From Mytilus trossulus (Eukaryota), in NCBI RefSeq assembly GCF_036588685.1, contig NC_086375.1, forward strand, positions 79,050,001-79,114,000: a stretch of 64,000 nt of DNA, in the 5' to 3' direction. A program made the translations under genes and the position numbers. Under the pieces are notes generated by a model. The model was not told the origin of the DNA and did no database searches. It worked only from the letters and a program-made list of their open reading frames with translations. Each line of letters begins with the position of its first letter. The first letter of the stretch is position 1. Shown piece by piece: positions 1-64,000 of the stretch.

Positions 1-287
1 CCCTTCCCCAAAAAATCGATAAAAACCCAACAAAAAAAAACCCAGGGTGGATCTCATGTGCTGCATAATTATAAGCAGGACCTGGTCCATATGTTGCAAC
101 CGTCGGTGTAATTGACGTACAGTGTTAATGTATGGTGCAGTAAACAAGTGAAACATTGGGAAGAGTAGAATCATGTATGTTTTTTTTTTTACTATAACTA
201 TATATCTAATTCAGTACCTTCCACATTGTACATTACAGTTTACGAACATATATACTGATTTCATTATATTAGTCTTATTTCGCTTAC

Positions 288-3200
288 CTTGATTAAGACA
301 GCAAATATACCCATAAACATGATGAGACACTGGAAAACATCTGTCCATATTACTGCCTTAATTCCTCCCTTTAAAATATAGATGATTATCAACAGAACAT
401 AACAGTAAAAATGAAATTCATTAATTGAATATAAAGTAATCATTTACTCTATCAACGGGTTTGTATTTGATTCTGTAACACATAGGTCTCAACACGTGAT
501 GGACTGTGGTTTATTATTTACAGTTTACACGAACCATCATTGATACGGTCATTTTCTGTCATTTTATTGTTTATCAGAAGTTAAATTTTTTGAACCTTTT
601 ATGTATTTTTACCCTTATTTGTAAATGGTTTTTTTTTTAATAATCCGTCATACTATTCTTTTGTATTGATGCACCACTAGTGAGTCTTATGCTAACGAAA
701 CGCGCGTACCAAAATACAACACTAGAACCGTTGTGGTGAGTTCTAACTATATATGTTTTGGTGCACAGTTATTTGTATTAAGAAAAATAGAAAATGAAAA
801 GTGATATTTGCTACTTTGCTTACTTACAATAGAGGTATAAATAACTGATGCCAATGCAACACATGTAACAGATACCCAATACGGCATGTCTGTAACTGAA
901 AAATGTTTATAATGTTGACATGAATATCAATAATGTGATCATATTCATAAAGTTCCTGTTTACGAAACTTTGAAGTTTTCGAAAAAAATAAGGATTTTCT
1001 TATCCAAGGCATAGATTACCTTAGCCGTATTTGGCACAACTTTTTGAAATTTTTGGATCCTCAATGCTCTTCAACTTTGCACTTGTTTGGCTTTATAAAT
1101 ATTTTGATATAAGCATCACTGCTGAGTCTTATGTAGACGAAACGCGCGTCTGGTGTACTGAATTATAATCCTGGCACCTTTGATAACTATTATAACAAAT
1201 ATTGATGATGGTATTACCAAATACTTAATAATCAGTGTCTTGTCACTAACCAGATATGACAGATCCATGTGATTGAATCAAAACCGTTGTATTGAAAGGA
1301 CTGTTCAAACTCCTTCAGTATTTTAAGTTTTCTAAAGTGTTAATCTAATTCGTCGCCACATGAATATTATTTATCTTTTAGTATTACGACGAAAGGAATT
1401 AGGTTAGTTTCCTAATTGTGAAATATTGATTTCTGTGTTTCAAAACATCAGCAGCCAATGCAAATGAAGAATACATCTTCAAACTGTTTCGATATTCGAG
1501 AGTTTGCGTGACACTCATTGATTGGATGGATGCTTTTAAGAATGGTATTGAACCATGGGTTGCAAGTGTTTTATTTAAAGATATTGCTTCCGTGTTTTAC
1601 AGAAACCATTATGAAATAGTTCAATTGTTTAATTTGTCTAAACTATAACAAATAATGTTCGAAGTTCACCAAATATTAAGTCATACTTTTAAACTGTTAA
1701 CAAATTAAAGTGAGAGAAGATGAGGATACAGGCACCTTTTAACATTTATTAGAGACATATTCCTTTGCAAAACATGCATAAAAGCAATGACAAAAAAATG
1801 TAGGAGACAGAAATAGAAAAATGTATCTGATTACAAATGTGGATTTATTGATTACATTATGATTTTATTTCATGCTTTGATAACAAAAACAGCATTTGCT
1901 TGTTTACAAATGCTAAAAACCGTACCTGCCTCCAGAGCAGTACCAGGACCAAAAAGAACAATTCCCATATAGAAAACCTGAATGCAAATATAAAATATAA
2001 TTTCACAATTTCTTTCATTTGTTTAGAAACTGTTTTTTCTTATTCTATTTTTAGGTGGGGGATTCTGCTTTATTTTTATTTTGCGAACATAAAACTACTT
2101 TGAATATATTGGTCCCATACAACAACAGCAATTCCTATGGGGAACTCAAGTACTATTAATTACAACATGGACTTCATTTGATAAGAGACTTTTTCAATCA
2201 TTTCAAAGTTCAAGGTTCCAGTGAGGTTGATGAGGGAGGACGATTGATCTCAATACCAAATACGTTGCAATTTCACAATCAAGAAACAGTTGAAAGATAT
2301 GATTGATATGTTTTCGCTGTCTTTAATTCGTAGATATGAAATACTAAACTAGTCGTCGGGTTTATAAAATGGATTTGATCCTTTTCTCGATTTTTAATAT
2401 AAATAACAAACTAATCCCTCTATTGTAGGATTGATTGAAAATAAATTCTGATCAATCATAATGTACGCGATTGATTTATCCATGCAACAATTGTGACAGG
2501 AGAATTTTCGTAGAAAAAATAAGTAGCATTTTAATGTCGGCTTTTGATATTTTACTTCAACCTGTACAGCAATGAACCGCATCATAGAAGGTCATATTAT
2601 TTGTCGATGGTCCAAGACTTGCAATAACGAAAATGAAAGCATGAAATTGCAATGTTTATACATTAAATCACTATATCTAAAAATAATATAAATGATAAAC
2701 ATTTTTTGTTTTGTTAAGTGCCAGTCTGCCTAAGAATCAGGCAGTGATGAAAACATGACTTAAAAAACACACCCAATTTGACAGTGATTTCAGTTCATAA
2801 TATGTAGTTATGCACAAAAATAGCATTCATTTCTGTTTTCTGTTCTGGTAATAGAAGATACAATTTGGTTGAAAAGCACTAGAAATTAACAAATAAGGGG
2901 AGATAACTCTGTGATTTGCTATCGTTCTAACCAATATTCTAACCGAGATATTTGATATTACCAGACACACACAAACGAAAGACTTATAATTTTTAACTCA
3001 GGATGATGGTTAGTATTAAATAGCTTGATTAGCTCGGTGGGTTTTTTTCTGATCATGTTTTGATTTTTACCTTAATTGCCTGATTCTTACAAAGACTGGC
3101 AATTAATCATGTTGTTCATTAATTTCTTTTTTTATTTTCTTTGATTTGTGTATCAGTTATATATTGGTTGATAATTTAGTTTTAGATGCATGATTTTTCT

Positions 3201-5035
3201 TCCTAGTAGCTAGTGGCTTTAAACTAACTGTCAGTTGCTGCAAAGATATAGATTTAAAGGGAATATGTTAAAAGATAAATACGAGTTTCCTTAACAGTGA
3301 TTAGACCTTTGTACTTGAAAGCATAGGAATTGGATAGATTTGAAAAAATGCTTCTGCTCTGAATATCATTTGGAAAGAACAATAGACTGTAACTTTTTCT
3401 TTCTTAGATTGATTTATACATATTTTAAAGGTTAAAAAAATCAGCTTTTCATTACATTCATATGGGTAAATACTAAATGTAGAAAAATAGGCATTTGCAT
3501 ATATGCATTGAATGAATTTTATTTGACTATATGTAACTTAATCGGTGTATATTCTGAACAATAAACGTATCTTAAAATTGAGAATTAAATATATGTTCCT
3601 CAGTGCTCTTTATTTTTGTACTTTTTTTTTTGCCTTTTTAACTTTGTTTGATAGAGCATCACTGATAAAAATGCGCGTCTGGCGTCAAAACTTTTAATCT
3701 TATAGATATCTATAGATGAACTTTATTTACAGCCACTACGTCGATGCCACTGCTTGTGCGATGTTATTCCTCGAGGGTTTCACCAGTCCAGTAGTAATCA
3801 CGTTTGTGTTGCCATGAATTATCATTGATGTGGTCATAATCATAAATTAACTGTGTATAAAACATACTTTTTTGAAATACTAGTATTAAGTATTTGCTAC
3901 CCTTTGATTCCTATAACTGTATTTGGCAAATCCTTTCGAAATTTATGGGTTCTCAATGCTCTTCAACTCAATGTTTTATCTGGCCTGTTCAGCTTTTTAT
4001 ATTCGATCGTCACTAATGAGTCTTTTGAAGACGAAACGTGCGACTGGCATACACAATGCTAATCCGGGTATATGCGGTGAGTTTACGCATCGTTTTCAAC
4101 ATAAAGGAATTTGATGCGACTGTCAGACAAGTGAGAGGTTAATCTAGCTATAAAACCATGCTCAATCCACCATTATCTACATAAGAAAAGGCCTGTACAA
4201 AGTCAGGAATATGACAGTTGTTCTACATTCGTTTAATATATTTGAGTCTTTGATTTGTCTATTTGAGTAAGGACTTTCCGTTTCGAGTGTCCCTCAGAGT
4301 TTTTTTGTTGTTGTGATTTTACTTATTTTTGATACATACGTAACCTAACATCCCGATCGTTGTTCCCAGTAATCTTACTTCTCTCCCTTTATATTTTAGT
4401 TCAAAATACTGAAAGATAAATGTGTACATAAATATTTGATTATTTAGTCTTTAAAAAATCGTGTAGCTACTTGTTTCAAATCACTTGGTATGTGCTTCAA
4501 TTTTTATACTTGAATTGTGAACAGTCTATTACATCACCCAGTTAAAACTTTATTCCAGACTTAGTTGTTTTTTAGTGAATAAGATAATAACACAGTTTTG
4601 TCCGGTATTTATTTACCAATGAGTTTTTAAAATTTTTCGCCTTTCGTGTAGTTTTTTTTTTCAAAATGGAAAAAATATAAATTAAATCACCTCAAAAACA
4701 CTCTTTATCCTTAAAGGGTGGACGAGTGGTACAACTATCCTTGTCCCAAGAAGAAGTGCTATCATAAACCCAGCATTGGATAACCAAAACATGATTCCAT
4801 AAGAATAAACTTCGGCAGGAAACCCTAACATCATTATCGATGACTCAAACGATACCATCAAGGACAAGGCAACCGGAAGTATTGACATCTGGCGATTTCC
4901 AACAAGATATTCGGAAGTCGTTTTCTGTTTTCCACCAGAAAAGGCATAATAAATTCCAATTCCTAATGAAATTATAATTGTTACTGCAAAGACTGCATAA
5001 TCAGCTACCACAAATCCTGGGTGATCAGCTTGCAT
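288..5035 (-). CDS. SLC5A8-like: Sodium:solute symporter, SLC5A5/6/8/12 (SMCT/SMVT-like) group; 5' part only, gene continues beyond the left edge
   Basis: Phase-consistent GT-AG exons: 5035-4691 (MQADHPG...SEYLVGNRQMSILPVALSLMVSFESSIMMLGFPAEVYSYG...SVFE), 4408-4340 (YFELKYKGREVRLLGTTIGMLGY), 1977-1926 (VFYMGIVLFGPGTALEA), 895-828 (VTDMPYWVS...VIYTSI), 368-288 (GGIKAVIWTDVFQ...VLIK). The motifs are hallmark SSF/SLC5. Exact orthologue uncertain. Confidence 0.93.
905..1190 (+). mobile_element. Non-LTR retrozyme copy ending in a type I hammerhead (1113-1156; core CUGCUGA, A6C change, likely impaired)
   Basis: GCATCA-CTGCTGA-GTCT tatgt AGAC-GAAA-CGCGCG-TC-TGGTGT. The body is similar to 3590-4085. 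A further degenerate hammerhead lies at 671-710. Confidence 0.75.
3590..4085 (+). mobile_element. Retrozyme monomer (about 365 bp) flanked by two decayed hammerhead motifs
   Basis: Hammerhead remnant at 3656-3685 (stem II deleted) and a second at 4007-4050 (CTAATGA core, GAC at the cleavage site). The cleavage-site equivalents are 365 bp apart. Confidence 0.7.
4110..4330 (+). repeat. Dispersed SINE-like repeat (further copies at about 6770-6970, 10105-10260, 10432-10630)
   Basis: Shared gtgagaggtt..ctataaaac..aatccaccatt..gcctgtac..agtcaggaatatgacagtt..ggactttccg..gtgattttactt. Confidence 0.75.
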
Positions 5036-6033
5036 CTGTAATGAAAGTATTCATGATCTATTTCATCAATAATAGACTATAATAAAATTGAGAATGAAAA
5101 TGGGAAATATGTCAAAGAGACAACAACCCGATCAAAGAACAGATAACAGACGAAGGCCACCCAATGGTCTTCATTGCAGCGAGAAAATCCAAGACCCAGA
5201 GGTGGGCTTCAGCTGGTTTTCTATTTAAATTCACTTATCGCAGTGAGCTGTAGCATGCTTTCTTTGCAAAATAGTGAGTTGAAGAAGAAACATATCTCAT
5301 CGTAGTTCAATTTCAAACTATAAATGGGGAGTTGAAATATCGTCTGCTATTAACTTTAGTTGTAATTTTGACTTTTGGAACCATGTATGGACAAAAAAAA
5401 CATCTTTTAGCTGTTGATGTTTTTCTATTAAGATCAATTCCTTAAAAAAATATGCCTTCAGTATGCTCATTATGGTAGTAAGATCTTTGATTATTTCCCT
5501 ATCGATAGTTAGACTCAACCAGCTATTACTAGCCCTTTATAAACACCATGCATATGCCATTGTACAATTTCATGCTTTTCTTTTACTGTGTATGGCACCT
5601 TTAAACAAAAGAGATTGGGGTTAGTCTGGGGAAATTATGATTCATTAGTGAATTATAAGCTATGAACTAGTATTCAAAACCGCCGAGTCTTTAATTTCTT
5701 TTGTTCTTTTAAAATGTGTTACTTTTGATCGTTGATCTGATGAGCTATATATGTAGAAAAGGATTGTGAAATTGAAAATCGTAATCGCGATTTAATAAAT
5801 TCGAGAGCTCAAATTGAATTTAAATATTTTGGGAGCTTCATAATTGGCTTCTGTGCTTTCAAATATTAATGATTTTAGAGCTCTAAATTCTTAATGTTAT
5901 CTTCTAATTTTTGTTCTATGATTCACATGCTTTACACCATGGGGTATTATATAATACTTCCACCAAGAAAAATGTGTATGTTGCCACCCTCACTTCTTAT
6001 ATTGATGAATTTCTAATTTTAAAAAAACTTTAC

Positions 6034-6121
6034 CTTTCATTAGATTCCTTGTCCTTTTATGTTTTGGGTAGTATTAATCTTTAAATATTATTTGTGTCAA
6101 ACTCTATCCGAACCCTTTATA
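6034..6121 (-). promoter_or_regulatory. Possible TATA box and non-coding first exon of the SLC5 gene
   Basis: The SLC5 ATG is directly preceded by an acceptor (tacag|ATG), so an upstream exon is needed. On the minus strand there is TATAAA at 6121-6116 and a donor AAG|gtaaag at 6034/6033. Confidence 0.3.
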
Positions 6122-6295
6122 AAAAAAAAGTAGGATAGTTGGTTACTCTGATGGTGATTATAGTGAATATCTCTATATATTTATGCCACATCAGCATCTC
6201 GTACGTTAAATACATACTAATCTTCTCAAAAAGGAAATTAATTATTCGTGAATGTAAGAAATTGTTATCAAAACAAACTATAAACTATATATCAG

Positions 6296-6405
6296 GAGTC
6301 GGTTTCACAAGGAAACTCACGACTAAGAGTGGTCGTTAGTATGCTGAATCGTTCATGACTTACGATCAATCTTAGTCCTAAGTTGTTTTTTTGTGAAATT
6401 GACTC
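6296..6405. mobile_element. 110-bp palindromic MITE, PIF/Harbinger-like
   Basis: TIRs GAGTCGGTTTCACAA / TTGTGAAATTGACTC, 3-bp TSD CAG, internal imperfect hairpin. Confidence 0.6.
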
Positions 6406-7844
6406 CAGTACTTGAAACAAAAAATATTGTATATCTTGACAAATTTTGTAACTAAAGACCAATGTTTAAAAAAAACTACTGTGACAAAAAAGTCTGTGTT
6501 TTGTAAATTCAGTAAATAGATCATTAAAAAACTCACAGTTCATATGTGTTAGCTACTTTAAAACCCCACCATTTCCTTACTGTTATACCAACATTTTTTT
6601 CGGTATACTAACTCCATATTTAAAATAGTTGATCGCTTGGTCTCTACTAAAGAATTTGTTTTTCACTATCTGAAACAGAGGGATAAAACAACAGCATTAC
6701 TATTATCACTCACAGAATCCATTGAAATACATAGGATGTATACTGTTTTGTTCACACATCGTTGTCAATATAATGGAATTTGATGCAACTGTCATACAAG
6801 TGAGAGTTTTGGCTAGCTTTAAAACTAGGTTAAATCCACCATTTTATACACAAGAAAATGTCTGTACAAACGTCAGGAATATGATGTGTTTGAACTTTTG
6901 ATTTTGCCATTTGATTAGGGACTTTCCGTTTTGAATTTTCCTCGGAATTCAGTATTGTGATATAACTTTTTATGGTCAATTCATTCTGTCAAATACTTTG
7001 AGATAGCCTTTAAACATGAGACCTTATGGAAAATCATCTAGATTACTTGATTAAAATTAAATGGGAGAGTTAGTATTGTGTATAGATAAAGACACACTAA
7101 AAGAGGAACACATGTTTTTTTAAAGATGAAAACTAATGGGCAAATTTTAAAAGCTATTTTATCAGAGTACACAATATGTTACAATAAAGGTTAATTGCAA
7201 AATGAGCAATTTAATTCCCTGGTGTAAACAGTGTATAACTTGCATGTTTTATTTGATACACTTTCCCAATTTATTTCTTGATATTGAATGCATGAAATAG
7301 TAAGAAGGGGGTTGTAATTACATGTCAAAAAAATGTGGGTGCTGAATCTTTATGTTAAGTAGTGATTTGGTCCAGTTCAAAAAGGTCAAATTTTATCACG
7401 TCTCGGGCTGTCAAACTGAAGGTTTCACCTCCTTAACACAGAATTGTCAATATTTTGAGTTAGAGCTGTTAATTTTGATATTATTTGTCTCACTGGTAGT
7501 ACACTGCACTGTAGAAATCTTTTTGAGAAAGAGCAGGTGCGATTTTTTTAATTTGAATTCATTGTCTTTAAGAAATGTACTACGAAATAACTGTGTTCTC
7601 GGGCCAATTAACCTATTTCATGTACAAGAAAACAACAAAATTGTCATTATTTTTTCGGGGGAATGCGTGTACAGCTATAACAAAACATTTTCCTCTGAAA
7701 ACGCTTGGTCAGTAAGATTAAACTTGATACATATTAACCTTATGGGGTCTACTTTATCAATTTACATGCAATTATGGAAACACTGCATTCTTCTTTTTTC
7801 AGAATTGTTCCTTTATTCATACGAGGCAGGCTTCATGCAGGAGC

Positions 7845-8530
7845 TTTGTTTTGGTGACTTTAATGAACGTATCTATCCGATTGAACTAACATAAAAGGAT
7901 ACAGTTGAGTCTGCCTCATGTCTTGGCCTAAATTAACAAATTGTCAATGAGGATTAGTTTATATCAAAACTTTGCGACAAGATATGTTTCCAGTTCCTTA
8001 CTTTTCATGACTTTATAGCAACATCCTAGCAGCGCGTGCATATGGAGATTTTTGTCGCAGTTGCAACGACATTCCAAATGTAGCATTTCATACCAACGAT
8101 TTCCTCGATAGAGGGTTGCTGCTAAAAAAGGAAGTTACTAAACCAAGAGTTCCAAGTGGTGAAGTTAAATCATTCCTTCGTAAATTTTAAGAACGCCATC
8201 AAAAGTGTGTTTACCGCTATGTAATATCTGGGTCACTGAAGCGACGGATATGTTCCAATATTGCCATAGCGACAATACTGCATTTCTCTGCACGGACCGA
8301 TTTAGACTAATCACCGTGTTTAAACTTACATGAGCAGTGTCTCATGTGGAGAAGAATTTATTAACCCTTCCGAAACAAATCAGATAATATCTTATTTAGG
8401 CGGGGTTTGTGTTGCTAAGTCTTTAGTTTTCTTTTCTGTGTTTTGTTTACTGTTGTTTGTCTTTTGATGGATTTCTTTTTTTGACATAGAAATATCTGTT
8501 CGTTATAGGACTATGACTTTGAATGTCCCT
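7845..8530 (+). pseudogene. Decayed Penelope-like RT C-terminal fragment (a similar relic lies at about 1380-1640)
   Basis: Frameshifted remnants of IYPIEL..SAS.L.L..DK...SNI.AA.AYG..SQL.R..DFLDRG.LL..KLLNQ, collinear with the element at 34070-35512. Confidence 0.6.
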
Positions 8531-10766
8531 TAAGTAACTTCGATTATTTTATTTCCACAAGAATAAGAAACTGTTAAAGTAATATCTTAATTTCAAAAGT
8601 TCTAATTATTTTTGAACACTAATAAATACCTTATTATTTCAATCATATTGAATAATATTTACATAGGAAATTAAAAGAAATGAACTTAATTGAATTGAAC
8701 TTTTCGGCTTCACTATTTTTATTTTAAGGCTAGCTAGACGCGAAAATTGATGCCTCTAATTCGGCATTCTTTACCATCGTAGAATCTTGTGGTGTCATAG
8801 AGCCAGGTCGCAGTTCACAGTTTTTCCAACTAACTATTGTTCGGCTACTTATCATTTGATAGATAATAATGATGAATATTAGTGAACACGGTATCTTTAC
8901 ACAATTATCACCTTCAACTACGTCCTACGAGTGGGTGATCTTTTTTTTATAATCTACCGTAATACCCATAAAAAAGGCAATGTAATATGGAAATTTTAAC
9001 TTTTAGATTTGTTATTTACTTGAAGAAATGATCACAGCTTCACAAAATATATTGTTTATAAAACTTCAGTTTTTGATTTATGAATTACATTATTTTTTCC
9101 AGTAATCTGTGGTATTTACAAGCAACTGGCATTTCAGTCGCAGTTGAACCAATAATCTTATATTAAGTGAAAGATGTAGGTTTGAACGTACTCAAAACCG
9201 TGGTTTCAATTTTAAGTTCTTTTGTATAGTTCTTATGTCAAACATGAACACATGATAGCTTCTCTGTCAACAGATATTCATATGGGGATTCCTGTGGCGG
9301 GTGATGAATGCTAACACGTTACTCTTACGATGTCAACGCTTCTGGTCTCACTCCTTTTGAAAGTTTATGCGATTCTCCCAGTTTTGTTTGTTTTTCTTGT
9401 CACTGTTGTGTATCTCCAGACTAGATATACGAGATTTTAACATCGGTAAACTATTGTTGCCTTCATGCTATGTTCTCAACTTTATTTGCCCTTTTAGCTT
9501 TTGTTTTAAGAATAAATGATGAATAGTGGACATATTTTTTTTCCAATACAGCCCCAAAAGAATACCGGTAAGAATTGGTCATTTGATACTAGTATCTCTA
9601 AATAATAATGAGGAATTTTCCTTCAGATTTCAACGTTAACTGTGTCTTTTTGCAAAACTGGGACCAAAGATACCAAAAGGGACAGTCAAACTCATAGATT
9701 AAAAATAAACTGACAACGCCATGGCTAAAAATAAAAAACAACCATTCAGACAAATAATAGTACAGAAAACACAACATAGAAATTTTAAGAAAAAGCAACA
9801 AAACTTTTGTTCGGTTTGTTGCTTCGTCTTTAGTTTCACATGGTTGTATCTTTACAACTAGTTTAACCTTGACATAAAATATACTTTTGTAACCTTGAGA
9901 TGAAAATAATTCGGCTGGGGAAGCCCTATACAAATAAACACAAGCTTCAAATTCATACTCTTTGATATGACTAAAAGGAGATGTGGTGAAACTGTAATAC
10001 CGAACATTTTCTCCAAATATTTATGACGCACACTTATAATTAGAACGGTTGTTTGCAACCATTTGACAATAATGCGATTCTGAATAGGTCCATTTGGTTT
10101 TAAACATTTTCTACATTTGAAAATGCCTGTACCAAGTCAGGAATATGACAGTTCTTGTCCATTCTTTTTTGATGCGTTTTGTTATTTGATTTTTCCATGT
10201 GATTATGGACTTTCCGAATTGATTTTCCTCTAAGTTCAGTATTTTTGTGATTTTACTTTTTATGTTCTAAAACGTTTTAATTTATGGGCTTTCAACCATT
10301 TGGTCGATAGTTTCATAAAAACGAAATTGAGTCTTTTGTTTCCAACTACTGCTGCTGACGAAATATTAGTATCGCAAGTATCATACATTTAGTAGTCAGT
10401 ACTTTGGTATTTAAATGACTTATATAAAACTTTCATACAAGTGAGAGGTTTAGCGCTATAAAACGAGGTTCATTCCACCATTTTCCTCATTTGAAAATGC
10501 CTGTACCAAGTCTGAAATATTATAGTTGTCCATTCGTTTGATGTGTTTTATCATTTGATTTTGCCATTTGATTAGGGACTTTCCGTTTTAAAATTTCCTC
10601 TGAGTTGAGTATTTTTGAGATTTTACTTTTTATGATACATTTTATGTGTTAATGTTTAGTTTTTAAAAGCATCAAATAAATTGTGCTTAAACTAAGGTAG
10701 TCATTCCATGAGGTAAAGTTCAGCTACTGAATAAACTCGTCATATATACATCAGAAAAAATTGTGT

Positions 10767-10811
10767 ACGCCAGAAGTGCGTTTTGTCTACATAAGACCAT
10801 CCATGACGCTC
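10767..10811 (-). ncRNA. Degenerate hammerhead ribozyme in a retrozyme remnant
   Basis: Reverse complement reads gcgtcatggatggtcttatgtagacaaaacgcacttctggcgt; same family as 1113-1156 with a mutated core. Confidence 0.5.
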
Positions 10812-11931
10812 GAATCAAACAAGTTAAAATGCCAAATAATGTCAGAAGTCGTAGAGCTGTAATAACCCCAAACCGTTTTGGTGCAGTATCAGTGTCTATG
10901 GCATGCTTGCAATGATAGTGGTTGTAATGATATATTATGTAATTGTAGTAAAACTATGGTTGCAATTCGTGCAAGTAAAATGACTAAAATAGAGCCGAGA
11001 CAATGTTGACTATGTTATTGATGTATTGGTGAATTCGTCATTTAAAATGTACAGTATAAACAAGAAGTAAGTAAACAAGTAGTTTATTTTGTACAATTTG
11101 GAAATTAGTATGACGTTCATTATCAGTGAACTAGTATATATTTGTTTATGGGCCAGCTGAAGGTTGCTAACGGGTGCGGGAATTTCTCGCGACATTGAAG
11201 ACCTGTTGGTTACCTTCTGCTGTTGTTTTTTATATGGTCGGGTTGTTGTCTCTTTGACACATTCCCCATTTCCATTCTCAATTTTAAGTAAATACATAAA
11301 TAGATAAGACAACTATGGCAGTGATATTATATAAATCCATTTCACTTAATTAAAATTACATAACAATATTTGCATCCTAATAGGCAGTCGAATTTGTGTT
11401 AAAAAAAACAGTTTGTAAATACAATAATTGAAATTAACATGAATGCCCCAGATCAAGATTGCTTATTGATAATGTTTAAGTGGTAGACAGTTTCGGAGAA
11501 CATATAAAATGTGAAGCATTGTAGATGATATTAAATAATATTTATAAGCCATCCAATCTAGATATAACGTCCATGCATGTACATTATTGCATTATCTAGA
11601 TCATTTGCAAAGAAATGTTTTGTTCAAATCTATTGTTGGGTTCTATCAAAATTTAGATTTTTTAGCCACTTGGACTATTTTTCATATCTCGTTTTTTTTA
11701 ACACAAGGCATTCAAATTAAAACAGCAATTGACACTCAGGCCAACGGTGTTTTTTTTTTATCATACCATCAAATCATCTTAACAGAAAACTGACAGTAAT
11801 GAAAAGTGGCACATGTACTACATGAATTTATTTCAGAGTATCTTTCTAGGTAGGGCTATAAGTAGTTGTTTGTCAAAAAGATGTCTTGTCCTCGTGAGCT
11901 AGGGCATAACAAAATATTAAAGCTATTTAAG

Positions 11932-14900
11932 TTACCCGTATATTTCTTTTGCAATTGTTGCTATATGAACCTTATTCACTATTGAATCTGGTAAAGTTTT
12001 CTTTACAGTTTCTTCAATATATTTTGTTGAGTATTTGTCAGAAAAGTGTATCAGTAATATGTTTTCCACATTTTTGAACAGATTAGCATTATCAGCGAGT
12101 TCTTGTAAATGCAAATGTCCTCGATCTCTGGCCTTCTGAATTTGATCTTTGCCTGGTTCGTGATCTATGTAGGTGGCCTCAGTTATCAACAGTTTTACTT
12201 TGAAGAGATCTTCTGTTGGTGGATTTGTAAAAACATCAAATGTTGTGTCACCTGAAAAAGTTTAGATCAGTTATTAATATGACTGCAAGAAAATTGATCT
12301 GATCAGCTTGACCTGAGTTAAATAAATTTTTCAATTGTAAAGTATTGAAAGTTATCCTTAAAAAGTATAAGCATGGTGTATTGCTATTTGGTAAAATATT
12401 TTACAGTACTACCTTCATTCGGCTCAACTACAGTGAGGATAGTATACGTAACATAAACACTCGTTTATGCATAAAAAAATTAGTTTTGAATCCAATCGAT
12501 CAACATCAAACTTTGTCAATGTAAACGTCTGTGATGAAAACATAATAATAACAAATTTTGAAAGCATTGCAGAAGTGGTTGGGCACTGGGTGCTTTTTTC
12601 TTATTGCTGATACATTGATGTCATCAAAACTCAATACGAAAACAGTTCATAGGTTCAATTCATGATTAAGGATTGAAAAAAATATTTGTCTATCTATCAT
12701 GTCTATGTAGTCAAAGGATGTTTTAAGGTGAACTGATACATAGTTATCTAACCTGTATAAGCTAATTCTGGTACATCATATTCATTATGAATCTCTACTC
12801 CACTTTTGACCAACTGTGCTATCTCCTGACTAGGCTTTCCAACAAATTCTTCCTTTAATTTCTTAACATTCTGGTACATTATATAACCCTGGCTTGGACA
12901 ACGATGTGTTGTTGGAAAAGGTTTTATTTTTAGACCACTTGGCAGCTGTAAAGGAGGAACCTCTTCATTAAAACTAAGTTTCTTTCTGCATATTTATGTC
13001 ATAAATTTAAAAAACAAACATTTATATAGTGAAATAAACATACATTTTATGTAAATGTTTGTGTTATAATAATATTGATCATTTGCCTGATAGTTACAAT
13101 AGTTGACTTATTTCTGGTTTAACTTATGAATGTTGACATACATTAAAGATAGGTAGATACTTTTGAGTAACAAAAATATACTTTCACTCGTTTAAAAATA
13201 GGTTGTTTCAACATTGTAAACGTTGTCTTTAAGTTTCTACATTTTCTTTGGAAAAGGTATATTTAAAAATTCGGTAATGTTCATGTTAATGATAATCTGC
13301 ATAAACGGTCACTAAATCCAACGATTTGAAACAACTGTGATAAAATTTCACAATTTCAAGAATGACTTAAAAAAAGTTGCTGAATTTTCGTCTACAACAA
13401 CTTGGTATCAAGCTAAAAGAGTCACAAACTTTTTTTTCGATTTACCAACACTTTGTCGTGGTTTTTTCTATTGATTGAAAATGGCAATAGAGTCGCAAAA
13501 GTTGTGCCATATATTTGACACATACATTTATTACTTCTCCCACTGGAGCTGGAATTATGTTCATCTTTTCCAGATCCTTAATATTCCCTGCTATACTGCC
13601 AAACATCTTGCATAGTGAGGTAAGTGGTTCCACTAAATGGACAGGAGAGTAGTATTTAGCTGGCTTCATGCCATACAATGATCTTTTTGCTGCATGTTGT
13701 GCAATACCTGATATATGATCCATGTGACCATGACTGTAAAATAAGTACAACTAAATATAGTCATGGACGAGAAATTGTATATGTACTGATGGGTGTTAAA
13801 TTGAAAAATAAGGAAAGTGGTATGAATACAATTGAGACAACTCTCTACCTTGCAGAATCCAAATGAAGTGGATGTAAGGATCTATAGGTCACTGTATGTA
13901 CTTGAACAACGGTCAAGATCCACAATGTACAGTCAGCTATTTAAATTAAAGCTCCAACATGACAAAATGTCAAGTATTTCAAACAAGAATAATTAACCGC
14001 CTAGTCTATTACATGTATAGATTCCACAACTGCAACAAGTGTGTTACGATATTTCTCCAATCGAGACAGTTAAATATTGATATTTTAAAAAACGCGTGGC
14101 TTTAACGTCACAATAAAATTTCGACTAATCATTTTCTGAGAACAATTTTTTCACTAGAGATTAGAAATTTTTTTCTCACACCGGTCAGGAAATGTGAAAA
14201 TAGCATGAAAGTTAGAGAAAATACAATAAAACGAAAACAAATAAAATATAACCGGCTAAACATTTGAATTACATGCACTTGACAAGGGACAGGAACATAA
14301 AGAAAGCGGTAGCTAACATTTGTTTGTGAGCCCTCAATCCTCCCCTTTAATTCCTCGGATAGTGGTGGTTGTACAAGTCAACATCAGAACAAACTATAAC
14401 ATCAAATGGGCAATGGTCTCACTCATCAGATTGGTACAAGAACAAACAACAACTAACATTGAGACATCAGACACAAAGTACTGGTATAAGAACCCCGATT
14501 CGCGTGTTTACTTTAGTCTAGTTCAAAGCTAATTACAAATGATAAATGAATCATGTTCTCCAAGACCAGAGACATATATATAGTATATGTGTCTGCCCAG
14601 AATAAAGTATCAATCAGTACAGAATCAACGGAGAAACAAATGGCCTTATGTAATGTCAATATATTAGTATACTTAGTATCTAAACGATGTAGGCACAGGC
14701 ACTTGTTTCTTTGAAGAAGTAAACACCTACCTTGATACTTAATGCTATAGTGCCTGTTTTTTTACAACACATTTTAACGCATATGTGAGCTAACGACTTA
14801 GTTAAGATTTAACGACTCGTTAGCCTTAATCATCTTTAAGGCTAACGACACTTTTGAACAACTGGGCCCTGGGAACAGTATATCTCTGTCAATATATAGG

Positions 14901-17900
14901 TTCCTCTGTGGATGTACATTTTGTTTGATTTTCATCAGTATTTATAATTGTACCAATAAAAAAACAATATTATGTGATGACCCCCCCCCCCCCCCCCCCC
15001 CCTCTGTAATCATACTACGGTGATAAATGATTTGATATCCTTTACGAATACGTTTATCATTAAAAGACAACTTTCAACCAGAGACCAAATGCTGAAGTTA
15101 TAGATTTTTGCAAATGAAATAATAGTTTTATTATTGTTAAGTGAAACCTTTTAAATATTATCATATTCATGTGTATGATTTATAAAAGGAAAACAATAAA
15201 TTCATATTGCCAAGAGGTAGGTCCATTTTCCCTGCATTTATTTTACACCAGAGCTCTATTTAGGCAGCAACCATTTGATTTTCGGGGGGGGGGGGGGGGG
15301 GGGGCTATGGTTTTTTTTGGAAAAAATAGTTTGTTTCCATGTTTTGGACCCTGAGAAAAAAAAAATGTTTGTTTCACCCTCAGCTGCCACTATATGTAAT
15401 GCTAAAATTGAAAGAAAAAAATTGTTTTCAGTTTGTCGCTAAAAAAATAGATAGTTCTTCGTCGAAGGCGAAAAAAAAAGTTTGCACAGAAAAAAAAACC
15501 ATAGCCCCCCCCAGAAAATCAAATGGTTGCTGCCTTATGATTAAAAAAACTTCTCCATTTTTTATTTAAATTTATAGTACCTTAGATCAGCTTCATATGT
15601 GCTCAATAACTCGGCACCAACTATACCAGGCTTATCATTTTGTAAAATTGTACAGAATGTCTAAATGACAAAAGATGACAATTCTTAGGTATTTCTACAT
15701 ACAGGTAGTCTACCATTTTGGTCATGTTGATTTATTTGTAGATCTTTCTTTTACAGAACGTTATTGCAGTTTACAATTTATCTCTTTCTATAAAAATATT
15801 CAAGATAATAACCAATAAACTGCTTACTGGGCAGCTGGATACGACCGCAGAGGTCGAACCCTCCACAGTTTGAGGCAAAAATGGACACAATATTCAAGAT
15901 TGATACAGGTCCGAATTAGGATAATAATTTAATATTTGACACATTATAGGTTTCTAACACAGAATAAATGTAGTTAAAGAACTTGAAATTAATTATATAA
16001 TTTGAATTTATATTCAATGGAAGATTTCTTGCTTTGGTGTAGTACATTGTGCTGTTGTGCAATACTTAGTAAATCTATTTTCAGAATACATGTATATACA
16101 ATAATTAGCAAAATAAATTGTGAGCCCCATTTTTCATTGAAAAATTCCGAACTTCTTAAATCTTGAGGAAAAAAACTGACCAATTTTTATTTTTTTTTAC
16201 CGACCAAAATTTCTTTTGGTAAAATGTGGAATAAAAGACATCAATACACCCAAACACAAGTTATTGTCTGCAAACTAGAAAAATGCTTGTCTTACACTTT
16301 TTTACTCTTTTTTCATAAACAGTTTGGGCAATGAATCCAAACCTTCTACTTGTGGTATTGAACCTCCTGGTACATTTTGTACATTTCAGAGCAATCAAAA
16401 TACATGAACTGACATTGTATACACAATTTCTTATCCTGAAACTAGAAAATACTTGTTTTGGGCCCCTTTGGGTCCCTAATTCCAAATGGTTGGGACCATC
16501 ACCCCAAACAACAATCCCAAGCTGCATTTTGTGGTATTGAACCTTTTTCTCATATTTTATAGAGTTCAATACACTTAAACTAATGTAATTGTCCAGAAAC
16601 CAAATGTCATATAAAAACTGCAATATTTTCGAAAACTAACCAATTCAGGGGCAGCAACCATACTACAGGTTACCTGATTTGTCTGAAAATTTCAGGGTAA
16701 ATTGATCTTAACCTAATGAACATTTATTTTGACCTCTTGTCAGATTTGCTCAAAATGCTTTATGCACATAAATGGGAAAAAAATCAAAAAGAAATTGACC
16801 ATATTTATAACCTTATTAAATAAATTTGCTGCTATCATTTCATCAGTCATTCATGTAGAGATAGTGCAACTATCAATCATTTTAAACTTACACAACAATG
16901 TATTTAAGTTGAAGGAAAATTAAATACTTCTCAACTTACTTGCCGCATAAAAATCATGGGGTCTGTTTTTTAAAATATGAGTTGGACATGCAGTCTATTC
17001 AATATTGAAATTAATTGCACAAGACTTCTAATTATTAGTTTAAAATTTGGAATTTAATTATTATGTTGCTTTTGTTGAAACTTTCCCTTTCGTCACAAAC
17101 ATTAAGTTGTATTTTAATACTATTATAGGCAAATACATTTTAAGAAATCTACACTACAGTTTTCAAAAAACTTTCAGTTTAATGTCATCATTTTAAAATA
17201 TATAGATGTATATATAATAATATCTCAATCATGTATATTATATAATGAAATTTTTAATTTTTTGTTGATTTTCTTGTACTTATATGTACCAAATGATAAT
17301 CATAAGAACTGACAACACTACCATGATTTCTGGTTATTTGGGCATGGGATGAATCTCCCTTCAAGTCTGAATAATGAAATCTTTTTTTCCTCATACCAAG
17401 ATCATCTTATATTGTATTATATTTACACCTTTGACCACAGAAAAATCTATACTTCTGATTACAAATGTATGTACATACATGTAGGTACATGTATATATAA
17501 TATAATTAATACATGTACTTTAATACGCTCACATATATTTGATTGTCACTCTTCAGTTTGCAATTAGTTAACACATATTTTCAAAAAACAATTTCAGCTG
17601 CTTTGGTGCCATTGAGTTAGACACTTGTTGGCAACCTTAAGCTAATGGAGTCATTTATTCTATGTACATGTATTTATCATATACTCTTTCAGTGACACAA
17701 ATCTATTGATCATGAAAAATATACAATGACATGAATGATCAAATCCAAGCATCTGCACCCAACAAGTTTTACTAATTTGAAAATCAAAAAGGAAATTTTT
17801 GCTCTTAATGTGGAAGATATAAGTATTCATTTAAGGAATGACTGTAATATTTTTTCTGTCTATGAAGAAATAACATAAAAAATTTGGTGCACACTGAATA

Positions 17901-18440
17901 ACGTAGTGGGTTATTTAACAGTGTGCACCACATTTTTTATGTTATTTCGAATAGACAGAAAAAATATTAGTCATTTCTTTTAATTTAATTCTAAATTCCA
18001 TTTTAAACCATAGAAAACGATGAAAAAACGTTGATGACGTCACGGTCACATGACTGAATTATGTCTATTGGCTCATAACAAAATAACGTCAGCCAATTAG
18101 GAGACGGGTTACTATATATGGTAGAAATGGACATCAACATATTGATCTCTTTTGACTGCTTTGAAAAAGTAGAGCTCCCTGAATTATTTGAAACAAGTTT
18201 GATGTATACTCATGTTACAGACATACATGTAGATCTACAAAATGTAAATATCTATGTACATTTGTACAGTATACTATACCTGAAGAAGACTAAATTGCTG
18301 GACACACTGCTTCTACATGAATATCCCAAATCAAATGTGAGTGTGGGGCCATTGGTTTTAATGACAACACACGTTTCTACTCCTGAAATCGACCATGGAA
18401 AAACTGAATAGTTCCCAATCTTCAACCACTCATCTGTCAT
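11932..18440 (-). CDS. TRZ1: tRNase Z short form, TM-type (plant TRZ1-like) metallo-beta-lactamase ribonuclease, 293 aa
   Basis: Exons 18440-18280, 13733-13526, 12945-12753, 12251-11932 (882 nt, in phase). Motifs: WSISGVETC, FDLG, SHGHMDH (HxHxDH), THRCPSQGY, KL-motif KKLKEEFVGKPSQEI, AYTGDT, TEAT, GHLH, LIHFS. Confidence 0.93.
15262..15535. mobile_element. MITE with long TIRs (Kolobok-like ends, tentative), in tRNase Z intron 1
   Basis: AGGCAGCAACCATTTGATTTTC(G)nCTATGGTTTTTTTT ... AAAAAAAACCATAG(C)nAGAAAATCAAATGGTTGCTGCCT. Confidence 0.8.
17833..18112. repeat. Dispersed hairpin-containing non-autonomous element; second copy inverted at about 57430-57736
   Basis: Internal imperfect palindrome of about 120 bp (tttttctgtctat...ggtgcacactg/cagtgtgcacc...atagacagaaaaa); the two copies align in opposite orientation. 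Confidence 0.7.
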
Positions 18441-19679
18441 CTTGGTCTTGTATTTTGTTTTGATTCGAACAAAAGTTTTGTTGTTGACGGAAAAACTTGA
18501 GACTTTGTTTTGAGCGGTTCTACTTGAAAATATTGAAAAGAATTGAGTACTGTCTGTGAGACATGTTCTTACAACATGCCCTGAAATTTTGCAGGAAGTA
18601 TTTGAAATCATATGTAATTATTATTTCTATGTACAAATGTAAACAAACAAAAATCAAATCGACAAATCTAGAAACCTTCCGATTTAGGGCGCGAATAATA
18701 TAAAAGTCATTCCCGAGTATTAAATTTCATGTTCAAGTTCCGTGTTTTGTAGAATTTTGACATTTAATGTGTATATAAAAAACAAACTATATTCTTGATT
18801 GAAGTTAATGTTATTCTACTTTGCCACATTAGGCCGGTGAGATAACTGAGATACGGTTACGGTATCTTTTATAATAGAAAGTGTTATGAATTTAGCTATT
18901 TCAATATGTAGCAATAAAAATCTCAGTTTTTTTTTGTTATCCGAGGCCATTTTATAAGAACATTAAAAATCGTCTTTCCTGTGCAAGCCTTTATATTATA
19001 TAAATATCGGTACTAGTATTTGTTGTGATTAATGTGTAATTAGAGAATAACGACCCACAACTGGACAAATATGGTTTATTGCGATGAAGTTATAGCACCG
19101 GGTAAGAAAATTCATCCTTTTGTAGCACCCACATTTATAAGGAGCACGATTATCTTCTTTAACACTCAATAGTGGTCAGCTGCGATTTTGAGCTTAAATG
19201 GCCTGGCCTTGAAGTCATAAATCTTTTGAGTCATTTTTTTTTGGTACTCATACTCCAAAATCGACTAATCAGGCAAAATGCTGAATTTCATGTTTCGGTC
19301 ATTATTTTTGTGCTCCGAGCACTGATCAAAGATTTATGACTTCAACCCCTGAAGGTCATATGAGCTCATTATTATCCATCTGTCGTAGTTTGTTCTCCGG
19401 TGTCAGTCGTAAACTTTTTCAGAGATCTTCACATCTTAAACTACTGAACAGAGTTTAAAAAAACTTGGGGTGGTTGATCCCAAGTCAGTCAACAAACATG
19501 GCCACCATGGCTCAGATAAAACAAATGGGTTAAATGCATTGATTGCCTTATGACTTGAAAGTCGTAAAAGGTAAAGACAATCTAGCTGTGGCATAAATGC
19601 TCAAAACATCAAATTAAACCATCTTTCTATTTTCACCAACATTATGAATGCATAATGTGTTATTACCCTTAACAAACTA

Positions 19680-20130
19680 TTTATATGCCCAACTACGATA
19701 GTAGAGGGGCATTATGTTTTCTGGTCTACAGGTACATCCGTTCGTCCATCCGTTCGTCCGTCCCACTTCAGGTTAAAATTTTTGGTCGAGGCAGATTTTG
19801 CTTAAGTTGAAGTCCAATCAACTTGAAACTTAGTACACATGTATATATTTTTTTCTAATTTTAATGCCAAATTAGAGTTTTGACCCCAATTTCAAGGTCC
19901 ACTGAACATAGAAAATGATGGTGAAAGTTTCAGGTAAAGGTTTTTGATCAAGGTTGTTTTTGATGAAGTTGAAGTCTAATCAACTTGAAACATAGTACAC
20001 ATGTGCCCTATGATATGATCTTTCTAATTTGAATGCCAAATTAGAGTTTCGGACCCAATTTCACGATCCACTAAACATATAAAATGATAGTGCGAGTTGG
20101 GCATCCGTGTACTATGGACACATTCTTGTT
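19680..20130 (+). mobile_element. Helentron-associated HINE (DINE-1-like) with two central repeats of about 160 bp
   Basis: 5' ttatatgccc..ggggcat, (tccg/tcgt) microsatellite, duplicated gaagttgaagtc..caacttgaaac..tagtacacatgt unit, 3' gggcatccgtgtactatggacacattcttgtt hairpin end. Confidence 0.7.
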
Positions 20131-20440
20131 TAATTTATTTCATGTATTTGACCAATATATCAAAAACTATAATTAAGACTGAATTTTGCATCGCGATGAC
20201 CTTGAGGTAATTCCTATGTATTGCTATCGCATATATTTATATTGTGTAAATTAGTTTTGGATTTGCAACCGATCTATAAACATGATAAATACGCTATCAA
20301 TAAACGAGTGCAAAATAACATTCCTTATCGTTTGATATAAATAAATCTCTTCAATGAATACTGATAAACATATTTTTGTTTACAGCATAAGTTAATGATA
20401 TGGAAATGTTTTGTAGTTAGATATATATTTTTTACTTATA

Positions 20441-20920
20441 TATAAGTACGTCTGAACTAGTGACAACTTTACAACTGATTTTTCCATCGGATCACCAGCA
20501 GTGATGGTGATACATGGCTGTGTACATTCTGTATATACAACTCGTCTAAACATCAACCCGACAATGTTAGATCTGTAAATTTACTTTTGCATTTATTTTT
20601 GTTCATCCCTCACCGGGATTCGAACCCATGCTACTGAAATATCGTGACACCAAATCGCCTGCAATATAACCGTCGGGCTAGACCACACCACCACATGGGC
20701 TTCATAAAAATGAAGCTTTCGGTGGCCCGGTGTTACCTTTCCACGTCAGTTTTAATCTAGCGTCGTACTTCATTTCATGATATATAAGGCATGGAGATGT
20801 TATTTTTACAGATCAACTAAATTATCTATAATAAAGGATCCTACAAATCAATGTAAGATACAGTCACAGAAATAATTTTATTTATAAGTACGTCTGAACT
20901 AGTGTTAACTCTACAACAGA
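20441..20920 (-). mobile_element. tRNA-Leu-derived 442-bp SINE-like element, copy A (about 1.08-mer)
   Basis: A/B boxes on the minus strand (plus strand ggattcgaacc at about 20616-20626); terminal direct repeats at 20441-20478 and 20883-20920; flanked by TA runs. Confidence 0.8.
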
Positions 20921-20936
20921 ATATATATATATATAT

Positions 20937-21414
20937 ACATTGTTGGGTTGATGTTTAGACGAGTTGTATATACATTATGTACACAGCCATGTATCACCAT
21001 CATTGATGGCGATCCGATGGATACATCTGTTGTAGGGTTGTCACTGACTCAGACGTACTTATGAATATAATTATTTTCTGTGACTGTATCTTACATTAAT
21101 TTGTAGGATCCTTTACTATAGATAATTTAGCTGATCTGTAACAATAACATCTTCATGCCTTATATATCATGTACTGTAGTACGCCGCTAGATTAAAACTG
21201 ACGTGGAAAGGTAACATATGGCCACCGAAAGCTCTTTTATATGAGAGCCCAGGTGGTCGTGTGGTCTAGCGGGACGGCTGCAGTGCAGGCGATTTGGTGT
21301 CACGATATCACAGTAGCATGGGTTCGAATCCCGGCGAGGGTAGAACCAAAAATTTGCGAAAGCAAATTTACAGATCTAACATTGTTGGGTTGATGTTTAG
21401 ACGAGTTGTATATA
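20937..21414 (+). mobile_element. tRNA-Leu-derived 442-bp SINE-like element, copy B (about 1.08-mer, different permutation)
   Basis: A box TGGTCGTGTGG at about 21254, B box GGTTCGAATCC at 21321-21331; identical 36-nt direct repeats at 20937-20972 and 21379-21414; (TA)n on both sides. Confidence 0.8.
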
Positions 21415-23224
21415 TATATATATATATATATATAAACGAGTCTAAATTGAAAACTACGTTCAAATATATATATATATAAGTAAAAAACATTGATAATATC
21501 AATGCAAACGTACGAAAAATATATCAAATATATCAATGTATATTAAACACAGTTTCAGGTAAAGAGATATGTGATTTTTTTCTGTGACTAGTGCTTTTGA
21601 CCATCCACAAGAACTTGTTGTCATCCGATGTTCAGTACTTCAGTACTTTGATTAAATTTATGACGTGTTTTGTTCTGTTGTAATACACTACTGTCATAGG
21701 TGAGCGTGAAGGTTACAACGTTTAGACCCGCGCTGCATTTATATGCACCTGTCCGGAGCCTGTTGTTCAGTGGTTGTCGGGGTTCATAGGAGTTTCACGT
21801 TTGTTATATACATTACACCAATGGTTTTCCTGATGAATTGTTTTACACTAGTAAATTTTTGATCCTTTACAGCTTAAAAGTAGGTGTGAGCCAAGTCTCC
21901 GTGGCGTGTTGAGGGTCGATCTTTGATCTATGATTGTTAACTTTTATACATTTTGACTTAGATGAAGAGTTGTCTCATTGGCACTCATGCCACGTCGCTT
22001 TGTTTAAACTAAAAGTTTTATTACTAAAGTACTTGCGTTTGGCTTTGAATTTTTGTATGGGGTGTATAAATTCCATGTTTTTGTGCTTTGTATCTATCCG
22101 ATGCGTTGAGCTTTTTTCAACTGATCTTCATAGTTTGTTCTTCTATTTTACTGTTACACAACTGTCCTACAATGTGGGAAGTGTTTGGTCCAGAAAACAT
22201 GTTTAACCTCGTCACATTCTCTATGTGCATGTCCAAAGTCTGTCTATAATGCAGTTGTTGTCGTTTCAACGGTTACATTATAGTTGTTTATATATTAATA
22301 AACCAGGCCATTTGTTTTCCCAATTTATTTACCCTAATTTGTCATCTGGGCCCTGTCCGTCATGGGTTTTGCTCATTGCTGAATGACTTCGGTGACCAAT
22401 GTTTGATAACTTCTACCATCACAGTTTTTATGAGAATACTTAGACAGTAGGCTCATTAGATATACTCATTGGAAAAATGTATGCCCTATCTGTAATTGAG
22501 GTTGTCATTGGTTCATGTCTGTCATGTTAGTTTTTCGTAAATTATTAAAGGATTAAACACGTTTGTTCTATATAGGTTATCTATGTGTTTCTTTTGTAGG
22601 CTACTGACAAACCGTGACATCCCGAGCTTCGATGTAAGAAAATAGTACAAAATTGAATCCAGTGTATATTTGTTATTCTCGTCGGATTATGTCTAATGCT
22701 TAGTTCGTTTCTGTATGCGTTACATGTTTTAAATGTTGTGTCGTTATTCTCCTCTTATATTTAATGCGTTTTCCCTCAGTTTTAGTTTGCTAACTCGATT
22801 TTGTTTTTGTCCATCGATTTACGAGTTTTGAACAGCGGTATACTACTGTTGCCTTTATTTGAACATTTGCCCGTTGGTGTTATTTCTCATGTTTAAATAA
22901 ATGTAGTTTTATATTAATAATAATGTGAACAGACTTTCTTTGGTATAGACAGTTGTCTCATTAGCAATCGAATGGTATATATTCATTTTTGTAAATTTTT
23001 GTAAAAAAGATAACTATTTGTCATGAAAAGAAAACAGTTTAAGCAACTATTTGTTTTTCTGTGGAAAACTCTTTTAAATTATTTTATTGTTCATGTAAAG
23101 GAAAGGTTAATGCCTACTAAAGAACAAGTCAGCATGCACTTTCGAAACACCATGTTAATATTGAACCCGTTAAATGATCACTTTTGAATATCATGCCATT
23201 TCAATGGCAAACCAACCAATAAAC

Positions 23225-26200
23225 TCAAGCAGTAATGAATTCATACAATGGCATTCTGTGATCTTCTTCATCTAGTCCATAGATAACAATCCTTTCACCC
23301 ATGTTTGGCGTTTCAAATGTAAAATCCCAATATTTTTTGCCAATTCTTTTGAATTTGTGCTTTCTTACCATCACGGCAATCATATTTTCACATGTTATCT
23401 TTATTGTTATGTTCTTATTACATGGCAAGATTTGGCTGAGAGGCTGAATCAAGTGGCATTTTAATTCTCTAGCATGGCGCAGAGTTCTAGGATATGGATA
23501 ACAAGGTTTGGACGGACGTACGCAGTTTATCAAGCAATTGATAGCCTCCCTATAGTTTCCCTTATCATTTTTGAAAGACAGTGTAAGTTTATAGTATCCA
23601 CTTTTAGGAAATTTAACATTCACTACCATTGATTTTGGAATTGCCTGTATCATAACAAAATCGTCCATGTTCGGTATTTCTCCATGTGAATATGTCAGTC
23701 TTGCTGTAACATCGACGTCGTAATCGACTGGAATTAAAAGGTCAATGAACCCGTCATGTACTTCATAGAATGGTCGTATGTCGGCACCTTTACTAATTCC
23801 AAAGTCGAGATATCCATGAACCGGGCCATAATACCCATAGTACTCTGGATAAGGATCAAGTCGGCGCTCTATTTCTCTACACCGTACAAAATATTCATTA
23901 ATCAAACTGAGTACTTTGTTGTCTGAAGATGTAGTTGCGAATAATTTAACGCTATAGCCGCCAACTTTTGGAGGACGAATTATGGCCTTGAACGCATTGT
24001 CATATGGACCGTTTAGTACAATAGCATGATGTTGCAGCATATTACCATCAATGTCCATCAAATAAACTGACGTGTCACATAATTTGACAAGGTCTGTTTT
24101 GAAAATTACAACTAATTCCTTGGTACAGTCAATTACTGCAGACTTGTGGCTTTCATACTCAATACCCCATTCTAAAGATTTATTTGTTGGTTTTATGTTC
24201 AAATTGAATGTTTTCAGATCAATTGATTTTGGAAGCAACTGCCATAATTTGCTTTCATCCACTTCTGGGTCAAAATATGGGAAGTGGGTAAATATCATGG
24301 TTTCTGGGTCCGGTAAAAAGTAGTTTTCATTATAACGCCAAACAAATCTCTTATTTTTATCGATATATCCCGCTCCCCATGTACACTCCATGAAATGCCA
24401 TTCGTCGTCGACATACACAGCATTCCATGTGTGATTAATCGATCCCCTATAATTAAATCTCTTGGCTGGAGTGTGTCCAAAGCCTTTGGCAAATCCCGGA
24501 ATTATTTTGGCATGTATGTTTGAACAGCTGAAATGAAAAAAGTAAGAAATGAAAAAAGTAAGAAATGAAATGTAATTATACATGCCTTTGTATATAGGAG
24601 TATAAGGTAAACAGACTACCCATTTCCTTTTGCAACTTTATCCAACTTATTTATGCAAATGCAATTTTCAATTGATTATTCGTCATAAGCTTTACAGCCA
24701 GTAAAAAATTGACCAAATTCATTATCACAACTGCTTCAACCTTTTAATTAATGTTATTTTCTGCCGAATGAAATAGAAAAAAGAACGATGATGAACTTGA
24801 ATTTAATCAGGCTTACTTGCAGAGTTCAGCGAACAGATTGGCATAGCCTTCACATACTGACACCTTACATTTCATTACAGTCAGTGCATCCACTGGTCGA
24901 CTCCTTCCACTAAAGTGGGACTCCGTATCGTAGCTAAAATAAATGTAGGGTTTTTTAATGTTAAAGAACCAGTACTCACAGTTTAGTTACAATTGTGTTA
25001 ATATATCTTGCTGTAACTGACCCAAGTAGGGAAGATCGTCCGAGATTGTCTTCATATTTCAATTCGGATTTAGTGTTTGGTGTGAATGGAAGACATTTAT
25101 TCTCACAATGTTTTAAGGCTTCATGTTTTCAATGTTTTCTTTTTTAAACTCTTGTTGTCTGTTATATCGTGTTATTTGGTTGTTGTATCGTTAAAGCATT
25201 CCCGCCTCCTTTTTTAAATATCCACATTTCACTGAACTAAAAGCGTATGTTGACATTTGTCAGAAGTTGCTAGGTATCAACTGAAAATATACCTATTTGA
25301 TAACCTAACATTTTTTCTTCCCACCGATTATGCTAAGTGCAGAACGCTTTTTTTGCTGTTGCAAACATTTAAATTGATTACTTACTGTACATTGTTAGTT
25401 ATCCAGATATAAAACGCCCGGATCTTCTCCAAGTCACTGACACATTCTCGTCTCAGATACTGGGCAAGTTTTAAAACAGTTGGTTCTTTATAGTTTGGTG
25501 CCTGTCATAATAAATGTTATGACCCATAATAATAACATGTCATGATGGAATTAGCGGATCGAAAAACTAATTTCTAAAAATTATAATAAAGATTTCAAAC
25601 TACCGAGAAAATTTACCAATGAAAGCTGATTCATTGACAGCATAGTATTCAAGAGGCATATAATGTCGGACTGAAATGTACTTGCATTATTTTCGTAGTA
25701 TTGATATATAATAGAAAAACAAAAATATGGGGTGTCTGTCAATGACACAAAATCAGTAGATGTACACAAAAAAAACACACACACACACAAAAGAAAAGAA
25801 AAGGAACGGCGTTCGTATTGCTGATCTTCATCTCAATGTCACAGTGAGGCATTGTACACGCAGCAAACATATAACATGTATTTTTCTCTTGACTGAATTA
25901 TAACATTTTAGTAAAACAAACTTCAAATACATGATTAGTTTGCTAACAAAGCAGACACACAAGCAAACAACTTCGAAAATTTCTGTTAAAAAGAACAAAC
26001 TGGTATTTTGCATGATACTGGAAATTCCTACAAAATCAGCCTCGAATATTTTTGGTTTGGGAGTGTTGCATTGTCTCGGGAGAATTTAACTTCAAAAGTT
26101 TAAACGGTTCCGTTTTTGCCAAAATATCCCTCGTCGGTTATAATTCTATTAGCAAGACCAACCGTATTATCCAAGAGATTAAAATGTTTAGGGACTATGT

Positions 26201-28675
26201 GTATTTGTATGCACATTAAATAAAATCTATCTTGCTATTAGTTTCTATGTTAAAACATTACTAGATATATATGTTTCTTCCAATAAACAAATTAGTAACC
26301 AATAAAATAATGAAATCAAATTATTACTGGTTATTTCATGCAGTTATTCATTTCTATAATTATCGCATGCCATATGAATATGTCTTACCATTGTTATTTA
26401 CCAGGGATCAACTTTCTGTAATAAGGAGCTTAACTGACATTATTAGGTTAAAGATCTTTAATCGTTCATATATAATAAATATAAGTTGATATATTTCCAT
26501 TAGCCTGAAAAGTTTATAAAGTACTCAGAAATGGTTAAAGTGCATGTGTTGTTAACATAGGCAACATTATTTTCCTGGTCTTTTTTTCTAATTTTTTTTA
26601 AACGTATCCTTTTCTGTATTTCAATTAAGGCTTTTGGTCCCTTTACTGCTCTTACGTAAATTTTAATTGTTTTAAAGTTCTTCTAATCACATTTAATTTC
26701 TACAAACAATATCTTTTCACAAATATAAGAGTCAGAACAGTTAGTAGAAATTAAGTCCTTCAAGAATTTTAAAAACAAATTTTAGGTCGTTAAACGTAGA
26801 CTCCGTTTCAACAAAAAGAAATATTCCTGGAACAAGAATAACAAACATTTTTCAAGTGTAGGAATACCTTTAACTACACTTAAATAATATACCAAATCGG
26901 CCCTCCGAGAAGGGACATATCCAAAATTGTTAACCCTGCTAAGGGTCTTTTCCTCGATGGCTATAGCCCAAGGGAATAGCCATTATAGAGTTGACAATTT
27001 TAGATATCTGCCATCGTATAGGGCTGTAACTGTTGTATTATAACGAACAAATATCGACCTAACCGACTGTGTATAATACCTGGTTTTCACTGGACGCCGA
27101 CGGTATGATGCGACATCGTCGGCTATTAATGATAGCCTATGAGTATTCACTGGACGGCACAATTTGGCCTCAAAATCGGTGAATAATACACCGGTATTAC
27201 TAATAGGGTTGTTCACCGGACAGGACACTTTGTCGAGGTGATTCATCCATCGGTATTAACGATTTGGACAAAACATATCCGAATTAGAGCACACCATGTG
27301 ATCTTTTAGGAGCCAATAGAGTTACGTCATTCTAAGTGTTATAATAAATGAATTATTTGTTATTCTTAAACAAGACAAATATAATTTGGAGACCAGAGCC
27401 AAAGTTTACTCGCTAAAATATGAAACTACATTTAGCTCAGGGTGTTACTTGTTACAGTCTAACAACTCGATCGTAATAGAGTCGCGGCACCCGTTGTTAT
27501 CCCGACTGGCAAAAAATCCTAGCCAAACTTTGGCCTCCGTTTGACTGTGCGGGATGGACAAGAACACAGTTAAAGTCCTGTCAGAATCGGGGCATTTAAT
27601 CTAAAGCCTCGTGTAGAGATAGTGCCATGCTCATTACACGTTAAGAATCCTTTCAACAACTTTTTGAGGGATCCATACGTGGTCTGTTGCAAGGCAAATG
27701 TTTTGTTCTTATCCAATAATACATACTTCTTTATCCAGTGGCAGTCCAAATTTCTAGGACCTTTGGCCTTTGTTAGCCCAGTAGCCAGTACTTCGATACC
27801 GGCACGAAAATACGGATTTTTTGTGTTATCAAAATTTGTTGTAACAAAATGTTAGAAATTATTACAAATTAAGGAATATATCTCCCTCATGCAAAGCTCT
27901 GATTCCTATCACGGATTTGGCTATTCTTTTTGGACCTTTTGGATTATAGCTCTTCAGTTTTTATATAAGCTTTGGATTTCAAATATTTTGGCCACGAGCA
28001 TCACTGAAGAGACATGTATTGTCGAAATGCGCATCTGGTGCAGGAAAATTGGTACCGTTAATGTTCTTACAGGACCTACCCATAGTATTTTCCGTCCTAA
28101 ACATACATGCAATGTTTGCTAATGGACGCTACTTAAACATCAATCTATCAATTTATCTATACCTTTGATATTTGTCTTATATGTGGTATTGAATGTAAGC
28201 AAAATCAGGTACAGGCTTTTTACGAACATGTCATGGACATTTCTTACGCATTATCGGCCCAAAAATCATCATAGTCGTCATATGGTCTTCCGCAGCCAGC
28301 TTATAAACAAAAAGTCGAAGAAAGATCGTCAACACAGCCAAAGTATGTGATACTGGATTCATCACTTACCTTCAATGCATTTTCATCGATCTTTTTAAAT
28401 ACAGTTGAGTCGGGTATCAGGTCACGCCTCTTCTTTTGTGGTGGGTAAGGTCTTCGAACGTCCTCTGCTTCCGGCGTTGGAGTTCCAGGTATGCTAAATC
28501 TAACTGACGATACGTTTGCAGGGCTTCGAACAACCTGAACTTCTTTGTTAAACTGAACTCGACGTTCAGATTTTGAACTAAATGAGTCAGTACTTGTTAC
28601 AGTAGCTGGGGTTAAGAGAGAACTCCGATTTCCTGAATTTGCGGAAGATTCTTGATGAGAAGAGTTGCATCCCAT
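23225..28675 (-). CDS. KY: Kyphoscoliosis peptidase / hillarin-like transglutaminase-fold protein, 613 aa
   Basis: Exons 28675-28370, 25501-25386, 24933-24817, 24527-23225 (1842 nt, in phase). Motifs: EKIRAFYIWITNN, VCEGYANLFAELC (Cys), HTWNAV (His), ECTWGAG, YFLPDPE..IFTHFP. A probable non-coding upstream exon has its donor at 29608. Confidence 0.9.
27998..28041 (+). ncRNA. Type I minimal hammerhead ribozyme with intact core, at the 3' end of a retrozyme copy (about 27775-28060)
   Basis: Stem I GCAUCA/UGGUGC, core CUGAAGA, stem II GACA/UGUC, GAAA, palindromic stem III AUGCGCAU, cleavage triplet AUC (after 28035). Confidence 0.85.
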
Positions 28676-30589
28676 TTGTTACTGCATCTGAAAAAAAGAA
28701 TAAAAATGTCAACGATCCTATTTCTAAAAATAAACTTTTAGATTTAGATAAGATGCAATGGTGGGCTATATCGATTTTAGCCTGATAATCCCAGGCACTT
28801 TTCTCAGATAAAAACAAATTTCTGAGACAAGTGCCTGTGCCTGACAGTGGTAAAGTAGTCTTCCGCCATAAGGGATTGGAGAGTTAGAACAATCTGATTT
28901 ACATATATAGATCATGTGACCACGTTTTGCTTTCATTGTGGCACCTTGTATCAAATTTATTGCCAGCTATCTTGGTGTTTAAAATATTATATGTGGGCAC
29001 GTCTTAGATATTAGTGTTTGATGGAAGAAGTGCATTTTATTTTTTTACTGAAGAATTACTTCAAATCCATAAAAAAAAACGTATGAAGAAAAAAAAGAAG
29101 AAAAACGCCTGACATCTTTTTGGGGTTTATATTTAGTAACCTTTATAAATGCCAGGCCAATCTACATTACTCTCCGCGATGATGATCAATAATTCTACAA
29201 TATTCATTTAAAAGGCTTAGTACCGAACCCTTCTCATTGTTGTTGAAAAAAAGCATGAAACATAAAATTGATATGGGCATGCGCCAACTCATTTATTGGC
29301 AGGACAGTCCTAACAGTCATAACACCTCAGTGTCCTCACCCTAACCATCCGCGTTATCCAGCTTACTTTTCCGAGTAAGATATGTCCATCCCTTTTGGTC
29401 GAGATATATGACAGATAAACATGTTTATAACTAGAGAAAATACATGCACAAACAGCTAAAGTTCTGATCTGTTTATATTTTAACCGAGAATATAGCTAGC
29501 TATGAAAGAACGGTGATATGTTAAGAAGACTTGTCAATCAGTCTTAATTTGGAAAAGACACAAACAAACCGTAATGATTATGTATATACTGAAAATTGTT
29601 TACTTACCTTATTTAGTTTCTAAACAAGACCACTTTTGCTAGTTACATAGATCAATACTTATAACAGATTTTAATTATTCAAATAAAAAAGGTAGAGAAT
29701 GTCAATAAAGAGGACATTTAAAACTCTGTGGTGATTGTTCAGTGGCGCGTATCAGATATTGAGAATTGTGTTGACAGGATTTAACGGTGCGAGGAATCTT
29801 TTTAATCAAAATTAACTACAACCATATTGCATGTCATACTCTGCAGATGCACATGAAATTGTGTTTTTTTCCCCAAATTAACACAGAAAGCAGCGGTTAT
29901 AAGAAGTGTACTATCATGCAAACACGCAATATCAATCAGTCAATAACTAAGAAATCAATGTAAGATAGTAGCACATCAAAGGATACTTCCACATACTACA
30001 CGCAACTGACAGAATTAAAGATTTTTATTTGCCGATTGTAACGCTTGTGGTTTTACTAAGTATTCCCATCAAAACACAAGATGTCCACTTTAACAACATA
30101 AGTATACTAGTTATAAACTTTATCGATAAGTCTTTATCAGAAAAAGAACAGATGACCGACGCATGGTCTTTTTAAATATTAATGCTACTATTCAACTCCT
30201 ATTATAAATAAAATCTACCCCAAAAATCGTAATTCAGCAAAATACCTGATGTTCATTGAAAGTTTGGACTACTTTGCATACTGCGTAAAAGCATTTACAT
30301 ATAAAATTTAAAACTGTTAAAACCGAAGAAAGGTCTTCTCGCAATTAGAATTGTTTAAAATGCAGATTTTAATATCAAGATTCTAACTGGACATAACTTG
30401 CTTTTATTGTACGGTCGAATTGTTCAAAGTTCAGATGAGTTTCTAAAAAAAAAAGAGATCTAGACTGCTTAGAAAGAATACATGTGTCAGTCGAATTTTG
30501 TCTATTCAAGATTTCTGTAATGCTCCCTCATCCATGACAGCACACAGTAACTAGGGTCCAGCATCCTAGATATAATTGTATAGGATCTC

Positions 30590-30870
30590 GGAGCAGAAGT
30601 GTCCCCGGGGATGCAGTGTGGTCACATGAGCGCGTAGACCTTCCTTTGCACTCGTCATTCAATCTTGCCAAAGTTATTGGAAAATATCCGGATTAGTAGG
30701 AGTCGTAAGCCAAGTGAAGCAACCCATAAATGAGAAGAAATCACCGCATTACCAAACCAGTTAGATAAGGCTCGTAAGTCATGACAGGCAGCTTATCTAA
30801 ACAAAGGATATCTCGAGAACAAAATAGCTGGTCCTTAGAATTTGGGGTTGAGCGCAAGACCAACTTTTCA
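30590..30870 (+). mobile_element. Probable 5' UTR relic of an RTE-clade LINE
   Basis: GC-richer island with ctggtccttagaatttggggttgagcg..ccaac, resembling the RTE 5' UTR motif ggtcctccaggttgggg(g)ttg; no ORF follows. Confidence 0.3.
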
Positions 30871-33800
30871 GTTACATGTACTAGCTCTAACTCAAGTAAG
30901 ATAGAGATACATTGTATATATAATTATAGTCCTTCATTGACATATCATGCTCCCCCGGAGGAGCAAAAGGCCCAAGTAAGTAAATAATTCTATTGCATTG
31001 TCTTTTTTATAAATGTACTCTGTAAAGAAACTTGAAAGTTTTTAAATAAAAACATCAAAATGTAGTTTTTGCATAAAGAATACATTTTATACAATGAAAT
31101 AAGTACATACCGACAACAAACACTGAATAGTTGTAATTAGAATCCTTTAGTTTAGCACGGCATTAGAAAGATATTTTGTTGAACGTTGGTATGGTTTTAG
31201 GTTTGATCAAGCCCTATGCTAATCTCATTGTGTATTGAAATTAGATATTGAAATCTTAAAGATTAAGCTGTTTAAAAGATCCCCATGATTATTTAAGTTC
31301 AATCAGTGATCGATATATATTCATAATCTCAAAGATTTAATGCTTGCAGTTAGTATATTTACAAATGCATTGTACTTGTATTATCTTAACACGGAATATG
31401 AAATTATGCGTAAATGAATTAATAATGCAAATTGGTTATTACTCAATGTTACTTTAAAAGTAAGTTCTAGTAAACCAATAAGGAAGTGTTCCTTTTCTTA
31501 AAAAAATCAACTTAAGACTAAGTAACATTGTTTCGAAAGGCAACCAGGGACTCATAATTATCCTATAGTATATGTCATTATGAGAGCCGGTAATAGGGTG
31601 CACATATCACATCTGCAACTTTTATACTTTCTGAAAAATAGCCCAAAAAATATCCGGAAATTGAAGTGACAAATGCATTGACTACGCGTAAATGTAGCAA
31701 AAAGGTTGAATTATTTGAACTACAAATAACCTTTTTTTCAAAAACCTGTACTTAGAATTTGAAAAATGCATTTTATTGCCTGTCAGTTTGTGTAACTTTT
31801 TTAAATTGTTATGGAATTCCGCATGCTCTAGTTGCTTACACTTAAGCTACATACAGTACCATATAAGTTGTATACAACATATACCATCACTTAGCGCCAA
31901 ATTTTCTCCATTGTCTATTCATCTTTTGTTCCGCCATTCTGATTTTTAAGAGTATACGAAAGGATAAGTGTATGTTTTCTTTTTCGTTATCATAGATATA
32001 TTTCACAACTACAAATCTATTTATGGCATATTGTACATGTACATGTATGTATAATAACTCTCTTCATTGAATGATAGAATAGAGAATGGAAACGGGGAAT
32101 GTGTCGAAGAGACAACAACCCGACGAACAGCCCATGGCTACTAATATGTCTTCAACTCAGAGAAAAAACAGACACTCTGCTTGCCCGTAAAAGAATGTGT
32201 ATGCTTATGACATACATGAAAGGGCATTTTGAAAAGGTGCTCACAAGACTGGGTTCTTTATTTCCATAATCCTGCTGCTCCCTCCCCAACCTTTTGGTAT
32301 AGTTTACAGTTGATAATAAAGATCTCAACGATTTTCTATTATTTTAGTAAATATACTGTAAACAACAGCAAAATATCTGAGACAGGAAATCACATTACGA
32401 TGTCAATTTCTGCATTATCATGTTTAAGAGGCAAGATGAATCCTGCCTCCGTGTTCGTTTTTTTACGCTGTGTTGAAGACCCATTGGTTGCCTTGAACCA
32501 TTTTCTGCTCTTAGATCGGGTTTCTCAATTTACCCAATTCCATTCTCAATTTTATGACCTTTCAAACTTGAATTAAATGTTCAACAACATTTTCGAATAA
32601 AGCTGTAGCGTAATCATTTGCACGGGGTGAACTGTTTGCAGATTGTAATTTAAATAGATACTTACACATTACATCGAGTTTCGTATTGAAATAGATTCCA
32701 AATTGTGAACAACAAAAAATGGTAACATTTTTAAGGGGTTATTATGTTTTTTTAATTGTTTTATTACAGAAAGATTACCAGTGGTCTATAAGTGCCATAA
32801 TGTACAAGGTATAAAACATATTGTACTTCTTTTTTAGAATTTCTATACGCCGGGGGAGGGGGGGGGGGGGTAAATCAAATGGAATTAATTTTCTGCTCAA
32901 ATTTGAAGTAAATTATTCATACGATCAACGTCTTCGGTATCTTATATATTTCATTTGGTAAAATGAGAATTTTGAGATTGTCTTTCGTCGTTTTCGTGCA
33001 GCTCCTTCTAAATAAGTACCTTTTTTCAAAAATTGCCATTCAATGCTAAACGAAATACATGATGATTCTCATACATTACATATACAAGTTGTATGTAAAA
33101 TCTTACAGACATCTGTGACAAGCCTAGTTAAGGTTCCTTGGCCTATGTCGGATACATATGTACTGGTACCTCATTAGCAATATCTTAGATTTGTACGCAA
33201 GAACATATGGAGCCACATACTTTACATGTTCGGTATTTTACAAGTTTTACAATATTTGTATATTCCGAATACCAACTATTTACGGAAAAAAACATTTAAA
33301 ATGAAACTATAAACATTAACTATTTTTAATCAAATTTATTTTGAAAAAATATAAAAAATGTTATTTACTGAAACATATAAAAAATATAAAAAATGTTATT
33401 TACTGAATCGGTCCAACATATATGTTCCGCATATATATAACTTAGGTTTATAATAAGAAAGAAAATCAACAAGGCCGAATAACATTTCTGACCAATGCAA
33501 ACTAGAGGTTAATGTCAAATTCGCACCTGCCATATATCTAAATAAAATAAATATTTTTTATAGAACTTTTCAAGTAAGAAGATTAACGCATAAAACATTC
33601 CAAATAGAAATGATAGTTTAAAACAACAATTTATATAAATTAGGCTAAGAAATTAGGTGATAAGTACCATGAGTACCTTTCGTCTCACTTTTAGATACCT
33701 CGTATATTTATAAAATCTAGAAACACAGTTTTTCAGTACACATGCACGAGGGTGTGGATAGGGTTAACCGAATAGAGATTAATGGGTTAAAACTAAGATA

Positions 33801-34069
33801 TTGACAATGTCCCCAAACATTTTGGACAAAAATGGTATTGGCACACAACTTGAAATTGTTACGCTGTCTGTAAGACACAAATGATGCCTCGTCTGACCAT
33901 GAGAAAGTATAAATTTAACACTTTGTATGTTGATCTTATGCTTGCAAAACTGTAGGAGGAGATAACAATACAAACCATGATCTCGTTATGAGCTTGTATC
34001 AAAATATTATTAAGTCCAACTACCTGTAATTTTCAGAATATTAAAAAGAAATCAAAACTCTGTGATCCT

Positions 34070-35512
34070 AAAATTGAGAAAGGAAATGGTGAATATGTCA
34101 AAGCGGCAACCACATAGAGCAGACAACAGCCGAAGGCCACCAAGGGGCCTTCAAGGTAGCGATAATTCCTGCACCCGTAGATGTCCTTTAGCTGGCCCCT
34201 AAAAATATGTATACTAGTACAGTGATAATGGACGTCATACTAAACTCCGAATTATACACAAGAAACTAAAATTAAAAAAACATACAAGACTAACAAAGCT
34301 CAGAGACTCCTGACTTGGAACGGGCGCAAAATTGCGGCGGGGTAAAACATGTTTATGATATCTCAACCCTCCCCCTATACCTCTAGCCAATGTAGAATAG
34401 TAAACGCATAACAATACGCACATTAAAATTCAGTTCAAGAGAAGTCCGAGTCCGATGTCAAAAGATGTAACAAAAGAAAATAAATGAAATGACAATAATA
34501 CATAAATAACAACAAACTACTAGCAGTTAACTGACATGTCAGCTCCAAACCTCAATTAAACTGATTGAAAGATTATGTCTTCATCATATGAATATCAAGC
34601 ACAATCCCTCCCGTTAGGGGTTCAGTAGCATACTATCATAAAGTATATGAGAAGAACATAACCCGTGTCATGCCAACAACTGTTTTTTTTTAAATAAATG
34701 TGTTTAGTTCCGATGCAAAGACCCTATAAGTGAATCAATATTAAAGCCAAAATATGCAATATTTAATGACCTGCCAACACTATCGTAACTATATCCCTTA
34801 ATAAGTCTGTTTAAAGGTTTTGTAAGCTTTTGAGGTGAATACTGACATTTTTGTGCTTTGTAAAGAATGTAAAAATAAAACAAAAATGGATGTGAAGTAC
34901 CTGAACGTATAAGATGTCTGCATGTTAAGCTATATTTATTATTATTACCTTATACCGGTGATAAAATTTAATAAATGTTTTGACCAGTTTGTGATATCGA
35001 AAACCCTGGTGTAATAATTTTTCAGTAATACATAAATTTCTCTCGCTAAAATCTAATACGTTGTTTATACATACACGGGCGAATCGTACAAGTTGAGATA
35101 TATAAACACCATAAGATGGTGACAAGAGAACTCACCATCTAAAAGTGGATAATTAACAATAGGAAATGAAAAATCCTCTCTTTTATCATAAATAATTGTA
35201 TTAAGCTTCCCGTTAATGATATAGATATCAAGATCGAGAAAAGGGCAGTGGTCATTGTTAGTATTAGCTTTATTTAAAGTAAGTTCAACAGGATAAATTT
35301 CTTTAGTATACATACCGAAGTCGTCATTATTGAGAGCCAATATATCATCCAAATATCTAAAAGTATTGTTAAATTTTTGTATCAAATGTTGTTTCGATGG
35401 GTCTTTGCTAATTTTAGTCATAAATTGTAACTCATAACGATACAAAAACAGGTCCGCAATAAGTGGTGCACAGTTAGTCCCTATTGGAATTCCATTAACT
35501 TGACGAAATATC
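34070..35512 (-). mobile_element. 5'-truncated Penelope-like retroelement (RT core and thumb, frameshift near 35125, plus 3' region)
   Basis: GIPIGTNCAPLIADLFLY, FRYLDD, PFLDL, YDKREDFSFPIVNYP, SYGVYISQLVRFAR. Copies of the 3' region occur at 61186-61581(+), 11090-11285(+), 5080-5215(-), 32080-32200. Confidence 0.88.
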
Positions 35513-36026
35513 CACACCTTCATTATATGTATGTAGATCCTACAAAATATTGAAGCTGTACCTTCAAAATTGTGGGAGGAGATAGCCAGACAAAATAGGC
35601 AGTGAAAAATAGCGAAACAATTAAAGAATACAGAAATGAAAAACGCCTCATTTATACATCTTGCATCGATGAATAATAAAAATAATGTCCATATTTGAAT
35701 TGACCAGGTCAAAAATATCTTGGAATCGAAATTTTGCATCGTATTCCCTTGGCAGAAAATGAATATGTCAGTTAAAAATATAGTATTGCCAAAAAATGCT
35801 TTATTAACCAAAAACATGGAAACGTTGGCCAGTATTCTGTAACAGTTAATAAAATAAGATTAATATATTTGATAAACCAAAATATTAGTTTTTGCTATAA
35901 AGATATTACCGCTTATTCAACAATTTTAAGTCGATACGTCTTTAAATGTGTGAAAATTGTTGATATTAAGTTTAAATATCTAACGAGTGTCGTTTTTGGA
36001 GCTTGCCTACTGAACGCTGTGGTAGC

Positions 36027-39000
36027 ATGGATAAAGGTACGTTAATTTGACTAAGAAAACTGTGTCATCTATATAATTTTTGTATTTTTTTCATTTTTAG
36101 AAAGTACATATTTTGGTTATATCAGATAAAATTGAGCTTTTTTTATTTCGCTTTCTTTTTTTATGTTTAGTAGTAGTGTAATGACAAAATGCGACTAATT
36201 GCTTCAAGCAAATAAATACTTATATTTTTCCCCATTATATTTCTTTTGCTGTTTTGTTTTACAGTGAAGGAATACTTATTTCATTATATTTTACAGGATA
36301 TCACTTTATTGTTGCCTTTCTGTTTGCTATAGTTGCAGTTCAACAAATTTCTTCAGGTAACATATTTGATAAATATTCTTAGATATAAACATTATTTATA
36401 TATATCTTTGTTTTGATTGAATGTGTGCTATCCATTTTTTTTTATAAAAATGTGACAACGGAATGATATCAAGCCACATTGTTGTTCAGAATTTTACGAA
36501 CCAAACTGGTAACTTAATTGACAACAAATGGAAGTTTTTAACGACCATGACTGGCTATACAGCCCTTGCACGGTTGGCAAAACTTGATTGAAATTATATT
36601 GTACAATGTATATAGATATAGGAAGATGTAGTATGAGTGCCAGTGAGACACCTCTTCAGTATTCAAATGAAAATTGATGATTTAAATTTCAAAACTCTTT
36701 TTAAATGTATATGGTTAACACTCTTTTAAATACAGATCATTCTTTTGTATTGTCTTGTTTATAGTCATCCTGTTTCTAAACAGTTTAGCTGATTGCATAC
36801 ATTGGTTGTATCGTATGAACGTATGCATGGACTTATTTCAACTTTCCTTATCAATACATGTGCAAAAATGGGAATATACATATGACACATACAAACATAA
36901 CTATTTTTTTTTAGCTGAACACCCCTTTAATTTAATGCAATAACTTGTCTAATTAAAAACCTATTTGGTATGGCCGAGTAACAAAATATATATGAAAAAA
37001 AGTTACTATTTTCGAAACATTCACTTTAAACAAAACACAAATATGACTACAATTTGAATAGTTTATATTCACATAGATGAATTATAGAATTTTAAAACAT
37101 TGCATTTGTCTTCTTCTGCTTCGTTAGATTTCAAAAACAATTTTTTAGTTAGAAACTACATGTATTCATAAATTCCAGCTCCCGACAATGAAGGCACTGA
37201 GTTTGTCATTGCGTACATGGAAAACATTGCTGTTGCTTATGAAATAGAATTATTCATCACCACTACGAGAACGAGTATGGTGAATGTCCAGGTCACGGCA
37301 CCAAAATATTCTTCTTCAATTAATGAACAGTTTACAGTTACAGCGGGAACAGTAAAACAGCTATTCTTTAACCCAGGTCTACGTATGTCGGGTTCGAGTT
37401 CTTCCAGCAAAGGTATTCTTGTATCAGCTAGTGATGAAGTTGTTATTTACGGTGTAAATAAAGAGAGATATTCGAACGACGCGTTTCTTGGAGTTCCAAT
37501 AGATGTTTTAGGTACAGAGTATTACGCCGTCACGTGGTACCCAGCATCTCAACAGTGTGAACTAGCGGTTGCAGGTGTCATCGATAACACTGTTGTGTCA
37601 TTTACCTTTCCAGCTAGTATGAGTAGTTCAGTCACGTATGATGGAGTGAGCTATTCAGGAGGAAGCACACTTACCGTAACACTACACCAGTTTGACACAA
37701 TTCAACTGATAAACAGTGATGCAGATTTGACAGGCACGTATATACACTCCGATAAAAAGATAGCAGCTTTTAGTGGAAACAAGAAAACAACAATAGGAAC
37801 TGGGACTAGTTCGGACCACCTCGTAGAACAGCTTACACCAGTAGGCACATGGGGAAAGAATTTCATTACTGTCCCAATACCACTAAGGACAACAGGAGAC
37901 TATTTCAAGTACATTGCTAGTGAGGCGGGAACCACCGTGACTATTTCTGGTGGATTTACTGAAACGTTTACGTTAGCTAACGCCGGTGACTTTGAGGAAA
38001 GACTTGTTCCGTCCACTGCTTATTGTTATGTTTCAGCTGACAAAGCTATTAAAGTTGTCCAATTCTGTCTCAGTCAACAATCGAGTAACGAGTTATCCGA
38101 CCCAATGATGATGATTATTCCCCCTGTTGAACAGTTTGGTGCCGATTACACGTTTGCTACGCCGAGGTATTCACAGGGTTCATATGATAACTACTTTATG
38201 TTTGTCGTCAAAAGAGCAGAAAAAGATGGATTGCTTGTAGATGGAGCAGCATTTCCCTCAGCCACAGTTTACAATGATATCAATGTTGGCGGAACAGATT
38301 ACGTTGCCGGTTACATTTCTGTATCAGATGGTTCACACACAATTCGCCACCAATCTACAATCTCAATCTTTGGAGGTTACTTATATGGCCAGGCACAATA
38401 TGAAACATACGGGTTTACAACTGGTATGAGACTGGCACCAATAAATACGGTATGTAAAGTATATTTGTATATCATACCATAAGTTTACTATTTCTTTTGC
38501 TTTAGGTGACAACCATTTGAATTGCTGGGGGTTGGGGCAGGAGAGTGTTTGAAATAGATAACCTGATAAAATGACTTACCCCAACACAAAATGAACATGA
38601 ATACTTTGACATATTAAATGCTGGATGTTAATATATACGTTTAATAATTGTAGGAAATATAAAATGTATATGTACAAGCTTTGGAAATAGGGCAAATTCC
38701 AGCTTTCACGATCTTTTCTCTATATATTTCCGCAAATGTACAAATAGTATTTCTATCCTGCAATTTTCAGCCGTTTCTTGTCATAAAAAAGTACTCTAAT
38801 TATTCAAAGACATTGACATAATTAAACACGATCGACTTTATTTGTACAGGTATAAATCATTTATAAAGCAATAGTTTATTAAATCTTCTTATTTTGATAA
38901 TTGGCTGATCGCAGGATAGATGAATAAACGAGCGGCAAAACTGTGAAAATGCCTCAAAATATATATGAAACTCCCACATGGTGAAAACAGATGTTCCGTC

Positions 39001-42000
39001 AGAATAAAAATCCTCGTCTAGCTTTACTTTTAACTCAGTAGCATACACATAGTTTCAATGTGTTATAATTGTCTTAATTTTGTATTTAATAACTTTATTG
39101 GACCCAGTCAATTGATATGGTCGCTTTTAATATACATTTATACGATTGTCATTGAGACATCTCTCCACCACAAACCACATGGCATAAAAGTAACTTATAT
39201 TTCTCTAGGTTTGCGTACCAACAACCAATGTCATGGGTGATGGTTACGACAATGACTGTGATGGACTTATCGATGAGGAAATATGCAATAACGGAGCAGG
39301 TTGGTACTTATAATTACTGAAGTAAATTAATTCCTTTTAAAACCTCTGAAAGCAACTATTCGACCTCCTTAAAAAACGAGCTCCCTTCTTTCAAAGGGTA
39401 TGCTTATACTTCAATCGCAATCCTCCTAATACAATAAAAACAAATAAATAAACCGTTTACAGTTTCGTATAAACCATATACATATTGTTTTTCACATACT
39501 TATACATGATAATAGTTCTAGATGTAATGCTTGTTTAAAACTAATAAGTTTGAAACGTTTTTTTTTTCTTACGCACTTTGGTTGATTTTTGAGAATCTTC
39601 ATTTAGCTAATGTTTGACTTTGCGTTTCTCATTTGAGCACTATGATTGATTTTTAGTCCTCTTCTGTTTTTCGAGTTTCTTCTTTGAGCACTGTTTGATG
39701 TTGAGTTGATTTTAATATTTTGCATGTGTTTACAATATATTACAGATGATGATGGCGATGGTGTTGATGACGAAGACTGTGCTAAACCATCACCAAGTAA
39801 GTTGTTTTTAAGGGATTCCGAAAGAACAATTGCTTTGGTATTGAAAAGATACTAAAAGAATGACAATCATATAAAATGGAATAAAACATGAAGCGAAATG
39901 TATTATCCACTTTTTAGTTCAATTCCTGCTCTCTTGGGTTTATATTCTTGCCTATTTTATCCCTGCTTAAAATGGTGGTTAATGCAATTTGCCATAATAA
40001 CTGTTTATAATAGTATGACATATTCTAAAAACTACTTTCTTTTGCGATATCACCAACTCTGTAATGAAGAATAACTATTAGAAGAATTCAAATAAAGAAA
40101 AATATTCAACGAGTGACCGAACAACACATTAATTCACAAATGCGCATAGCGCATGAGTTTATAATCAGTGTTGTTCGGTCACGAGTTGAATATTTTATCG
40201 AAAAAATCAAAACGATCAAGAAAAAATGCTAATATTACAATGCTCATTTTATGAAATATTACGCTCTAACGCGGCCTTCAAAAATCAACATGTTTTTTTC
40301 TGGTATTCTCTGTATTATCTTATCTGCTGAATTGGTAAAAGGCACAGTTTGCCTGCGCTAAATTGTTTTGATATATTTCAGTTGATGGGAACTGGGCAGC
40401 GTGGAGTGCTTATGACGCATGCTCAGTTACATGTAACCCTATTGGAACAAATACTAATGGATTACAAGCAAGAACAAGGAACTGTTCTGATCCAGAACCT
40501 GAGTGGGGAGGATTACAGTGTGTGGGTTCTGACACTGAATCACAGTCGTGCGTTTCTTCTATAACTTGTCCAAGTAAGTCAGTGATTTATCTTCTTGACA
40601 TTGAAAGGTACACATCCCAACACAATATAACTCTGTCCAATATGTTGCATTTCAACTGTTTTATTGCAAATAAAAACAAGCTAGTAAATTATTTGATATA
40701 AGTAACTCTCGTTTCAATCAACGCTTACAAAATTATGAAAAATTATATGTACTGAGCTGTGATAGTGTTCTATGAGAGACATATACTAGTATATATCTCT
40801 GTTTTTTTTAATATTAACCTTTAAACATATTATTTTCAATAGTTGATGGTATCTGGTCTGACTGGAGTATATGGGGAGCTTGTTCTGTTACCTGCGAAAG
40901 TGGTGTTGAAATGCGTAACAGAACTTGTAATAATCCAGCCCCTCAGTATGGTGGTCAAGACTGTCAAGGTTCAGACTCAGATTCTCAGACGTGTACACTG
41001 TCCATGTGTCCAAGTAAGTATGATCATTAAATTATCTAGCAGTACAAAATATAGGACTAAGAATTGGCTGTTGAATTCATTTTTGTCACTAAAAAAAACC
41101 CGAAATATTACTATATGCAATATGCGTTAATTCATGGTGTTTTTAAGCGTGTCAAAATATAGTTTTTTGATTTATTATATTTCAAATTTTGCAGTCGATG
41201 GTAATTACACTGATTGGAGTTCATGGAGCGTTTGTACGGTTTCATGTGGTGGAGGCACACAAGATAGAACCAGAAGTTGTACCAACCCGGTTCAACAATA
41301 CGGCGGTAACGATTGTTCTCAGATTGGCAGTGATTATGAACAAGAAGCCTGTAATACACAAGTTTGTATAAGTAAGTCTCCTGCATAGATACTGTCATAT
41401 TGACATTAACCAACCGATAGATAATTTTTAATGAGATAAATAGTTTTTAGTTTTAATTCAGCCGTTTGTTGTTTTTTTTTATTACGATATCTTAGTTTCA
41501 TAGAAGGGATAGATGTTCACGGATGTCATTTATGCAATGATAAACGATCACTTTGTAATGATTTAACCATGAAATATTAGAATAGTAAATTAATGTTAAA
41601 GTGTATTTGTAGTATACTAGTCAACAAAAGAAACGATACAAGACTTTTTTTTAAATTAAAGATAAAGTTTTCCGTTCATTGAACCCATATTGAAGGTAGT
41701 AATACTTTATCAATATGCAATTATAAATCCGTTTGAAAAAAAATTTAGTTTTGCTTTCGTGGCGTTTTTTGCGATTTTTTTTTTTTTACAAAATTTACTT
41801 AAAACGACAATTTTAAAAACAGAAGTTCTAATTAATGGTGCCAACCTCTCATTTAAAGGTAAAAACAATGTTTGCCATCATTTTTTTTTTGAAAATCATA
41901 CAGTTTCTTCGTTTATTTGTTAAGCAAAGTTCGGCCCCACGAGAAATCGTTAAAATGTATACATTATCAACTGATTTACCATAGACAGTATGTGTAAGGT

Positions 42001-44720
42001 GATATTCAAAAAGCGGTAACACTCTTAAAACTAATCCAAAAGGTTCTAAATTTACTGTGTGTTCTTTTCATATCTAAAGCGTTGATTAGAAACGAAAATA
42101 AAAAAAATATTTTTTTTTGCATTTTTTGAGATTTCAAAAAAACACTTTTTTCCCCAAAAATTAGAAAAAAACAATATTTCAACCCATTAATAACAACATG
42201 ACCATAACTTGATTAGCATATTGAATATTTTTAAACAAATTTTAAATTTTATTAAGTACTTAGATAATTATGTGTCGATTTTTTATTCAACTTTCCGCAA
42301 ACCTAATTTACACCCGATGACCGTTTACACAGAATTTAGATACTTTCCGACAAGTTTTGATTTTCATTATCACATGTACATACATTGCAAATAAAAGCTT
42401 TTTAAAATATTGTATCTCATTTTGTTTTATATTTAATACTTTTTGATAAATTTTATTACAAAGTCGTGTATCGTTTCTTTTGTTGACTAGTATATTAAGA
42501 ACTTAGAAAAGTAAAGTAATAAAAATTACCCTTTTTATCAGTTTTGTAAATCGATTACCCTTTGTTAATTTTACTAGTTGATGGAGCCTGGTCACAGTGG
42601 GGTAACTTTGGTCAGTGTTCAGTGACTTGTGGAGGTGGACAATATACAAGATCCAGAACTTGTTCTGATCCTTATCCACAAAATGGTGGATTGTCATGTT
42701 CAGGAGATTCAAGCGAGTTTACTGATTGCAATACACAGGCATGTCCAACGGCATCATCTGGAACATATGTACAGGTATAAATTGAAACTTGTCAAATTGG
42801 TCTAAAAAATGAAGAACTCAAGTTGATGCTGTTTCAAACGTTCAAGTCTTTAAAGGCACACTGTTGTGAATATAATTTTGGTGATCCGACTTAGTTCAAT
42901 GTGATTTTGATATTAATTGATTTTAAATAAAATCTGATCGAATTAATTTTTTGACATTATTTAAAAGTTACCTCTTGGAATCTTATGTTTCGACAGTGCA
43001 TATCAATGTTGACTTTCTGTTAAAATTGCCATGGAAAAAAATCAATGAAAGTTCGTTTATATATCGTATCCTCTTAAGTTTCAAGTTTCTCCCTTTAATA
43101 AAATCAAAACCAATATAAAAATATTAAATATAAAATTTACAATGCATTGTTCATGACACATATACGAATGGGTTTCTGGTGGATGACCCATGGATTCAGT
43201 ATGGTTATATACATAACTCCGTTGTTTATCAAAAATCGGTAACGGTTTGAATATCATAATGTAACTAATAAATATTTTTACCGGATTAAAGCTATTTTTT
43301 GTAATTTGAATAATTGTATCTAGCATGACTTTTTTCTTTCTTAAAAGTTGTGTCCTTCTGGTTGGTTTACCTGTGCTACTGGTTCCTCTAACTGTATCGA
43401 GGATGGTTTTAAATGTGATTGCATGGATGACTGTGGTGACGCAAGTGATGAAACTGAAAACTACGCTGGGTGTTCTCCTCAGCAACTCGCCGTCTGTACG
43501 GCTAAAAGTTCATCTACACGAAGTAAGTATCCATCTGACTGAGGATTACACCAGCACCTCGCCGTCTGTAGGGCTAAAAGTTCTTCTACCCGCCGTAAGT
43601 ATCCATCTGACTGAGGATTACACTGGATGTTCTCCTCAGCACCTCGCCGTCTGTACGGCTAAAAGTTCTTCTACCCGCCGTAAGTACCATCTGACTGAGG
43701 ATTACACTGGATGTTCTCCTCGGCACCTCGCCGTCTGTACGGCCTAAAGTTCTTCTACCCGCCGTAAGTATCCATCTGACTGAGGATTACACTGGATGTT
43801 CTCCTCGGCACCTCGCCGTCTGTACGGCCTAAATTTCTTCTACCCGCCGTAAGTATCCATCTGACTGAGGATTACACTGGATGTTCTCCTCAGCCCCTCG
43901 CCGTTACTATGTTTGGCTCAAAATGCTTTTATACTTATTAAGTATCTATCTGACTGAGAATTAGAGCACCTCGCCTTTTGTGCTTCCGCACATCGGAATT
44001 ATCTATATTATATGACTGGAAAATATAAGCGAAAAGCACCAAAAAAACATATAAACTCATTTATAAACGCCATGACAAATTAAACGAAAAACCGAAAGAC
44101 ACATACCATTACACAAAATACAACATAGAAAACCAAAGACTGTCTGAACAACACAAACCCCACAAAGAATAAGGGGTGATTACAAGTGCTCCGGAAGGTA
44201 AGCAGAACCTACTCCACACGAGGCACCCGTAATGTTACTCAGTTTTAACGGCAAATACCTAGCTGGAGCCTGGTATTGCGGTGAGCGATTCGTGCTCTTA
44301 TAGGAGTCTCTAGTTTGGGATACCAAATTGTGATATAAAACACAAGGACAAACATTTTTTTCTTCTAATTCATAGATTGTTCTACATATCACATAATTCA
44401 ATGTATTTTGTTATTGTTTTTGTAACATGTCATTATGTCGCAACGTTTAAATTATCCGCTTGTTTCGAGTTAATTTATATGTAGAGTTCACGATCGCTTT
44501 AGAATTACAGTCAACTCACTATGTGTAAGGCAATATTTAGCCAAGAATATGAGATAGGATGTTTCATTGTTTTAGATATATGCCTGGTTTTTTTTATTTA
44601 AGTAAAATAATAAAAAGTGATTTCCATAATTGTCTTATATTTATTTATTTTTTAGTCATAGCTTCACTCGTCAGCTTTCTAGTAGCCACGCTCGCATGTG
44701 TTATGAAAAACTATCATTAG
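36027..44720 (+). CDS. Secreted/GPI-anchored mosaic protein: signal peptide, IgGFc-binding N-terminal domain, 2 acidic DxDxDG (MopE-like) motifs, 4 TSP1, LDLa, hydrophobic tail; 819 aa
   Basis: Exons 36027-36036, 36297-36356, 37179-38449, 39209-39299, 39746-39796, 40382-40573, 40843-41013, 41195-41371, 42578-42774, 43348-43522, 44656-44720 (2460 nt, all phases consistent). Motifs: DNEGTEF..DHLVEQL..DPMMMIIPPVEQF..YETYGF (FCGBP-N); WxxW..CSVTC..RTRxC (TSP1); CDCMDDCGDASDE (LDLa). Confidence 0.9.
40095..40197. repeat. Short palindromic element in an intron
   Basis: aaaatattcaacgagtgaccgaacaacac...gtgttgttcggtcacgagttgaatatttt. Confidence 0.6.
41615..42492. mobile_element. Tc1/mariner-type MITE, about 880 bp
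   Basis: TIR TACTAGTCAACAAAAGAAACGATACA / TGTATCGTTTCTTTTGTTGACTAGTA flanked by TA on both sides. Confidence 0.85.
43453..43975 (+). repeat. 84-85-bp tandem repeat built from the LDLa exon end plus its splice donor
   Basis: GTAAGT at 43523, 43595, 43680, 43764, 43849; each unit copies tgttctcctcagca.ctcgccgtctgtacggctaaaagttc. Confidence 0.92.
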
Positions 44721-45100
44721 TGATCCACAACTTCACCAGCACACTACAACGAGTGATCCACAACTTCACCAGAACACTACAACGAGTGATCCACAACTTC
44801 ACCAGCACACTACAACGAGTGATCCACAACTTCACCAGCACACTACAACTAGTGATCCACAACTTCACCAGCGCACTACAACGAGTGATCCACAACTTCA
44901 CCAGCACACTACAACGAGTGATCCACAACTTCACCAGCACACTACAACGAGTGATCCACAACTTCACCAGAACACTACAACGAGTGTTCAACAACTTCTC
45001 CAGCACACTACAACGAGTGATCCACAACTTCACCAGCACACTACAACGAGAGATTCACAACTTCACCAGCACACTTCAACTAGTGATCCACAACTTCACT
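44719..45100 (+). repeat. 33-bp minisatellite (about 11 units) beginning at the stop codon, in the 3' UTR
   Basis: Unit agtgatccacaacttcaccagcacactacaacg. Confidence 0.95.
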
Positions 45101-46122
45101 CGTCAGCTTTATAGTGGACACCCTCACATATATGTTATTTATGAAAAGACAACATCGTTAATCCACAGTTTCACTCGTTAGCTTTCTAGTAGCAATCATC
45201 ATCATTCTAGTGTAACAATTAAAAATCACCATTAGTGACCGACAGTTTCACTCATCGGCTTCCTTGCAGCTACCATCATGTGTGTATGACAAATTATATA
45301 TAAACGTATCAACAAAATACGTAAATATTATTTTTGATTTTTTTCTTTCATTCACTCTTTTAAATCATTTCGTTTTGATATTATTTTTTTCTATACACAA
45401 ATAAATTTTTTAATGAGAAATAAAATGATGAAATAGTTTGTGAGTTCTAAAGATTAATTGCTTTTCTTTTGCGATTGTTGCATAGGAACTTGACTCAACA
45501 AAAAATCCATTACACATTACGGTATTTTAAAGATTATTTTTTTTTACAAATGCCTTTGGAGTCTTGTCTGCCATTCAAATGATTACGGTTCTTTATGAAG
45601 GAACATTTTATGTACAGCAATAATATGCATTTGTTGATTATCAATTGTGTGAATATTGGTGTGCATGAGATACATCCAATGTTCTAGCTGTGTTCAACAT
45701 AGAAAAATAGGAATCCATATGTGCATGCCCATTAATGGCAATGCAGTATAGCGGCTCTTGTGGCGCTCCTTTGATCGCCAATTTAGTTTAATTATCATTT
45801 TTTTACCATAATATTATTTTTTAGTACAAAATTGTCAAAAATTACGCCCCCAATTCAAAATACTGTGTGTGTCCGCTTCAATAAATTGACGGGGCTATTT
45901 AAAAAAAAAACGACAAGCAATGTACACTTCTCACTAAGGTTTCAATTAATTGTTTGCTTGGAAACAAACATCAACCAAAAGGAAAACCTCAGTAATAGTC
46001 AACATAGTTTTTGAATTGTTCGATAAAAATCAACTATAGAATCGCCTATTGTTGCTAACATCAACATTATTTTGTTAATAGTTTTCAGATTGGAAATCAG
46101 ATCGCATCTCTTTATGTTTATA

Positions 46123-46865
46123 CTAGAACACACCCGTGATCTCACGGGTCCGTGACTGAATTAAAGTATATAACTATGCGCAAGCCTTATTTTAGTATTA
46201 GTATTGTCATCTGATAAAGTCATGCCGATTATAAGATACACAGTTTTCTCTGTTTTCAAATCTTTCTGTTTGAACCCGTCGAACTGAAACCTATCAATTA
46301 TTGGTAATATTTATTATTTGGAAAACAATAGGTCCTGGCATGGAGTCAACAGCATTGTCCTATATTAGTTATAAATAAAGTTGAATTCTTGTTTCGCTGT
46401 TTTACGTCATGCCCACTAACAAATTGAAAACTGTACCTATACGCCTTATTTTTAGTCCAGATTTTTAGTATTCGTATTGTTATCTTAAAAAGTCTTACTG
46501 ATTAAAATACTACAATAGGTAACAATTTGACAATTTAGTAGTGTCAACCTTGTGATTATGACCCGTGTATATAGCATATTAATCCTGAATACACCGTTTG
46601 GTGGTGCGCCTGTCAGATGCGGAACGTACAGATAAGGTAATAGGTAACAGGTGAATATACTATTGGTATCGGTATCGGACTCGAACCGGAACTTCTTAAT
46701 TATTGGCAATATTAATTACGTGGAAAACAAAAGGGCCTGGAGTGGTGTAATTTTTAATCTACACCTTTGTACTATATTAGTTATATATAAAGTTGAATTC
46801 TGTGATTCGTCGTTTTTACGTGATGACGGCTGACAAATTGGACCTCGTAATTTTAGTATTATAGA
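46123..46865 (-). mobile_element. Non-autonomous Helitron, 743 bp
   Basis: Minus strand: A|TCTATAATACT... start; subterminal hairpin CCCGTGAGATCACGGG followed by ...TTCTAG|T end; A-T target site; internal duplications. Confidence 0.85.
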
Positions 46866-47644
46866 TATTCTGAATTTTAAGTGGTCAACATTTCTAATTT
46901 ATTGGAGAATGCGGCGACAGAATATGCTTTCGGAATGATAAAATTAAAAAAAAAGCAACGGACAAATATACAAGGGGAGCCGATTGTGCATATATAAGGA
47001 TTTGAAATGTGTCAATTAAGCCGGTTTTATACTATTTATCACTACGCTGTCGTGTAATGGTGGTCATTTAGAATAACGGTTCAAAGTTAGAGGTTGAATG
47101 CGATAAACAAAAAATAACTGTTAATCAAAGATTCTTTATTTGAAAACAAGAAATTTCACTTCTGTAATTGAAGCCTTCCTCTTACAAAAGTTGTTTCTTT
47201 TAACAAAAAAAAATACTTATTTTTACATACTAGTTGCGTATACAACTAGCGTATTTCAATGTAGAGTACAGTCAATAAAAAATAAAAGCAACAAAAAACT
47301 AAGTGGTCTGTCATGATTCAAAAATTTCGTCGATGGTGATAATTGGGTTCTGGTTTAGTGGTAGCCTTATTGTTGCCCTTACTTAGACTCGAGGCGATTA
47401 AGAGTTCCGTATGAACAATTATAGTTATACTGTTGAAGACCGTTGTACACCTCTAGATTGTCATATTCTCCACAGCGGGGAAATGAACTGAAACGAAATT
47501 AGAGATGAAACTGAACAGATCAAAAGATATGTGAAAAGGAAATAGCCTCATTTTTTCAAACGGTATAGAAGCATTTCACTAAAGATCACATACAGGAATA
47601 AACGACCAAAATTTGCCTACTGATGAGCAGCATTTTCAACTATT

Positions 47645-50522
47645 TTTTGTCGAGCCTGCGACGGACTTGTGTCGTAGAGAGCTCGACATAGGGTTAGTGA
47701 TCCGGCGGCGGCGTTAACAAACTTCTTAAAAGTTTTATATTTTAGAAGGTGTAAGAAAAGAGGGACAAAAGATACCAAAGGGACTGTCAAACTCATAAAT
47801 CGAAAATAAACTGACAACGCCATGGCTAAAAATGAAAAAGACAAACAGACAAACAATAGTACACATGACACAACATAAAAAGCTAAAGAATAAACAAAAC
47901 GAACCCCAAGTCCTGGATGTTTCATACTTTGTAAATAGATGCCTTATATTACGAAGTTTCTGTGTGTCACATGTTCATTGTCCTTGACCCCATTTACATG
48001 GTTCAGTGACTAATTGAAAAAAAGTTAAGTTTTTTTTGTATTGTAATTTCCCTCCATTTATGAGTAATAGGATAACTATCTTTAGTATTGCGGACCTTGC
48101 AAGGTCTTCATGTCCGTCAGACAGTTTTCTCCAGACCTTGACTTCATTCATTTTAGTGAACAAGGTTTATTTTTTGTGCAGGTCAAGTCAAATTAATATT
48201 ATAAGCAATATGTCTAGTATATTTTGTGTATGGTGTACATGTCCAACTGACAGGTGTCGTCTGACCTTGACCTCATTTTCATGGTTAAGTGGTTATACAT
48301 GTTTGTTTTTGCCAGTTTTGGTCAATTTTTAGCTCACCTGGCCCGAAGGGCCAAGCGAGCTTTTCTCATCACTTGGCGTCCGGCGTCCGGCGTCGTCCGT
48401 CGTCCGTCGTCGTTAACTTTTACAAAAATCTTCTCCTCTGAAACTGTTGGGCCAAATTAAGCCAAACTTGGCCATAATCATCATTGGGGTATCTAGTTTG
48501 TAAATTGTGTGGCGTGACCCCGCCAACCAACCAAGATGGCCGCCACGGCTGAAAATAGAACGTAGGGGTAAAATGCAGTTTTTGGCTTATAACTCAAAAA
48601 GCAAAGCATTTAGAGCAAATCTGACAGGGGAAAATTGTTTATCAGGTCAAGATCTATCTGCCCTGAAATTTTCAGATGAATCAGACAACCCGTTGTTGGG
48701 TTGCTGTCCCTAAATTGGTAATTTTAAGGAAATTTTGCTGTTTTTGGTTATTATCTTGAATATTATTATAGATAGAGATAAACTGTAAACAGCAATAATG
48801 TTCAGCAAAGTAAGATCTACAAATAAGTGAACATGACCGAAATGGTCAGTTGTCCCCTTTAGGAGTTATTGCCCTTTATGGTCAATTTTTAACCATTTTT
48901 CGTAAATCTTAGTAATCTTTTACAAAAATCTTTTCTCTAAAACAACTGGGCCAAATTAAAACAAACTTGGCCACAACTATCATTGGGGTATTTAGTTTAA
49001 AAGATGTGTGGCGTGACCTGGCCAACCAACCAAGATGGTCACCACAGCTAAAAATAGAACATAGGGGTAAAATGCAGTTTTTGGCTTATTACTCAAAAAC
49101 CAAAGCATTTAGAGCAAATCTGACAGGGGAAAATTGTTTATCAGGTCAAGATATATTTGCCCTGAAATTTTCAGATGAATCAGACAATCCGTTGTTGGGT
49201 TGCTGCCCCTGAATTGGCAATTTCAAGGAAATTTTGCTGTTTTTGGTTATTATCTTGAATATTATTATAGAAAGAGATAAACTGTAAACAGCAATAATGT
49301 TCAGCAAAGTAAGATCTACAAATAAGTGAGCATGACCGAAATGGTCAGTTGACCCCTTTAGGAGTTATTGCCCTTTATAGTCAATTTTTAACAATTTTTT
49401 GTAAATCTTAGTTATCTTTTACAAAAATCTTCTCTGAAACTACTGGGCCAAGTTAATTATAGATAGAGATAATTGTAAGCAGCTAGAATGTTCAGTAAAG
49501 TAAGATGAACAAATTGTAAGCAGCTAGAATGTTCAGTAAAGTAAGATGAACAAACACATCACCATCACCAAAACACAATTTTGCCATGAATCCATCTGCG
49601 TCCTTTGTTTAATATTCACAAAACCAAGGTGAGCGACACAGGCTCTTTAGAGCCTCTAGTTCTTATACTAAGTGTATGAGATATGTCTACTGTATTTGGT
49701 GTAAGGAATGATTGTATGATGTGCATGTACAACTGGCAGGTGTTATTTTACCTTGACCTCATTTTCATGGTTCAGTGGTTATATACTATAAGAAAAATGT
49801 CAACTATATTTGGTATATGGGACAATTTTATAATGTACATGTCGGTCTCGCCGGTTTTATTTGACTTTGGCCTCATTTTCACAGTTCATTTGCTAAGTAT
49901 TATTTTTTTTATTAGTTTTTCTGCTATAAGTAATAGGTCAACTATTTTTGTAGCATGGAAGGATTGTAAGCTGTATATGTCTTTCATGGTAAAGTGTGTT
50001 TCTTAGATACTATAAGCAATAGGTCAACTATGATGAATGCATAGATTAATTGTAACGTGTGTATGTCTGACTGGCATAGATCATCTGACCATCACCTCAT
50101 TTTGGTGGTTCATTGTTCGATGTTACATTTTCATGGTTAAGTTTGTTTCTTAGATACTATAAGTAACATGTCAACTATGTTAAATGCATAGATTAATTGT
50201 AAGGTGTATATGTCTGCCTGGTATGGTTCATCTGACCTTGACCTCATTTTGTAGGTTCATTGGTCAATGTTTAGTTTTCTTGGTTAAGTCTGTTTCTTAG
50301 AAACTACAAGCAATTGCATGTCAACTATATTTAGTGTTTTAAATGATTGTCAGGTGTACATGTATTTCTCGTTTGGTGTATCTGATCTTAGCCTCATTTT
50401 CGTGGATCATGTTAAGATAGTTTTAGTAAAGCTTTAATTCATATTTAAGGTTATGAACATAATATTTATGGTTAGTAAAGAAGGCCGTGGAGACATTCCA
50501 GCGTGTGTATTTTGCATTCTTG
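47645..50522 (+). mobile_element. Outer HINE-type element with degenerate repeats of about 120 bp, interrupted by nested insertions
   Basis: 5' ttttgtcgagcc..gctcgaca plus a (ggc)n tract; repeated ctgaccttgacctcattttcatggttca; 3' ggagacattccagcgtgtg..cttg. Contains a retroelement 3' fragment (47757-47905) and the inner HINE. Confidence 0.55.
48327..49661 (+). mobile_element. Helentron-associated HINE, nested, with about 2.3 central repeats of about 500 bp
   Basis: 5' TTTTAGCTCACCTGGCCCgaaGGGCCA, (cgtc)n microsatellite, tandem core, 3' AGGTGAGCG plus hairpin AGGCTCtttaGAGCCT then CTAGTT. Confidence 0.85.
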
Positions 50523-51757
50523 TTATAATTTGTTCTTGTATTGTACTGTTACATTCAGTTTGTCCAAGGTTCGGGAGTGGCGCCTTCAAACTATAGTTAA
50601 ACCCTGCCATATTATCAGTCAGAAGGACTATATTCCTGTTCGACCAAGACCATATTTGCTCCGTGTCTTTTTTCGTCCTATGTTGAAACATTACGCTCTC
50701 ATTTTCTTAAAGAGCGGTCAAATAAAAGTCTCTCTAGTCTGATCATGCTGGTGGTATACTATCTATAAAGTTTATGGGACTATGTTTATGCAGAGACATA
50801 TAATACATATCGGTATTATATGTCTCTGATTTATGCTATGTGATGCCGCTGTACTATATTGAATGCAATATTAATTTTACTTGATCGTGACATATAAAAT
50901 CAAAATCAAATATATTTTATTGTCAATTAAAGGCATTAAAGACGCCCATTACAGGCAGAATAATCACAAGTTCAACTCGGTACAAATAATTACAGAATGA
51001 TTACAATTGTTTGAATACAATTAAATTAATGATTACAACAAAGAGAAAAGAAAGACAAACTAATTAGATATAGGAAGATGTGGTGTGAGTGCCAATGAGA
51101 CAACTCTCCATCCAAATAACAATTTAAAAATTAAACCAATGTATATTTATAAAATGTATCATGTTTCAACTTTGACAAATACAGTGATCATAAAAAATAT
51201 AGGAAACTGAATTTGAATATTCTGGTTTCTGGTTTTTCCTCTTGTGCTTTTATGATCCTTCAATAAGAAGCTTTACAAATATCTGATTTATCTGTCTTTT
51301 TACCGCAGTAAAATATAAGATGTACTGCTATTAGAATAAATTGAGAATATATATACGTTTTTTTTAACTTAGTATTTGAAAGGATTTGTATAGTTAGATC
51401 TTACGTTACAAATCCTTGGTTAAATCTCTAACTAAACAACTCCTTGGTATATGTGGGTAGAGTTCTTTCCTGTGCTTTACATTTATTGATCAAACTTCGG
51501 TATACTAGATATATCATCACCACTCTTCAACGTAAAGTTAAGAAATTACAACAGACTGGAGAGGGAATTTCGAAAGTTGTTTGTGAGCCGTTTATTAGTT
51601 GAACACTCCGGTTGAACAGTTTGTATGATTTCTTGTATGTTTTAATTAATGTCATTTTATGGTATACAATAATTGGATCGAATAATTAATTGCTGTGAAA
51701 AGGATATAGCTGTGTTCCGGGAGCCCTGAGGAGGACACTTTTTTTATACAAGTTGGC

Positions 51758-51877
51758 CACAGGCACTTGTTTCTGTCAATATGGGGTTTACTATCAATAC
51801 CAGTATAAAAAAAACACGTGTTTTTTTTATACTGGTATTGATAGTAAACCCCATATTGACAGAAACAAGTGCCTGTG
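51758..51877. mobile_element. Perfect 120-bp spacerless palindrome; MITE with 8-bp TSD (P- or hAT-superfamily-like)
   Basis: CACAGGCACTTGTTTC...CAC|GTG...GAAACAAGTGCCTGTG; TSD AAGTTGGC at 51750-51757 and 51878-51885. Confidence 0.9.
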
Positions 51878-52443
51878 AAGTTGGCACATAAACAAATAAA
51901 AAAAAAGTATACGTCAGACAAAATCGCCCACACTTAATTGCTTCACTTTTTCACCAACTCGCCCACTCTTGTTTACCAACTCCCCCAACTCGTGACAAAG
52001 AGTAAATTCCCATTTTTTCCATAATTTCTTCATCTATGTATGTATGTTCCGTATCTCCCTCCTTTAGTAGGAGCACCACCATGGGTTATGGTGTAAAAAG
52101 TAAGACATTTAACACACTGTATCGGTACATATTTAATGTGAGCATTTGCATATCCAGTCTCCCAGCCTGGCAGTGACGGGTCTTACTACCTGAAAGTTAA
52201 CCTTCCCCAAAACAATAAGTACAATGTAATAAAGCATACGAACACACCCACTCACCTGACTCGCTCATTCTTAAAAATATAGAAAATGCATAATATAAAA
52301 AAACATTATATAAAAAATAAAGGATAAGGTCACCCCTGATGCCGCACAAATGCCTAGACAATGAAGGGAAACTGGAGAGGACATACTTGGATTCCAAACC
52401 GATACCGCTAATTATATAATAAAAACTACACAATCCCTTCCTC

Positions 52444-53651
52444 CATACCTGCCAACTTTCACGATTTAGGCGTGTACTACACGATTTTGACCCTTTGTCA
52501 CGATTGCACGATCGTGTTCCTGATAAACCCTCTAAAACACGATTTGGTGAAAATCTACACGAAAAATATTGTTGTTCCCGATTTTGAACTGTGTCCAATG
52601 GAGGAAAATCGTGTTCAGCCAATCAAATTGTGTGTTTCTCATGATCAAATTAATCAGCCAATCAAAAACGTTTTCTCTCAAGATTATTTTAACATGCTAG
52701 ATATTGAACTTGTGTTGTATTCCTCTGTAAAAATGTGAACATGGCAAATGATTTTTCAACTGCAAAGAGGTTCTTACACAGAATAAGAATAAAAGCATGG
52801 CTGAGTGACAAACTTCAATGATGCAGTACTACCATGAATATAATAAATAGTAGTTTATTCACTAATTTATTGACATTACATGTACACTTGCTGTAACATA
52901 ATTTTGTTTATGTATTCAATCATTTAAAGTATAATGTACTATTCATTATTTTTCACATGGACCCCCCACCCCCACCCACCCACATCAACATGAGGAATCC
53001 CTTAAATGAGGGACTACCCTTAGTCAAGGGGTCATTCTTGTAAAAAAAAAATAGAAAAATTTATTTATTAACTTAAAATGGGAAATTCTGACATTATATT
53101 TGGAACAGCTTTTCTTAATGACAATGAATGAAGGGTCCAATTATTTTGAATAATAAAGAAGAAAGAACATATCAAAATTCTTGGACATGTGTTAACCATA
53201 TAATACCAGATAGATCATAATCTAGTATAGTTCTTTGGGAAAAGTTTCTTCAAATAATATGAATTTGTGCTCATTTGTACTTAAAAAGTGGTTTTTAATG
53301 TCCTAAAATTGAGGGGGGATCCCTATGTGTTGTTCCAAACCTGATAAAGGTCCTTCTGTGTGTATAATTTTAAATTGGAAAAAATCAACAACTATTTAGT
53401 ATCCTTACACATGAAAATAATTCCTGGTCTTACAGCTACATGTTCATATTTTCTGCTGATACATTGTATAACAACTAGAATCATGCAAATAAACTTAAGA
53501 AAAAGGGATGTAAGCTCATCTTACAAATATGACACTTTTTCTAGACTACAAAACAGCACGTGCACAATAGTCATCGCAAAGAATTGTAACCTTTGAAATT
53601 GTCGTCGCGCGCTAAAACCCCCATAGGCATTTTCAAAAGTTGGCAGGTATG
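52444..53651. mobile_element. Non-autonomous DNA transposon, 1208 bp, 16-bp TIR, 6-bp TSD
   Basis: CATACCTGCCAACTTT / AAAGTTGGCAGGTATG; TTCCTC duplicated at 52438-52443 and 53652-53657. Confidence 0.85.
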
Positions 53652-53889
53652 TTCCTCACAGATGTTTAATTTCTTCATCTATCAATATAATAATAAAAAC
53701 TACACAATCCCTTCCTCATAAATGTTTAAATTCTTATCTATCAATAATATGAGGCAGGAATTACCTGTGAATGGGGACGAAGTCTATGAATTTTTTTTTA
53801 AATCAACAATGTTAAAAAGAGAAACAGAAATACTGTAACATTTCCGATTTTGGTCCTGTTGTTAGGGATTTTAGTTGTGACATTATTTA

Positions 53890-54075
53890 AGTTATGACGT
53901 CATATTCAATGTAAACAAAGAAGCGCTGTCATCACGTAACGTTTTTTTAATAACAAACATTGTTATTAAAATGAATTAGTATTAGTTCCTTTTTTAGACT
54001 GATAAATATACATTTTATTCAAAGTCTCATGTAAACAAGACCGGAAACGGAAGTGGATTTATGAGCCAATCGGGA
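53890..54075 (+). promoter_or_regulatory. Candidate promoter of the downstream orphan gene
   Basis: Clustered CRE (TGACGTCA, about 53895), tandem ETS sites (CCGGAAACGGAAGT, about 54041-54054) and CCAAT (about 54066). The first coding exon at 56190 begins with an acceptor, so an upstream exon is required. Confidence 0.3.
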
Positions 54076-56223
54076 AATTCAAAAACATGACCAAAAAAAA
54101 TTGAACGATTTTGAGTTCATTAGCACAATGTAAAATTTCGGGAATATCAAAAAATGTTAGTTGTTAGAATAAAGTATAAAGAACTTCTGAAGGATTTGCC
54201 TTCAACATGTTCAACTGCAATTATATTGTATGCTGGCGAAACAAAATTATCCAGAGCGGCTGCATGTTTATGCACCTGTCCTGATTGATTCAGGGGCCTG
54301 TCCTTCAGCATTTATTGTTTGTTAATATTGTTCATTGGTATTTTCCTGTTTGGATATACAAATTATATTGTTGGTTTTCCTGTTCAAATTGTGTACGCTT
54401 ATAATTTTGGGGTATTTCATAGCTTGCTTGTTATTATCAGGTTGGGAACAACCCTCCCTCAGACAAGGGGTCATTTTACTAATGTAAAAAAGAAAATAGA
54501 AATATCAAGGATTTGTATAGTTCTTCTATATAAAACGTTTGAAAACTTGGAAATTTGTATGCAAAAAGAAGAGAGTTACATCATATTTTAATCAACTTTT
54601 TCTAAAAGAGGGGTCCACTTATTTTGAATAATATTAAACTGTTAAAATAAATGTGTTAACATGGTTAAAGTCCAGGAATATTACAAAATTCTTGGACATG
54701 TTTTGACCATTTAATACCAGATAGATATATAGTTCTTTGAGAACATATGAGCCCTTTTGTACAAACAAATATATTATAACTTATATTGATCCCATAAAAA
54801 AGGGACATTTATAACATTAAGGGGTTGCCCCCAAACTGATTATGACTTGGATGGAGAATTGTTTCATTGTCAGTCACATGTATGTACATACATGTAGACC
54901 AGATTTCTTGGTGAACAGATAAAAAATACTTCAGAAATTAAAGAAATGTCAAAGAACAAGTGATAAATCAAGTTTTGATATTTTTAAAACCTACTATGTT
55001 ATGTTTACAAAAAAAAAGTTATAAACGCTCGCCTTTACTTTTCAAGTTTTGCCTCAAAAATTGGCAAATTAAATATTTTTTTATTAAACTTTTCAATCGC
55101 TCGCTCGCCCAAAATTTTGGAGTCCAAAAATTAGTAGAACAAGAAATTAAATTGGTGTGGCCTTACTATGAGTCTAAAGCAGATTGAGACTTATTTATGT
55201 CTGAGTTCTGACTGATAATAAATAGAGACATACATGTAAAATGTATTATATGTCTCTGTAATAAATAATGAATACAATCATATTTTTAGAAAGTGAACCA
55301 TCTGACTTAACAATAATGTTAATTTTATAAAAAAATAAAATTGTGTAGATTATTTTTTTTAAGTGGGGTGAGATTGCAGACCTGAAATAAATATATTCAT
55401 ATGGATTTTACCTCTTTTCATTATGTGGGGGCAAGTTGGCAGGAGTAAAATTAACAGAATTTAACCCTTTTCACAGTTGGGGCGATTTTTTAGAAAGTTG
55501 GGCTAGTTGGTAAACTGTTTGGGGCAAATTTTTTTTTAAAAGTAGGGTGATTTGCCCTGCTTCCATACGACAGAAGCAATTTGTATTTTAAATAATAAGC
55601 AATAACATATGCCATGTATGCAGTGAAATCTATTCTAATGATATGTTATAATAAGAAAAAAAGAACAGTGGAAGCGGTCCCATTGAATCCCCAGCCACCT
55701 GTGTCAAAACAGCAGGTGGTTTCATGCATAACACAATAAATACAACCTATTGCTATTTGAAAATCTGTCTCACTTGAATTTTGAAGTCAAACAACAATCA
55801 CTTTTCCATTGTGGCATTTATTCTAATCCTGTACTAAAAATTAGCTATTTTCTTAAGGCATGCGCGAAATCACCAGAAATTTGAAGAAAGGTCAAACAAG
55901 GGTTATTATTATTATTATATGGACATATTCATGTATTCCTTAAAATCTTCAGGGTGAAAAAAAATCATACTTATTAAAAGACTATTTTTCGTGTTTTATG
56001 AAATTACATATAATGTATATCAGGAATTTCTTCACACAAAATGCTAATTTTCACACTATTTACATTCTGGCTTTCTCCACCAATAAAAACTGGCTGCCAA
56101 GAATGCTAATTTTACACCAACAATCAATCAATCACCATCTTACATACAATATATACATGATGTATATGAACTTGTTTCTTTTTTTTCAGATGGTAGCATA
56201 AACATTGAACTCACACTGTGACA

Positions 56224-59200
56224 ATGGACAACAACCATACATGTATGACAGACTATGTGATACCAGTGTATAATTATCTTGATAGATGTATTGATGAGTT
56301 ATACCAAAATGCTTCTTCCAACAGTCAACCAGTCTTAAAATTCAGAAGAAAGTTTAAAACCACACACATTAAAAGTAGCAATTGCAGTAACTCTGTGAAA
56401 GGTCATGATCAAAACACAAATAAAGTTTCTGAAGTCAATGGGAAAAAATATTTTTCAACTGAAAATAGAAATTTAGAAGATGCAGAAAATGGTAGTCTCT
56501 TGTCACACAATGTTTTGATGGAAAAGAAACATTTTTCAAATGAAAACTTAAACATGTTAAATAATGAAAAGTACGCAGAAAGAGGTAAACTGTTGCCACA
56601 GGCTGTGATGACTTACAGCAAAAAGTTTGACCAATGCAAAGATTTCCACAAACAAAATATTCAAAATAACGTAGACAATTCTTACTTACAGCAGTTTGCT
56701 TTAAAAAGCGAGGGCAGAAAAGGTACTGTTAAAACTCAAAAGCTGAAAGGTGACCCTTCATATTTGGAAATAAGCTCTAAGCCCAGGATTGAGCACAAAA
56801 AACATTTTGTTAGATATGAAAAGGAAAGATTCTGTGCTGCAGCTACAGAGAACATTATACATGTAGATAGTGAGAATCAACAGAAATCTCAAGCAATGGA
56901 TAGTGAGAATCAACTGAAGTCATATTTTGCACCACATAATTTAAATCAGATTGCCAACAGCAAGAACATGCAGCAAAAAGGTAAAATATATTACATACAG
57001 ATCTATGCATTTTTTTGCGGTTTTTTAAAGGCGGTTATGGGGGTAATTTTTGCTAATCATTTTTAAAAAGCTCACCAAATTGATTTATTTACATGGTGTA
57101 AGTTTTACAGTATTTGTTATAACACTTTGATTGTACAAAAGAGTGGTCACTTATATGATATACAATGTACATTTTTTTTTTATTCATTTTAATTTATAAC
57201 TTATAAAAGAATATCAAGATGTGGTATGATTGCCAATAAGAAAACTATGTACAAAATGATGTACAGTACCCTAGAGGCCTAGACCAAACTGCTAAGGATG
57301 ATGATGTACATGTAAACAACAATAGGTCATTGCACAGCCTTAAATGTACAACAATAAACAATGAGTCATATAGTAAGGCATAAACAAGATAAAATTTCCT
57401 GGCATTGCTTAATTCTTAACAAATCAAAATAATTTAATTTTGGATGTTACACGTCTTCTGGTTGGCTGACAGAGTGTTGTCTATCAGCTCATAGACATAA
57501 TTTTGTCATGTGACCATGATGTAATCAACATTTTTTCATGATTTATTCTGGCTTAAAACCGAATTTAGAATTTAATTATAAAGAATGATTTACTTTTTTC
57601 TGTCTATTTGAAATCACTTAAAATTGTGGTGCATACTTTAAAATAACACGCAGCGTCGCTACACAGGTTATTCAGTGTGCGACAAATTTTTGATGTGATT
57701 TCTTCATAGACAGAAAAAATAACAGTCATTCCTTAAAGTGAAAACCAACAACCTCATTTATTTTTTATAAATAAACACGAGAAAAGATACATATTTTGTG
57801 TGACTTTTGTACAATTAACTTACTGATCTATAATGTTAATGTTTATATTAAAGTACAATTCTATACATTGTTATGGTACATTTATTTGAAATATTATTTT
57901 ATCCATTTTTTCTACCAGATCCACCTAGGCTGAAAGAAAATGATTTGATTAATTTGAGTTTTGACATGTTGTTGGAAAATTACAACAAACCCACAAAATT
58001 GCCAGAATTTAAGTTCAGATTGAAAAGTAAATCAAGAAGTTTGCCTATTTGTAAAGTTGACCAAGATTTTATAAATACTACAGAACAGACATGGTTAGAA
58101 TCAAGAAGTTTGACTATTTCTAAAGTTGAGGAGGATTTCAAAAATACAATTGGGCAAACACGGTTAGATACAAGAAGTTTGCCTTTTTGTAAGGTTGACC
58201 CAGCTTTTAATAATACCACAGAGCCAACACGATTAGAATCACATAGTTTGCCTATCTTGATTGCTGTTGATGCTGAAGAACATACTACAGATTTAACACC
58301 ATTAAAGTCTAAATGTTTGCCTTTGTGGAAGGTTAGCCATGCTGTTGGAAGTACCACAGATCCAAAATTGTATAAATCAAGAAGTTTGCCTTTCTGCAAG
58401 GTTGACCAGACTGTTGAAAGAACTACACAACAAAACCCCCCAAAAAATTGTAAGTGTCTGAGATTGATGATTGATCATCAATTTTGAGTCAATTTTATAT
58501 TCTCTGCACATTAATGTTCAAAAGTCTAGGGTAAAGTTGATTAGTGTGAAGTTTTCAAAAACTACATTGTATGACTTATTATGAAGTTTATACAATCATT
58601 GTCAGGTGAAATTGTCAATCTGAATACATATTTTATATACATGCATACATACTGTGATTTGCAGTATGATATTTTGTTTACAGTTGTTTTGAAATTGACA
58701 TTAATTTCAATTAAACATGTTAAATGTTTTAAGTCATTTTGATAAAGGACTATTTATATTTTATGTGAAATAGATTAATCATTGTTTCAGATGAGATCAT
58801 CAATGTTCTAGGTCCATGTGAGAAAGAGGATAGTGACACAGGAAGTGATAAATCTGGGATTACATCTGCTAGACAAAGTAACTAAATAATTACATCTACG
58901 AGACAAAGTAACTCAATAATTACATCTGCTAGACAAAGTTACTCAATAATTACATCTGCTAGACAAAGAAACTGAATAATAACATCTGTTAGACAAAGTA
59001 ACTCATTAATTACAGTGCTAGACAAAGTAACTCAATAATTACATCTGCTAGACAAAGTAACTCAATAATTACATCTGCTAGACAAAGTTACTCAATAATT
59101 ACATCTGCTAGACAAGGTAACTCAAATATTACATATGCTAGACAAAGTAACCAAATAACTACAGCTGCAAGACAAAGTTACTCAATGATAACATCTGCTA

Positions 59201-62200
59201 GACAAAGTAACTCAAATATTACCTCTGCTAGACAAAGTAACTCAATAATAACATCTGCTAGACAAAGCAACTCACATATTACATCTGCTAGACAAAGTAA
59301 CTCAATAACTACATCTGCTAGACAAAGTAACTCAATAATAACATCTGCTAGACAAAGTAACTCAATAATAACATCTGCTAGACAAAGTAACTCAATAATA
59401 ACATTTGCTAGACAAAGTAACTCAAATATTACATCTGCTAGACAAAGTAACTCAAATATTACCTCTGCTAGACAAAGTAACTCAATAATAACATCTGCTA
59501 GACAAAGCAACTAAATAATTACATCTGCTAGACAAAGTAACTCAATAATAACATTTGCTAGACAAAGTAACTCAAATATTACATCTGCTAGACAAAGTAA
59601 CTCAAATATTACCTCTGCTAGACAAAGTAACTCAATAATAACATCTGCTAGACAAAGCAACTCAATAATAACATCTGCTAGACAAAGTAACTCAATAATA
59701 ACATCTGCTAGACAAAGTAACTCAATAATAACATCTGCTAGACAAAGTAACTCAATAATAACATTTGCTAGACAAAGTAATTCAAATCTTACATATGCTA
59801 GACAAAGTAACCAAATAATTACATCTGCAAGACAAAGTAACTCAGTAATTACATCTTCTTGACAAAGTAACTCAATAATTACATCTGCTAGACAACATAA
59901 CCAAATAATTACATCTGCAAGACAAAGTAACTCAATAATTACATCTGCTAGACAAAGTAACTCAATAATTACATCTGCTAGACAACATAACCAAATAATA
60001 ACATCTGCTAGACAAAGTAACTCAATAATAACATCTGCTAGACAAAGTAACTCAAATATTACATCTGCTAGACAAAGTAACTCAAATATTACATCTGCTA
60101 GACAAAGTAACTCAATAACTACATCTGCAAGACAAAGTAACTAAATAACTTTTATTTGTAACTAATTATTACTATCATTTGAAAATGTAAATGGTCCTCA
60201 TTTTCTTAAATACACCTGTGCAGTTTTTAAGTATGGAAGGATACAAAATAACAGCTTAATAAAATAAACAACTGAAAAAAAACAAAAAAACAGAAGAATG
60301 AAGTATGGGGGATTCAATGTTAATTGGATATTGTTGGTATAGGCTAGAAATTATACTTTCAACAAACTACCAATTTGCTAAAGGCTTTTGAAGATTTTTG
60401 AAAGACAATGAAAACAAATGTCCATGCAAATGCAACAATTCATCAAACCAGGAAAATTGATATCCTAGAAAATAAACAAATCCACACATATGTCAATGTC
60501 TAATCAGTGTTTACAACATGTACAAGGGGGGCGTAAACAGTCTCAACTTACCTTAAGGAAAACTGCTTTTAGATGAATAAAATGAAAAGTTATTTGTGCA
60601 TGCAGTTTATATGGTAAAGGAAAAGCTTTACTTTGAATTGTATCATTTCCATTTTCAGCCAGTGAGATAACGTTTATATATATAGCCTTAATTTACAATG
60701 CAACAAAAAAATTTCAGCAGCCAATTATACATGCATATCCAGGACAATACCATGTCAATTAAGTACGAAGTTATCCTGTTATGTACTAGAATGACATGTT
60801 TAGCAGGATTGTTTGCCAAATTGACAGCAAATATTTTATGATTTTGTGTTTAAAATGTGTTGAGATATAACTCACTGATTATCTGAGAAGAAAAATTGAA
60901 GGCATATCGATAATCAATTTTATAATATATCATGATTTCAGTAAAGATTAATCACATTAAATACATTTTTTTATTGTTTCAATATTTACTCTTTTTAGGA
61001 AATAAAGATGATAAATCACTAGATATTTCCAGAAGGAAGTTAGAGGGAAGAAATAGTTCAGAGCATAAGTAATTATTTTTTTTCTGTCATCCTTAATTAA
61101 ATAACAATAAGTCTGTGAAAATGTTTTGATGTCCAGTGACTAGTGAGCTGATGCTATTATGGTTTACACTTTAAATTTATTTTCTTTGGTTACATCTTCT
61201 GACATCAGACTTGGACTTCTCTTGAACTGAATTTTAATGTGCATATTGTTATGCGTTTACTTTTCTACATTGGCTAGAGGTATAGGGGAGGGTTGAGATC
61301 TCACAAACATGTTTAACCTCGCCTCATTTTCGCACCTGTCCCAAGTCAGGAGCCTCTGGCCTTTGTTAGTCTTGTATTATTTTAATTTTAGTTTCTTGTG
61401 TACAATTTGGAAATTAGTATGTCGTTCATTATCACTGTACTAGTGTATATTTGTTTAGGGGCCAGCTGAAGGACGCCTCTGGGTGCGGGAATTTCTTGCT
61501 ACATTGAAGACCTGTTGGTGACCTTCTGCTGTAGTTTATTGTTGTCTCTTTGACACATTCACCATTTCCATTCTCAATTTTACTTTAAACTTTAAAGTCT
61601 GGTATAATCTAAATTCCTATTACTTGGTGCTCTATTGAGATATTCAAAATGATTTGTTATGTAATCACATATATACATCAATATTGTTCTTTATTCTAGA
61701 AATCATAAAGACATGCATAGAAAATATAAAGTAAGTAGAAAAGAAGAGGATGCCTTAAACAGGAGACCTAGAGTCAGTGACGGATTAAAACAACATGCAA
61801 TGAAAACAGATCGTCTTCATGGTCATAGCTCAAGACACAAAAGTAGACATGATAGAGAGTATAGAGAAAGGCATTCACACAGAATCAAGAAACATAAGGA
61901 AAAGTCCAAACATAGAAAACAGGATGTTAAAACATCAGAAAAATCACTACTGAGTGATATTGTAACACCAAGAGTTGACAAAGGTGTCCAAGCATGTGAA
62001 AGTGATAGAAAAACAAGCAAAAATGTGGTTTCTTTACAAAATAAAATTGACTGTAATAAAATAGATAAACTATGTCTCACAAGACCATATTCAAAAGGTT
62101 CAAAAATAGACAAGGCCAGTCACAAAGGAAGTGGAAATCGCAATACAAGATATTCATATGATGAGAAGAGAAAGAAAAAGGGAAGTTTTGAAAAATCCTA

Positions 62201-62585
62201 TTTATGTACAAACCTTAAGGAGGCAAAATCATACAACAAGAATTCTCGTACAGATAAATATAGGAGGACTAGAGGAGCTACGAAAAATATACAGGAACAA
62301 CAAAAAAGGACGAAAGAATTGACAACAGTTTATCAGAACATGCAAGATAAAATCTTACAGAAACATTTAGAGGATGTCAGTACAACCAATAATGTGTATG
62401 ATTGCTTGCATGTTATGGATGAAAAAGTGGATTTAATTTCTAGTGAACATGATGTGTTACCAAAATCACAAGCCACAGAATGGTCCAATGGTGAAAAACA
62501 ATACAGTTTAACAAGCAATAACCAATCAAAACATGGCTTTCATTATGGAGGAATCTGGAAATCAATTACAAGAGAGAAAGTTTGA
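56224..62585 (+). CDS. Uncharacterised Lys/Ser/Asn-rich, largely disordered protein, about 776 aa, with internal repeats of about 24 aa and a basic C-terminus
   Basis: Exons 56224-56980, 57919-58449, 58791-58877, 60999-61068, 61700-62585 (2331 nt; intron phases 1,1,1,2 all consistent). No recognisable domain. Confidence 0.72.
58859..60150 (+). repeat. 30-bp minisatellite (about 43 units) spanning an exon end and splice donor
   Basis: Unit attacatctgctagacaaaGTAACTcaata; the first unit overlaps exon 58791-58877. Confidence 0.95.
61186..61581 (+). mobile_element. 3' region of the Penelope-like family (non-coding copy) in an intron
   Basis: Reverse complement of 34070-34470 at high similarity. 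Confidence 0.8.
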
Positions 62586-63194
62586 TTTATAATGGAATAT
62601 ATGTTCACATTGAAATGAATTATATTGACATGTATATAATGCTTATTTATACAATTTATAAATGTTTGAAACAGTCATGAATTCAGAAATTTTCATTAGA
62701 TGGGGCCAGCTGACTGCCTAAGAGGGGCCCGGCTTCAATCATGCTTCAGGGATTCCCTTTATAATAAAGCAATTCTTTCCAACATAAGAGGATCCCCCTC
62801 TGTAAAATACTTTTATGGTCATTCTAAATTCAACAAGACTTCGTTTGCAAATAACACATTGGTGCACTCCACTTTCATCTATCAATGTCTAATGCAATGT
62901 GTTAGCTTTTGTTATGATACTGTCAGACTGTTAATTATTTTACCTCATATAATAATTCTATAGATACAATGAGATAATGTAATTTATTCGTATATGTTAT
63001 TGTCTGATAAACATTAAACAATATTATTATCATTTCCAGAAATCTCTTATAAGGAAAGTAGAACTTGATAGGGAAAATACATGATAACTTTGAAACAATT
63101 CATTGAAGGCAAATCTCATGAATTGTTTATGAAAGAATTCCTGAATGTAATCTGCAGCTACAAATATATAACAGTTGATGTTTAAAGGAAAAAA

Positions 63195-64000
63195 TTTTTT
63201 TTTGTAATATATATTTTATTATTTTCATATCATTTTCAAATCTCATCTACAAATAAAGATGCACAAACAAATTATTCTGCTATAAATCCTAAACATATAG
63301 TTAACCATACTTGTTACAAATTATAAAATACAAAGTCAGTAATAGATTACAGAGTACATCTGCATTGAGCTCTATTTCTTAATAATATTATCAATGCTTG
63401 ACCATTTTTCTTTTAATCTTATTGCTTTACTGGTAGAGCACAAATTCGTAGAGACCATGTCAACCCTATAATAATATTTAATCCATTCAATTGCTTCAGC
63501 AACAGATGGGACTGTAAATCTAACTCTACATAAATAAACATATCTTTTCAATATCAGAATACATGTATTAAGAATATCTTTAAATAGATGATGTTTAACA
63601 CCCAAGATTATACTTGATAAGGTTGGGAGAAAGCTTACATTACATACATCTTCTAAATTTTGAAAAAAATTAAGCCAGAATGTTCGAACATAACTACATT
63701 CAAAAAAGAGGTGTATGTATGTTTCTTTAGTTTCGGTACAAAAAGTGCACAGTTCTGTTTCACTATATTTACATTTCATAAGTAAAGTATTTGTTCCTAG
63801 AATTCTATGGAGTAATCTGTATTGAAATGCCCTTAAAGTGGGATCTTCAGTTATAAGTAAAGGAAGACTAAAAAAATAATTCCATTCTTCGGCCACAATA
63901 TCTATTCTCAATTTCATTTTCCATTTCTCTTGTATGCGTGATGGGGTTTCCTTTATTTTATCTAGAAAAAATTTATAAAAATGTTTTGATACTTTATCAA
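63195..64000 (-). mobile_element. 3' end of an L1/Tx1-clade LINE ORF2 (zf-RVT) with 3' UTR and A-rich tail
   Basis: ORF ending at 63372: FQYRLLHRIL.TN...CTFC...ETYIHLFFEC...FW (CCHC zinc knuckle). AATAAA and an A-run lie on the minus strand near 63195-63225. Confidence 0.85.

What the first reader, a model, noticed from the sequence alone, without database searches (positions are those of the whole stretch)
20441..21414. Two circularly permuted 442-bp tRNA-headed elements with terminal redundancy: candidate circular-RNA retroposon without a canonical hammerhead
Seen in sequence: the same unit occurs twice, back to back across a (TA)n tract. Each copy is one 442-bp unit plus 36-38 nt of terminal redundancy, but the two start at different points of the unit. 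Copy A repeats tataagtacgtctgaactagtg; copy B repeats acattgttgggttgatgtttagacgagttgtatata. In both, the 3' end is an internal TATA fused to the genomic TA run, and the tRNA-Leu-like Pol III head lies internally rather than at the 5' end. Established: ordinary SINEs have fixed heads and tails, whereas retrozymes replicate via circular RNA. Inference: an RT (plausibly Penelope-like, abundant here) primes from a (TA)n target on an internal UAUA of a circular or end-joined RNA, copies it once round and overruns by about 36 nt.
Basis: partly seen in the sequence, partly recalled or inferred. Interest (0 to 1): 0.85.

Follow-up and report, generated by a model that had tools for sequence, protein, structure and literature searches.

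The report
Penelope-driven tRNA-headed tandem retroelement
The two 442-bp copies belong to a young, highly transcribed family of thousands of short non-coding jumping elements. These elements carry a tRNA-like promoter and land in (TA)n microsatellites as arrays of variable length, with the insertion signature of Penelope-like retroelements. A circular RNA intermediate is possible but not shown.

Summary
Window 20436-20920 (- strand) and 20937-21417 (+) are each one 442-bp unit plus about 40 nt. They lie head-to-head across (TA)8.

The "constant overrun" idea fails. Across the genome the unit (at least 4,000 copies, 99-100% alike) forms dispersed arrays of 0.1 to about 18 units. The arrays have two fixed 3' ends, unit positions 39 and 133, each of the form YAGAC-N2-6-(TA)n. 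Their 5' ends vary. Many arrays directly abut an inverted array.

These are hallmarks of Penelope-like element (PLE) target-primed reverse transcription at (TA)n. [quoted passage not shown] One of them is fused to a 442 copy.

Stranded RNA-seq shows abundant sense RNA over the whole unit with no discrete ends. No hammerhead or other Rfam ribozyme is present.

5' ends are about 10-fold enriched at the predicted Pol III start of the tRNA-like head. This favours linear head-initiated RNA for at least some events. Circular RNA is neither shown nor excluded.

Verdict: a SINE-like, ribozyme-free, non-autonomous partner of PLEs, and a new variant of the retrozyme / non-autonomous-PLE kind. Other notes from this scan describe PLEs and ribozyme-bearing repeats elsewhere in this genome, but not this family.

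The parts
20436..20920 (-). Copy A: an older sublineage copy of 1.1 units. Its 3' end (site-133 type, ..CAGACGTACTTATATATAA) is at 20436-20441. Its 5' end (unit phase about 90) is at 20920.
   Evidence: About 88% identity to the main family. Almost no RNA reads.
20921..20936 (.). (TA)8 remnant of the target microsatellite between the two 5' ends.
20937..21417 (+). Copy B: 1.09 units of the young main family. Its 5' end is at unit phase 1. Its 3' end (site-39 type, ..TTTAGACGAGTTG + TATA) runs into (TA)n.
   Evidence: (99-100% identical units elsewhere). Covered by sense RNA at depth 900-2400.
21246..21345 (+). tRNA-like head of copy B. The recurrent family 5' end (predicted Pol III start) maps to 21246. 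The A-box-like motif is at 21262-21272 and the B box at 21321-21331.
   Evidence: Sequence. 5'-end enrichment. Not recognised as a tRNA by ARAGORN or Rfam.
20954..20972 (+). Internal copy of 3'-end site 39 (TTTAGAC-N6-TATATA). The same site forms the actual 3' end at 21396-21414.
   Evidence: Genome-wide there are 2,783 ends versus 4,123 read-through copies.
21048..21069 (+). Internal copy of 3'-end site 133 (CTCAGAC-N..-ATATA). A T4 run follows at 21074-21077.
21219..21259 (+). Hairpin whose loop holds the T-run (21235-21238) and the hypervariable unit junction. Its 3' strand is the start of the head.
   Evidence: MFE fold (whole unit z = -5.1). Two compensatory pair changes between copies A and B are read. 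The junction variants are array-specific.
21438..21467 (-). 30-nt 3'-terminal stub of a second tandem-forming family (unit about 575 bp, tail ..CAATTTAGACTCGTT). It lies tail-to-tail with copy B across (TA)n.
   Evidence: (6,288 genomic hits).
20596..20700 (-). tRNA-like head of copy A (B box at 20615-20625 on the - strand).
   Evidence: inverted match I1.

Best explanation
The 442-bp unit is a SINE-like, non-coding, non-autonomous retroelement mobilised by Penelope-like elements (PLEs) of this mollusc-type genome.

Proposed mechanism:
1. Its sense RNA carries a tRNA-derived Pol III-type head.
2. A PLE GIY-YIG nuclease nicks a (TA)n microsatellite.
3. The exposed ..TATA-3' end anneals to one of two internal UAUA sites, each preceded by YAGAC.
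4. The PLE reverse transcriptase copies the RNA for a variable distance over a multi-unit template. This yields arrays of 0.1 to 18 units with fixed 3' ends and truncated 5' ends.
5. A second priming or strand switch often adds an inverted arm copied from the same template.

Shown: the insertion anatomy, the scale, the strand and abundance of the RNA, and PLE copies with the same terminal motif.

Inferred: that the PLE enzyme is the one used, that Pol III drives transcription, and the form of the template. I judge a linear, head-initiated concatemeric RNA somewhat more likely than a circle (roughly 55:35).

The two window copies are independent insertions of different age into one (TA)n tract.
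For: Fixed 3' ends, variable 5' ends. In 65 mapped blocks, 46 end at site 39 and 12 at site 133, while 5' phases spread over the whole unit. Genome-wide there are 2,783 exact site-39 ends on extended (TA)n against 4,123 read-through copies.

Scale and youth. There are 4,088 hits to a strict 27-mer, with units 99-100% identical across chromosomes.

[quoted passage not shown] All of these are seen here.

Inverted arms. The directly abutting arms in L045 (13+3 units) and L064 (2+4 units) are identical (0.0002 and 0.0000 differences). They share lineage variants but start at different phases (10/125 and 21/100). This fits one event from one template and not a fold-back duplication. Arms separated by (TA)n differ as much as random pairs do.

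PLE copies beside the arrays. L039 carries RVT_1 (1e-7) followed by GIY-YIG. L061 carries GIY-YIG (1e-8) with a CX4CxxC linker and two Cys inside the GIY-YIG core. L044 holds a second family. Their 3' ends are ..TTTAGACTGA(TA)n..TATAGACTTT(TA)n about 90 nt further on, and ..TCAGACGTTT(TA)n. These have the same form as both 442 ends, which are also about 94 nt apart.

Motif enrichment. AGAC lies in the last 12 nt of 33 of 232 distinct (TA)n-adjacent tails, against 3-5 of 232 in control windows 24-48 nt further upstream (15 of 232 in the window immediately adjacent).

Chimera. In L061 a 442 copy is fused without (TA)n to a 5'-truncated PLE through a 34-nt snap-back filler.

RNA. In three stranded runs the whole unit is covered at depth 900-2400 (6% of each run read) with about 30:1 strand bias for the tRNA-sense strand. 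Reads cross the T-run/head junction, and no place where molecules begin or end is reported.

5' ends at the head start. There are 49 genomic cases of (TA)4 directly followed by AGCCCAGG.., against 2-9 per phase at neighbouring phases.
Against: - No sequence similarity beyond the short YAGAC-(TA)n motif links the unit to the PLE 3' UTRs (z<3). The partnership therefore rests on anatomy, motif and one chimera, not on a shared tail.
- The PLE copies examined are decayed.
- The head is not recognised as a tRNA by ARAGORN or Rfam. Pol III transcription is inferred from box motifs and 5' ends only.
- RNA depth does not drop at the T4 or T5 runs, so either Pol III reads through them or another polymerase is involved.
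- The loci were sampled from the best full-unit hits, so array lengths are biased upward.
- The library strand convention is assumed, not checked.
Confidence: 0.72

Rival explanations
1. A monomeric circular RNA is the template, and arrays arise by rolling-circle reverse transcription. The circle might form when the ends of a unit-length transcript, held together by the hairpin around the T-run, are ligated.
For: - Units within an array are near-identical (median 0.23%, often 0) against 0.9-1.4% between loci.
- The hypervariable junction variant and the unit length (440, 441 or 442) are uniform within an array.
- RNA spans the junction and shows no discrete ends at depth above 1000.
- The unit folds well (z = -5.1), with a hairpin that would bring the unit ends together.
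- Hammerhead retrozymes of mussels are abundant circRNAs (PMC7229834).
Against: - No ribozyme or other known processing signal is present.
- A circle has no 5' end, yet 5' ends are about 10-fold enriched at the predicted transcription start, including a 6.4-unit array.
- 5' ends are over-represented between that start and the 3' site (31 of 46 against 40% expected, p=1.5e-4). Linear head-initiated RNA predicts this, although RT stalling in the structured head could mimic it.
- The variants fixed within single arrays are genome-wide sublineages, so homogeneous source arrays exist.
- Junction reads cannot tell circles from tandem transcripts.
Confidence: 0.3
2. An ordinary tRNA-derived SINE mobilised by a (TA)n-tailed LINE, with arrays produced afterwards by unequal crossing-over.
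For: - Head with A and B boxes, a length in the SINE range, and a microsatellite tail.
- Tandem-like and palindromic SINE structures are reported in bivalves (PMC11481361).
Against: - No LINE with this tail appeared in about 290 kb of held sequence, while three PLE copies with the motif did.
- Identical inverted arms with unequal phases and lengths are not produced by crossing-over.
- Two alternative 3' sites about 90 nt apart are mirrored in the PLE itself.
Confidence: 0.08
3. A DNA-level repeat: satellite DNA spread by eccDNA reintegration, or carried inside a Helitron/Helentron or MITE.
For: Tandem arrays of a 441-bp unit at many loci. Satellite-like repeats carried by Helentrons are known in oysters (my own knowledge, not checked here).
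Against: - Arrays are not embedded in a common carrier; their flanks are unrelated apart from (TA)n.
- One end is fixed and strand-specific while the other is ragged.
- The fixed end always lies on the strand that is abundantly transcribed.
- Chimeras with 5'-truncated PLE and family-2 RNA-sense sequences exist.
Confidence: 0.04

Closest known systems
Metazoan non-LTR retrozymes (Cervera and de la Pena 2020, PMC7229834; bioRxiv 10.64898/2026.07.22.740005)
   Same: Short non-coding units in dispersed tandem arrays, very high sense-RNA levels, and proposed dependence on PLEs. They occur in mussels.
   Different: Retrozymes are defined by a type I hammerhead that cuts monomers for circularisation. 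This unit has no hammerhead or any Rfam ribozyme. It carries a tRNA-like Pol III-type head, and circularity is unproven.
Non-autonomous PLE derivatives such as the Chlamys-dependent MRC1 (Craig et al. 2021, PMC8557442)
   Same: Pseudo-LTR-like terminal redundancy, multicopy head-to-tail insertions, microsatellite targets, and a 3' end related to the autonomous element.
   Different: Only a 5-nt motif plus (TA)n is shared with the PLE here. The element has its own Pol III-type promoter module. The host is an animal, and the candidate partner has a C-terminal EN.
tRNA-derived SINEs (SINE2) of bivalves (PMC11481361, PMC4758252)
   Same: tRNA-related head with A and B boxes, a few hundred nt long, a simple-repeat tail, and a minimal full-length form of 172 or 266 nt from head start to 3' site.
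   Different: No LINE-derived tail. The insertion anatomy is PLE-like (arrays, inverted arms). The priming sites are internal, so one element can be copied many times round. The library search found no report of a SINE-PLE partnership.
Canonical C-terminal-EN PLEs with a Zn-finger linker (Neptune/Nematis type), and (TA)n-targeting Naiad/Hydra PLEs
   Same: (TA)n target preference, 5' truncation, and tandem/inverted insertions. The candidate partner copies have RT followed by CX4CxxC and then GIY-YIG with internal Cys pairs.
   Different: The 442 unit encodes nothing. I did not determine the clade of the partner by phylogeny.

Membership tests
PLE-mobilised (non-autonomous) element | Insertion preference for a microsatellite, here (TA)n | tested here: met
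   Nearly all 3' ends run into (TA)n, and 25 of 65 5' flanks are TA runs of at least 6 nt. There are 2,783 genomic site-39 ends on extended (TA)n.
PLE-mobilised (non-autonomous) element | High degree of 5' truncation with a defined 3' end | tested here: met
   Two 3' sites account for 58 of 65 blocks, while 5' phases are spread across the unit (chi-square p=0.08 for uniformity over 8 bins).
PLE-mobilised (non-autonomous) element | Partial tandems (pseudo-LTR) or multicopy head-to-tail insertions | tested here: met
   Blocks of 0.1-17.7 units, median 2.1 in the sampled loci.
PLE-mobilised (non-autonomous) element | Inverted 5'-truncated copy directly adjacent at the 5' end | tested here: met
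   Direct - / + abutments in L035, L042, L044, L045, L046, L058, L062 and L064. The arms are identical in L045 and L064.
PLE-mobilised (non-autonomous) element | 3' end similar to that of an autonomous PLE in the same genome | tested here: inconclusive
   Only YAGAC-N2-6-(TA)n and the two-site layout about 90 nt apart are shared. There is no wider similarity.
PLE-mobilised (non-autonomous) element | Mobilisation by the PLE RT/EN | not testable with these tools
   Needs a retrotransposition assay. The L061 chimera is only suggestive.
Non-LTR retrozyme | Type I hammerhead ribozyme in each unit | tested here: not met
   cmscan of 20300-21600 on both strands at E<=10 gives no hammerhead, twister, HDV-like, hatchet, pistol or hairpin match. 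The same holds for four related loci at E<=0.1.
Non-LTR retrozyme | Accumulates as a monomeric circular RNA | not testable with these tools
   Reads span the unit junction and show no discrete ends, but tandem DNA gives the same reads.
Non-LTR retrozyme | Small tandem genomic repeats, highly expressed | tested here: met
   The unit of 441 bp is slightly above the 170-400 bp reported.
tRNA-derived SINE | [quoted passage not shown] | tested here: inconclusive
   The B box is exact and the A box about 9-10 of 11 by eye. ARAGORN and the Rfam tRNA model do not recognise it. 5' ends are enriched about 15 nt upstream of the A box.
tRNA-derived SINE | 3' tail recognised by a LINE partner | tested here: not met
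   No LINE with this tail was found in the held sequence. The tail motif is shared with PLE copies instead.
Satellite DNA / Helitron-borne repeat | Arrays with arbitrary phase at both ends, or common carrier termini | tested here: not met
   The 3' phase is fixed and the flanks are unrelated.

The most novel reading that the evidence does not exclude
A ribozyme-free "retrozyme". A unit-length transcript starts at the tRNA-like head and ends at the T-run just upstream of the next head. The conserved hairpin holds its ends together, and host RNA-repair or tRNA-ligation enzymes close it into a circle. A Penelope-like RT then copies the circle by rolling-circle reverse transcription into (TA)n sites. 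That would be a Pol III- and host-enzyme-based route to a replicating circular RNA retroelement in animals.
Probability: 0.25. Interest if true: 0.85.

Novelty: new variant of a known kind. Interest (0 to 1): 0.62.

Why it matters
PLEs are the least understood major retrotransposon class, and no in vitro system explains their tandem and inverted insertions. This family offers thousands of young, short, easily aligned insertion events. These events expose several rules:
- two alternative internal priming sites marked by YAGAC-(TA)n, mirrored in the PLE's own 3' end;
- inverted arms copied from one template;
- template switches between PLE RNA and passenger RNA.

It would also be, as far as the library searches show, the first SINE-like (Pol III-headed) passenger of a PLE. 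That would link SINEs, retrozymes and dispersed satellite-like arrays in one mechanism. It would also show that a ribozyme is not needed for array-forming PLE passengers. The very abundant sense RNA, whether circular or concatemeric, is directly testable in mussel tissue.

Tried and rejected
- Ribozyme and tRNA searches. Rfam at E<=10 on the region and at E<=0.1 on four related loci gave no ribozyme. The only hits were hairpin/miRNA-like matches caused by TA runs and inverted junctions. ARAGORN found no tRNA.
- Wider homology between PLE 3' UTRs and the unit. Local alignment against shuffles was not significant.
- "Private" array variants as proof of a single-molecule template. The variants turned out to be genome-wide sublineages with 63 and 323 hits, so the test does not separate circles from homogeneous source arrays.
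- Inverted duplication of target flanks as a general signature. It was seen only at L041, L055 and weakly in the window, so it is probably pre-existing palindromes.
- 5'-end phase bias as a test of linear against circular template. The bias is significant but confounded by possible RT stalling in the structured head.
- Window ORFs. None is a PLE. 35065-35817 has a weak RVT_1 match of another RT type, and 63372-63917 matches zf-RVT.
- Supplementary PLE consensus sequences of PMC8557442 are not held.
- After no further genome DNA could be fetched. An intact partner PLE and an unbiased genome-wide end map could therefore not be obtained.
- Protein database searches, structure prediction and complex prediction were not used, because they would not bear on a non-coding element.

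Full report
**1. The observation**

One search finds two direct repeats with spacing 442: 20436-20478 / 20878-20920 (43 nt, 88%) and 20937-20975 / 21379-21417 (39 nt, 97%). It also finds long reverse-complement matches between the two halves.

So there are two copies of one 442-bp unit, each about 1.1 units long. They are in opposite orientation, with their 5' ends (in the tRNA-sense orientation) facing each other across (TA)8 at 20921-20936. Copy A is about 12% diverged from copy B.

ARAGORN calls no tRNA. An Rfam scan of both strands at E<=10 gives only TA-hairpin noise, with no hammerhead, twister, HDV-like or other ribozyme and no tRNA. The "head" consists of an exact B box (21321-21331) and an A-box-like motif (21262-21272).

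**2. The family in the genome**

The window lies on a 94-Mb contig of a 1.30-Gb assembly. The unit (440-442 bp) occurs at many loci on all large contigs, at 99-100% identity to copy B. It forms head-to-tail arrays, which often have a minus-strand block followed directly by a plus-strand block. A strict 27-mer from the body has 4,088 exact hits.

I fetched 37 loci and mapped the unit on them. Of 65 blocks, 46 end at unit position 39 (..TTTAGACGAGTTG followed by TATA) and 12 end at position 133 (..CTCAGACGTACT followed by TATA). In almost all cases the end runs into a (TA)n tract.

The 5' ends are spread over the whole unit. They are preceded either by (TA)n or directly by an inverted copy. Block lengths run from 39 nt to 17.7 units.

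Genome-wide, the site-39 sequence is followed by extended (TA)n 2,783 times and by the next part of the unit 4,123 times. There are therefore thousands of separate insertion ends. One fixed, strand-specific end and one ragged end is the signature of target-primed reverse transcription with 5' truncation. The redundancy of about 40 nt in both window copies is a coincidence.

**3. Which enzyme**

Craig et al. 2021 (PMC8557442) describe the following features for PLEs. Naiad, Hydra and linker-bearing C-terminal-EN clades prefer (TA)n. Copies show strong 5' truncation and partial tandems (pseudo-LTRs). An inverted 5'-truncated copy often sits at the 5' end. Non-autonomous relatives make multicopy head-to-tail insertions. 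Every one of these features is present here.

A motif scan of the held DNA found PLE copies beside three arrays:
- L039 (-) has an RT (RVT_1, 1e-7) followed by a GIY-YIG nuclease.
- L061 (-) has the same nuclease (PF01541, 1e-8), with a CX4CxxC linker and two Cys inside the GIY-YIG core.
- L044 (-) carries a second family.

RT followed by a C-terminal GIY-YIG with both Zn-finger-like motifs fits the canonical Neptune/Nematis type rather than Hydra. I did not build a tree.

The 3' ends of these PLEs are ..TTTAGACTGA(TA)n (L039)..TATAGACTTT(TA)n about 90 nt further on in the same family (L061, L059), and ..TCAGACGTTT(TA)n (L044). The PLE therefore also has two alternative ends about 90 nt apart. 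All of them have the form YAGAC-N2-6-(TA)n, like both ends of the 442 unit and like the tail of a second tandem-forming family.

Among 232 distinct sequences that abut (TA)n in the held DNA, 33 have AGAC in the last 12 nt, against 3-5 in control windows 24-48 nt further upstream (15 in the window immediately adjacent). Beyond this motif there is no significant similarity between the PLE 3' UTRs and the unit.

In L061 a 442 copy (1.06 units) is joined without any (TA)n to a 5'-truncated PLE. The join runs through a 34-nt filler that is an inverted copy of PLE sequence about 180 nt downstream. This is what a template switch from PLE RNA to 442 RNA within one cDNA would leave. Similar fusions of 442 with the second family occur in L043 and L060.

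**4. Inverted arms**

Arms that abut directly can be identical. In L045, 13 and 3 units differ by 0.0002. In L064, 2 and 4 units differ by 0.0000, and both arms carry the same rare lineage variant and the same 440-bp unit length. Yet the two arms start at different phases (10 and 125; 21 and 100).

A fold-back DNA duplication would give mirror-image phases, and unequal crossing-over would not make both arms alike. One event using one template explains it. The target (TA)n is its own reverse complement, so both nicked strands can prime on the same UAUA sites; this last step is inference.

Arms separated by (TA)n, as in the window and in L057, L063 and L067, differ as much as random pairs. They are independent insertions. 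One abutting pair, L058, also differs.

**5. RNA**

Four raw-read RNA runs carrying the same species label as runs that hold this stretch were laid on 20300-21600. In the three stranded runs of one study, copy B is covered along the entire unit at depth about 900-2400, with only about 6% of each run read. The first mate lies on the minus strand about 30 times more often than on the plus strand. By the usual library convention this means the RNA is the plus strand, that is, the tRNA-sense strand. It is the same strand that the fixed 3' ends identify as the template.

Depth does not fall after the T4 run at unit position 141-144. It dips to about 55-65% at the T-run/head junction, where indel variants also hamper mapping. 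Hundreds of reads cross that junction, and no place where many molecules begin or end is reported. Fewer than about 1.5% of reads at the 3' sites run into flanking DNA. Copy A's sublineage is nearly silent.

Most of the RNA is therefore junction-spanning, either concatemeric or circular. With tandem DNA present, these reads cannot tell the two apart.

**6. Linear or circular template**

For a circle:
- Units within an array are much more alike (median 0.23% difference) than units of different loci (0.9-1.4%).
- The hypervariable junction between T-run and head, and hence the unit length, is uniform within arrays but varies among them.
- The unit is well folded (z = -5.1). A hairpin pairs the region upstream of the T-run with the first bases of the head. 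Two compensatory pair changes distinguish copies A and B.

Against a circle, or for linear head-initiated RNA:
- The array-fixed variants are genome-wide sublineages (63 and 323 hits), so homogeneous source arrays exist.
- 5' ends are enriched at AGCCCAGG.., about 15 nt upstream of the A box. This holds in 5-7 of 65 blocks, including a 6.4-unit array.
- Genome-wide there are 49 cases of (TA)4 directly followed by this sequence, against 2-9 per phase at phases 9-15 nt further in.
- 5' ends fall between this start and the 3' site more often than expected (31 of 46 against 40%, p = 1.5e-4). The bias fades in long arrays, as linear templates predict. RT stalling in the structured head could produce a similar bias.

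The minimal full-length forms, from head start to site 39 (172 nt) or to site 133 (266 nt, just before the T4 run), look like an ordinary SINE. I conclude that linear, head-initiated RNAs serve as templates in at least some events. Whether long arrays come from read-through concatemers, repeated template jumps or circles remains open.

**7. Comparison with known elements, and novelty**

The closest known things are the metazoan non-LTR retrozymes. These are tandem 170-400-bp units with a type I hammerhead and very abundant circRNAs in mussels (PMC7229834), and a 2026 preprint argues they are PLE passengers. Also close are the non-autonomous Chlamys elements with multicopy head-to-tail insertions.

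This family fails the defining retrozyme feature, the ribozyme, and instead carries a tRNA-like Pol III-type head. It also fails the SINE criterion of a LINE partner. Searches of the paper library found no description of a SINE-like passenger of PLEs. Tandem-like and palindromic SINE structures in bivalves have been noted without a mechanism (PMC11481361). I rate it a new variant of a known kind.

Notes of this scan on other windows of the genome report Naiad-type PLEs with twister-like folds and hammerhead retrozyme arrays. I found neither motif in this family or in the PLE tails I hold.

**8. Limits**

- The loci were chosen from the best full-unit hits.
- The partner PLE copies are decayed.
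- The PLE clade, Pol III dependence, enzyme usage and RNA topology are all inferred.
- The organism is coded. The genome size and the scan notes suggest a mussel, which I did not verify.

Noticed in passing
window 21438-21467 (- strand); L061 1046-1613; many places in G000: A second tandem-forming (TA)n-targeting family with a unit of about 575 bp and tail ..GAACGTAGTTTTCAATTTAGACTCG. Its tail 25-mer has 6,288 genomic hits at up to one mismatch, in arrays of period about 550-577, again with +/- juxtapositions. It has no obvious tRNA-like boxes and no Rfam ribozyme.
   Followed up: partly
L039 8470-6832 (-), L061 3068-2257 (-), L059 about 1652-1770 (+), L044 3934-2500 (-): Decayed C-terminal-EN Penelope-like elements inserted in (TA)n. 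One family uses two alternative 3' ends about 90 nt apart. No hammerhead or twister was found in the held 3' UTRs at E<=0.1.
   Followed up: partly
L061 3570-2257 (- strand): A chimeric insertion. A 442 copy of 1.06 units is joined to a 5'-truncated PLE through a 34-nt inverted snap-back of PLE sequence, with (TA)n only at the outer ends.
   Followed up: yes
window 21219-21259: A hairpin pairs the region upstream of the T-run with the start of the tRNA-like head. Its loop is the most variable spot of the unit (T-run length, A/T changes). Copies A and B differ by two compensatory pairs. This corresponds to the scan's other note on 21183-21273.
   Followed up: partly
L041 about 1774/2811; L055 about 724/1380; window 20425-20457 / 21458-21490: At a few loci the flanks on the two sides of the insertion are reverse complements of each other (25 to more than 70 nt). 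The (TA)n target therefore sat in the centre of a palindrome. This is not a general feature (3 of about 45 clusters).
   Followed up: partly
L044 1442-1561; L059 1871-1977: Head-to-head junctions form long perfect hairpins that score against plant and animal miRNA precursor models (up to 67 bits, below gathering). They are possible sources of small RNAs.
   Followed up: no
L044 600-664 (+): A sub-threshold SECIS_1 match (31.7 bits against 35 gathering, E=0.008). It lies near PLE-rich sequence in a genome where scan notes mention selenoprotein-encoding PLEs.
   Followed up: no
one search run table: The 481-nt stretch is held at 0.83-0.92 of its sampled words in runs carrying four different organism codes, and in a marine and a fish-gut metatranscriptome. 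The young family is therefore shared almost unchanged among several labelled taxa.
   Followed up: no
window 35065-35817 (-), 63372-63917 (-), 23225-24583 (-), 37217-38482 (+): Other content of the window: an RT-like ORF of a different type (weak RVT_1), a zf-RVT fragment, a KY-like Ig-domain ORF and an IgGFc-binding-protein-like ORF.
   Followed up: no
window 48417-49456; 58859-60148; 44719-45099: Unrelated tandem repeats: a 499-bp unit x2.1, a 30-bp minisatellite x43 and a 33-bp repeat x11.5.
   Followed up: no

Follow-up and report, generated by a model that had tools for sequence, protein, structure and literature searches.

A permuted, tRNA-headed repeat of Mytilus trossulus as a possible Penelope-mobilised circular RNA with a hammerhead-like motif in its rod

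A short non-coding repeat of 441-442 nt in the mussel Mytilus trossulus raises the question of how a unit that carries a tRNA-like head, and that appears to fold back on this head, is expressed and copied. The stretch of DNA analysed here (the window; 64,000 nucleotides of contig NC_086375.1, positions 79,050,001 to 79,114,000) is eukaryotic, has ~33% G+C and is rich in repeats and introns. An earlier, sequence-only reading proposed that the two ends of a Pol III monomer would meet at a hairpin loop formed with the head, enabling ligation or a template jump by a reverse transcriptase (RT), and that a conserved bulge nearby could be an undescribed ribozyme or an RT-binding motif. The interpretation that we prefer, with a probability of roughly 0.45, is a retrozyme-like circular RNA, mobilised by a Penelope-type element, that has an internal Pol III promoter and a rod that locks a predicted ribozyme. 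The features on which the argument draws are given in Table 1.

Table 1. Positions (in the window) of the features of the repeat and its surroundings.
Feature	Position	Strand	Description	Basis
Copy A	20433..20920	-	one unit plus ~48 nt; inverted neighbour of copy B	
Copy A, same region as the rod	20659..20776	-	rod partly broken; hammerhead helix I adjoining the core absent	
(TA)n spacer	20921..20936	.	between the 5' ends of A and B (head to head)	sequence
Copy B	20937..21408	+	442-nt unit 20967-21408 plus a 5' overlap of 30 nt	BLAST against doubled unit; overlap alignment
Long rod	21170..21287	+	helices 21170-21180/21277-21287, 21184-21192/21264-21272, 21215-21226/21252-21263 and 21231-21236/21243-21248	fold
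Rod, bulge	21193..21214	+	22 nt	
Rod, internal loop	21227..21230/21249..21251	+	GAAA/CCA	
Rod, apical loop	21237..21242	+		
Hammerhead-like register, minimal type I	21194..21238	+	predicted cut between 21234 and 21235 (GCUC^UUUU)	descriptor scan
Register, helix I	21194..21197/21235..21238	+	AAAA with UUUU	
Register, core	21198..21204	+	CUGACG(U/A)	
Register, helix II	21205..21206/21225..21226	+	GG with CC, plus inner stem	
Register, GAAA	21227..21230	+		
Register, stem III	21231..21232	+	GC, palindromic	
Register, UC	21233..21234	+		
TGACGT, ATF/CRE-like half site	21199..21204	+	overlaps hammerhead core; a plausible Pol III start lies ~45-55 nt downstream	function inferred
T-run	21235..21238	+	Pol III terminator-like; also 3' strand of hammerhead helix I	
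Box A-like TGGTCTAGCGG	21262..21272	+	doubles as 3' strand of the rod's second helix	sequence
Box B GGTTCGAATCC	21321..21331	+		sequence
(TA)13	21409..21434	.	at the 3' end of B; likely target microsatellite	sequence
Decayed RT fragment, Naiad-type motifs	35065..35859	-	possible helper class; extends to ~34100	

The layout of the copies is informative in itself. The 5' overlap of copy B (20937-20966) is identical to its 3' end (21379-21408) over 30 nt. Copy A, with ~88% identity to copy B, is permuted at a different point, ~100 nt further on, its overlap corresponding approximately to 21026-21073 of B, and the two copies of this overlap differ at ~5 of 40 positions, which fits either age or non-identical tandem templates. 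A third copy (L001), found on a marine metagenome contig, is 99% identical to B, shares its permutation point and consists of one unit plus 50 identical nt; judged by this near-identical copy in another data set, the unit is young. At 1300-2221 of that contig, the repeat adjoins what by eye resembles bacterial sequence; the contig is possibly chimeric, and therefore its 5' flank is unreliable. All three copies exceed one unit length, with no full dimers seen, and in all three the overlap is at most 50 nt, for which the chance is ~0.001 under uniform 5' truncation over one unit (n = 3). Two permutation points occur among the three copies, each of which terminates at a TA run, and the loose ends of reads and contigs concentrate at two 3' points (21404-07 and 21062-70) matching the ends of the copies. 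The joint of the unit (21408 to 20967) was present in both DNA runs (19 and 47 contigs); one DNA run carrying the unit is labelled 'mollusc metagenome'. The combination of short overlaps with differing break points is what would be expected from once-round copying of a circular template. In the collection scans, the unit was found at one locus in metagenomes, the viral collections gave no matches, and the prokaryote genomes gave 7 matches of an 18-mer, which is about the chance level. Six RNA contig sets share 66-79% of the words of the unit and were left out of the evidence. Two further observations concern the flanks: a perfect 17-nt inverted repeat (20428-20444 and 21471-21487) brackets the entire pair of A and B, and the 55 nt after the (TA)n of B are similar to the 3' end of copy A, as if they belonged to a related TA-targeting family.

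Taken together, the copies display the partial tandem structure, the inverted 5' neighbour, the short extension and the microsatellite target of non-autonomous Penelope elements, and the unit is very probably a permuted element of this type. A model of once-round copying of a circular template has been proposed (PMC4209133). Naiad copies have been described as partial tandems at (TA)n targets, with an inverted copy on the 5' side and a tail of 30-40 nt, and non-autonomous head-to-tail relatives have been described in algae (PMC8557442). The unit agrees with Naiad, and with non-autonomous Chlamys elements such as MRC1, in its (TA)n targets, its partial tandem structure, its inverted neighbour on the 5' side and its extension of 30-50 nt (PMC8557442). 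In contrast to Naiad, it has no ORF and carries tRNA-type promoter boxes and a hammerhead-like motif, whereas Naiads are reported to be without canonical hammerheads (PMC8557442), and the motif strings of the unit were not found in the line-wrapped Naiad/Chlamys supplement of that paper. The decayed RT fragment in the window matched Pfam RVT_1 with an E value of 0.004, which falls short of the cut-off, and its GTNCAP motif is common to Naiad-1_Skow and Naiad-1_Pfla (PMC8557442, supplement). BLAST of the unit against the region of the window containing this fragment gave no match. Shorter pieces resembling the 3' end of the fragment lie at ~11080-11286, 32075-32124 and 61175-61587.

The unit also resembles the bivalve tRNA-derived SINEs (PMC11481361) and the TRIMp3 elements Helenus and Cassandra (PMC10886601), which are short and non-autonomous and have type 2 Pol III boxes. 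Unlike in these elements, the head lies internally in all three copies, the ends are permuted, and target-site duplication, LTR, PBS and PPT are lacking. A canonical tRNA-derived SINE was therefore rejected, since boxes A and B were found and the 5' head, the fixed 3' tail (there are two different 3' ends) and the target-site duplication were not. None of the 28 Mytilus rows in the available SINE table has the length of the unit or a TA tail (PMC11481361).

The pairings described in the sequence-only reading, that is, two helices joining the stretch upstream of the head to the head, the GAAA/CCA internal loop and the hairpin that it closes, were all recovered in copy B, and an outer helix (21170-21180/21277-21287) that was absent from that reading lengthens the rod to four helices. 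The head itself was upheld in part: boxes A and B, which we take to be matches to the consensus and a putative promoter, are accompanied by a T-arm, but ARAGORN found no tRNA, and the head therefore consists of the boxes and the T-arm without an acceptor stem. The rod of copy B has an MFE of -59.8 kcal/mol (z -7.05; equalled by 0 of 200 shuffles), as against a z of -2.2 for the opposite strand, and it persists in a circular fold of the whole unit. In circular folds (30 shuffles each), z for the head-sense versus the other strand was -5.2 versus -1.8 for B, -4.5 versus -3.3 for L001 and -2.7 versus -2.7 for A. The remainder of the unit (20967-21160 and 21350-21408) is as rich in hairpins as had been claimed, being 67% paired in the circular fold and including a GAAA-capped hairpin at ~21350-21369.

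Conservation of the rod is less uniform. The free fold of copy A differs from the rod (z -2.0); when a GCUAGA/UCUAGC helix is forced, a B-like fold is obtained at +1.7 kcal/mol above the minimum. Copy A breaks 2 of the 9 pairs of the outer of the two previously named helices and 4 of the 12 pairs of the inner one, and L001 breaks a fifth. The claim that sequence had changed while pairing was kept in the hairpin holds for A against B, where 3 of the 6 pairs are double-changed, but the rod is otherwise poorly kept in A. Over A, B and L001 together, 92% of 112 cells pair, and 4 double changes occur among 38 pairs, a number matched by 7 of 500 shuffles in a control that ignores relatedness. Three of these four changes are adjacent in the apical hairpin and may represent a single event, and covariation in the rod, as pairing-kept changes on three sequences, is suggestive rather than proven. 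Among the variants listed (40 of 168), T21177C and G21280A (at the same U-G pair), T21217C, T21219C and C21226T keep the rod, and C21184A, A21218C, G21221C and C21225G break it. The bulge had been described as identical between copies, and the same 22 nt were indeed found in A, B and L001; however, T21204A accounts for 45% and 31% of the contig depth in two DNA runs.

As for the nature of the bulge, it resembles an undescribed ribozyme less than it does part of a minimal hammerhead, for which it would provide helix II and the 5' part of the core, with helix I supplied by the T-run. This register is assembled from the bulge, the GAAA and the T-run, is of the dimer type, and places the cut within the apical loop of the rod. 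It matches B and L001 and not A, and it is the sole match in the window under the same descriptor, and shuffling produced none, either in 20,000 units or in 30 windows; this descriptor (one core mismatch, 2-bp helix II, palindromic stem III and 4-bp helix I) was set after the motif had been seen. G12 A13 A14 A15, the G10.1-C11.1 pair, the palindromic 15.2-16.2 and U16.1-H17 are all present, the sequence being GAAA-GC-UC in B and L001 and GAAA-GC-UU in A. Within the core (C3 U4 G5 A6 N7 G8 A9), the sole mismatch is at position 9, which is U in A, B and L001, and the allele T21204A restores the canonical CUGAnGA core. In addition to its share of the DNA contigs, A9 was found in 49 of 76 reads of an unstranded RNA run and, in a stranded run, in 19 of 44 antisense and 184 of 1639 sense reads, U9 making up the other 1455 sense reads (89%). 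Changes in the hammerhead core usually cause drastic loss of activity (PMC3088659).

Helix I comprises 4-5 pairs in B and 4 in L001, all of them A-U, and is missing in A. With the minimal hammerheads of Penelope elements, the register shares a helix I of 4-5 bp, G10.1-C11.1, the palindromic 15.2-16.2 and a dimer-type stem III (PMC4209133). It differs from them in that helix II, which is 7-8 bp in those elements (PMC4209133), consists here of 2 bp, an internal loop and an inner stem of 3-4 bp, in that there is no extra base between positions 9 and 10.1, and in that A9 is present in part of the family. When 21190-21242 of copy B was folded alone, helices I and II formed unforced, whereas L001 alone formed helix II and no helix I. 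G21221C, the most frequent allele in the RNA (694 of 943 sense reads), removes a pair of the rod and adds one to the inner stem of helix II (4 instead of 3 bp). With C21225G (197 of 938 sense reads), both helix II and the rod are disrupted, unless a compensating change is among the remaining 128 variant rows. The energy of the register (-0.6 to -2.0 kcal/mol) is far weaker than that of the rod (-57 kcal/mol), and therefore it could form only on nascent RNA. The flagged stretch is thus predicted, from these folds, to be a two-state switch between a weak hammerhead-like fold and a far more stable rod. No Rfam family reached the gathering level over the window, and a search of 20300-21600 at E up to 10 gave 19 chance-level matches, none of them to a ribozyme. 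Taken together, we consider the bulge motif probably hammerhead-derived; that the candidate hammerhead processes the RNA at present is a more tentative proposition, to which we give somewhat less than even odds. Other assignments were tried and rejected: a register with the apical hairpin as helix III has C at 16.1 and no helix I, registers on the first GAAA have no helix II, and twister, pistol, hatchet, hairpin and HDV-like folds did not fit in a comparison of their consensus features by eye.

Expression was assessed in a stranded RNA run (X21; 6% sampled, 8.71 M records), with the unstranded run (X24) for comparison and reads of at most 151 nt; the expression pattern thus rests on one stranded run. 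In the stranded run, 4847 of the 8.71 M records fell on the unit (556 per million), as compared with 41 per million in the unstranded run. The strand ratio was 21:1, with a depth of 948-2052 on the major and 26-156 on the minor strand, the major strand being the sense of the tRNA head under the usual library convention, unconfirmed by the run record. The joint from 21408 to 20967 was crossed by 947 reads with 134 different starts, as against 26 loose ends at 21407, and the share of reads entering unlike flanks was 0.1. Over the loop (21237-21251), the sense depth was 979, between neighbouring bins of 948 and 1244, and no site at which many molecules start or stop was listed in this run, nor was there a pile-up of read ends at 21234/35. 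Reads that run unbroken round the unit indicate either a circle or a multimer, two forms that look the same at a read length of 151 nt; on balance, we lean towards the unit RNA being circular. A separate feature of the stranded run is a pile of ~700 extra sense reads over ~21058-21208, about one read length, with one end in the bulge and the other at the permutation point of copy A, and with a GACGT motif adjoining both ends. Two haplotype markers hold a 21% share inside this pile, and it is therefore not a single PCR clone.

These results can be arranged into a cycle for the preferred reading, a locked ribozyme in a circular, Penelope-mobilised RNA. Abundant RNA of one strand, unbroken over the unit junction and the loop, is observed. 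It would derive from a longer-than-unit transcript of tandem copies, made either by Pol II or by Pol III that starts in the upstream copy and partly reads through the T-run, since a T7 run should stop Pol III. While the polymerase occupies the T-run or has only just left it, the newly made U-run could pair with AAAA (21194-97) and complete helix I before the 3' strand of the rod is available, and two such motifs, joined via the AGCU palindrome, would cleave after C21234. By analogy with known retrozymes, an RtcB-type ligase would then join the 2',3'-cyclic phosphate and 5'-OH ends, held together by the GCUC/GAGC hairpin, with the seam in the apical loop. The rod, at -57 kcal/mol far below the roughly -1 to -2 kcal/mol of the register, is predicted to prevent re-cleavage. 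Finally, a Penelope-type (Naiad-like) RT/endonuclease might use a nicked (TA)n target to prime at TA-rich parts of the circle and copy one round plus 30-50 nt, leaving permuted copies. Within this cycle, the features in the sequence, the permutation of the copies and the unbroken RNA of one strand are observations; the polymerase, the cleavage, the ligation, the circle and the helper we infer.

A simpler explanation, which we regard as unlikely though among the stronger alternatives, dispenses with the circle: the RNA would be read-through of one or a few tandem arrays, the element would be a non-autonomous partial-tandem repeat of Penelope type that contains a tRNA-derived insert, the hammerhead would be a dead relic, and the rod would have arisen by fold-back duplication of the tRNA head. 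Multimers and circles look alike in short reads, two or three haplotypes dominate the RNA (shares of ~20% at five sites), U9 prevails in the sense reads, inverted copies can arise from Penelope-type insertion itself, and copy A has largely lost the rod and has overlaps that differ. The uniformly short overlaps with two permutation points, the strand asymmetry of the fold, the pair-keeping changes at G-U pairs and the small share of reads that exit the unit argue against this explanation.

The bulge might also be kept as DNA. TGACGT-type ATF/CRE sites occur near -50 in the 7SL, EBER, vault and 4.5S genes (PMC7279448, Table 1), and the TGACGT of the unit, which is created by the T allele at 21204 and lies at -52 if the start is A21251, could be such an upstream element before the next Pol III promoter in a tandem. 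This reading, which is compatible with the others and which we also rate as unlikely, could account for the displacement of A9 by U9 in expressed copies, given that the T allele makes up 89% of sense RNA compared with 55-69% of DNA and 57% of antisense (Fisher p 1.4e-7; the reads are not independent). However, the -31/-24 region would be very G+C-rich, unlike that of the 7SL, EBER, vault and 4.5S genes, the -52 placement depends on an assumed start, the T enrichment may merely mark a young subfamily, and the site accounts for 6 of the 22 bases of the bulge. Under a more elaborate version, improbable as a whole, the unit would be a self-sufficient molluscan retroelement with a Pol III circular RNA, and three roles would be combined in a single stretch of 45 nt: helix I would be formed by the Pol III terminator, with a pause at the T-run setting off cleavage; the core would be the ATF/CRE site in DNA, with the T/A polymorphism trading transcription for cleavage; and box A, as the antisense strand, would keep the ribozyme locked in the circle.

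Slightly less probable again is the original proposal that Pol III starts just past the T-run and stops at the next one, with the hairpin-held ends being ligated or bridged by an RT jump and no hammerhead being involved. Boxes A and B are found 20-30 nt past the loop, a plausible start is exactly one unit away from the T-run, and the depth is ~20-25% lower over the hairpin. The loop was said to hold T4-5 in both copies, which is correct for B (T4) and A (T5), whereas T7 is found in L001 and in most RNA reads; loop length varies among copies (T4ATAT, T5A and T7), and contigs under the same species label have T7 (~43%) and T8 (~27%). Free Pol III ends at this loop are not supported, given the ~900 sense reads that traverse it with a sharp U7 (757 of ~903, ~84%), neither a pile-up of ends nor a ragged tail being seen, and a template jump would leave the RNA itself discontinuous. 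A pair of 5'-triphosphate and 3'-OH ends is, moreover, not a substrate of RtcB. The idea that ends meet at the loop nevertheless survives in another form, as the best candidate joining site does fall in the apical loop. An LTR-type TRIM with a tRNA promoter (Helenus/TRIMp3), its overlaps being the LTRs, is already largely refuted and highly improbable: Helenus is known in bivalves and combines terminal direct repeats with a tRNA-like sequence (PMC10886601), but the overlaps of 30-50 nt are unequal between copies, contain no tRNA-like part and end in (TA)n, the two LTRs with tRNA-like sequence, the PBS, the PPT and the 4-bp duplication of TRIMp3 were not found, and three motif strings of the unit were not found in the supplement of PMC10886601.

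Among known systems, the unit is closest to the SINE-like hammerhead repeats Sm-alpha of Schistosoma, whose tandem units carry a Pol III promoter together with a type I hammerhead, by which multimers are resolved into monomers (PMC6765202). In Sm-alpha the hammerhead lies after the promoter, and cleavage leaves the promoter at the 3' terminus of the RNA (PMC6765202). In the mussel unit, by contrast, the predicted cut comes 28 nt before box A, the terminator-like T-run doubles as helix I, and the motif, which is minimal and has U9 in most of the RNA, is blocked by the 118-nt rod. With the non-LTR retrozymes of animals, the unit shares a non-coding length of a few hundred bases, abundant self-paired RNA, the type I layout, copies of more than one unit and a probable Penelope helper. 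The retrozyme families of Mytilus galloprovincialis are 350-390 bp (PMC7229834; PMC7761336; bioRxiv 10.64898/2026.07.22.740005), and animal retrozymes are said to have no promoter (PMC7761336); the words tRNA and promoter do not occur in the available part of bioRxiv 10.64898/2026.07.22.740005. The cores of animal retrozymes are canonical, in contrast to the 441-442-nt unit with its boxes A and B and a motif locked by self-pairing as in plant retrozymes and viroids. Because the core deviates at A9 in all three full copies and the RNA is only likely to be circular, the unit is not filed as a member of the retrozymes. In the literature searched, with Repbase/Dfam and mussel retrozyme sequences outside its scope, no description of the unit, no match to its motif strings and no tRNA-derived, polymerase III non-autonomous Penelope-like element was found, and the family may already be named.

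Against animal retrozymes described as promoter-less, the unit is unusual in that it would supply its own promoter. The origin of more-than-unit, permuted Penelope-type insertions is an open question, and a short, highly expressed, young unit with a predicted cut site, two core alleles and two mapped priming regions makes the circle-template model of such insertions directly testable, as it does the coupling of Pol III termination to self-cleavage. If there is no circle, the unit would be an ordinary non-autonomous Penelope-type repeat with a tRNA-like insert. A scan for sigma-70 promoters was discarded as irrelevant to this organism. Elsewhere in the window, minisatellite arrays were found at 58859-60148, 44719-45099, 43552-43904, 48417-49456 and 49683-50410, with repeat lengths of 30, 33, 85, 499, 114 and 147 nt and with long open frames in the 30-nt and 33-nt arrays, and a perfect 120-nt palindrome with 60-nt arms and no spacer lies at 51758-51877.
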